Of a stretch of DNA of 44,515 bases, positions 1 to 44,515 are shown piece by piece (position 1 is the stretch's first letter; each line of letters starts with the position of its first letter). Below the pieces are notes generated by a model. It searched no databases, was not told the origin of the DNA, and saw nothing but the letters and a program-made list of their open reading frames with translations. The position numbers were made by a program, and so were the translations under genes. The DNA is taken from contig BROI01000012.1 of the NCBI GenBank assembly GCA_027923505.1, positions 930,001 through 974,515 of the forward strand, written 5' to 3'. This DNA comes from Mayamaea pseudoterrestris (lineage: Eukaryota).

Positions 1-261
1 GCATTACTGTAGCTGCTAACTCTACATCCAAGACACTCTGGTGCTCCAAGGATGAGCTGAGCTGGCCAGCAAAGCCTTGTCCTTTTCATTCTATCTGGGC
101 CAGCCGCCAATGCTCTTCACTCTGGTATTTCAAGAATGAATTGGGCGAGCCACCAAAGCTTCGTCCTGGCCACTCTATTAGTCCCAGAATGAGTAGGGCT
201 AGCGACCGAAGCTTCTTCATGTCACTTGGTAAACATAACAAAACACAACACGCAGCTACTA

Positions 262-2754
262 TTATTTTATAAATGCTCCAGACACAGTTCCCTTTAACCC
301 CTGCGCTTCCACGTCCATGAGTATATGATCGTAGCCTTTCTTCTTTAAATATGGCTGAAGTCTTTTGGCGTTAATTGGATTGTACCAGCAGTGTGTGCAT
401 TGGACAATCGTGTCGAGATTGTCAGGATTGTTGTGCATATCGTGCTTCTTGCGGTTCTCGCGAATAGCCGTGCGCATTTGATCCTTGATTGCGGGTGTTA
501 TAGTATGCTCCGACGCATACATATGCGTGATTTTAGTGTCCCTCAAACCCTTAGTAAACTTTTCCCACGTCTTCATTTTGACTTGGTAGTTCTCGCCGAT
601 ATTTAGGCACCAAATCTTGCATGACGGCAGCTGTAAAATTTTGATGAGTCTCATAACTTGCTCATCGCGCATGCCTTGATTAAAATTCTAGATTGGCATT
701 GACAAAGTTAGATATGACAAAATTAAAATGTGACTCAATTAGCTTACGGTCGCAGCGCTTACCTGAATGTAGAGTGCCTCACAATTCGTGTTGACCTCCA
801 GGGCATCGAGTGCTGCATCAATCACCATGGGAGGAGTATCGGGATCGTTGCAGTATTTCTTCATTTTCAAAACAATCATATCTGTGTCGTTGCTTTGCAG
901 TTTCTCGATCAACGATCGAACACCATGCGTGCTGAGAGCGGCACGGTTGGGCTGGCGCACCGAGCGCCGAACATAGTTCGAGCCATCAACAGCATCGTTA
1001 TCTTCTATTCGCAGTATTTCCTGAATCTCTGTACGTGTCAAGGGACGATTTGCTTCGCGTCTTCGCCGCTCCGCTGCGTCTGCCTCCTGCGCAGCAATCG
1101 CCTTCTTTTGTTTCTTGCTTATCTTTTTCGAAACACAAACCATTTCAGAGCCCTCCACGTAAGTCTGTCGCCGTCGCTTCACCTTTTCAGATATTGGAAC
1201 CTGGAAGCTTGAAAAATGGTAAAAATCTTCAATGCCACATGGTGGGACTCTAGGAAGGCTAGTGGCGGTTGACGCGGTAGGTGTAGCGATTGGTGGCGGT
1301 CGGATTCCAAACATTTTCGCCGCCCAATCGCGGACTTCCTCTTCGTCCGTTTCTGAGTCCGAGTCTGATCGCTTCACCGATTCCTCCACCCAGTTTGATG
1401 TCTGATTAACGGTTGTCTCCGAGCTTGCCGTGCTGTGAGGCATTGCTACGGCGGAGTGTGGATGCGAAGACGGTGTGGTAGTTGGCAACACCGTATCATG
1501 CGAAAACACACTCTTGGTTGAAGCACTTAATTCCGGTGAGGTTATCTCTTGCTCCGTCAATACACGCCGAAAGGATGAAGCCGCTAAATCGTGTCGATCC
1601 CGTTTCGTTTTCCGAACTTTCGGAATACCGCCGTTTCGGCTTGCATCTTTGCTTTTAAAAGTCTCACTTTTCGATGCTGTTGGTGATTGCTGGTTCTTGA
1701 CCTTCTTTCTTAAGAATCGAAAGTTTTCTTTGGCAAGGCTAACCCACTCCTTGTCCCCATCATCATACGCAACAAAGTATGGTCGCTTGCGCTCAAGACG
1801 AATCTTCTTGACAGTGCCAGCAAAGTACGTCTCCTCGCCGTCCCAATAAATGGCAATTCGCGATCCTTCTTGGACGCGTTCCAAACGCGATGCTGCTTTC
1901 GACGTTTGCGAAACAGCAGCGCTGCCGCTACCGGTAGAGGTACTCTCGGGTGACAATGAGCTTTTCGACGTGGCATGTGGATGCTCCTGCTCCCTCTTTG
2001 CCTCTACTTGACGCGCCCGACGTTGTTTCAACTTGTCGTATAAAGTAAGTGGTGCAGAATACGTCGCTGCTGCTGCAGCTGCTGCTGCTGTCTGGTTGTT
2101 CAATGATGCTATACTGGCAGCTGCACTGTCGTGCGTCGGTTGCTTGTTCGCCGTACTGTTCATTTCGGCATGTAGTGCACCTTGCTTCACAGCATCTTGC
2201 TTCATAATGTTTAAACCCGAAACCTCATCGCTTTTATCTACGCGCGATGTTAGCGGAGCAGAATCAGTCGCTGTTACTGACCTTTCTTGCGACGAACTGC
2301 AACTCGCTCGCATCGAGGAGGAGGACGCGCACGACGTCACAGATGGCGTTTCTACCGAGTGAACGCTGCAGCAATCGTTTTCATCTGCAGGCTGGGTCGC
2401 CTTTTGCTGCACTGGTGGCGAAGAAATGGTGCAGTTCAAGTCATCGTCGGGGAACGAATGAACTTTGCGATGTAGTTGCTTCTTAAGATTACACTCCCTT
2501 CCAAAATCATTATCATTGCCACCGAGTATTGGCAAGGAAGATGAGTCAATGTCTTGTGACAAAACTAAATGACACTTTGGAGTCTGTGGAGCGTATAGTT
2601 GCTTGCTGCGTTCACGAACATTCGACTCGTGGAAGTCTGTCGGCAAAATCTCTGCGGCATGGCAAGTGCTGCTGCTACTACTTGGACCATGGATGTAGCT
2701 GCGGTCTTTGTAATTATTCGCCTCGTCTCGACGCCTCTTTCTGTGCGGTAGCAT
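262..2754 (-). CDS. Two-exon protein with low-complexity N-terminus, a Tudor/Agenet-like domain and a C-terminal RNI/LRR-like domain; exons 2754-763 and 687-262
   Basis: ORFs 739..2754 and 262..672 join in frame through a 75-bp intron at 688-762 (CAG|GTAAGC...TAG|AAT, giving LYIQ-NFNQGMRD). RIAIYWDGEETYFAGTV...YFVAYDDGDKEWVSL resembles the Tudor-like domains of MSH6/PDS5. The domain names are a visual judgement. Confidence 0.75.
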
Positions 2755-3261
2755 CTTATGCCTTGTAATGAGAAATGGTCAATATGAAGCATACACGTGC
2801 GACGCGCGTCTCGTGATGCTGGTTGTCGATACGGACGATGCAAATGCGTTTCCTTTTCGAAAGCGACGACGCCTGTATGCTGTATGTATCGCCGAATGAT
2901 TTTTAGCAATTCCTCAACGTTGATTGCTGTTTGACTCAACAATGGCTGATTAGTTACTGTCGATATCGTTTGGGTTGCTGGTGCTGCTCCTGGAGGAGGC
3001 TCAACGATCCATCGATATCAAACCATCGAACCACTCTCGTGTTCGAATGGGCGGCTGGCTTTGGAACTGCAAGACGCAGCGGTAACTAACTTCTTGTCTG
3101 GCCAGGCTGGCGCGCTTGAAGTTTCTCGTCAAAATGCACATCGCACCGGTACTAGTTGGCGATCCATCCTCGCGGCGAGGCACCTCGGATGCGGATGTCA
3201 CATACACCAGTCAACATCCTCCAATCTTTCTACCTGTCCAACAAAAATTTGCACCTCGACC

Positions 3262-4032
3262 ATGAACTTGGCTCACCGTGCAACCATTTCCTCCATACTC
3301 GTATTCACTCTTTCCCTATCCTTTGCATCCGCATTCGTCCCGCCCAATCGAGGTTCCTCGAGATTCTTTCTTGACACGGCTTCCTTGGAAGACTGGGCCT
3401 TGCTGCTGCCGACGGGCGTCTTTCACGGCGTTACCACCAATCCTCAACTACTGGAGCGATCCAGTGAGCCAAACACTGTAGAAAATATACATAGACTTGC
3501 TCATATTGCCTTGGATGAATTCCAAGTCAACGAGTTCATGTGTCAAGCGTGGGGATCAACCGTATCTGATCTTGTCGCTTGTGGAAACGCACTTGCCGAA
3601 CCCTTTGACAAGCAACGCTTGATTGTCAAGCTACCATGCACCGACATTGGTTTGCGAGCAGCCTCCATCATGATTCGTGATTCGGAAATGCGCATTTGCT
3701 TGACGGCAGCCTACCATCGCAAGCAGGCGCTATCGGCGATTGGTGTTGGAGCAGACTATATTGCGCCATATTTGGGTCGCATGACGGAAGCAGCTGGCAA
3801 GGATGGGGAATTGGAGTGTCGGGAAATGCAGGATATAGTCAGTGGCCTTGGTGGCGATACGAGAATATTGGTGGCGAGTCTGCGCGATCCAGATACCTTA
3901 GCCGACTTGGCGGCGTATGGACTGGATACGTTCACGTTCGGTCCAGACCTTGCTCGCAGGCTATTCTTTGACTCGTGGACGGAGCAAGCGGCGGCAGAGT
4001 TTGAGGAAAGTGCCGAACGGAATCGGTGGTAA
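3262..4032 (+). CDS. Plastid-targeted small transaldolase-family class I aldolase (FSA/TalC-like)
   Basis: Motifs FFLDTA, GVTTNP, Schiff-base VKLP, YIAPYLGR and ILVASLR. ATG at 3262 starts a signal peptide ending ASA|FVPP, the diatom ASAFAP-type cleavage motif. Confidence 0.9.
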   Translation: MNLAHRATISSILVFTLSLSFASAFVPPNRGSSRFFLDTASLEDWALLLPTGVFHGVTTNPQLLERSSEPNTVENIHRLAHIALDEFQVNEFMCQAWGSTVSDLVACGNALAEPFDKQRLIVKLPCTDIGLRAASIMIRDSEMRICLTAAYHRKQALSAIGVGADYIAPYLGRMTEAAGKDGELECREMQDIVSGLGGDTRILVASLRDPDTLADLAAYGLDTFTFGPDLARRLFFDSWTEQAAAEFEESAERNRW

Positions 4033-4241
4033 ATGCTTGTAGACGTCGTTCAATAGTTTCGACTGGCATCACTTGCATGGATGGTATACACCGGTTTTAC
4101 TGTTATATCAATAGGATTCTTAACATCTTGCATACATATATTTCGCATGGAACGTCAACACAATGTAGATATTTAGCGTTTTCTATAACCTATCAGCCTA
4201 AAATTACATTAATTACAATCTTCACCCAGGCGAAATTATGC

Positions 4242-6950
4242 CTATGAATGAATTTGGTTATACTCGGCTGCGAAGTTTTCAAGCGACCGAAGCAGCAAAT
4301 CAGCAAGATTTGCGCATTGCTCTGGAAAATGCTCGGCGGCGGCGGCAACGAGTGTGCCAACGTTGGATGCTTGCATGGATTTGCAGTTCTCGAGAATCGC
4401 AAGCTGGAGTAATACCTGGCATGCTCGCTCCTGCACCTTAGCGTCGTCGCTGTGAATTACCATGCCCAATACGATTGCATCGAGAGCCTCCTCATCGACA
4501 ATTCTCATCTTGTTGGCATCGTCCGTCGCAAGGTTGCAAAGTACGGCGCAGCCCATTTCTTGAATGACGGAACGGTCAACATGAGCTTGCATGGCGTTCA
4601 CAACGGCTGAAACGCCGCCAACTTCGCGAATGAGTGCACCGTTTTGAACATCAAGTGAAAGGGAGAAAAGCGCTCTACAGCACCATTCCTGAACCTTGAC
4701 GTCATCGGAATGCACCCACATGGCCCGAATAGTGACATCTACTCCGCCGTACTCTCCGATCAAGATCTTGTTTTCGATGTTTCCAGCCAAGTTAGATAAG
4801 GTCCATGCACCAGCCTCTTGAACTCCCGCAGCGTCACGATGCACCTGCATGGCGCTTATGACAGCGTCTATACCTCCCATGGTGGCAAGTTCAATTTTGT
4901 TGTGCTCGCAGTTGGCTGATAAATTTCTTAGCGCCCTCAGTGCCTTCTCCTGCATCACAAAATCGTCCGGATGCATTACCATGGCAATCACAACTGCACC
5001 GCCCCCGCCAGCGTCCATGATAACCTGTTTCAATGGAGTCATGTGGGACGCCATGTTGGTGATTGCGCCGCAGCCTTTCATTTGTACATGAATATTGTCG
5101 GCATGTTTGTTCATTGCTTCAACAATTGCTCCAACGGCTCCACGCTCCATCATTGTTTCAACATTTAGCTCGGCCGCCCCAAGATTCGCCAATGCGGCCA
5201 TTGCTTGCTCCTGCAAGACAACATCCGCCAGAAACTGTCCCATGGCGAGCAGTATCACATCCAGCGCGCCCGCTTCCACGAACGTCATTTGGTTCGCCGT
5301 CGTACCACTGGCGTTCCAAGTTGCCCGACATCCTCCAATCTGAATATCAACATCCATAGGAAACTGCCGCATGGCTTCCACAACGGCGTCAATCCCACCT
5401 GCTAGAGCAAAACGATTGCTGTCGCCCTCGGACATGTCCATATTCGAGAGTTGCTGCAACGCCGTCGATTGCACTACAGCAGAGTCGTGAAACTCGCGCA
5501 TGACATGGACAATCTCCACGTAATCGGCACCAACCACATGAAGGCGGTCCAAACCCGAGCTATCCCGCGAGGCGACCGTCACACTCAGCAAGGACGAGTT
5601 TTGTGTCATGAGAGACGAAGAATTTTGACTGCTGTCATGGCCAGCCAACTGACGGTTCGAAAATTGCCGATAGGTCTGTTTCCGGCTAGCGTCCGAGTGA
5701 TGCGACAAGCTAAGGTCTTCGCCAGGACGTTGACGCATGCCAATAATTGGCTTGTCGCCACTTCCCCTTCGATCCACGCCTCGTCGAGTGTCATGCGAGG
5801 TTATTCGATGGTGCGACCCTTGATCGTCTTCGCCAAATGAATTCATGCTTTCCAAAGAGCGAGTGCTTTGAAGTCGCGACGTATTCATTGGTACATGGCT
5901 ACTGTTCCTGTTGCTCCGCGCACTATGATGACTGCGGAGACTGCGATTGCTTCCACTATTGCTCATGTTCATGCTGGCTGGGTTGAACGAAATTTGTCCG
6001 CCCCGATTCAGCGTTCCGGACCGCTGGTAGGGATTGACGGATGATGCATCCGTATGGTGTGAATGCAGAGATCGTTGCGAGTTGTTCGACTCATGATAGA
6101 GTTGTTGGGGATGTACATCGGACAGGTACTGGCCAAGCGCACCAGGAGATTGACCGTGATTATGATATGAGTAGGAATCTTCCTCAAGTCGTCGTTGCCT
6201 CAAATCTTCCATTCCAGACCGCATGGACGAGAGAGACTCTCCACTGAGTCCTCGATTGAGAGGAGCTGGAACAAAGCCGTCGTAACCTGCGCCGCCAGCA
6301 GAAGGAACGTAGCGTTCATCGTTGTAACTCGCTCCATGTTGACTACCCGTACCAAAGTCACTCCGTCGGCCATGCGGCGAGTGCTGGGAAAAATTTAAAC
6401 TGCTCGACGTATTCCCAAGACTTGGGGGCGCCGTGGCGAGCGTATCGCAGGAATTATGCGCCGTAATGCTTCGCTTAAAATCTCGTTGCGACCCATTACT
6501 GTCGTCGCTCGATACGCTTTGGGCACCCGACTGGCTGCTCCATTGTCGATTCGGAGCCGTCCGGTAGCCAACGTCTCTGGAATCAGACGAATTTCGGCCA
6601 GTGCGTCGCGTTGACGACTGGGTTCGGTCGCTACGTGAAGCAACACCAGGACCAGAAAGGTGCAGATTGGACTGACTCTTGGCGAAGCGCGCCATGTCTT
6701 CCCTCGTCGTTGGCTTGACGGCAGCCATTGGTTTATTTTGCTGGTCTTTATTATCGATTGGTTTACATTTCAAGCAGCGACCTTCCAATACTCGGTCTTC
6801 CTCGGTAATGGGGATGAGTTTGAAAAGTTTCTTCTGGAAACATTTTCGGCCGCACGTGACGCACTCTCCTCGTTTCCGACGCTGGTTTTCAAGCTCTTGT
6901 CGACTCAGCACTGATCCGGAAGCTGCGAAATCTGTTCCCACTTGGTCCAT
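4242..6950 (-). CDS. Armadillo-repeat protein with an N-terminal Cys motif and a long disordered linker
   Basis: About nine ~43-aa ARM repeats (GGIDAVVEAM..F..D..VQ..GC.A..N). N-terminal CVTCG...RCLKC. First ATG is at 6950. Confidence 0.85.
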   Translation of the reverse strand: MDQVGTDFAASGSVLSRQELENQRRKRGECVTCGRKCFQKKLFKLIPITEEDRVLEGRCLKCKPIDNKDQQNKPMAAVKPTTREDMARFAKSQSNLHLSGPGVASRSDRTQSSTRRTGRNSSDSRDVGYRTAPNRQWSSQSGAQSVSSDDSNGSQRDFKRSITAHNSCDTLATAPPSLGNTSSSLNFSQHSPHGRRSDFGTGSQHGASYNDERYVPSAGGAGYDGFVPAPLNRGLSGESLSSMRSGMEDLRQRRLEEDSYSYHNHGQSPGALGQYLSDVHPQQLYHESNNSQRSLHSHHTDASSVNPYQRSGTLNRGGQISFNPASMNMSNSGSNRSLRSHHSARSNRNSSHVPMNTSRLQSTRSLESMNSFGEDDQGSHHRITSHDTRRGVDRRGSGDKPIIGMRQRPGEDLSLSHHSDASRKQTYRQFSNRQLAGHDSSQNSSSLMTQNSSLLSVTVASRDSSGLDRLHVVGADYVEIVHVMREFHDSAVVQSTALQQLSNMDMSEGDSNRFALAGGIDAVVEAMRQFPMDVDIQIGGCRATWNASGTTANQMTFVEAGALDVILLAMGQFLADVVLQEQAMAALANLGAAELNVETMMERGAVGAIVEAMNKHADNIHVQMKGCGAITNMASHMTPLKQVIMDAGGGGAVVIAMVMHPDDFVMQEKALRALRNLSANCEHNKIELATMGGIDAVISAMQVHRDAAGVQEAGAWTLSNLAGNIENKILIGEYGGVDVTIRAMWVHSDDVKVQEWCCRALFSLSLDVQNGALIREVGGVSAVVNAMQAHVDRSVIQEMGCAVLCNLATDDANKMRIVDEEALDAIVLGMVIHSDDAKVQERACQVLLQLAILENCKSMQASNVGTLVAAAAEHFPEQCANLADLLLRSLENFAAEYNQIHS

Positions 6951-7683
6951 GGTGGCTAGAAGACGAATTTGTAATGCAGATGATAAGGTTTCAGGCGTCG
7001 GCAGGCGGAACAATCACGCTCAGCGATGATGACCCACGCAGTCGAGCTCTAGTGAAAATCAAAGTGGACGGCCTGATGCTGCAGATTGATCAAATAACTT
7101 TTCTTCTAACAATACTCTGTTGAAAATGCTTTTGAGGTGATAGTAAGGAAGTTACACTCGATTCTCTCGTGGCCTGGTGCCTCTTGGGCTGCTCGTCCTT
7201 CCAAGCGCGTTGACGGCCTGCGTGAGGACATTGCAAGGTCATACGACAGTTAAGCCCCAACCCATTGAGTGACTTCAAAGACTTTTCATCAAACTTAGGC
7301 TTAATTAAAGAAGGGAGAAAAGGGAGAAGTGACTTCGCGCTTAATTGGAAAGAGTCTTGTGTGACATTTCACGGATCTCACGCTTTTGGCCATTAACTAT
7401 GATACCGGTACATATCGGCAGGACTACTACATGCACACGGAGCTGAAGCTCTAAACGTCTCAACAACGCATAGATCATTTACCATCAAAACCATTAGTTA
7501 ATCAAGGTACATTTGACACCACTCCAGTGTTGTGAGAGAGCGGAGATAAAGAAAATAGTCAGAGATGCATGGTGACGGGATGTGGATTGAAGACTTAATA
7601 GTTTGACGAAGAGTGATTCGAAATTAATCACCTTTACAAAGGCGATTACTAGTGCAGGTCATTCTGGTTTTAGCTGCATGGAG

Positions 7684-9422
7684 TTACGGACACTTGCGGT
7701 TGACGATCGCAGTGCCCCATTCTTCATACTCGGCCTTTGTGATCCACATTTCATGAAAGCTTCCCAAACTTCCCAAAATACTGCCGCCAAGCCAGCTTAA
7801 AACAGACCGCTCCTGCAGTCCAGGTGTCAGTACCTTGACGCGCCAGCCTGGAGTATGCTGATGAATAATGCCTTCCACTTGCTCGCGAATCAAATCAGGC
7901 ACCGCTTGCTCCGTCGGACCAAGGCAGGCTCCTCCGCCACCAACAATGACAGTTCCAAGCAATGCCACCTGCTGATCGCGGTCGCATCGATAAGCGGCGT
8001 CGCAAATCATGGATGCAATGGGTGACGCTGTCAAGTGTTCCAAATGATTCTGCAGATGCATTGAACATGCTCTTTGCAGCAAACGATTAGAAAATCCCTT
8101 TTTCGTCGCATTAGCCGGGGTAGAAGCGGCTGCCGCAATCGTTCGCTTCGTCTTGCGCTTTGATATGCCAACAGCCGCTGCTTCGCTAAACTTGTCGTCG
8201 TGTTCGTTCTTATCGTCACCAGTGTCCATGCTACTGGTTGCAATGGCGTCAATATACGACGACAGTCGCTGCTTGGTAGTCGCTACGATACCTTCACGTC
8301 GCTTGACACTCTCAGCGTCACCACCAAACAACAAGTCAGCAACGGCGAACCGCGTCGCTGACGGAATGTCCAGCATGGTTCCATCCGGCAAGCAGTACGA
8401 CTTGTGTGGTGCGGCGAAACCAGCAGCTTGCTGCGCGTTGATTGCCGCTCCCACTCCAGTTTCGCGACAGTCTTGCGCCAAAAATAGTCGAGCCGAGTGA
8501 TGAATGTCGGCTCGCCGCGGCTCATGGTTTGGTCGACGGACCTGGTAGAGCGGCATGACGCTTGGCTCGTGCTGCTTAAGGCCACCAACTCGTTGCGTTT
8601 GCTTACTGTATAGCACATCCATGCGCTCCAGTAGCAACTCATCCATGGCCTTGACTCCAGCTCCCGGATTACGCTGAATTCCCTTTTGCTCCACGTAGCC
8701 TTCGTGAACAGGACTGACCGTTGTGCCCGAGTAACCAATGTCAACCACGGTCGCCGTGACACGGCCGCAGCCATAGCAGCTCATCGCGGCATCCTTGCCC
8801 AGAAAGGTGGCTGGAGCTCCAATCTCCTCAAAGATGCATTCCAGCATTTGCTGGCGAATGGCAGGTGGATTGTAGGAGCGTTCAATCATGAGTAAGGGAT
8901 GATCCGCTGGAGAGGCTTGAATGGCGGAGGAATATCCATGTCGTATAAATGTTTGGAGCAAGTCGTACCAGTCCGTGCTGCTGTTACTATTAATTTCTGT
9001 TGCTGGTCCGCCTCCGTCATTGAAAGATTTTGGTTCATACAATAGGCCAGTGACAGGATCAATGGGGTTGGCAACCTGCCAGGTTCCATCCGTTCCGTCG
9101 CTCTGAATGGGGCGCGTGTAGTAGTCATAGTTGACTTGACTGATCGGGCTTCGTCGCTGATTGGATTCATCGACTGATTCGTCTCGAAGTACGGCAACGT
9201 TCTGCAAATCAAATAGTATGAAGAGAGATGAGATGAAGTGTGAGACGAAAAAAGGTTCGAAAATCATAGCCAATTTCACGCAACAACAGGTGACGTGACG
9301 TGACGCACCGAACGAAAGTACGACTCTGGAAAGTCATTTCCCGCCCAACCAATCTTAGTCGAGTATGCTCCAATATCAGCCACGACGGCTCCTATGTAGT
9401 CTCCCTGGTGAAAAGCTCCCAT
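7684..9422 (-). CDS. ARP4: Actin-related protein 4 (ARP4/ACTL6-like); exons 9422-9309 and 9201-7684
   Basis: Exon 1 is MGAFHQGDYIGAVVADIGAYSTKIGWAG (actin phosphate-1 loop). A 107-bp GT-AG intron at 9202-9308 keeps the frame. C-terminus SWLGGSILGSLGSFHEMWITKAEYEE...RKCP is typical of ARP4/ACTL6. Confidence 0.85.
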
Positions 9423-9697
9423 GGTGGTTGCCTTGCGGGATTTTAGAGCAGAAAAACGGATTGTGAAATGCAGCGGATGGATGTCGTCGAGAATCTGCTA
9501 GCCTTAACTATCGACCTCATAACCGGTAAGACGTTTGACGTTGCTTTATCCGCCGTCACGCAATTGATGCGAGGCCAAATCCATCTCTCGCTTGATCCCG
9601 CAATACAGCATTACTCCAAAGCATACCGGTATTAAACTCGAAGTCCGCTACTAGCATGCACTATCACTCTCGCATATACACTCATTACCTTCAGAAA

Positions 9698-10771
9698 ATG
9701 CTGTTTCTATCCGAATCGAACGTTCGTCAGTGTTTGAACATGTCCGACTGCTTGGCCATTAACAGGGTCGCCCTTCAATCCATCTTTACCAAGCAATCTA
9801 CGGTTCCCACTCGACTCGCTCTAGCGTATGAGCCAGCCGACAAGCATGATGATGACGTACCAGACTGGACCCTTGTCAAGGCGGCGTCCTTTACGCAGCA
9901 AGCAGATGAAGTAAATGATGCCGATCATCATCATCCTTCATCATCATCGACGACTCAAATGGGTGTCAAGGTCGTCTCCGTAAGAAGTCATAATCCTGAT
10001 CATGGACTGCCGCTAGTACCAGCCAGTCTACTGAACATTGATCCAGCCACTGGAATCGTGGATGCCGTCTTGGCGGCGACCTACTTGACGGCAGCGCGGA
10101 CCGCAGCCGGCAGTGCACTGGCGACAAGCATCATGCAACCCAATTTGCAGCACTTGGTAGTCTTTGGCGCGGGCCTTCAAGCAGAACTCCATGTCCATGC
10201 CATTGCCACTGCACTTGGCTATAGTATTCCGAAACTAACCATTGTCAATCGCAGCGAAAGACGGGCCCAGGAACTGGCGCAAAAGTTGCCGGCCGACTGG
10301 GTGCAGCACACGCACGTTGTGCTACTGAACGACAGTCTCTCCGTCGCGGACGCGCTCAGCACGGCCGACTGCGTCGTCACCAGCACCAACGCGGCAACGC
10401 CAGTCTTGGATGGCACCACTTTGCTGAAACCTGGTTGTCACGTGAATGGGATTGGCTCGTACACGCCGCACATGCAGGAGGTGGCGGCGCGCACCGTCGA
10501 TCGCTGCCGCGTGCTCATTGACACGCATGAAGCGAGAACCGTGGGTGACTTGAAACACTTGACGGAGCATCATCCAGTCATGCTGCTTGGAGAATTGCTG
10601 CTGAATCCAGATTTGAAGAACAAGTGGAAAAGTGACGAGCAAACGTCTCCCATGATTGATTGCACCTTTTACAAGAGTGTTGGAACCTGTATACAGGATA
10701 TCATGACGGCTAGTGTCGTGGTCAAGCGAGCGCGAGAGTTGGGTATTGGAATGGAGGTTGACATGTCCTAG
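9698..10771 (+). CDS. Ornithine cyclodeaminase / mu-crystallin family protein
   Basis: GVKVVSV, LTAARTAAGSALA, Rossmann VFGAGLQA, GCHVNGIGSY and YKSVG..IQD motifs. Start is ATG 9698, or 9656. Confidence 0.9.
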   Translation: MLFLSESNVRQCLNMSDCLAINRVALQSIFTKQSTVPTRLALAYEPADKHDDDVPDWTLVKAASFTQQADEVNDADHHHPSSSSTTQMGVKVVSVRSHNPDHGLPLVPASLLNIDPATGIVDAVLAATYLTAARTAAGSALATSIMQPNLQHLVVFGAGLQAELHVHAIATALGYSIPKLTIVNRSERRAQELAQKLPADWVQHTHVVLLNDSLSVADALSTADCVVTSTNAATPVLDGTTLLKPGCHVNGIGSYTPHMQEVAARTVDRCRVLIDTHEARTVGDLKHLTEHHPVMLLGELLLNPDLKNKWKSDEQTSPMIDCTFYKSVGTCIQDIMTASVVVKRARELGIGMEVDMS

Positions 10772-10854
10772 TAGATGAGAGATATAATTGCAGCAGTACA
10801 TATATCTAATACGAGTTTAGGCGCAAATTTCGTTTGCATTCGCCGAGGCATTTG

Positions 10855-11949
10855 CTACTGCGCTCGCTGCTTCTTGCCGCGCGGTCCCTTTTTCGTATCG
10901 TCTTCCTCCTTGAAACCAAACGTTTGCTCGAACGACGCATCCAAGTCACTCTTTTCGCGGTTCAATTCGTTTTCAAGCGCTGCTTGTTCCTCTTGCTTCT
11001 CCAGCTTTTCCGCCCGGCGCAAAGCCTTGGCCTTTTTACCCTGCATCTTGTCCACATGCTGCTTGGCAATGTGCAATCGACCTACTGTTTCTCCAAACAA
11101 GTTGGTCGAATGGTTCTTGACCTTTTTACTCTTGGCTGCCAACGGTTGCCGCCGAGACGCCTTGTAGATATCCGGCTCGGCCCACTGCGTGCGCTGCAGC
11201 GTAAAGTCCAAGTCGGGTCCACAAGGTATCAAATAGGGAAGGGGCGAGGAATGTTCGCCACCACCCGATGGATTCTTCTTGAGCTTGCAAAAATAGGTTC
11301 GCTGGTGAATCATTGGCGCTTCAATGCCAGGGCAATTGGCAATCGTAAACACCATCAAATGGTCAAGTCCCGACAAGATGAGTTTGTCGACAATCTCGCC
11401 GCGGTAAAAGTCCACTAACAAGTTTTGTAGATTCACAAAGGTTTCACCTTGCGCCCACAAGTCGCCGACAAAGAGTAGCATAGGTTTGCTTCCAATTTTC
11501 TTCTTGGGAACGCCGCCACCATAATCCTGCATGCTCTTAAACCTTCGAATTGATAGTTCGGCCAAGTCTAAAATTTGATGGTCAAAGGTGCGTCCAATGG
11601 TCAAGTGATTCGGCCGCTTCTTGTTGTGATGCGCCAAGGCAAACAAGCTGCAGTCATTCTTGGTCGTCAAAAACTGCAAAGAGGTCTGACCGTCCATATC
11701 CCAAGCGACAATTTGATTACGCTTCGAAAGCAGCTTGACATGAGGAGCCGAAATGGCTCTAAGCTCCTGCAAGACTTTGCCCATGCCTTCGCTGCATTTG
11801 ATGCCTTTCAGAAGCAAAGTGTTTTTAGTCGGTTGTTTCAGCTGAGGTTCCGTCGTTTTTAAATAGCGCTGAACACGTGCCTTGGTAGTCTTTCTACCAG
11901 ACACTTGTTGTGCCTTATGGCTTTGCTTTTGCTGCGGCGTTGGCGCCAT
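10855..11949 (-). CDS. RPF2: Ribosome production factor 2 (Brix domain)
   Basis: KNDCSLF...HNKKRPNHLTIGRTFDHQILDLAEL, GSKPMLLFVG, NLLVDFYRG, GPDLDF, and GRLHIAKQ...MQGKK. Confidence 0.92.
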   Translation of the reverse strand: MAPTPQQKQSHKAQQVSGRKTTKARVQRYLKTTEPQLKQPTKNTLLLKGIKCSEGMGKVLQELRAISAPHVKLLSKRNQIVAWDMDGQTSLQFLTTKNDCSLFALAHHNKKRPNHLTIGRTFDHQILDLAELSIRRFKSMQDYGGGVPKKKIGSKPMLLFVGDLWAQGETFVNLQNLLVDFYRGEIVDKLILSGLDHLMVFTIANCPGIEAPMIHQRTYFCKLKKNPSGGGEHSSPLPYLIPCGPDLDFTLQRTQWAEPDIYKASRRQPLAAKSKKVKNHSTNLFGETVGRLHIAKQHVDKMQGKKAKALRRAEKLEKQEEQAALENELNREKSDLDASFEQTFGFKEEDDTKKGPRGKKQRAQ

Positions 11950-12254
11950 GGTGACTAGTTGGTTGGTTTGTTCTTTTGCGAGAAATGAGATTGATGGACG
12001 ATTGGTTGGTGGAGGCGCGCGTCGTGGCGATGTCGCACCACGAACTGCTTGTCCGTCCACCTGTTGCGATGAAGGCGCTTAGCTACATCGGTTAGCTAAT
12101 ATGAGTAGCTGTATAGAAGCGTTCGAAATGTGATCTTATAGTTAATAAATATTATATTTCCTGCTTAGTTCTCATTTGGTCTGTTGATACTTCTTTAATG
12201 TATTATATTGAATTCTACTTCCACCTTACCATTCACCCAGCCCTTTCTGCCGCC

Positions 12255-13908
12255 CTAAAGATCCGGAAACGCCTCAATCGGAGCAACAATGTCATCCTCC
12301 AAGTCGTCATCAAAGAGAGCCTGGTTGTAGCACACGATGGAATCCTGGCGGAAAAGGTCGCAAAAGACTGTTGTAGGCGACTGACTGGTTTGAGCCTGGA
12401 GATCAGTCTGGAGTGGTGCCACCTTGCAGTCATTGCCGCTAAAGTACTTGCTCGTCGAGTTGACTGGAAAGTACTTCTTGTCGAAAAAATCGCTCAAGTA
12501 CGAGGCCAAGAATGTCTTGGGTGGTTCATCGCTGGAGCTGTTGCTTCCCTGCGTAATGTACGTTTTGAGCGTCGTCTGGTCCAGAGTGGGCGCTGCATCG
12601 TCATCATCGTCCAAAAGACTTTGCGGAGGCGACAGCGGCAACATGCTGTGCGTCTTGCGCGGCGTCTTCGAAGGGTAACGGCGGCGCGGAGGGGGCGGCA
12701 CATCGAGCGCCACGTTGGACGACATCATCTCGTTAAAAATGCCACTGCAGAAGGCCGTCATTGTCGGAGGAAACAGGGCCATTTCCTTGTCGATTTGCGA
12801 TGCCGCAATGGGCTTCGTCTGGAAGTCCAAGGCGTTAGTTACTATAGACTTGGTGGATGGCTGCTGCGGCTGTGGTGTCGCCATCGGTGTAGGATCGCTG
12901 CGGCGTTCGATGGGCTTGAACGACTCAAAGAGGTTGATCGGAGCGGCGGATCCAAGCTTGGGCATGTAGACGCTGCTCAGTGGAGCTGTCAGCAATTCTT
13001 CCGTGGGCGGCCCGCGAAGCTGGAACTTGGGCTTCTTAGTCGTTTGGGGAGTCATCTTCGAAAACAGTTCCGCCTCGGGTTCCTTCCTTTTCGTTGGCGC
13101 TTGCTTGGACTCCAGGATCGACTCGATGACTGCCTGGCGAGCAGTCAAGCGTCTGGATCGATTGGCAGTTTCCTCAATCTTGCGTGTGCTGGAAGCAATG
13201 ATCTCCGGCTTTGCTACTTCCTGCTCGTCCTCGCTCGCATCAACCGAGTCCTCATCCAAATTCTTAGTGCGCTTGCCTCGAGACGTTGTGATAAACTTTT
13301 GCTCGAGCGACTTGCGTAAGTTCGTAATGTGCGCTTTTGAAAACTTGGGAGCCTCAAAATTGATGTCGCCATCCCTTGACTTCTTGGCGCTTTCAAACGG
13401 CCGGAAGAGACGAGGGCACCCATTCTTCTTTTCGCGAAGAGCTTGGCAGGTCTTCTCAATGGCTTGCTCCTGCGGAACGAGAAGGCATCGCTTGTCGTCA
13501 ATCTCGGTTCCTTCGATAAGTTCGACGAACCGACCTGGTGGATTTAATGTGGCCATCTCGTTGATGAGGTCAAGGGCAATGGCCGTCTTGGCGGTGCGAT
13601 CGGCCATGACGTAGAGCGGCTTGACCTTGTAGCAAAGGTACCTTTGAAACAAGGTAGCAAACAGTTTAGTCCATGGTGATCAATGACAAATGACACGTCG
13701 TTTGTCGTATAGATTGTTAAACGTACCTAAACTCAATGTTGCCCTTCCAACAAGTTACTCCAGAGCCTCGACCGCAGATCACATCCGTCTCTTGGAGCTT
13801 CAGTTCCTCCTGACTCGGAAGAATCTTGGGGACCTTGCGCACCTTGATGCGTTTGACTCGGCGCACCTTTCTCGCTGTCATGTTGGATGTTTGGTTTGTG
13901 ATGCGCAT
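12255..13908 (-). CDS. DUF6824-domain protein (family expanded in diatoms); exons 13908-13727 and 13641-12255
   Basis: DVICGRG...GNIEFR joins YLCY...K..IA......PPGRFVE...EKTCQALRE through an 85-bp intron at 13642-13726 (AG|GTACGT...AAG|G). Start is 13908 or 13881. Confidence 0.85.
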
Positions 13909-14894
13909 TTTTGGAAATTATGATCAATCGTTTCGAGTCAATGGCGAGTGAGCATCGCGGAGCGGGGTTCGGCTTCAATATTCGCGCCACCAATCCACAT
14001 TGCAAAACACATAAGCCCTGGTGCTTGGAAGGTGGTTTTCATAGCGTGGCATGTTCTGAGCGTTCCACTTTTCTTGTTTTTTCATGTTCCCCGCATTTCG
14101 CACGTCTACTATATTGTGCACATCGATCCGCCCGATGCGTCGCTGCTGCCGGAAGCGTCTTGTTCCTTGAGCTGAAGCGGCACCTTGTCATTCACTTGGA
14201 GAAGCATCGTCACGGCTGAAACAACTGCCACTCGCAATGGGCCCAAGCAAATCTCGTCTTACTTCCAAACATTGCACAGCACATGGACATTTTGGCATGC
14301 GTGGCGTTCTGGTTTCTACCAGCGTGTCGATGGCGGACGGAATGGCTCACTATCCGCAGACCAGGTGCTCACGTGCTGTGCTTGTTCTGGGATTCCGTTA
14401 AACTGCGCGGAGTGCACGCGGAACGTCGCCACTCCGATTCTTGTATGCGATTCTTGGATGCTGCGCAAGACGAGGTGCCGGTTCGTAGCTAAATATTATA
14501 GAAGCCAGCGATAACTGATTTGTGTTGTTCAATGTCGGCAACGTTATCGTCTGCAATTAGTCACGCAGTTGTTACTCTTATTCTATTGCTCATGGCGACG
14601 AGCGGCTCCTGAAGCGAGTGTGCCATGCTAAGAGCGCAGCCTACGCACCAACCTTTTTTTATATGGTTTGATAGAGGCTGTTATATCTTACTGTTAAAAT
14701 AGCTAGCGATTTCGTCTACCGACATGTAGGTTGTAAACTCGGTGAGTTTAGCTGGGCTCATCGCTCGGCGTGCAAAAACTCGTCATGCCCGCTACGACAG
14801 TCTTTTCATGTCCGAGAACACCCATCACGCTTCACCATGGCGATGGAGGGCAGGATCAGTATCTAACCCGTCCCTTGCTGGTAGCTTTGACATC

Positions 14895-17800
14895 ATGGCG
14901 GACATTCCATTCTCCTTCTCCCAGGTGCCAGGGGATCCATCATTTCGCAGTTTGGCTGTAAACTGCGTCGCGTTAGTACCATTGCTCAGTTCCGACAAGC
15001 TCGGGGAGGAAACGAAAACCTCGTCCGTTCAATCCTATCAACGACTCTGCGCTGCACTCCAAGGACAGGGGGATTTATCGACCGATGCGTCATCATCAAA
15101 TGAAAGCAAAACCAAAGAAGTGGATATTTTGCTCGTCGTGCCCAACTCTAGTCTGACTCGACCGGGCGATTGGAAGTATCCAGACACTCCACTCAAGTCC
15201 TTTCACTGGCAGCACGGTAGTCAGCGGCTTCGAATCTTTGATGGCCGTCCACAAAATTCGCGACTCGCCCATGATCGCGTCATGAACCATTCCGTGACGC
15301 GAGACTGGATTGATTTGTGTCCGAGTCGACGTACAGCCGCCGTTATTGGAGTGCTCAACATGCGCGACTGTTCAACGCAAGCCGACTTGGATCGCGCGCA
15401 GGAGGAGCTCAGTCAGTGGGCGAACCGATATGCGACTCCTCCGTTTGAAGTCACAGCTCATGGTAGAAGTACGGAGCGAGATAAGCCAGTGGAGCGGCTC
15501 TTTGTTTTTGACTCGTTTGATGAGGACGTGACGCAAAACCTGGACATTTCCAAACTAAAAACGTCTGTTCTCGCGTTTCCGCCATTGGAGAATGCGCAAA
15601 TGATGTACATGCACTTGAATGTTGTTGTCAACGACTTGGCTGTGTCAGTCTTTCGAAGCCTTGAATCAAAGATTGTGGCGTCGGATGCCATTTGCGAAAA
15701 GTTTGCCGCCAAAACACCGAACCAAGCAGGCTTCAAGGGCTCGCTGACCAAGATACTGCAAGGCGACAAAAAGGAACCAGATGCTCCCACTCAACCAACG
15801 AAGGTCAGTCTCACTGACATGGCAGCCTTTGTTAACCCCAAGTGCAAGCTTGCCAAGGAGTCGTCCAAGAGTCGAGGAGTGAGTCGAAACTCGAGCTTCA
15901 CGTCAGACCTTCGCAACAGCCTTTCGCAGCAATCAGCACCAGATGCCACTCCAAAGCTACTGACGCCTCTGGATCAGTTTCATGACATTAGTGACCTGTC
16001 GCCTCGTGATATGGAGGATGTGACGCGCCGCGATTTGTCTCGGCGCGAAAAGTGGGCGGCAGATATATCACTCATGGCAGGGTCGCCGCTGGATGCGTAT
16101 GAACGGTACTTGAGAGCGGCGGACATGTGTCGGACCGGAACGCCGGACCCTTTGTGGTATGCTTCAGCCTTGGAAGGTTGTGCTGCGGCGCACATTGCCA
16201 TGGCGGAAGCGGGGGGATTTGGAGTTGATGAATATCTTGAGCAAAACTTTCAAATGCCCGATGATATCATGGCGTTGGCGACGGAGCCAAGGCAGCAAAG
16301 TCACTCCAGCCGACAGGTGTTACCGGAAGTGGTATTTGCCCTTTGTGAAGAAGCTCTAAACATTACGAACAGACACGAGAAACTAGCGTCGCTGCATTCC
16401 GAGCTGTTGCTAAAACTTGCTGACTATGTAGCAGATCCTGCGGAAGCTCATTTGCGCTGCAGGTGGGGAGAAGGCCCTGGTTGTTATGCTGGTGAACTAG
16501 GTGATGTTCCTCGTTGGGAAAAGACGTCAATTCACAAAATGGATTTCTCTGAACCAAAAACGAAAGGCGGAAGTGGTGACATGATTCACATTAACACCTT
16601 TAATAGGACCAAGCAGGTATGCGAATTACTTCAAGAGGCTGTCTCGGTCGGAGGCTTGAACCCAACGACCCGGGTCGATGTTGCCGCCAGATGTGCTCGC
16701 CTTTGTCTAAATGGTGTAAAGGCTACCCAATGGAAAGGTAGATTGGCCGAACCAGTTTGCTTGCCTCGAAAAGCGGCTTTCTTTGCCGTTGTTGCTGCTG
16801 AGAGCATGACTGTCAACAACAGCGCCAAGAATGCGACGGCAGCTAGAGACCTTTGGTTACTCGCGATTCGATTATATGCGAAGGAAGGAAACACTTTACT
16901 CAAAGGAGGCAATTACGGCTGGGCTGCTCTCCGAGCAGCAGCCTTGGACGCTTTGTCCACGCAAGGGAACACATTGCAATCGAACTTTGCTGCCCAAGAT
17001 TTGTTGGTACTTCTTAGTGAAATTGAGCCTGCAGCGGCGAAGGCTTCTCCGACGACAGCAAAATCTCCTGGCCCGCCTCGACGGGAAAGTTTAGTCGCTC
17101 CGAAGCGACAGAGTAAGGTCTCGATCGCAGAGACTGGCGACCCAAGAAATCAAAGTCAAAGTTTTGATGAGAGCGACGGTGAAACAGACCGAAATGTAAA
17201 GTCTGTTAACACCTTTGCGCGGCAGCTCAAGGCGAGTTTCGCCTCGATTACACCTCAATCGACAATCATCACGTTGGAATCCAAGTGGGCGGACGGGCCA
17301 ATAATTTCACCTGTTGACGTACCTTTTTCCGCTACCTCCAAAACGGCGCGGGCAGTAAGGGACCTTGGCTGCGTGTGGTTAAAGGCAGACCAAAGCCGGT
17401 GCTCAGTTGCACAAGAAGAGTGCATGCAGAGAATCGCCATGCTTCGTCGTTCACTTCCAACATCCTCCACCGTGAGTTATAGAGTTAAAAATGCGGATGA
17501 ACGTCTACCTGTATACACGGTATCTGGAATGACGGTCTTAAACGAAGCAGACTTGGCTTTGGAGCGTGTTAATACTAAGATTATAGTACAAGAGGACAAG
17601 GGCGCTATGGCGACGTTTTACAATCCTTTTGACAAGACAAAGGTGGAAGTCAAGCCGGTGATTGTCGCCGAGGAGGAAGAACGCTTTATGGTAATTCAGT
17701 TTGGAAACCGTCTTTCTGTCCCTCTGGAAGTGCAGCGCTGCAAATTGGTCTTTAGGGGAGATATAGATGGTCGAGTAAAGGCGTCGGCGTTGTCCTTCGT

Positions 17801-19571
17801 CATGCCACCCAAGGTGAAAGGCTTCGCCATTCAATTCCCTTTCTCGGTTCTTGCAGACGATTCACGAAGCGCCGAAGTTGTTGTCTTTGAAGTAAGTGGT
17901 ATTGAAATGACCTTTTTGGGAAGGGTCTACTTCATACCTGTCTTTTCGTCGCTGTCCAACTTGAGAAGTAAACTACAAAGTGCTTGTGAAACACCTCGTC
18001 CAGCGTCAGTATATCCATTTGAACTACCGGCGAAGCCTATGGCGAGCGATGACGAGCTGGCGAAGCCATGCTTCGAGACTTGTGCGACTCAGCCGCGCCT
18101 TCAGATTATGTTTCAGAACTCAGGCGCTCCGGTCGAGTCCATAGCCACCTTTTCAATTAGCCTCGCGGAAGGGGAGACGTTTACGCTTCCACCTTTGGAA
18201 CTCCGTAATTTTTCCGGGCCAACCTTACGTGGACAAATTAAGCGGTTGCAGATTCTCGCTATCGACCTTCCTGGTGTGCCTGAGACGTTACTATTTGACA
18301 CAGAAGGAAATTGCCATCAACCTGAAGACGCCTTTTTCAAGCAACAAGCTGAAGAGGAAAGTTCTGTACCTCTCCGCCTCAAATTGTTACCAACTGCAAT
18401 CTCCATCGAGAGCATCAATTTAAGCGGAAATGTTATTACGTTTCAAATCGCTGCAGCCAACAATTTAAAAAGATTATTGCCCGATGGCACCACATTTCGG
18501 CTTCGGTTTCGCTATCGGGGCATGGCTACAGAGGGGTCTGAAGTTTGGCGTCGTCTTGACATCACATATCATGTTGCTTGTATTTGCGGGCCGAGGCTTT
18601 CGTCAATGGATTTTCGACCCGATATATTAACCACTAGTGCATACGAGGAAATGTGCCAATCGTTTAAGGCACGCCGACGGACACAAGTGGGACAAAATCC
18701 GGATGTGCGATTAAAATCAGCAACGGACGGTATGTCTCAAGTTGAGACCATATTCCGTTTTGGGCTGGACCGTGGCATGCATGTCGCAAGTGGCTATGTC
18801 ATTTTCTTGCTGACGGTGGCGAATGAAACTAAATCGGAAGTCTTGCTCTCGCGCAGCGATGGTCCAGTCGGTGGCTTTCACAATCATCCGATTGAGACGC
18901 TACTCGTTCACTCTGGGGTGAGTGCCAAGCTTCCAGTTGTTTTTCCTCGCCTCGCTCGCATGAAGGACGACGGCACTCCTTTTGATATATCCAACGAGAT
19001 TATCTCAAGGTCTAACATAACTTGGTCGACTGGCCATCCTGATGATTCTGTTGAGGATGCTACTGGTCGACTTCTTATTCCACGAGAAGCGCTTCAAGAA
19101 ATAATTCACGAAAATCCGTCGTTCGTTCAGCGCATATGCCAGGCACCTTGCGATATAACTTTGAACGTTGGTGGTTGCAACGCATCAAGCTCTCCCACGT
19201 TGATCACGCTTGGGAGCCCTCTTGACCTTCATTCACAAGTCACCATTGCCAATTGGGTACCATCCGAGGTGGCCAAAAGTTGTCACCTCGTGTTGGAATT
19301 TTTCTGTATCCGTCACAGTGAAACACACAATTCACAGGCCTCGAAGCGTTTCGACGGAGTAGTCTGGGTTGGTAAATTGCAACAGAGCTTTCGAATGAAC
19401 GAAGTGGCTATGAAACATGCTGCTCGCGCAATCTTTACCGAGACGGGTCGCTTTTCGTTGTCGGTTTGCGCTCGCATCGCCCATGACGACGCAGAAGAGG
19501 GCGTGGAAGAAATATGGTGGGCAACAACAGCGGCGACTTTGTTGGTCGAGCATACTAATGTTTCACAGTAG
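14895..19571 (+). CDS. TRAPPC9: TRAPP II complex subunit Trs120/TRAPPC9-like protein
   Basis: Long intronless ORF. RRTAAVIGV, KWAADISLMAGSPLDAYERY, DPLWYASALEG and FYNPF followed by beta-rich domains match the Trs120 layout. Start is ATG 14895, or 14808. Confidence 0.75.
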   Translation: MADIPFSFSQVPGDPSFRSLAVNCVALVPLLSSDKLGEETKTSSVQSYQRLCAALQGQGDLSTDASSSNESKTKEVDILLVVPNSSLTRPGDWKYPDTPLKSFHWQHGSQRLRIFDGRPQNSRLAHDRVMNHSVTRDWIDLCPSRRTAAVIGVLNMRDCSTQADLDRAQEELSQWANRYATPPFEVTAHGRSTERDKPVERLFVFDSFDEDVTQNLDISKLKTSVLAFPPLENAQMMYMHLNVVVNDLAVSVFRSLESKIVASDAICEKFAAKTPNQAGFKGSLTKILQGDKKEPDAPTQPTKVSLTDMAAFVNPKCKLAKESSKSRGVSRNSSFTSDLRNSLSQQSAPDATPKLLTPLDQFHDISDLSPRDMEDVTRRDLSRREKWAADISLMAGSPLDAYERYLRAADMCRTGTPDPLWYASALEGCAAAHIAMAEAGGFGVDEYLEQNFQMPDDIMALATEPRQQSHSSRQVLPEVVFALCEEALNITNRHEKLASLHSELLLKLADYVADPAEAHLRCRWGEGPGCYAGELGDVPRWEKTSIHKMDFSEPKTKGGSGDMIHINTFNRTKQVCELLQEAVSVGGLNPTTRVDVAARCARLCLNGVKATQWKGRLAEPVCLPRKAAFFAVVAAESMTVNNSAKNATAARDLWLLAIRLYAKEGNTLLKGGNYGWAALRAAALDALSTQGNTLQSNFAAQDLLVLLSEIEPAAAKASPTTAKSPGPPRRESLVAPKRQSKVSIAETGDPRNQSQSFDESDGETDRNVKSVNTFARQLKASFASITPQSTIITLESKWADGPIISPVDVPFSATSKTARAVRDLGCVWLKADQSRCSVAQEECMQRIAMLRRSLPTSSTVSYRVKNADERLPVYTVSGMTVLNEADLALERVNTKIIVQEDKGAMATFYNPFDKTKVEVKPVIVAEEEERFMVIQFGNRLSVPLEVQRCKLVFRGDIDGRVKASALSFVMPPKVKGFAIQFPFSVLADDSRSAEVVVFEVSGIEMTFLGRVYFIPVFSSLSNLRSKLQSACETPRPASVYPFELPAKPMASDDELAKPCFETCATQPRLQIMFQNSGAPVESIATFSISLAEGETFTLPPLELRNFSGPTLRGQIKRLQILAIDLPGVPETLLFDTEGNCHQPEDAFFKQQAEEESSVPLRLKLLPTAISIESINLSGNVITFQIAAANNLKRLLPDGTTFRLRFRYRGMATEGSEVWRRLDITYHVACICGPRLSSMDFRPDILTTSAYEEMCQSFKARRRTQVGQNPDVRLKSATDGMSQVETIFRFGLDRGMHVASGYVIFLLTVANETKSEVLLSRSDGPVGGFHNHPIETLLVHSGVSAKLPVVFPRLARMKDDGTPFDISNEIISRSNITWSTGHPDDSVEDATGRLLIPREALQEIIHENPSFVQRICQAPCDITLNVGGCNASSSPTLITLGSPLDLHSQVTIANWVPSEVAKSCHLVLEFFCIRHSETHNSQASKRFDGVVWVGKLQQSFRMNEVAMKHAARAIFTETGRFSLSVCARIAHDDAEEGVEEIWWATTAATLLVEHTNVSQ

Positions 19572-19649
19572 TAAACTCTTAAGTAATTATTGTTGCATAT
19601 CCTTGTAAGTTTATAAAAGTACTTTTGTTTCCGCGGTCTTGATCAGATT

Positions 19650-20843
19650 TTAATCAATGTTACCCAGTGCAACAGCCTCCAGAGCTTCATCTTTCCGTCT
19701 GCCCACCGCCAGCTGAAGCTTCGTCGCTAAATTACTCACATTCCGTCCCAGATCAAAAGATTCGTACTCTGGCAAAGTTCTATCAAAAAGGCAAACCAGC
19801 AATTCCTCCATCGCAGTGCACTGTCTCAGAATTTGACATTCCAGCTCTTGCCGCTTGATTGGCGGATACATGGCTGCTCCCAAATCCGTCATGCCCTCAC
19901 CGACAGCTTGAGCGCAGTTGAACAACCGCAATATCCATTGCAATCGAGCCTCGTCTACATTCGAGAGTTCGTTGCCGTTACCTGTGGCATCCTCTGTCAA
20001 ACTCTTACCAACGTCGTCGCACGCTTGCATTGCTACATTGATGCAGCCGCGGGAGCATTTAACTAGAGCCAAAGCAGAAGTTGCGATAGGGGTTTCCTGC
20101 AGAGTGTATTGGTCAGTTCCACCTCCAAGAAACTGTTCCCATGATGGTTCCTCGCCTTCGTCAATCTCATCTGCTTCGCCATCACCATTCTCGTGCTCGT
20201 TACCCTCGTCCAAGCTCGGTCCAGCATCGATCATTTCCTGGAACTCTTGCATTGTTTCATTGCATTCTTTGATGTATATGGAGAATTCGCGCCGCATGGC
20301 TAATTGATTCGAGATTGGCAAGGACGAAGCTTGGCCATTTTGCATGTTCAAAATTGTTTGACAAGCTTCCCATACCGCTCCTGTTCGTTGGGCCGCCAAT
20401 TGTTCATTCTCCGTGAATGCCGCTGCATCTCCAGTAAAGCATTGAACGAGTTGAATCGTTGATTGCAGTACCGCTCGCGTGGCTCGCTTGATGGCATGCC
20501 GCAACGACTTGGTGCAGCCCGTCGAATCCTGGTGTACCACCAGTGCTCCAGTACATATCCATTGACATCCTGGCAGCAACGTATCGCGGGCCATTTCAGT
20601 AGCTTGAGAAACATCAATTTTACCCATTAAGGCAAACTTGGTGCTGCCAGCGTGAATGCTTGATGCTGCCTGTTGGAGCAGGTCGTATGCATTTTGAAGC
20701 GACGACGGAACGACTCGATAGTGGGAAAGCTTGGGAGCAGATTCCTTGTCGGGAAGAGACTTGAGTGTCTCTTCGAGACGTTGCAGTGTCTGAACAACCT
20801 CGTCTAGAGAGAGCGCTGCTGTTGGAGCGCCAGTCGACGCCAT
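19650..20843 (-). CDS. GCIP/CCNDBP1-like (Grap2 and cyclin-D-interacting) helical protein
   Basis: STKFAL, TGAVWEAC, E.QEM followed by an acidic stretch, and DLGAAMYPP are characteristic of the GCIP family. ATG at 20843. Confidence 0.7.
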   Translation of the reverse strand: MASTGAPTAALSLDEVVQTLQRLEETLKSLPDKESAPKLSHYRVVPSSLQNAYDLLQQAASSIHAGSTKFALMGKIDVSQATEMARDTLLPGCQWICTGALVVHQDSTGCTKSLRHAIKRATRAVLQSTIQLVQCFTGDAAAFTENEQLAAQRTGAVWEACQTILNMQNGQASSLPISNQLAMRREFSIYIKECNETMQEFQEMIDAGPSLDEGNEHENGDGEADEIDEGEEPSWEQFLGGGTDQYTLQETPIATSALALVKCSRGCINVAMQACDDVGKSLTEDATGNGNELSNVDEARLQWILRLFNCAQAVGEGMTDLGAAMYPPIKRQELECQILRQCTAMEELLVCLFDRTLPEYESFDLGRNVSNLATKLQLAVGRRKDEALEAVALGNID

Positions 20844-20925
20844 GGTTGCGACGGAACGAGATGAATGAAAGCACGACGCGATCTTTCGTGGTTCTCGCGG
20901 AGTCACGAATCACGAGTCCGTGACA

Positions 20926-21135
20926 GTGACGTAGTTTTCACTGGCACTCGTTTCGTATTATTGCCTTATGACGTAGTTTTCACTGGCACTCGTTTCATAT
21001 TACAGCCTTGTGACGTAGTTTTCACTGGCACTCGTTTCGTATTATAGCCTTGTGACGTAGTTTTCACTGGCACTCGTTTCGTATAATAGCCTCGTGACGC
21101 AGTTTTCACTGGCACTCGTTTCGTAGTAGTGCCCC
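20926..21135. repeat. Minisatellite, 5 x 42 bp, between divergent genes
   Basis: Units start at 20926, 20968, 21010, 21052 and 21094. Consensus GTGACGTAGTTTTCACTGGCACTCGTTTCGTATTATAGCCTT. Confidence 0.97.
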
Positions 21136-21404
21136 GTTGCAGATCGTCGCCAACGGCACCATGGCACCATGGCGAAAGACGCTCAACTATCAGGCATTAT
21201 CTTGGCGCTTGCACTAGCTTTATTTTCACGCTCGGTCTTGGACATGTGCTGGAACAAGGTGAGTTTAAAATGATTTTGATTAAGGTGAAGCCGGCTTTGA
21301 TGTGTGTCGCCGGTGAAATGATGTCGAATGGAACTTCTCCGATCTTCGGTGTAAGCTACCAAGCATCATGTCTCAAGAGATTCTTTTCATTCAAGGTCAT
21401 ATGC

Positions 21405-22596
21405 ATGCTGCTATCGGTAGCAGTAGTGACTGCGCTGTCAGCAAGTCGCCGAGAATTTAGCAGGTTCTTTCGAGCGACGAGAAAGGAGCAACTGCAACCA
21501 CAGCAATCTGCACCCACGACGACAGATCCAAAGGATAGCGCCAGCACCAGTGATCGCCATCGGACTACTTTGACATCGAGACATTCTCGCCGCTCCTTTC
21601 TAATTCGAGCGTCGACTGCAACAATACTCATTGCAACATCATCCATCATTTCGCAACCTTCCGTCTACGCTGCTGCTTCATCAACGAGCATTCCCTTGCC
21701 TCGTCGCCGCGAACAAACACTCAACTTTCCCTTTTACAAATTCCAGTTTGAAACAGTCGCAGACGTTCCAAAGTCCTACTTTGTCGAGCAGCGGTCCGTG
21801 TACGCGCTCGTGGAGCGCGTCATTGACGGCGACACCATTCGCGTACGACATGTTCCATTCTTTGGCTTGACTGGTCGCAAGCCGTCACCACTCACGACGC
21901 GAGGGATTGCTGATCAAACCATGTCGATTCGTATATATGGAGTGGATTGTCCAGAGATTGCCAAGAGTGGCAAGGCGGGACAGCCGTTTGCGGAAGAAGC
22001 CAAGGAATTTACGAGCAATTTGCTGCTGCATCAAATGGTCAAGATTACGTTCTTGCGACGAGACCAGTATGGCAGAGCTGTAAGCGCAGTGGAGACTGTT
22101 TCGCCATTTTGGAAGTTTGGTCTGGGCAAGAAGGATTTGAGCATGGAGCTGGCTCGAGAAGGGTTGGCGGAACTGTACACTGGTGGCGGAGCCGAGTATT
22201 TTGTAAGTGGTACACCGATGTATAGTTACGATGATCAGGGTTGCGAAACTTAGCCAAAGATAACGCAGTCTTGACCTCACATGAATACTGCAATATTTTC
22301 GTCTGCAGGACAAGCGAATTGTTTTGGAAAAGAAGATTGCCAAAGCGCAAGCGAAGAAGACAGGCATTTGGTCGCAAGGCAAGAAACGAACAAGCGCCGC
22401 CGACTTTAAAAGGAATCAGGATGCTGAGCCAGTGCCCTTGGCTTCTGCCAAGAATAAAAAGACAATCAACGACAAGCGCAACAACGTGTTGCACGTCTCC
22501 AATGCTCACAACCAACGGGCGACACCGGCTGTCGCCGATAAGCGTTCGTCGAAACTAATGGACGCTGCCGTTACTGGCTTGGAGTTTGTCAGCTAA
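21405..22596 (+). CDS. Staphylococcal nuclease (SNase/thermonuclease)-like protein with N-terminal targeting sequence; intron 22203-22308
   Basis: Intact RVIDGDT, IRIYGVDCPE and DQYGR motifs. The 106-bp GTAAGT...TGCAG intron joins GAEYF to DKRIVLEKKIAKAQAKKTGIW. The start is uncertain: a possible upstream exon 21169-21258 (AAG|GTGAGT) splices in frame to 21396. Confidence 0.88.
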
Positions 22597-22694
22597 CATT
22601 GCTTTCGCGTTCTTTAATGCTAGTTTTGCACGCATACGTGCAACTCTCATTCTACGCTACGATAACAATTTCGGACCGTGTCGCATAATCTGCT

Positions 22695-23702
22695 TTATCT
22701 TAACTTGTCGTCATGTACTTTGTAGAATCTAGGATCAGTCGCATCCAAATTATTGTCTGCGGCCTTTGTTTGCGTAACAGAGTCGTACATCTGGTTTGGC
22801 ACTTGACTCAGAGTCGCTGCCATGGCGCTCATATTGGGTAAGCTTGACGAAAATGCACTACTCGCTGTCATTGCCGTGGGTAGCAACAAACTCGCCAACC
22901 CAGACGCAAACGCTGACGCGACCGCCGATGTCACATACAGAGTGTCCGTCGATGCCAGAGGACCGAGTGTATTCTGCAGTGTTGCGCCAGCTTGGTTCCA
23001 TTCTTGGATGCGTTGCTTTAAAAACGTCCACGTATCAGTGTAGTCGATGGATGTGTCTGTCAGCATGTGCAGCTCGGTTGCCATGTAGATACCTCCCAGA
23101 GCGAGCTTGGCAAATTCATTGCCGCTTATAACTTGTTGCGTCGTGGCATCTTTGCTGTAAGCATATTGGTAAATCAATTCAACGAGTCGTTTCAGTTGCT
23201 GCTGCGTGTGCATGACATTCTCGGGCGACGCGCCCAGCGCCATGGCCTGATGCCAGGTTTGCGACTCCATAAACTCGCGCTGGTAGCCAAGTCGCAGCTG
23301 AATGGCACGTGTCATTCGATCCGATGATGTTTCTGACGGATCAGTGACTTGTCCTTGCAAGTCATGTTCGAGCCGGCGATGGAACGTATCCATGGCATGA
23401 CAAACCAAGTCTCTTGGCGTCGCAAGGCCAGCCATGGAAAAAGAAAGGTTTGCTCGTTGTTGTCGTTGCTCCATGATAGCCTGTATGATCGCCTCCTGTG
23501 TCCATCCATGCTGATGCACGTGATGAAGCGAGCGTTCCAATAGCTGCTGTTTCATTGCGGCCACAGATGGCGGTTTTGGCGTCGGCGATGGTCCCTCGGC
23601 GCTAGTTGACGATGAAGCCAGCCGGTTAGTGACATTTTTCGCCCTGCAATCATTAAATCTTCGCACGATGACAGCCCTGTGAATAGTATTTCTAATGGAC
23701 AT
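22695..23702 (-). CDS. COQ9: Ubiquinone biosynthesis protein COQ9-like, probably mitochondrial
   Basis: LLERSLHHVHQHGWTQEAI and LGGIYMATELHMLTDTSIDYTDTWTFLKQRI. Arg/Ser-rich N-terminus from ATG 23702; upstream in-frame ATGs also exist. Confidence 0.85.
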   Translation of the reverse strand: MSIRNTIHRAVIVRRFNDCRAKNVTNRLASSSTSAEGPSPTPKPPSVAAMKQQLLERSLHHVHQHGWTQEAIIQAIMEQRQQRANLSFSMAGLATPRDLVCHAMDTFHRRLEHDLQGQVTDPSETSSDRMTRAIQLRLGYQREFMESQTWHQAMALGASPENVMHTQQQLKRLVELIYQYAYSKDATTQQVISGNEFAKLALGGIYMATELHMLTDTSIDYTDTWTFLKQRIQEWNQAGATLQNTLGPLASTDTLYVTSAVASAFASGLASLLLPTAMTASSAFSSSLPNMSAMAATLSQVPNQMYDSVTQTKAADNNLDATDPRFYKVHDDKLR

Positions 23703-24435
23703 GCTGGGAGATGGCGAAGGGCGAAGGAACTGTGAGGCGGTCATCAGTTGTTGTATCCCTAGTATCAGGTGCATGAAAGAGCGAAAACACCAATAGAGCA
23801 AACGTTTGTAAACATGCATTGCAATCATCGCTGGCGATGCTGGCGACAAACAATCGGACTATCATTGTTTGGTAGTCGCTCTCTCGCTTCACCAGATTCT
23901 CAGCTCGGCGCAGAACGTGCATTTGCCAACGTACTTGTAATTCGCGCCAACAAAAAGAAAAAATATGCAAACAAAAGACTTTGCTCTGTCACTGTCTTTG
24001 CTAGAGATCGATTCTTTTATTTGCAGCCAGAAAAGCGGATCCGAAGGATAATACAGTCGTTGTATTGCACGCAACAAACAATGGTGAGAAAAGAAAAGCA
24101 TCCGTCGCGAAACGAAAGAGACGCACCGGTATTAGTAGTCAAATCACATTTCAGTCGCGCTTGCGAAAACCTTTTCTTCGCAGAGAAGCTTGTAGTGAAA
24201 TACTATATCCCATTATTGTGGTAGGATCTATCCGAACATGCTTCACGACATTAATTGAGGCTCTGCCATTGCGACATGGATGACTTGCTTTTCGCGTGCG
24301 TCTGCGCAATGACCGTTGACCTCTGCGACATCTGCTACTTTGCACGAAGCATTAAGTCGTTTGCAAGTGTGATGAAGTCAGTTACTGTACCTTGAATCCG
24401 TAAAGCTACAATTGTACAATGGTACATAGTGTTTG

Positions 24436-24452
24436 CGCGCGCGAAGCGCGCG
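24436..24452. other. GC-rich mini-hairpin CGCGCGC-GAA-GCGCGCG at the left edge of the repeat domain
   Basis: Perfect 7-bp stem with a GAA loop, read directly from the sequence. Confidence 0.8.
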
Positions 24453-24759
24453 AATTCCACTGCTTTCTTTCAAAATCATTGATCCTACCACCTCCCCGCT
24501 CCGCGAATGTGTTTCCCATCCAAAGAGTTAAGTACAATCAATAAAGAATCAGTTTACAAGCCCCAACTTTGCAAGCCCTGCATTTGGATTAGCAGGGATT
24601 CAGATGAAATGGCAAGTCTCCAGTCTGCAGGCTGAGAATTGCAAATCCACAATCTTTACAGTCACTGACAGCCAAGAGCCATTGTTTAATAGACAGTGCT
24701 AAACGTGATTTCTATTAGAAACTAACACAGTATCCATTGTACCAAGATAATACCATTTG

Positions 24760-24880
24760 CATGTCACAGCATCTGCAGACTTAGACTGGTGACAAGTTAT
24801 CACCAATCACATTGCAGTCTACTGAGACACCAACCAGGCATACCATCTTGTAAGGCAGACTGGATAATGATTTTGAATTA
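24760..24880. repeat. Satellite family C, left remnant (partial ~168-bp monomer)
   Basis: AGACTGGTGACAAGTTATCACCAATCACATTGCAGTCTACTGAGACACCAACCAGGCATA at 24783 is nearly identical to the copy at 37829. Confidence 0.9.
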
Positions 24881-27800
24881 TTGACAAAGTTAAAGGTTAA
24901 GATGTTCCAAATTGGAAGCCAGTCAACCAGTGGTTATGCAAAAATATAGCAAGCAGGGTCCTCCAAGTGGTTCGACCAGGTCAAAGTTTCAGATGGGATT
25001 ATTATAGTGATGCAACCTGGCCAGCAAGAATCTGAACCTGCTACTGCAATCCGCAGAAGGTGCTTGACAAGGTCCAACGCTTAAAATATTGAAAACAGCA
25101 GCTTTTCTGGCAGTGGCTGTGGTGTGACTGAGACTGAAACAAGTTGGGTATTCCATTTGCCTAACACAGCAAAGTTTCAGTTGGTAATTATGTAATGATC
25201 CAACCTTGCTAGCATGATTCTGAGCATGCCATGGCAATCAGGATAAGATGTGTGACAAAGTAAAAGGTTGCAATGTTCCAAATTGGAAGCCAGTCAGCCA
25301 GTGGTTATGCACAAATATAGCAAGCAGGGTCATCCAAGTGGTTCCACCAGGTCAAAGTTTCAGATGGGATTTGTATAGTGATGCAACCTGGCCAGCAAGA
25401 ATCTGAACCTGCTACTGCAATCCGCAGAAGGTGCTTGACAAGGTCCAAGGCTTGGTATATTGAAAACAGCAGCTATTCTGGCAGTGGCTGGGGTGTGACT
25501 GAGACTGAAACAAGTTGGGTGTTCCATGTGCCAAACACAGCAAAGTTTCAGTTGGTAATTATGTAATGATCCAACCTTGCTAGCATGATTCTGAGCATGC
25601 CATGGCAATCAGGATAAGATGTTTGACAAAGTCAAAGGTTGCAATGTTCCAAATTGGAAGCCAGTCAGCCAGTGGTTATGCACAAATATAGCAAGCAGGG
25701 TCATCCAAGTGGTTCCACCAGGTCAAAGTTTCAGATGGGATTTGTATAGTGATGCAACCTGGCCAGCAAGAATCTGAACCTGCTACTGCAATCCGCAGAA
25801 GGTGCTTGACAAGGTCCAAGGCTTGGAATATTGAAAACAGCAGCTATTCTGGCAGTGGCTGTGGTGTGACTGAGACTGAAACAAGTAGGGTGTTCCATGT
25901 GCCAAACACAGCAAAGTTGCAGTTGGCATTTACGTGATGATCCAACCTTGCTAGCATGATCCTGAGCATGCCATGGCAATCAGGATAAGATGTTTGACAA
26001 GTCAAAGGTTGAGATGTTCCAATTTGGAAGCTAGTCAGCCAGTGGTTATGCGTGAATATAGCAAGTAGGTTCCTCCAAGTGGTTCCACCAGGTCAAAATT
26101 TCAGATGGGATTTGTATAGTGATGCAACCGGGCCAGCAAGAATCTGAACCTGCTACTGCAATTTTCAGAAGGTGCTTGACAAGGTCCAAGGCTTGGAACG
26201 TTGAAAACAGCAGCAATTCTGGCAGTGGCTGTGGTGTGACTGAGACTGAAGCAAGTTGGGTGTTCCATGTGCCAAACACAGCAAAGTTTCAGTTGGGATT
26301 TATGTGATGATCCAACCTTGCTAAAATCATTCTGAGCATGCCATGGCAATCAGGAAAATAAGATGTTTGAAAAAGTAAAAGGTTGCAATGTTCCAATTTG
26401 GAAGCCAGTCAGCCAGTGGTTATGCGTGAATAAAGCAAGTAGGTTCCTCCAAGTGGTTCCACCAGGTCAAAGTTTCAGATGGGATTTGTATAGTGATGCA
26501 ACCTGGCCAGCAAGAATCTGAACCTGCTACTGCAATCCGCAAAAGGTGCTTGACAAGGTCCAAGGCTTGGAATATTGAAAATGGCAGCTGTTCTGGCAGT
26601 GGCTGTTGTGTGACTGAGACTGAAACAAGTTGGGTGTTCCATGTGCCAAACGCAGCAAAGTTTCAGTTGGGATTTATGTGATGATCCGACCTTGCTAACA
26701 AGATTCTGAGCATGCCATGGCAATCAGGATAAGATGTTTGACAAAGTCAAAGGTTGAGATGTTCCAATATGGAAGCCAGTCAGCCAGTGGTTATGCACGA
26801 ATATAGCAAGCAGGGTCCTCCAAGTGGTTCCACCAGGTCAAAGTTTCAGATGGGATTTGTATAGTGATGCAACCTGGCCACCAAGAGTCTGAACCTGCTA
26901 CTGCAATCCGCAGAAGGTGCTTGACAAGGTCAAAGGCTTGGAACATTGAAAACAGCAGCTTTTCTGGCAGTGGCTGTGATGTGACTGAGACTCAAACAAG
27001 TAGGGTGTTCCATGTGCCAAACACAGCAAAGTTTCAGTTGGGATTTATGTAATGATCCAACCTTGCTAGCATGATTCTGAGCATGCCATGGCAATCAGGA
27101 TAAGATGTTTGACAAAGTCAAAGGTTGAGATGTTCCAATTTGGAAGCTAGTCAGCCAGTGGTTATGCGTGAATATAGCAAATAGGTTCCTCCAAGTAGTT
27201 TCACCACATCAATGTTTCAGATGGTATTTGTATAGTGATGCAACCTGGCCACCAAGAGTCTGAACCTGCTACTGCAATCCGCAGAAGGTGCTTGACAAGG
27301 TCAAAGGCTTGGAACATTGAAAACAGCAGCTTTTCTGGCAGTGGCTGTGGTGTGACTGAGACTGAAACAAGTTAGGTGTTCCATTTGCCTAACACAGCAA
27401 AGTTTCAGTTGGGATTTATGGAATGATCCAACCTTGCTAGCATGATTCTGAGCATGCCATGGCAATCAGGATAAGATGTTTGAAAAAGTCAAAGGTTGCA
27501 ATGTTCCAAATTGGAAGCCAGTCAGCCAGTGGTTATGCAAGAATATAGCAAGCAGGGTCCTCCAAGTAATTCCACCAGATCAAAGTTTCAGATGGGATTT
27601 GTATAGTGATGCAGCCTGGCCAGCAAGAATCTGAACCTGCTACTGCAATCCGCAGAAGGTGCTTGACAAGGTCCAAGGCTTGGAACTTTGAAAACATCAG
27701 CTATTCAGGCAGTGGCTGGGGTGTGACTGAGACTGAAACAAGTTGGGTGTTCCATGTGCCAAACAGCAAAGTTGCAGTTGGGATTTATGTGATGATCCAA

Positions 27801-28958
27801 CCTTGCTAGCATGATTCTGAGCATGCCATGGCAATCAGGATAGGATGTTTGACAAAGTCAAAGGTTGAGATGTTCCAATATGGAAGCCCGTCAGCCAGTG
27901 GTTTTGCGTGAAAATAGCAAGTAGGGTCCTCCAAGTTATTTCACCACCTCAAAGATTCAGATGGGATTTGTATAGTGATGCCACCTGGCCAGCAAGAATC
28001 TGAACCTGCTACTGCAATTGGCAGAAGATGCTTGACAAGATCAAAGGCTTGGAACTTCGAAAACAGCAGCTATTCTGGCAGTGGCTGTGGTGTGACTGAG
28101 ACTGAAACAAGTTGGGTGTTCCATGTGCCAAACACAGCAAAGTTGCAGTTGGGATTTATGTAATGATCCGACCTTGCTAGCATGATTCTGAGCATGCCAT
28201 GGCAATCAGGAGAAGATATGGAAGCCAGTCAGCCAGTGGTTATGTGTGAATAAAGCAAGTAGGTTCCTCCAAGTGGTTCCACCAGGTCAAAGTTTCAGAT
28301 GGGATTTGTATAGTGATGCAACCTGGCCAGCAAGAATCTGAACCTGCTACTGCAATCCGCAGAAGGTGCTTGACAAGGGCAAAGGCTTGGAACCTTAAAA
28401 ACAGCAGCTTTTCTGTTAGTGGCTGTGGTGTGACTGAGACTGAAACAAGGTGGGTGTTCCATGTGCCAAACACAACAAAGTTTCAGTTGGTAATAATGTA
28501 ATGATGCAACCTTGCTAGCATGATTCTGAGCATGCCATGGCAATCAGAATAAGATGTTTGACAAAGTCAAAGGTTGAGATGTTCCAATATGAAAGCCAGT
28601 CAGCCAGTGGTTATGCGTGAATAAAGCAAGTAGGTTCCTCCAAGTGGTTTTACCAGGTCAAAGTTTCAGATTTGTATAGTGATGCAACCTGGCCAGCAAG
28701 AATCTGAACCTGCTACTGCAATCCACAGAAGGTGCTTGACAAGGTCCAAGGCTTGGAACTTTGAAAACAGAAGCAATTCTGGCAGTGGCTGTGGTGTGAC
28801 TGAGACTGAAACAAGTAGGGTGTTCCATGAGCCAAACACCGCAAAGTTTTTGTTGGGATTTATGTGATGATCCAACCATGCTAGCATGATTCTGAGCATG
28901 CCATGGCAATCAGGATAAGATGTTTGACAAAGTCAAAGGTTGCAATGTTCCAATTTGG
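24881..28958. repeat. Satellite family A, block 1: about 11 tandem copies of a ~371-bp unit
   Basis: The TCAGATGG anchor recurs at 24989, 25360, 25731, 26101, 26475, 26846, 27217, 27588, 27957 and 28295, with a variant at ~28666. Confidence 0.97.
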
Positions 28959-28976
28959 GGCCATGGCAATCAGGAT

Positions 28977-31900
28977 AGGTGCGACTGACCAACTTATGGT
29001 CCATCATTGACAACAAACATGATTTGAAAGAAATTGGAGGGCTCAGTGGGCAATGCTGTGCGCAGTCTCAGGGCGTGGTGATGGCTTCCACACCCAAATA
29101 GACAAGTCTATGAGTCCCTTTCATCATTCAAGTCCATATTGATTGTATTATGGGGTCTGCAGACCATTTTGGAAGTCTCACTTGCCACTTGACGTGCACC
29201 GCTAGCAGATCCGACAAGTTGTTGGATCTGCCCAGTCTCACCATGGCATACGTGGTGATGGATGCTGAGGTGCAACTGACCAACTTATGGCCCATCATTG
29301 ACAACAAACATGATTTGAAAGAAATTGGAGGGCTCAGCAGGCAATGCTGATGATCCCTGCAGCCAAAATGGGAGCAGGGCTGGCACATTCAACCATTGGT
29401 TGAACATGCGGAGTCTCAGGGCATGGCGATGGCTTCCACACCCAAATGGACAAGTCTATGAGTCCCTTGTATTGTTCAAGTTCATAATGGTTGTATTATG
29501 GGGTCTGCAGGCCATTTTGGGAGTCTCACTTGCCACATGAGGTGCACCGCTAGCAGATCCAACAAGTTGTTGGATCTGCTCTGTCTCACCGTGGCATACA
29601 TGGTGATGGATGCTGAGGTGCAACCAACCAACTTATGGCCCATCATTGACAACAAACATGATTTGAAATAAATTGGAGGGCTTAACTGGCAATGCTGATG
29701 ATCCCTGCAGCCAAAATGGGAGCAGGGCTGGCACATTCAACCATTGGTTGAACATGCGGAGTCTCAGGGCATGGCGATGGCTTCCACACCCAAATGGACA
29801 AGTCTATGAGTCCCTTGTATTGTTCAAGTTCATATTGGTTGTATTATGGGGTCTGCAGGCCATTTTGGGAGTCTCACTTGCCACATGAGGTGCACCGCTA
29901 GCAGATCCAACAAGTTGTTGGATCTGCTCTGTCTCACCGTGGCATACATGGTGATGGATGCTGAGGTGCAACTGACCAACTTATGGCCCATCATTGACAA
30001 CAAACATGATTTGAAATAAATTGGAGGGCTTAACGGGCAATGCTGATGATCCCTGCAGACAAAATGGGAGCAGGGCTGTGTTGATATGGTGATTCAGTCG
30101 ACGGTCAACTGAAGGGCTCGGTGGTTACTACTTGCAAGTAACTAGAAAACAAAGAAGGAATGCTTTGTTTGGTAACTGTGAGTGTTTATTGTTACTGCTA
30201 AAATGTACTGCCTTTGCAGGCCGAGCATCGCCGAGGTGCAGGCTTGCTTGGGCCCTGTTAAGTGTGATAGACAGTGAACTTGCCATCTTTTGGGTAATTA
30301 GGGTGCTTTGACCTTTGTAGCCATTATTAACTGGTGATAGAACAAATAGTTAGAGAGTAGGTCAGTTGGATGCTTCGCCATCCCCTTGCCAATGGCGAGG
30401 CCTGCCTCGCCATTGTCATCCTGTGGCGAGGCTGGTTTGAGGTGACCGAACCGAATCCCGCCTGATCCGTCGATGTTGCATGGACATCCGCCTATGTCGC
30501 ATAGACATCCAACAGGCTGGCACATTCAACCATTGGTTGAATGTGCAGAGTCTCAGGGCATAGTGATGGCTTCCACGCCCAAATGGACAAGTCTATGAGT
30601 CCCATTCATTCTTCAACTCCATATTGATTGTATTATGGGGCCTGCAGACCATTTTGGAAGTCTCACTTGCCACTTGAGGTGCACCGCTAGCAGATCCAAC
30701 ATGTTGTTGGATCTGCTCAGTCTCACTGGGGAGTACATGGTGATGGATGCTGAGGTGCAACTGACCAACTTATGGCCCATCATTGAAAACAAACATGATT
30801 TGAAATAAATTGGAGGGCTCAGCGGGCAATGCTGATGATCCCTGCAGCCAAAAAGGGAGCAGGGCTGGCACGTTCAACCATTGGTTGAATGTGCGCAGCC
30901 TCAGGGCAAAGTGATGGCTTCAACTCCCAAATGGACAAGTCTATGAGTCCCAATTATTGCTCAAGTCCTAATTGGTTGTATTATGGGGGCCTGCAGGCCA
31001 TTTTGGAAGTCTCATTTGCCACTTGAGGTGCACCGCTAGCAGATCCAACAAGTTGTTGGATCTGATCAGTTTCACCGTGGCATCTATGGTGATGAATGCT
31101 GAAATGCAGCTGACCAACTTATGGCCCATCATTGACAACACACATGATTTGAAAGAAATTGGAGGGCTCAGCTGGCAATGCTGATGATCCCTGCAGCCAA
31201 AAAGGGAGCATTGGTTGAATGTGCGCAGTCTCAGGGCATGGTGATGGCTTCCACACCCAAATGGAAAGGTATATGAGTCCCATTCATTGTTCAAGTCCAT
31301 ATTGATTGTATTATGGGGTCTGTAGGCCATTTTGGAAGTCTCAGTTGCCATTTGAGGTTCACCGCTAGCAGATCCAACAAGTTCTTGGATCTGCTCTGTC
31401 TCACCGTGGCATACATGGTGATGGATGCTGAGGTGCAACTGACCAAATTTTGGCCCAGCATTGACAACAAACGTGATTTGAAAGAAATGGGAGGGCTCAG
31501 CGGGCAATGGTGATGATCCCTGCAGCCAAAATGGTAGCATGGCTGGCACATTCAACAAATGGTTGAATGTGCGGAGTCTCAGGGCATAGTGATGGCTTCC
31601 ATGCCCAAATGGACAAGTCTATGAGTCCCAATTATTGCTCAAGTCCATATCGATTGTATTATGAGGTCTGCAGGCCATTTTGGAAGTCTCACTTGCCACT
31701 TGAGGTGCACCACTAGCAGATCCAACAAGTTGTTGGATCTGCTCAATCTCACTGGGGAGTACTTGGTGATGGATGCTGAGGTGCAACTGACCAACTTATG
31801 GCCCATCATTGACAACAAACATGATTTGAAAAGAATAGGAGGGCTCAGTGGGCAATGCTGATGATTCCTGCAGCCAAAAAGGAAGCAGGGCTGGCACATT

Positions 31901-32716
31901 CAACCATTGGTTGAATGTGCGGAGTCTCAAGGCATGGTGATGGCTTCCACACCCAAATGAACAAGTCTATGAGTCCCATTCATTGTTCAAGTCCATATTG
32001 ATTGTATTATGGGGTCTGTAGGCCATTTTGGAAGTCTCAGTTGCCATTTGAGGTTCACCGCTAGCAGATCCAACAAGTTCTTGGATCTGCTCTGTTTCAC
32101 CGTGGCATACATGGTGATGGATGCTGAGGTGCAACTGACCAAATTTTGGCCCAGCATTGACAACAAATATGATTTGAAAGAAATGGGAGGGCTCAGCGGG
32201 CAATGGTGATGATCCCTGCAGCCAAAAAGGGTAGCAGGGCTGGCACATTCAACCAATGGTTGAATGTGCGGAGTCGCAGTGCATAGTGATGGCTTCCACG
32301 CCCAAATGAACAAGTCTATGAGTCCCATTCATTGATCAAGTCCATATTGGTTGTATTATGGGGTCTGCAGGCTATTTTGGAAGTCTCACTTGCCACTTGA
32401 GGTGCACCACTAGAAGATCCAACAAGTTGTTGGATCTGCTCTGTCTCACCGTGGCGTACATGGCAATGAATGCTGAGGTGCAACTGACCAACTTATGGCC
32501 CATCATGGTCAACACACATAAATTGAAAAGGATCAGAGGGCTCATCGGGCATTGCTGATGATCCCTGCAGCCAAAATGGGAGCAGTGCTGGCACATTCAA
32601 CCATTTGTTGAATGTGCACAGTCTCAGGGCATGGTGATGGCTTCCACACCTAAATGGAGAAGTCTATGAGTCCCATTCATTGTTCAAGTCCATATTGATT
32701 GTATCATGGGGTCTGC
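28977..32716. repeat. Satellite family B: about 9.5 tandem copies of a ~348-bp unit, interrupted by a solo LTR
   Basis: The GTGCAACTGACCAA-type anchor recurs at about 28978, 29270, 29618, 29966, 30754, 31104, 31433, 31781, 32129 and 32478. Confidence 0.97.
30079..30514. mobile_element. Solo LTR of an LTR retrotransposon (probably Ty1/copia), 436 bp
   Basis: Starts TGTTG and ends CAACA. Flanked by the 5-bp direct repeat GGCTG (30074-30078, 30515-30519). Uninterrupted sister units read GGGAGCAGGGCTGGCACATTC, which shows the empty site. Confidence 0.85.
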
Positions 32717-32721
32717 TTGAT

Positions 32722-35700
32722 ATAAAGCAAGTAGGTTCCTCCAAGTGGTTCCACCACATCAATGTTCCAGATGGGATTTGTATAGTGATACAACCTGGCC
32801 ACCAAGATTCTGAACCTCCTACTGCAATCCGCAGAAGGTGCTTGCCAAGGTCAAAGGCTTGGAACATTGAAAACAGCAGCTATTCTGGCAGTGGCTGTGG
32901 TGTGACTGAGACTGAAACAAGTTGGGTGTTCCATGTGCCAAACACAGCAAAGTTTCAGTTGGGATTTATGTGATGATCCAACCTTGCTAGCATGATTCTG
33001 AGCATGCCATGGCAATCAGGATAAGATGTTTGACAAAGTCAAAGGTTGCGATGTTCCAATTTGGAAGCCAGTCAGTCAGTGGTTATGCGTGAATATAGCA
33101 AGTAGATTCCTCCAAGTGGTTCCACCAGGTCAAAATTTCAGATGGGATTTGTATAGTGATGCAACCGGGCCAGCAAGAATCTGAACCTGCTACTGCAATC
33201 CGCAGAAGGTGCTTGACAAGGGCAAAGGCTTGGAACCTTAAAAACAGCAGCTATTCTGGCAGTGGCTGTGGTGTGACTGAGACTGAAACAAGTAGGGTGT
33301 TCCATGTGCCAAACACAGCAAAGTTGCAGTTGGGATTTATGTAATGATCCAACCTTGCTAGCATGATTCTGAGCATGCCATGGCAATCAGGATAAGATGT
33401 TTGACAAAGTCAAAGGTTGAGATGTTCTAATATGGAAGCCAGTCAGCCAATGGTTATGCACGAATATAGCAAGCAGGGTTCTCCAAGTGGTTCCACCTCG
33501 TCAATGTTTCAGATGGGATCTGCATAGTGATGCAACCTGGCCACCAAGAGTCTGAACCTGCTACTGCAATCCGCAGAAGGTGCTTGACAAGGTCCAAGGC
33601 TTGGTATATTGAAAACAGCAGCAATTCTGGCAGTGGCTGTGGTGTGACTGAGACTGAAACAAGTTGGGTGTTCCATGTGCCAAACACAGCAAAGTTGCAG
33701 TTGGGATTTATGTAATGATCCGACCTTGCTAGCATGATTCTGAGCATGCCATGGCAATCAGGAGAAGATATGGAAGCCAGTCAGCCAGTGGTTATGCGTG
33801 AATATAGCAAGTAGGTTCCTCCAAGTGGTTCCACCAGGTCAAAATTTCAGATGGGATTTGTATAGTGATGCAACCGGGCCAGCAAGAATCTGAACCTGCT
33901 ACTGCAATTTTCAGAAGGTGCTTGACAAGGTCCAAGGCTTGGAACGTTGAAAACAGCAGCTATTCTGGCAGTGGCTGTGGTGTGACTGAGACTGAAACAA
34001 GTAGCGTGTTCCATGTGCCAAACAGCAAGTTGCAGTTGGGATTTATGTGATGATCCAACCTTGCTAGCATGATTCTGAGCATGCCATGGCAATCAGGATA
34101 AGATGTTTGACAAAGTCAAAGGTTGAGATGTTCTAATATGGAAGCCAGTCAGCCAATGGTTATGCACGAATATAGCAAGCAGGGTCCTCCAAGTGGTTCC
34201 ACCTCGTCAATGTTTCAGATGGGATCTGCATAGTGATGCAACCTGGCCACCAAGAGTCTGAACCTGCTACTGCAATCCGCAGAAGGTGCTTGACAAGGTC
34301 CAAGGCTTGGTATATTGAAAACAGCAGCAATTCTGGCAGTGGCTGTGGTGTGACTGAGACTGAAACAAGTTGGGTGTTCCATGTGCCAAACACAGCAAAG
34401 TTGCAGTTGGGATTTATGTAATGATCCAACCATGCTAGCTTGATTCTGAGCATGCCATGGCAATCAGGAGAAGATATGGAAGCCAGTCAGCCAGTGGTTA
34501 TGCATGAATATAGCAAGTAGGTTCCTCCAAGTGGTTCCACCACATCAATGTTTCAGATGGGATTTGTATAGTGATGCAACCTGGCCACCAAGATTCTGAA
34601 CCTGCTACTGCAGAAGGTGCTTGACAAGGTCCAAGGCTTGGAATATTGAAAACAGCAGCTATTCTGGCAGTGGCTGTGGTGTGACTGAGACTGAAACAAG
34701 TAGGGTGTTCCATGTGCCAAACACAGCAAAGTTGCAGTTGGCATTTACGTGATGATCCAACCTTGCTAGCATGATCCTGAGCATGCCATGGCAATCAGGA
34801 TAAGATGTTTGACAAGTCAAAGGTTGAGATGTTCCAATTTGGAAGCTAGTCAGCCAGTGGTTATGCGTGAATATAGCAAGTAGGTTCCTCCAAGTGGTTC
34901 CACCTAGACAATGTTACAGATGGGATTTGTATAGTGATGCAACCTGGCCAACAAGAATCTGAACCTGCTACTGCAATCCACAGAAGGTGCTTCACAAGGT
35001 CCAAGGCTTGGAACTTTGAAAACAGCAGCAATTCTGGCAGTGGCTGTGGTGTGACTGAGACTGAAGCAAGTTGGGTGTTCCATGTGCCAAACACAGCAAA
35101 GTTTCAGTTGGGATTTATGGAATGATCCAACCTTGCTAGCATGATTCTGAGCATGCCATGGCAATCAGGATAAGATGTTTGACAAAGTAAAAGGTTGCAA
35201 TGTTCCAATTTGGAAGCCAGTCAGCCAGTGGTTATGCGTGAATAAAGCAAGTAGGTTCCTCCAAGTGGTTCCACCAGGTCAAAGTTTCAGATGGGATTTG
35301 TATAGTGATGCAACCTGGCCAGCAAGAATCTGAACCTGCTACTGCAATCCGCAGAAGGTGCTTGACAAGGGCAAAGGCTTGGAACCTTAAAAACAGCAGC
35401 TATTCTGGCAGTGGCTGTGGTGGGACTGAGACTGAAACAAGTAGGGTGTTCCATGTGCCAAACACAGCAAAGTTGCAGTTGGGATTTATGTGATGATCCA
35501 ACCTTGCTAGCATGATTCTGAGCATGCCATGGCAATCAGGATAAGATGTTTGACAAGTCAAAGATTGAGATGTTCCAATTTGGAAGCCAGTCAGCCAGTG
35601 GTTATGCACAAATATAGCAAGCAGGTTCCTCCAAGTGGTTCCACCAGGTCAATGTTTCAGATTGGATCTTGTATAGTGATGCAACCTGGCCACCAAGAGT

Positions 35701-37606
35701 CTGAACCTGCTAATGTAATCCGCAGAAGGTGCTTCACAAGGTCCAAGGCTTGAAACTTTGAAAACAGCAGCTATTCTGGCAGTGACTGTGATGTGACTGA
35801 GACTCAAACAAGTAGGGTGTTCCATGTGCCAAACACAGAAAAGTTTCAGTTGGGATTTATGTGATGATCCAACCTTGCTAGCAAGATTTTGAGCATGCCA
35901 TGGCAATCAGGATAAGATGTTTAACAAAGTCAAAGGTTGAGATGTTCCAATTTGGAAGCCAGCCAGCCAGTGGTTATGCATGAATATAGCAAGCAGGGTC
36001 CTCCAAGTGGTTCCACCACATCAATGTTTCAGATGGGATTTGTTTAGTGATGCAACCTGGCCAGCAAGAATCTGAACCTGCTACTGCAATTTGCAGAAGG
36101 TGCTTGACAAGGTCCAAGGCTTGGAACTTTGAAAACAGCAGCTATTCTGGCAGTGGCTGGGGTGTGACTGAGACTGAAACAAGTAGGGTGTTCCATGTGC
36201 CAAACACAGCAAAGTTTCAGTTGGGATTTATGTGATGATCCAACCTTGCTAAAATCATTCTGAGCATGCCATGGCAATCAGGATAAGTTGTTTGACAAAG
36301 TCAAAGGTTGCAATGTTCCAATTTGGAAGCTAGTCAGCCAGTGGTTATGCGTGAATATAGCAAGTAGGGTCCTCCAAGTGGTTCCACCTCGTCAATGTTT
36401 CAGATTGGATCTTGTATAGTGATGCAACCTGGCCACCAAGAGTCTGAACCTGCTACCGTAATCCGCAGAAGGTGCTTGACAAGGTCCAAGGCTTGGATCT
36501 TTGAAAACAGCAGCTATTTTGGCAGTGACTGTGATGTGACTGAGACTCAAACAAGTAGGGTGTTCCATGTGCCAAACAGCAAGTTGCAGTTGGGATTTAT
36601 GTGATGATCCAACCTTGCTAGCATAATTCTGAGCATGCCATGGCAATCAGGATAAGATGTTTTACAAAGTCAAAGGTTGAGATGTTCCAATTTGGAAGCT
36701 AGTCAGCCAGTGGTTATGCGTGAATATGGCAATTAGGGTCCTCCAAGTGGTTCCACCTCGTCAAAGATTCAGATGGGATTTGCATACTGATGCAACCTGG
36801 CCACCAAGAATCTGAACCTGCTACTGCAATCCACAAATAGTGCTTGATAAGGTCCAAGACCTAGAACTTTGAAAACAGCAGCTATTCTGGCAGTGGCTGT
36901 GGTGTGACTGAGACTGAAACAAGTTGGGTGTTCCATGTGCCAAACACCGCAAAGTTTCAGTTGGGATTTATGTGATGATCCAACCTTGCTAGCATGATTC
37001 TGAGCATGCCATGGCAATCAGGATAAGATGTTTGACAAAGTCAAAGGTTGCGATGTTCCAATTTGGAAGCTAGTCAGCCAGTGATTATGTGTGAATATAG
37101 CAAGTAGATTCCTCCAAGTGGTTCCACCACATCAAAAATTCAGATGGGATTTGCATACTGATGCAACCAGGCCAGTAATATTCTGAACCTGCTACTGCAA
37201 TCCACAAAAGGTGCTTGACAAGGTCCAAGACCTAGAACTTTGAAAACAGCAGCTATTCTGGCAGTGGCTGTGGTGTGACTGAGACTGAAACAAGTTGGGT
37301 GTTCCATGTGCCAAACACAGCAAAGTTTCAGTTGGGATTTATGTGATGATCCAACCTTGCTAGCATGATTCTGAGCATGCCATGGCAATCAGGATAAGAT
37401 GTTTGACAAAGTCAAAGGTTGAGATGTTCCAATTTGGAAGCCAGTCAGTCAGTGGTTATGCGTGAATATAGCAAGTAGATTCCTCCAAGTGGTTCTACCG
37501 CATCAAAGTTTCAGATGGGATTTGTATAGTGATGCAACCTGGCCAGCAATATTCTGAACCTGCTACTGAAATCCGCAGAAGGTGCTTGACAAGGTCCAAG
37601 GCTTGG
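32722..37606. repeat. Satellite family A, block 2: about 13 tandem copies of the ~371-bp unit
   Basis: Anchors at about 32767, 33138, 33509, 33847, 34215, 34553, 34916, 35287, 35657, 36029, 36400, 36769, 37140 and 37511 (partial). Same orientation as block 1. Confidence 0.97.
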
Positions 37607-38185
37607 GTGTATACATGGCATGATATATGGGCATGTGAATGTCAAGGCACCTGCAGGTTGAGACTGGTGACAACTTGTCACTAATCACATTGCAGTCTAC
37701 TGAAACACCAGTTAGTCATAACATCTTGTAGCGCAACCTCAATAATGATGTTGGCATTATTCTTCTGGAATTTGGGTGTCTATATGGCTTGATGTATGAG
37801 CATTGCATGTCACAACATCTGCTGGCTGAGACTGGTGACAAGTTGTCACCAATCACATTGCAGTCTACTGAGACACCAACCAGGCATAACATATTGTAGT
37901 GCACTTTGAATAAGGATGTTGGCACCGTTCTGGTGTTTATTGGTCATGGGGATGGCTTTGAGAATGGGCTGCTGAAAGTTGCCGTTGTCATTTGCTGGGA
38001 CTGGTGTGAAGTTTCACCCATGGCATTGCTGCATTGAATGCACCGGACAATCATGACATCTTGTAGAGAAGCCTAAATTAGAATGTTGGCACGTTCTTGT
38101 TTAAGTCAGGCATACTGTATGCTGACTCCTAGAAATCATGGCATCAGCTGTCTGAGACTGCTGGCGAGAAGCTCACACCAATACT
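37603..38185. repeat. Satellite family C, right part: 3-4 increasingly degenerate ~157-169 bp monomers
   Basis: (A/G)GACTG anchor at 37661, 37829, 37998 and 38155, with ACATCTTGTAG...ATGTTGGCA repeated in between. Confidence 0.8.
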
Positions 38186-38230
38186 ATTCTGCTTGCATAA
38201 CTACAACATAATAGTTACTTCCCTTTAATT

Positions 38231-38869
38231 TTATGTATGCAGGTGCTGCATCTTTTGCAGATGTTTGCAATGAGTTTTGTGTTCCGCCCAATCTTTTGCT
38301 TGGCAGGCTACAGAGCAGTATGACGCTACGCGGCACTTGGTGCATTCCAGCATGCTTGTGACAGTCAAAGTTACTTTGCAGCCTTCTGTAACGCACATCT
38401 CCACTTCTTGTACAGAACGCGTCAAATCCATTAATAGATAGAAACAATCACAAGGGGAATGTTCCAAGTAGTACAAGAAAATGTTTCGGTGACTCGTCAG
38501 TCTTGACATTTTGATTTGCCCTGGCTGTTGTTTCTCGTACCCATATTTTGATTCAATGAGAGAGATGAGGAAGGTCATGGCATACAGACGATCACAAACT
38601 AAATCAAGTTCGTCCGCTTTCCCGTACGACGCCTTGATCCATTTCAGTCCAGTGGCAATAATCTTGCGGCGCATAGTGTCACCAAAAATTGACCCGTACT
38701 TTGTTACGACGTCCCCAAAAGTAGCATCACTTCCATGAAGGTATACATAGCGAACAACTTCGTTCATCGCCTCTTTGTAGGGATCAGTTCCATCCGAGAG
38801 CGCTGACTCGTAGCCATGGTGGCAGAAGGAGCTCCACGCCGGGAATGGCAACTTTGTTGCTGACTCCAT
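38231..38869 (-). CDS. MYND-type zinc finger protein
   Basis: C-terminal CVTEGC...CTKCRVASYCSVACQAKDWAEHKTHC, preceded by a PCDC motif as seen in diatom MYND proteins. Confidence 0.85.
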   Translation of the reverse strand: MESATKLPFPAWSSFCHHGYESALSDGTDPYKEAMNEVVRYVYLHGSDATFGDVVTKYGSIFGDTMRRKIIATGLKWIKASYGKADELDLVCDRLYAMTFLISLIESKYGYEKQQPGQIKMSRLTSHRNIFLYYLEHSPCDCFYLLMDLTRSVQEVEMCVTEGCKVTLTVTSMLECTKCRVASYCSVACQAKDWAEHKTHCKHLQKMQHLHT

Positions 38870-40511
38870 GCTTGTGACGGGATTGGCAGAATAAGGGAAA
38901 GGTCAAAAAGCTACTATTAGTGGATTTGCGCACTGCGGTCGTTTCGTCGGCACCCATAGGAATAAATTCGGCAGGCGTAGTTTCAGGGCTTAACCAGCGG
39001 TCCGGAACAAAGCCCTTGCGAATATCCATATTGGAACCATCCTCCTTATACGTCTTCGCGTCTAGCTGATGCGTAAGCGCCACATTGAAATCGACAAGCC
39101 AGTCCTTTGGAATCTGCTTGCCGTCCATGACAATCGTAGAAGTGGCTCGTCGCGGAATACCACCACTTATGGGCCGTATTCGCATCGTCTCCTTGACGAC
39201 CGCTTCCAAGTATGGACACTCCTTGTCAAGCGCTTCCTTGGTGAGCACTTCACCATGAACAGCTTGAACACGTCGTTGTTCCTCCACTAACCTGTTCCAT
39301 GTTTCTCGATGAAGTCCAAGAAACAGCATGGCGTTGGTCAGAGTCGTCGCGGAGGTTTCACTGCCCGCCAGAATCAAAATCAAGGCATTGTCAATAATCT
39401 CTCCTTGCGACAGGGTACGCGTCGGATTTTCCTCATCCTTGGCAAACACCATGCCACTCAAGGTCGACGCGTCGGGTCCATTCGCTTTCAATTTGTCAAT
39501 CTGCTGCTCCACAAGACTCTCCAAATACTTTTTGGCCTTGAACGACGGCGTTTTTTCAACGTTCAAGCCGAGTAGCGCCCTTAGCGAAACAACGCCTCCT
39601 ATCCAATCAGCCACCGCCTTGTGAAAGACTGGAACTTGTTCCGGAGTCAAGTCAAGTCCAAGGATTTGTCGCCACGCCACATCCAACGTAAAGTCCGTGC
39701 AAATGTCTTCCATGACAATCCTATTGCTCAATGTCGAATCTTGGGCCGCTGCAAGCATCTTGGCAACACTTTCCTCCGCCGCCTGCTGCAAGGTACCGAT
39801 ACTTTTAGCGACTGCCGCTGGCGTAATGGCTTGTCCAATGAGTCGCCGCAAAAATTGATGCCGTCCCTTGTCTTGCTCGGATATAATGCTGGCAGCCGCT
39901 CCCAACGAAGTCGACGACGACTGCTGGCGCGTAGCTGTGCGAATGCCATTGGGCTCGAATTCCTTGTTCAGAATCGTCTTGACATTGTCGGCGCCGGCAA
40001 CCACCACGAACGGATTGCCCAGAAAGTAAAACTTCCATAGTTTGCGAGCAGCAGCCGGCAGTTTGGAGGCTTGCTTCAAGTAAAAGGCACCCGCGCCATA
40101 CTCGCGGGATCCCCAAAAGAATGGCATTCCAAAGAATGGACAACCCAAAGATCCGGGTGGAAGTGGTTGCGCATAACTTGCATCGCCCGCACTGTTTGGC
40201 CACAGCAATTGACTCCGTTGACGAAATAAGACGAACAATGTTGCGGTAACGAGCAAAAGAAGTTTGGTGGTGAGTCGAGTCGCCGCAACGTTTGCAATAG
40301 CGGTTCTGGCTAAGGCAGGTAGCATGTCGAGTCGAGTTGGAGAATATTCTTCGCGTCTACAGAGGCCTGGCGTATGCATTGGCTTGCTAGCAGTTGGAGA
40401 CAATTCGCTGGCGATACGCGAAAGGCCTGTTGCTCGAGAAGGAGCCGACGCGAGAAACGCTTCACAGCAAAGAACTGCCGATAGCAAAAAAGCCAAGGAG
40501 AGAATCTTCAT
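38784..40511 (-). pseudogene. Cytochrome P450 truncated before the heme-ligand cysteine
   Basis: Signal peptide (CEA|FL), TM helix, LPPGSLGCPFFG, I-helix AGSETSATT, K-helix ETMR and PDRW are present. Homology stops at FIPMGA (~38949) with no GxRxCxG. The reading frame then runs on into the MYND gene in another frame. Confidence 0.75.
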
Positions 40512-41456
40512 CGCGTTATCTAAACTCAATGAGTTTGACAATCAGCCGCTATCCGACAAAAGTGGCTATAAAACAAGCAGTCCGACGCCAGGATGAGCAA
40601 ACTGGTCGGAGCCTCTGGCGTTTGTGCGAACGGTTGTCGCGCTGGCCGATGACAAGGGCAGAGTGGCTTGATTCTGGCGTCAACGTTCGCCACTTTCTGA
40701 GTCATAGTGAATGTCACAAAATAGCCTCAGTGACAGAAGAGGGTCGCGCGGGCGTCATGCGGTCGTGTTAAAAAACAATTGTTCGGATCACTGTCATGAA
40801 TAAGGCGTAGCCATTGCCTGTCACGCTTGGTCGCCGATCGGCGATATTCTCAGTCTATCAGTAGAATCGAATCCGATTCCTCGTATCGTCGCATGTTGCT
40901 ACAAACTCTTGCGCCGTTAATCATGTACTTTAACAAACTTCGGCGCCATCAATCATAGCCTGCTGGCAATTTAACTGAATGAAGGCTGGCCATTGGCCAA
41001 GGGACCTGAGCCAGCAAGTTTGATGGACACCAGCAAGAGGTACTTTGGAGTTTTTCCTGATAGACACTTATTAAAGCTTTAGTTTATTGTCGCATGATTA
41101 GCTCATTGTAAAGCAAGCACTGCATTTCCTGTTTGTAGTAACATGATGTCACATGGCTTGCCGCTCGACTTCCCAGCCTCGACGGAAGTACTGTCATGCT
41201 GAGGATGGCTTGCTTCGTCGTCGTCACTCTGCCACAATGAATATGACGCTGAACGCAGCGGAAAGAGTTTTGCCAAGTTACACTACCGGTAGTGTATCGG
41301 TAGAAAAATGTGGCTGCTAACTTGGCGATGATGAAGGACCGACATGAATGATGTCGCATCACTACTCAATGTACCACGCGCAACCATTCGATCATTCGAT
41401 CCATCATTACTGTTTCTTCGACAAAACGACCCTCATTCTCCTGTCAACTGTCCACC

Positions 41457-42485
41457 ATGTCCAGCGACGACGACTCGAGCAGCAGCAGTGACAGCAGTAG
41501 CGACAATGACATACAAGAGGCTGGAAATAGTCGAGTAGGAACGAAACGAAGTCGCGACGCTATTCGCAAAAGGCACGACGAGGAAGAGTCGGATTCAGAT
41601 TCTGATTCCGATGACGACCATGACGGCTACGATGATGATATAAATGGAAGTCAAGACGATTCTAGCAATGATGAATATGATCAACAAGATGACAATCTTC
41701 CTATCGCTGAGCGACTCGAGCGCATGGAGCAGCAAGGCATAGACCTTCGTCAAGTTCGCGCCCGTCGCGAATCCGCCAAGCAACGAACGAAACAGAAACT
41801 TGGCAAAACGAGAGACTCCAAGGCCACTACCAAATCGACAAAATCGTTAGAAAAGTCTGCATCTACACCAAAGACGAAACGATCCAAACACGCACCAACG
41901 GAAGCTTCATCCAAACGCTCCGACTTTTACAACCAAAAACCAAACTTCCTCAATGGCCTTGGCATTGACTTGCTTGCCCATCGCTACAAGGCAAGAGATC
42001 CACGAAGATCCAATCTTTCAGCGGGAGCTGCCGTGGATGTGCAACAGTTTGACAAGAATTACGACTTTTTGCTCGAGATGCGTCGCAACGAAATTTCCAA
42101 ATGTAAGCAACAGGTTGCGGCGCGACAAGTGGCCGGCCGCAAGGGACAGCAGCTGCGCAAAAAGCTTGGTTTATCAGGCGATGGTTCATTGGAGGAGGAT
42201 CGCGCCACGCTGAAACATTTGCAGCAGGAACTGGCCGACCATGAGCGACAGCAAGTCAAGCAGGCGGTTCAAGTCCGCGTCAAGCAAAAGTTGGTGGACG
42301 AACGAGGCAGCAACTATCGACCCAAGCGAGCGGAGTTGAAGAAACTGGAATTGGAAGCCAGGTTTGATGAATTGAAGAAACGAGGTGGGAATCGGGCCGT
42401 CAATCAAGCTTTGGAGAAAAAGCGTAAAAAGAACAAGTCGAGAGATGCGGCGCGCATGGGGCCAAAAGAGCAGCAGCAATATTAA
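41457..42485 (+). CDS. RRP36: rRNA biogenesis protein RRP36
   Basis: Acidic N-terminus, KHAPTEASSKR, RDPR, FDKNYDFL.EMR.NE and C-terminal LE.RF.ELK...LEKKRKK. Confidence 0.85.
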   Translation: MSSDDDSSSSSDSSSDNDIQEAGNSRVGTKRSRDAIRKRHDEEESDSDSDSDDDHDGYDDDINGSQDDSSNDEYDQQDDNLPIAERLERMEQQGIDLRQVRARRESAKQRTKQKLGKTRDSKATTKSTKSLEKSASTPKTKRSKHAPTEASSKRSDFYNQKPNFLNGLGIDLLAHRYKARDPRRSNLSAGAAVDVQQFDKNYDFLLEMRRNEISKCKQQVAARQVAGRKGQQLRKKLGLSGDGSLEEDRATLKHLQQELADHERQQVKQAVQVRVKQKLVDERGSNYRPKRAELKKLELEARFDELKKRGGNRAVNQALEKKRKKNKSRDAARMGPKEQQQY

Positions 42486-42784
42486 TGTATTAAAAGATGG
42501 CGTCCACTTAAATCAATATCATTTACAATAGCGCTACACGTTGTATTATTCGAAGGAATTGACTGCCTGCGTCTCTCGCTGCTGGTATTATTACAGCAGC
42601 CTGTGTCAAAAGCGGCACATTGCTTATCGCTGCTGCTACTCCGATCATGCATCGGATCGGTCGAAAGGTAGTCATTGCTTTATTGCTTCGTCGCCTCATT
42701 ATAATACTCGCCGTATTTTTCTAATCGCAAGCTGGAACACACGTAGCTCGCTATAGCAAAAATCACAGATATGTCGAGCAATCG

Positions 42785-44002
42785 TTACTTGAGCCTTTGC
42801 TGCATCCACGCAATGGCCCCGACGAACAATGCAGTCCACGTCAAAAATGTCGGATCAGTCGGTTCCATTCCAGGAAACAAGACGGCGGGTTTATGCAGTA
42901 TTTCGTCGTCGTCCGCAGCAACGCCATTGTCAGACAGACCGTCCTGCATCAAACATTCTTCCGCAGCATATTGAGTTTGGTCCGAGTTCGTCGTTCGACT
43001 CGTTCGCACTGGCGCAACGAACCGATGTGGCGACCGGTGGACGGCAATCCAATCGTCACGAATATCTTCTACCTTGCCGTTCCTCGTTTCAACGTTTGCA
43101 AAAAAGTCACTCACCATTGCTTCATCCAGTTTTCGTACCGCGCTCGCATCTGTCGCACCAATGTGCGCGCGCTGCACGGAAAACGGATATTGATCCACCA
43201 AGCCTTGTTGCAGCGACACTTGCAAATGCTCCGGCATCGCCTTTAAGTATTCGACCATGGCCGCCGTGTATCGCTCCGTCACGGACAGTCCCAAGTCACC
43301 GTCAACGTGATGCGCGTACGACGACTCGCCCCGGAGCGAGCTGGCAATGATTGTGACATTTGGGACATGCGCCATGTGATCGGCGATTGTGTAGGCCTGG
43401 CAGGTGTCGGCAACGATCAAGACTTCCTGGTACTTGGAGCGTTCGTGCATGCCCGCCACGGCGCGCGCCAGTTGCTGCGACGTGATTTCCTCAACGTCTT
43501 GAAACTTGAAGAATTGGTTTCCGCCGTGGCCCGTCAGGTAAATCAGCACGTGACTGCGTTCATTGCTGCGCAGCACTGGCAAGCTCGACTCGTGCGGCTG
43601 CCCCAGCAGGACGCGCAAAAAATTGTCGACGGAAACGTCGTCGCCGCGATAGTCAATCTGAGTGTCAAAGTCGTATAGTGAAACACCAGTCCGCCCCTTG
43701 GTGAGGAGTCTGTTTTGAAACACGTTGCGATCGTTGATGGCGTACTCGTCGGCCAGCATCAATATAATGTTGTCATCCGGAATACCGTTTCGTTTGAGTA
43801 ACTGGTAGATGGATAATGCGTTGGTCGTGTGACGGTAGTTGAACCAGTAGCGAGATGACGAGACAATGACGGCGTGGTTGCTCGTGTGAGTGGCGGTGGA
43901 CGATGCCGAAGAAGTTTCGGCGGCGAAGCGAGGAAGATTCGAAACGTTGTCCCAACAAACCAGGAGTACAAGGAGCCATAGCGAAACAAAGGGCAATTTC
44001 AT
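42785..44002 (-). CDS. GPI8: GPI-anchor transamidase catalytic subunit (peptidase C13, PIG-K)
   Basis: Signal peptide, NHAVIVSSSRYWFNYRH, catalytic YLTGHGG.FFKFQD and DTCQA, and a C-terminal hydrophobic segment. Confidence 0.93.
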   Translation of the reverse strand: MKLPFVSLWLLVLLVCWDNVSNLPRFAAETSSASSTATHTSNHAVIVSSSRYWFNYRHTTNALSIYQLLKRNGIPDDNIILMLADEYAINDRNVFQNRLLTKGRTGVSLYDFDTQIDYRGDDVSVDNFLRVLLGQPHESSLPVLRSNERSHVLIYLTGHGGNQFFKFQDVEEITSQQLARAVAGMHERSKYQEVLIVADTCQAYTIADHMAHVPNVTIIASSLRGESSYAHHVDGDLGLSVTERYTAAMVEYLKAMPEHLQVSLQQGLVDQYPFSVQRAHIGATDASAVRKLDEAMVSDFFANVETRNGKVEDIRDDWIAVHRSPHRFVAPVRTSRTTNSDQTQYAAEECLMQDGLSDNGVAADDDEILHKPAVLFPGMEPTDPTFLTWTALFVGAIAWMQQRLK

Positions 44003-44515
44003 TTTCAAGTCCTTACAAGCGGTCAAGGCCAGAAAATCTTTGCAAACTCCAAGGTTGGGCTATAAAATGGGGCTCTAGTGACGGCGAAGTCTCCATGGTG
44101 GCGCGAGGGTCGTCGCGGCGCGACGAAAAGGCGCGCCACGAATCGTTTCCAGTCACGAAATCCAGCAGCTTTGTATACCGCTACGACATATAAATTTTAT
44201 CAATCGGCGATTTGCGACGAATCGTTGATGCAAGTTGATTTGCTTTTGCAACCTTTCGCCTACCGTCTTAAACAGTTACCAACCAACATGGTGTCGCTCG
44301 CGCTACAGTATGCTCATGGAGCAGTCAATGGTGTCGCGAGGTAAATTCAATAAATTCGACGTTGCAGCCGCAAGTAGAGCTGCCAGCGATGGATTTGACA
44401 TTTTGGCAGCTTAATTGCTTGTGACATTTTCCTCACGTTGCCTTTTTTCTTGCACTAAAATAGATACATTTGCGCCTGTCCATTTTTTCTTCTCGTTCTA
44501 GTAGTGACGTTTGCT

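Follow-up and report, generated by a model that had tools for sequence, protein, structure and literature searches.

The region from 24,760 to 38,185 of the window (the whole stretch of 44,515 nucleotides of Mayamaea pseudoterrestris DNA that we analysed) is a real nest of repeats. A satellite with a 168-bp unit (C) is interrupted by a satellite with a 371-bp unit (A), which is interrupted by a satellite with a 348-bp unit (B), which in turn is interrupted by a solo LTR. The best reading of this nest, to which we give a probability of roughly 60%, is that satellite DNA was inserted, step by step, into breaks in older repeats by end joining and that one retrotransposon also integrated. The layers total 13.4 kb and are arranged as follows:

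24743..24882, forward strand: C-left, the 168-bp C monomer that A interrupts, C1 phases 5-147
24881..28958, forward strand: A-left, 11 full 371-bp units and the 31-bp start of the interrupted unit
28960..28977, forward strand: templated filler, 18 bp between A and B, a copy of A phase 344-361
28977..30078, forward strand: B-left, starting at B phase 232
30079..30514, no strand assigned: solo LTR, 436 bp, TGTTG...CAACA, target-site duplication GGCTG
30515..32716, forward strand: B-right, 6 full 348-bp units and a 124-bp end piece
32717..37606, forward strand: A-right, resuming at A phase 53-60, 13 units of more than 300 bp, ending at phase 200
37603..38101, forward strand: C-right, the rest of the interrupted monomer (37603-37613) followed by C1, C2 and C3
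24743-24882, C1 37615-37782, C2 37784-37938 and C3 37952-38101: the clear C monomers, plus the 11-bp piece 37603-37613

TRF delimited the 371-bp array to 24881-28954 and 32714-37606 and the 348-bp array to 29059-30078 together with 30515-32716; it also called a 168-bp repeat over 37615-37958. The layout is mirror-symmetric in BLAST phase mapping (C-A-B-A-C), and every host resumes on the same strand and in the same unit register, as seen by TRF, BLAST phase mapping and junction alignment. In the BLAST phase maps, the last A-left position is unit phase 31 (28958), and A-right picks up at phase 60 (32722). The B insert runs from phase 232 at its first position (28977) to phase 124 at its last (32716). 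For C, the left part breaks off at C1 phase 145-147 (24880-24882) and the array continues from phase 157-158 (37603). The host arrays are thus continuous across their inserts, with phase jumps of 31-38 to 53-60 in A and 145-147 to 157-158 in C. If the flanks were unrelated, the same strand and a forward phase gap this small (at most 28/371 for A and 16/168 for C) would be expected with probabilities of 0.038 and 0.048, or about 0.002 for both. The nesting order and the in-register resumption indicate insertion events, each of an inner element into a host monomer. Both had been claimed in the original prediction, which named flanking C and A pieces out of register as an outcome that would speak against it. 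TRF, BLAST phases and junction alignment bear the claim out, and alignment placed the flanking pieces in register. Phase maps and junction alignments also confirmed that A lies inside one C monomer, B inside one A unit and the LTR inside one B unit, and every sequence string that had been quoted is present where it had been placed.

Arrays of units that are 88-99% identical are hard to assemble, and repeat-induced chimeric joins could mimic nesting. Among the 32 contig pieces listed, with 17,404 further pieces beyond the listing, one of the six junctions is bridged: two contigs of public sequencing run X5 (24833-24972 and 24833-24941; depth 4.7 and 6.0 vs about 6.3 on unique flanks) cross the C/A junction, and X5 may itself be the source sample of the assembly. 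None of the 32 crosses the other five junctions. However, random misjoins would not restore host strand and phase twice (about 0.002, as above), nor would they place exact 5-bp duplicates on both sides of a TG..CA element or leave behind a templated filler of 18 bp. The window contains 0 N, and locus-specific A units (32739-32881 and 33402-33564) are found at unique depth with 0 differences in runs X5 and X6. This makes an assembly artefact extremely improbable.

The innermost element is the solo LTR of an LTR retrotransposon. It begins with TGTTG at 30079 and ends with CAACA at 30514, which gives it 5-bp inverted termini with TG..CA ends. It is flanked by the 5-bp target duplication GGCTG at 30074-30078 and 30515-30519, a length within the 4-6 bp of LTR target-site duplications, and GGCTG occurs once at that phase in the B consensus. 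A BLAST search of the window revealed no second LTR copy. At 30149, contig depth in run X1 was 638 vs 103-116 on unique flanks, which suggests a multi-copy LTR family.

At the satellite junctions of this locus, we found no target duplication and no terminal inverted repeat. Junction alignment revealed overlaps of TT (2 bp) at C/A, TTGG (4 bp) at A/C, TGC at B/A and 1 bp between filler and B. The filler at the left A/B junction (28960-28977) is identical in 18/18 positions to A phase 344-361, with its source about 61 bp upstream. The B insertion cost A 15-28 bp, varying with the assignment of the junction letters; of the step of about 30 bp that had been predicted in A, the resumption further along the same unit stands, but the loss is smaller. 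For C, the loss at the A insertion is 0-10 bp. The predicted figure of about 10 bp holds against monomer C1 (10 bp) but is the upper end of this range, and 11 bp are absent there even from the intact C2. The junctions thus combine microhomology, small deletions and filler without target-site duplication, although overlaps of 1-4 bp are partly expected by chance and, being short, are each weak evidence alone. Taken with the small target losses and the templated filler, these overlaps point to end joining (classical or polymerase-theta type) and not to transposition. In circle reintegration, the first and last truncated units add up to one unit (PMC7403614). The end units do not sum in this way for B (117 + 124 = 241/348) or for A (about 4 + 200 of 371). 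On the 185-bp half-unit register of A, its ends overlap by about 21 bp.

A, B and C are unrelated, non-coding satellites. Local alignments of the three pairs on both strands, judged against 200 shuffles, showed no mutual similarity (z ≤ 1.4 in 6/6 comparisons). Both consensus units have stops in all six frames, the only ORF of more than 113 aa had 0 Pfam matches, and 0 Rfam families were found within the window. All three satellites appear to be multi-copy genome-wide, and C, probably in thousands of copies, is by far the most abundant. Summed over the short contigs of public sequencing runs, a measure that does not give copy numbers, the depth of the C bin 37488-37958 was 468,235, 69,668 and 79,466 in X1, X5 and X6, respectively, compared with about 103-116, 6.3 and 25-28 on unique flanks. 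On the same measure, the eight B bins (29010-32777) in X1 ranged from 2,599 to 83,910, with seven at 30,091 or higher and the lowest containing the LTR, and the A bins were mostly at 3,010-13,607 (range 51-31,010). Pieces of A, B and C are also present in run X2, which comes from a different organism. One X5 contig joins B (31356) to A (27114) at other phases with a depth of 15.4, which may reflect a further A/B junction at some other site.

A-left and A-right once formed a single array. This follows from their mean unit identities (92.3% among left units, 92.6% among right units and 92.2% for left-right pairs), from nearest neighbours that lie in the same block for 13/24 units vs 11.6 expected (p = 0.37), from a unit tree with 7 left/right label changes vs 8.1 with shuffled labels, and from the absence of a decay of identity with distance among the A units. 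The A unit is an old 185-bp dimer, the two halves of which align with z = 26.8, and A-right holds a recent 706-bp duplication (33405-34110 vs 34111-34812) whose first units are 99% identical. The B units have a mean identity of 89.6-90.0%, which is 94.4% among the 3 left units, and those of B-right are mutually 88-97% identical. An internal deletion of 57 bp in the first full B-left unit takes it from phase 313 directly to phase 23, and the units at 29385-29732 and 29733-30078 are 99% identical. C forms a small cluster here, with only about five clear monomers. C2 and C3 are 82% and 76% identical to C1, and C-left matches C1 at 112/140 positions (score 156 vs a shuffled maximum of 42). A C core 21-mer lies at 24805-24825, and further C pieces at 24580-24682 (a decayed monomer) and 38109-38215 are marginal when compared with shuffles.

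The end-joining reading would involve four steps. A small cluster of C, the most abundant satellite of the genome, would already have been present. A stretch of the unrelated satellite A would then have been joined into a break inside one C monomer, and a stretch of a third satellite, B, into a break inside one A monomer, where repair may have copied 18 bp of nearby A as filler. Finally, a B monomer would have received an LTR retrotransposon, with duplication of 5 bp of target, and later LTR-LTR recombination would have reduced the element to a solo LTR. Donor DNA may have come from other arrays of these families in the genome, perhaps by way of extrachromosomal circles or template switching. 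Growth in situ from small seeds would look the same here as the insertion of ready-made arrays. We propose that the nest exists because, in a compact genome, large insertions survive only inside existing junk. The complex is the sole large gene-free gap of the window: neighbouring ORFs of at least 200 aa are separated by 84-1,090 bp outside the complex vs 14.4 kb at the complex, and the flanking genes carry Pfam families. We infer the repair pathway, the form of the donors, the role of selection and the occurrence of all steps at this locus. The locus would then document how repeat DNA came to fill breaks in older repeats, in intergenic DNA of a pennate diatom, with no cellular function implied.

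Repeated seeding into the same locus, as the original prediction inferred, is only one possibility: A may have received B at another site, and the whole composite may have come in as a single piece. In that case, a nest built elsewhere would have moved into or out of the C cluster as one C-flanked block by homologous exchange, in one recent local event, either through ectopic conversion between C monomers or through circle integration and excision. A 979-bp contig of run X1 (unique depth 115.6) runs through the right flank at 37916-38400 with 1 difference. It opens with 30 letters identical to C-left 24831-24860, of which 7/30 differ from C2 of the window at the same phases, and 9 other letters join both parts, exactly filling C phases 125-133. 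The contig thus matches the allele expected without the 13,055-bp block. The left-flank contig of X1 breaks off at 24809, shortly after entering the high-copy C core, and bin 33249-33719 reaches 0.45x unique depth in X1 but about 0.9x in both X5 and X6. In X5, the C/A junction is carried by two contigs that differ slightly, each at nearly the full unique depth, and homology-assisted spread of hybrid repeats is among the proposals in PMC7403614. Against this, the part of the X1 contig that resembles C-left is only 30 letters long, one below the word size of the run index (31). If the X1 contigs were built with the same 31-letter word as the index, as we presume, a 30-letter match is evidence of a shared word but not of a contig continuous with the left flank. 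The 9 letters in between fit neither C-left (4/9) nor C2 (5/9), and the product of a simple crossover is therefore not seen. X1 may instead carry the block with a different C2 monomer, and contig cover is patchy (0.3x for X6 in bin 32778-33248). Transfer as one block therefore appears unlikely.

The original prediction placed the oldest and most decayed layer outermost and suggested that divergence be compared within families. In this comparison, C does have the lowest identity (76-82% to C1), but the inner B (89.6-90.0%) is more diverged than its host A (92.2-92.6%), and the proposed order is therefore not monotonic. Monomer divergence need not date local events either, because the families appear to be multi-copy genome-wide and C is the most abundant. 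The likeness that had been drawn to layered expansion in primates is not supported at this locus: the mirror flanks are present, but divergence does not rise outward and the layers are unrelated. The primate model comprises related alpha-satellite layers, CENP-A-bound centromeres and an outward divergence gradient, and it allows seeding from outside; two active arrays interrupted by another satellite family are also noted by Altemose et al. (2021, 10.1101/2021.07.12.452052). What is shared with that description is the mirror-symmetric older flanks around a younger core. Unlike the primate alpha-satellite arrays described there, which cover hundreds of kb to Mb and carry CENP-A on their youngest layer, the complex here spans 13.4 kb and has unrelated layers, non-monotonic divergence, base-pair-exact register and repair scars.

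Layered turnover of a satellite centromere or pericentromere, in which new satellites originate in or reach the kinetochore-bound core, expand and displace older layers outward, would also yield a C-A-B-A-C mirror symmetry. At 168, about 185 and about 174 bp, the units or half-units are of nucleosome size, and such lengths are linked with centromeric satellites. The complex occupies the only large gene-free gap of the window and has 43-48.5% GC, compared with about 48-54% elsewhere in the window. Of all 500-bp segments in the window, the one with the least GC (40.6%) is 24451-24950, on the left edge of the complex, and the two C-bearing edges are the lowest-GC kilobases (43.0% and 43.9%). C is the high-copy satellite of the genome, and the contig of the window (974,515 bp) is chromosome-sized for a small diatom. 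However, the layers lack sequence similarity to one another, divergence is non-monotonic (B at 90% below A at 92.3%), none of the 16 100-bp stretches of the window with at most 32% GC lies inside the complex (24500-38200), and the junctions show discrete insertions instead of gradual expansion. Such turnover is thus distinctly improbable. Very doubtful, too, is the more specific proposal that the complex is the candidate centromere, or the immediate flank, of a chromosome of roughly 1 Mb in a pennate diatom whose centromeres, in contrast to those of Phaeodactylum and Fistulifera, consist of nucleosome-sized satellites that would replace one another from inside by insertion, with C marking all centromeres and A and B as younger invaders. 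If true, neither a satellite centromere nor layered centromere turnover would have been seen in diatoms before, and the structure may be polymorphic between close relatives.

A Phaeodactylum-type centromere was also considered and rejected, as a low-GC cluster (100-bp windows with at most 32% GC) is absent from the complex, which consists of repeats. The centromeres of P. tricornutum, mapped by ChIP, are described as short low-GC regions without highly repeated arrays (10.1101/096016), and the putative centromeres of F. solaris as regions of 36-42% GC over 1.4-2 kb, likewise without highly repeated arrays (10.1101/2021.11.10.468027). The complex resembles the centromeres in these descriptions in being gene-free, in having GC below its surroundings and in lying on a contig of roughly 1 Mb, but differs from them in its 43-48.5% GC and in being built of satellites.

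In the literature searched, we found no paper devoted to diatom satellite DNA and none describing such nesting, in agreement with the original prediction. The closest precedent for successive end-joining insertions is the Rsp-like satellite, which inserted into 1.688 clusters in X-chromosome euchromatin of Drosophila simulans and mauritiana, where microhomologies of 4-7 bp, a 36-bp host deletion (type 3) and eccDNA are described (Sproul et al. 2020, PMC7403614). As in that account, an unrelated satellite lies in euchromatin within an older array of another satellite, with short junction microhomology (1-4 bp here), small host deletions (0-28 bp here) and, at some junctions, added or duplicated sequence; the routes proposed are end joining, template switching or eccDNA. 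Unlike the Drosophila case as described there, the diatom locus has two successive satellite-in-satellite levels and an LTR, with 348-371-bp units and kb-scale inserts, and lacks the circle signature. Diatom LTR retrotransposons, with their copia-like CoDi elements, are described as abundant and recombinogenic (Maumus et al. 2009, PMC2806351). The locus shares with nested transposons and solo LTRs the TG..CA ends, the short target duplication and the position of younger inside older elements, but its outer three layers are satellites.

The window is gene-dense: neighbouring ORFs of at least 200 aa are separated by 84-1,090 bp, except for one 14.4-kb gap that is bounded by a COQ9-like ORF and a zf-MYND ORF. 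This gap contains three tandem-repeat families and one interspersed element. That the organism is a diatom, as originally proposed, is supported by an ornithine-cyclodeaminase-like ORF whose best named relatives, none of them close, are from pennate diatoms (54% to Phaeodactylum tricornutum; 45-49% to Fistulifera, Seminavis and Nitzschia) and by a DUF6824 ORF. The latter overlaps a second long ORF on the opposite strand (12198-13319, plus). A 42-bp minisatellite (20926-21125; 4.8 copies, 93% matches) occupies the short spacer of a divergent GCIP-like/SNase-like ORF pair.

ORFs named in the text
12255-13652, minus strand: DUF6824 ORF, from a Pfam scan that covered the minus ORF alone of the overlapping pair
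19650-20906, minus strand: GCIP-like ORF
21129-22253, plus strand: SNase-like ORF
22695-23849, minus strand: COQ9-like ORF, left border of the gap
38231-38869, minus strand: zf-MYND ORF, right border of the gap

Satellite C had been predicted to be interrupted by satellite A, A by satellite B and B by a solo LTR, each host resuming in register. Phase (position within the unit) was mapped by BLAST and alignment to the unit consensus. This confirmed the nesting with four corrections, and all strings quoted in the original prediction were found where it had placed them.

Elements of the nested complex
24743-24882 and 37603-38101: C, 168-bp unit
24881-28958 and 32717-37606: A, 371-bp unit
28977-30078 and 30515-32716: B, 348-bp unit
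30079-30514: solo LTR, 436 bp

A halts at unit phase 31 and restarts at phase 53-60 on the same strand; the left A block is readable as A up to phase 37, given a 2-letter change, and the target loss at the B insertion is 15-28 bp. C halts at phase 145-147 of C1, an intact local monomer, and restarts at phase 157-158. Measured on C1, ~10 bp of C is gone, but C2, an intact monomer, itself lacks 11 bp exactly there, so the true loss of C is 0-10 bp. Both target losses are smaller than the ~10 bp (C) and ~30 bp (A) first given. A C array is present and interrupted in register, but it comprises just ~5 clear monomers, and two more pieces are marginal against shuffled sequences. Unrelated flanking pieces would share their strand and show forward phase gaps this small with a chance probability of ~0.038 x 0.048 = 0.002. 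The LTR lies inside one B unit, as predicted, and interrupts it precisely: GGCTG is single in the B consensus and present on both flanks of the element, whose start is corrected to 30079. The logic of the nesting holds up, in that every inner element went into a monomer of its host.

To judge by their units, the left and right A blocks were once a single array. Mean A-unit identity is 92.3% within the left block, 92.6% within the right and 92.2% between them, and units further apart in the array are no less alike. The nearest neighbour lies in the same block for 13 of the 24 units (11.6 expected, p = 0.37), and the maximum-likelihood tree contains 7 left/right label changes, compared with 8.1 when labels are shuffled. 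These comparisons show no sign that A units were homogenised block by block once B had been inserted.

Satellite junctions
24880/24881: C/A junction, 2-bp overlap, TT
28958: left A/B junction, A to this position, 18 bp at 28960-28977, then B at phase 232; 1-bp overlap
32714-32716: B/A junction, 3-bp overlap, TGC
37603-37606: A/C junction, 4-bp overlap, TTGG

The 18-bp filler (28960-28977), a further correction to the prediction, is 18/18 identical to A phase 344-361, ~61 bp upstream. Small target loss, short overlaps and a locally templated filler are marks of end joining, and templated filler is typical of polymerase-theta-mediated joining. Target duplications and terminal repeats are absent from all four satellite junctions. 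A Helitron or other transposon carrying the arrays was ruled out by eye, because target loss is seen in place of these features. The interspersed element is a classical solo LTR with TGTTG...CAACA ends and GGCTG on both sides as a 5-bp target-site duplication; target duplications of LTR retrotransposons are typically 4-6 bp. Diatom LTR retrotransposons and their recombination have been described (PMC2806351).

We consider it fairly probable (roughly 0.6) that the nest arose by successive break-repair insertions and one retrotransposition into a tolerated junk locus. Satellites would have entered host monomers by end joining, and the LTR element would have entered a B monomer by integrase. Among documented cases, the nearest is on the X of the Drosophila simulans clade, where Rsp-like repeats have spread into 1.688 arrays; microhomologies, small deletions in the host, duplication of junction sequence and plentiful satellite eccDNA are described there (PMC7403614). 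The SatXplor paper, too, names microhomology together with the reintegration of eccDNA as a way for satellites to spread (PMC11663013). The circle signature described for Drosophila, in which the first and last truncated units of the insert add up to one, does not appear in the diatom (B = 241/348, and A does not fit either). We therefore think it more likely that breaks were repaired from a linear or copied donor, though circles may have been involved. Survivorship probably explains the nesting: kilobase insertions would be tolerated only within non-genic DNA that is already present, repeats are prone to breakage, and a very compact genome would restrict such insertions to pre-existing junk.

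Diatom satellite DNA is almost unstudied. The literature searched on diatoms, satellites, centromeres and tandem repeats contained no work devoted to diatom satellite DNA or to such nesting, in agreement with the suggestion that it had not been described in diatoms. In the main text of a recent diatom transposon preprint, the strings 'satellite', 'tandem repeat' and 'centromer' do not occur (10.1101/2025.10.24.684338). Solo LTRs, nested repeats and the insertion of one satellite into another are all of known kinds; the diatom nest, with its two satellite levels and exact scars, adds a new example. These base-pair-exact scars suggest that in a stramenopile, too, whole satellite stretches are inserted where other satellites have broken, as was previously inferred for Drosophila euchromatic satellites. 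The satellite families C (168 bp), A (371 bp) and B (348 bp), now defined, and the sequences of the six junctions may be used as markers to compare strains, to test for eccDNA and to address the satellite-centromere question in diatoms.

Common ancestry of A, B and C was rejected, as they show no mutual similarity on either strand (z <= 1.4). The A unit (for example 25256-25626) is an old head-to-tail dimer of ~185 bp (halves align at z = 26.8), and the A array begins and ends at near-identical half-unit phase, with an overlap of ~21 bp. A B dimer is weak at most (halves z = 3.6). A coding or RNA origin was also rejected: the two consensus units tested contain stop codons in all six frames, Pfam gave no match for the longest ORF of the complex (196 aa, in B), and Rfam found nothing in the window. 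Metagenome scans with a 21-nt C core and a 24-nt B palindrome returned 0 matches each.

The outermost layer had been predicted to be the oldest and most decayed. C monomers are indeed 76-82% identical to C1, but inner B (~90%) is more diverged than its host A (~92%), so the age gradient is not monotonic. B units are 89.6% identical among the 6 right units, 94.4% among the 3 left and 90.0% between these groups, and the first carries a 57-bp internal deletion. The two directly left of the solo LTR (29385-29732 and 29733-30078) are 99% identical, the other B units 87-97%; judged by their sequence, they represent a very recent local duplication. A recent duplication is also found in the right A block, where a 706-bp duplication includes units 33405-33769 and 34111-34475, which share 99% identity. 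A 34-bp deletion variant, in which phase 365 is joined to phase 29, occurs once in the left A block (28217/28219) and twice in the right, the latter two copies belonging to the 706-bp duplication (33405-34812).

The prediction also likened the complex to the layered expansion of primate centromeres. The mirror symmetry is shared, but two of the four defining features are missing: primate layers are related and diverge outwards, whereas the diatom layers are unrelated and their gradient is non-monotonic. In the primate study, related alpha-satellite layers show this outward gradient, with CENP-A on the youngest layer (10.1101/2021.07.12.452052). A layered (peri)centromere would fit the nucleosome-sized repeat units and the position of the complex at the GC minimum of the window; 1-kb bins at its C-bearing edges have 43.0% and 43.9% GC, and the lowest 500-bp value, 40.6%, lies at 24451-24950. 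Nevertheless, none of the 16 100-bp windows with <=32% GC lies in the complex. In the two diatoms studied, centromeres are short, low in GC and without highly repeated arrays; those of P. tricornutum were identified by ChIP (10.1101/096016), those of F. solaris are predicted (36-42% GC; 10.1101/2021.11.10.468027). As a centromere-like feature, dyad symmetry is marked in B alone (a 13-bp-stem palindrome, DNA fold z = -2.5), and neither A (z = -0.05) nor C (z = -0.3) stands out. Each B unit contains two palindromes of ~29 and ~25 nt (29552-29580 and 29385-29409), the longer of which folds as the 13-bp stem. We regard a centromeric role as unlikely; if it were real, the current view that diatom centromeres are short low-GC regions free of repeats would no longer hold.

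A search of public sequencing runs matched six runs from two studies, four of which (X1, X2, X5 and X6) were compared as contigs; X3 and X4 (run shares 0.07-0.08) were left out, and contig-less parts of the stretch were not counted as evidence. Contig depth in the unique flanks is ~103-116 in X1, ~6.3 in X5 and ~25-28 in X6. Summed contig depths, which are not copy numbers, reach 468,235 (X1), 69,668 (X5) and 79,466 (X6) in the C bin 37488-37958. In X1 they are 2,599-83,910 over the eight B bins (29010-32777), seven being at least 30,091 and the lowest containing the LTR, and mostly 3,010-13,607 in the A bins (range 51-31,010). By this measure, all three families are multi-copy genome-wide, with C far above B and B above A, so the outer layer, 'decayed' at this locus, is part of the genome's most abundant satellite. 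C-family contigs in three runs (12, 4 and 7) match from 37816, in C2, onward and have another consensus upstream; the abundant genome-wide C thus shares only part of the local monomer. X2, labelled as a different organism, contains a 401-bp A contig with 12 differences, plus B and C pieces.

Two X5 contigs (24833-24972 and 24833-24941) bridge the C/A junction at about unique depth, the sole one of the six junctions bridged among the 32 contig pieces listed, with 17,404 more beyond that listing. Contigs of X5 (32739-32881) and X6 (33402-33564) reproduce locus-specific A units at unique depth with 0 differences. Both runs may have been used to build the assembly, so their contigs support it, though not independently. 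An X5 joint of B (31356) to A (27114) at other phases (depth 15.4) weakly hints at another A/B junction elsewhere.

At full depth, the left flank of X1 carries one substitution and an 8-bp deletion (24569, 24622) relative to the window, so X1 represents another strain or species than the assembly does. It also offers a lead to another history, in which a 13,055-bp block (A-B-LTR-A and two C monomers) moved through C monomers as one piece and is missing from the X1 allele. A 979-bp X1 contig, whose depth of 115.6 is that of unique sequence, matches the right flank from 37916 onward except for 1 difference and begins with 30 letters equal to left-hand C (24831-24860), followed by 9 other letters. 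Such a joint is how a block-less allele is expected to look; the 30 letters differ from C2 at 7/30 positions of the same phases, and the 9 fill C phases 125-133 exactly. However, 30 letters is one under the 31-letter word size of the run index, with which the contigs were presumably also built, so the contig shows a shared word and not continuity with the left flank. Moreover, the 9 joining letters fit neither left-hand C (4/9) nor C2 (5/9). With so short a left side, the joint of 24860 to 37916 was downgraded as proof of an empty allele. The left-flank contig of X1 ends at 24809, within the high-copy C core. If the lead holds, the block would be polymorphic between close relatives whose flanks are ~99% identical.
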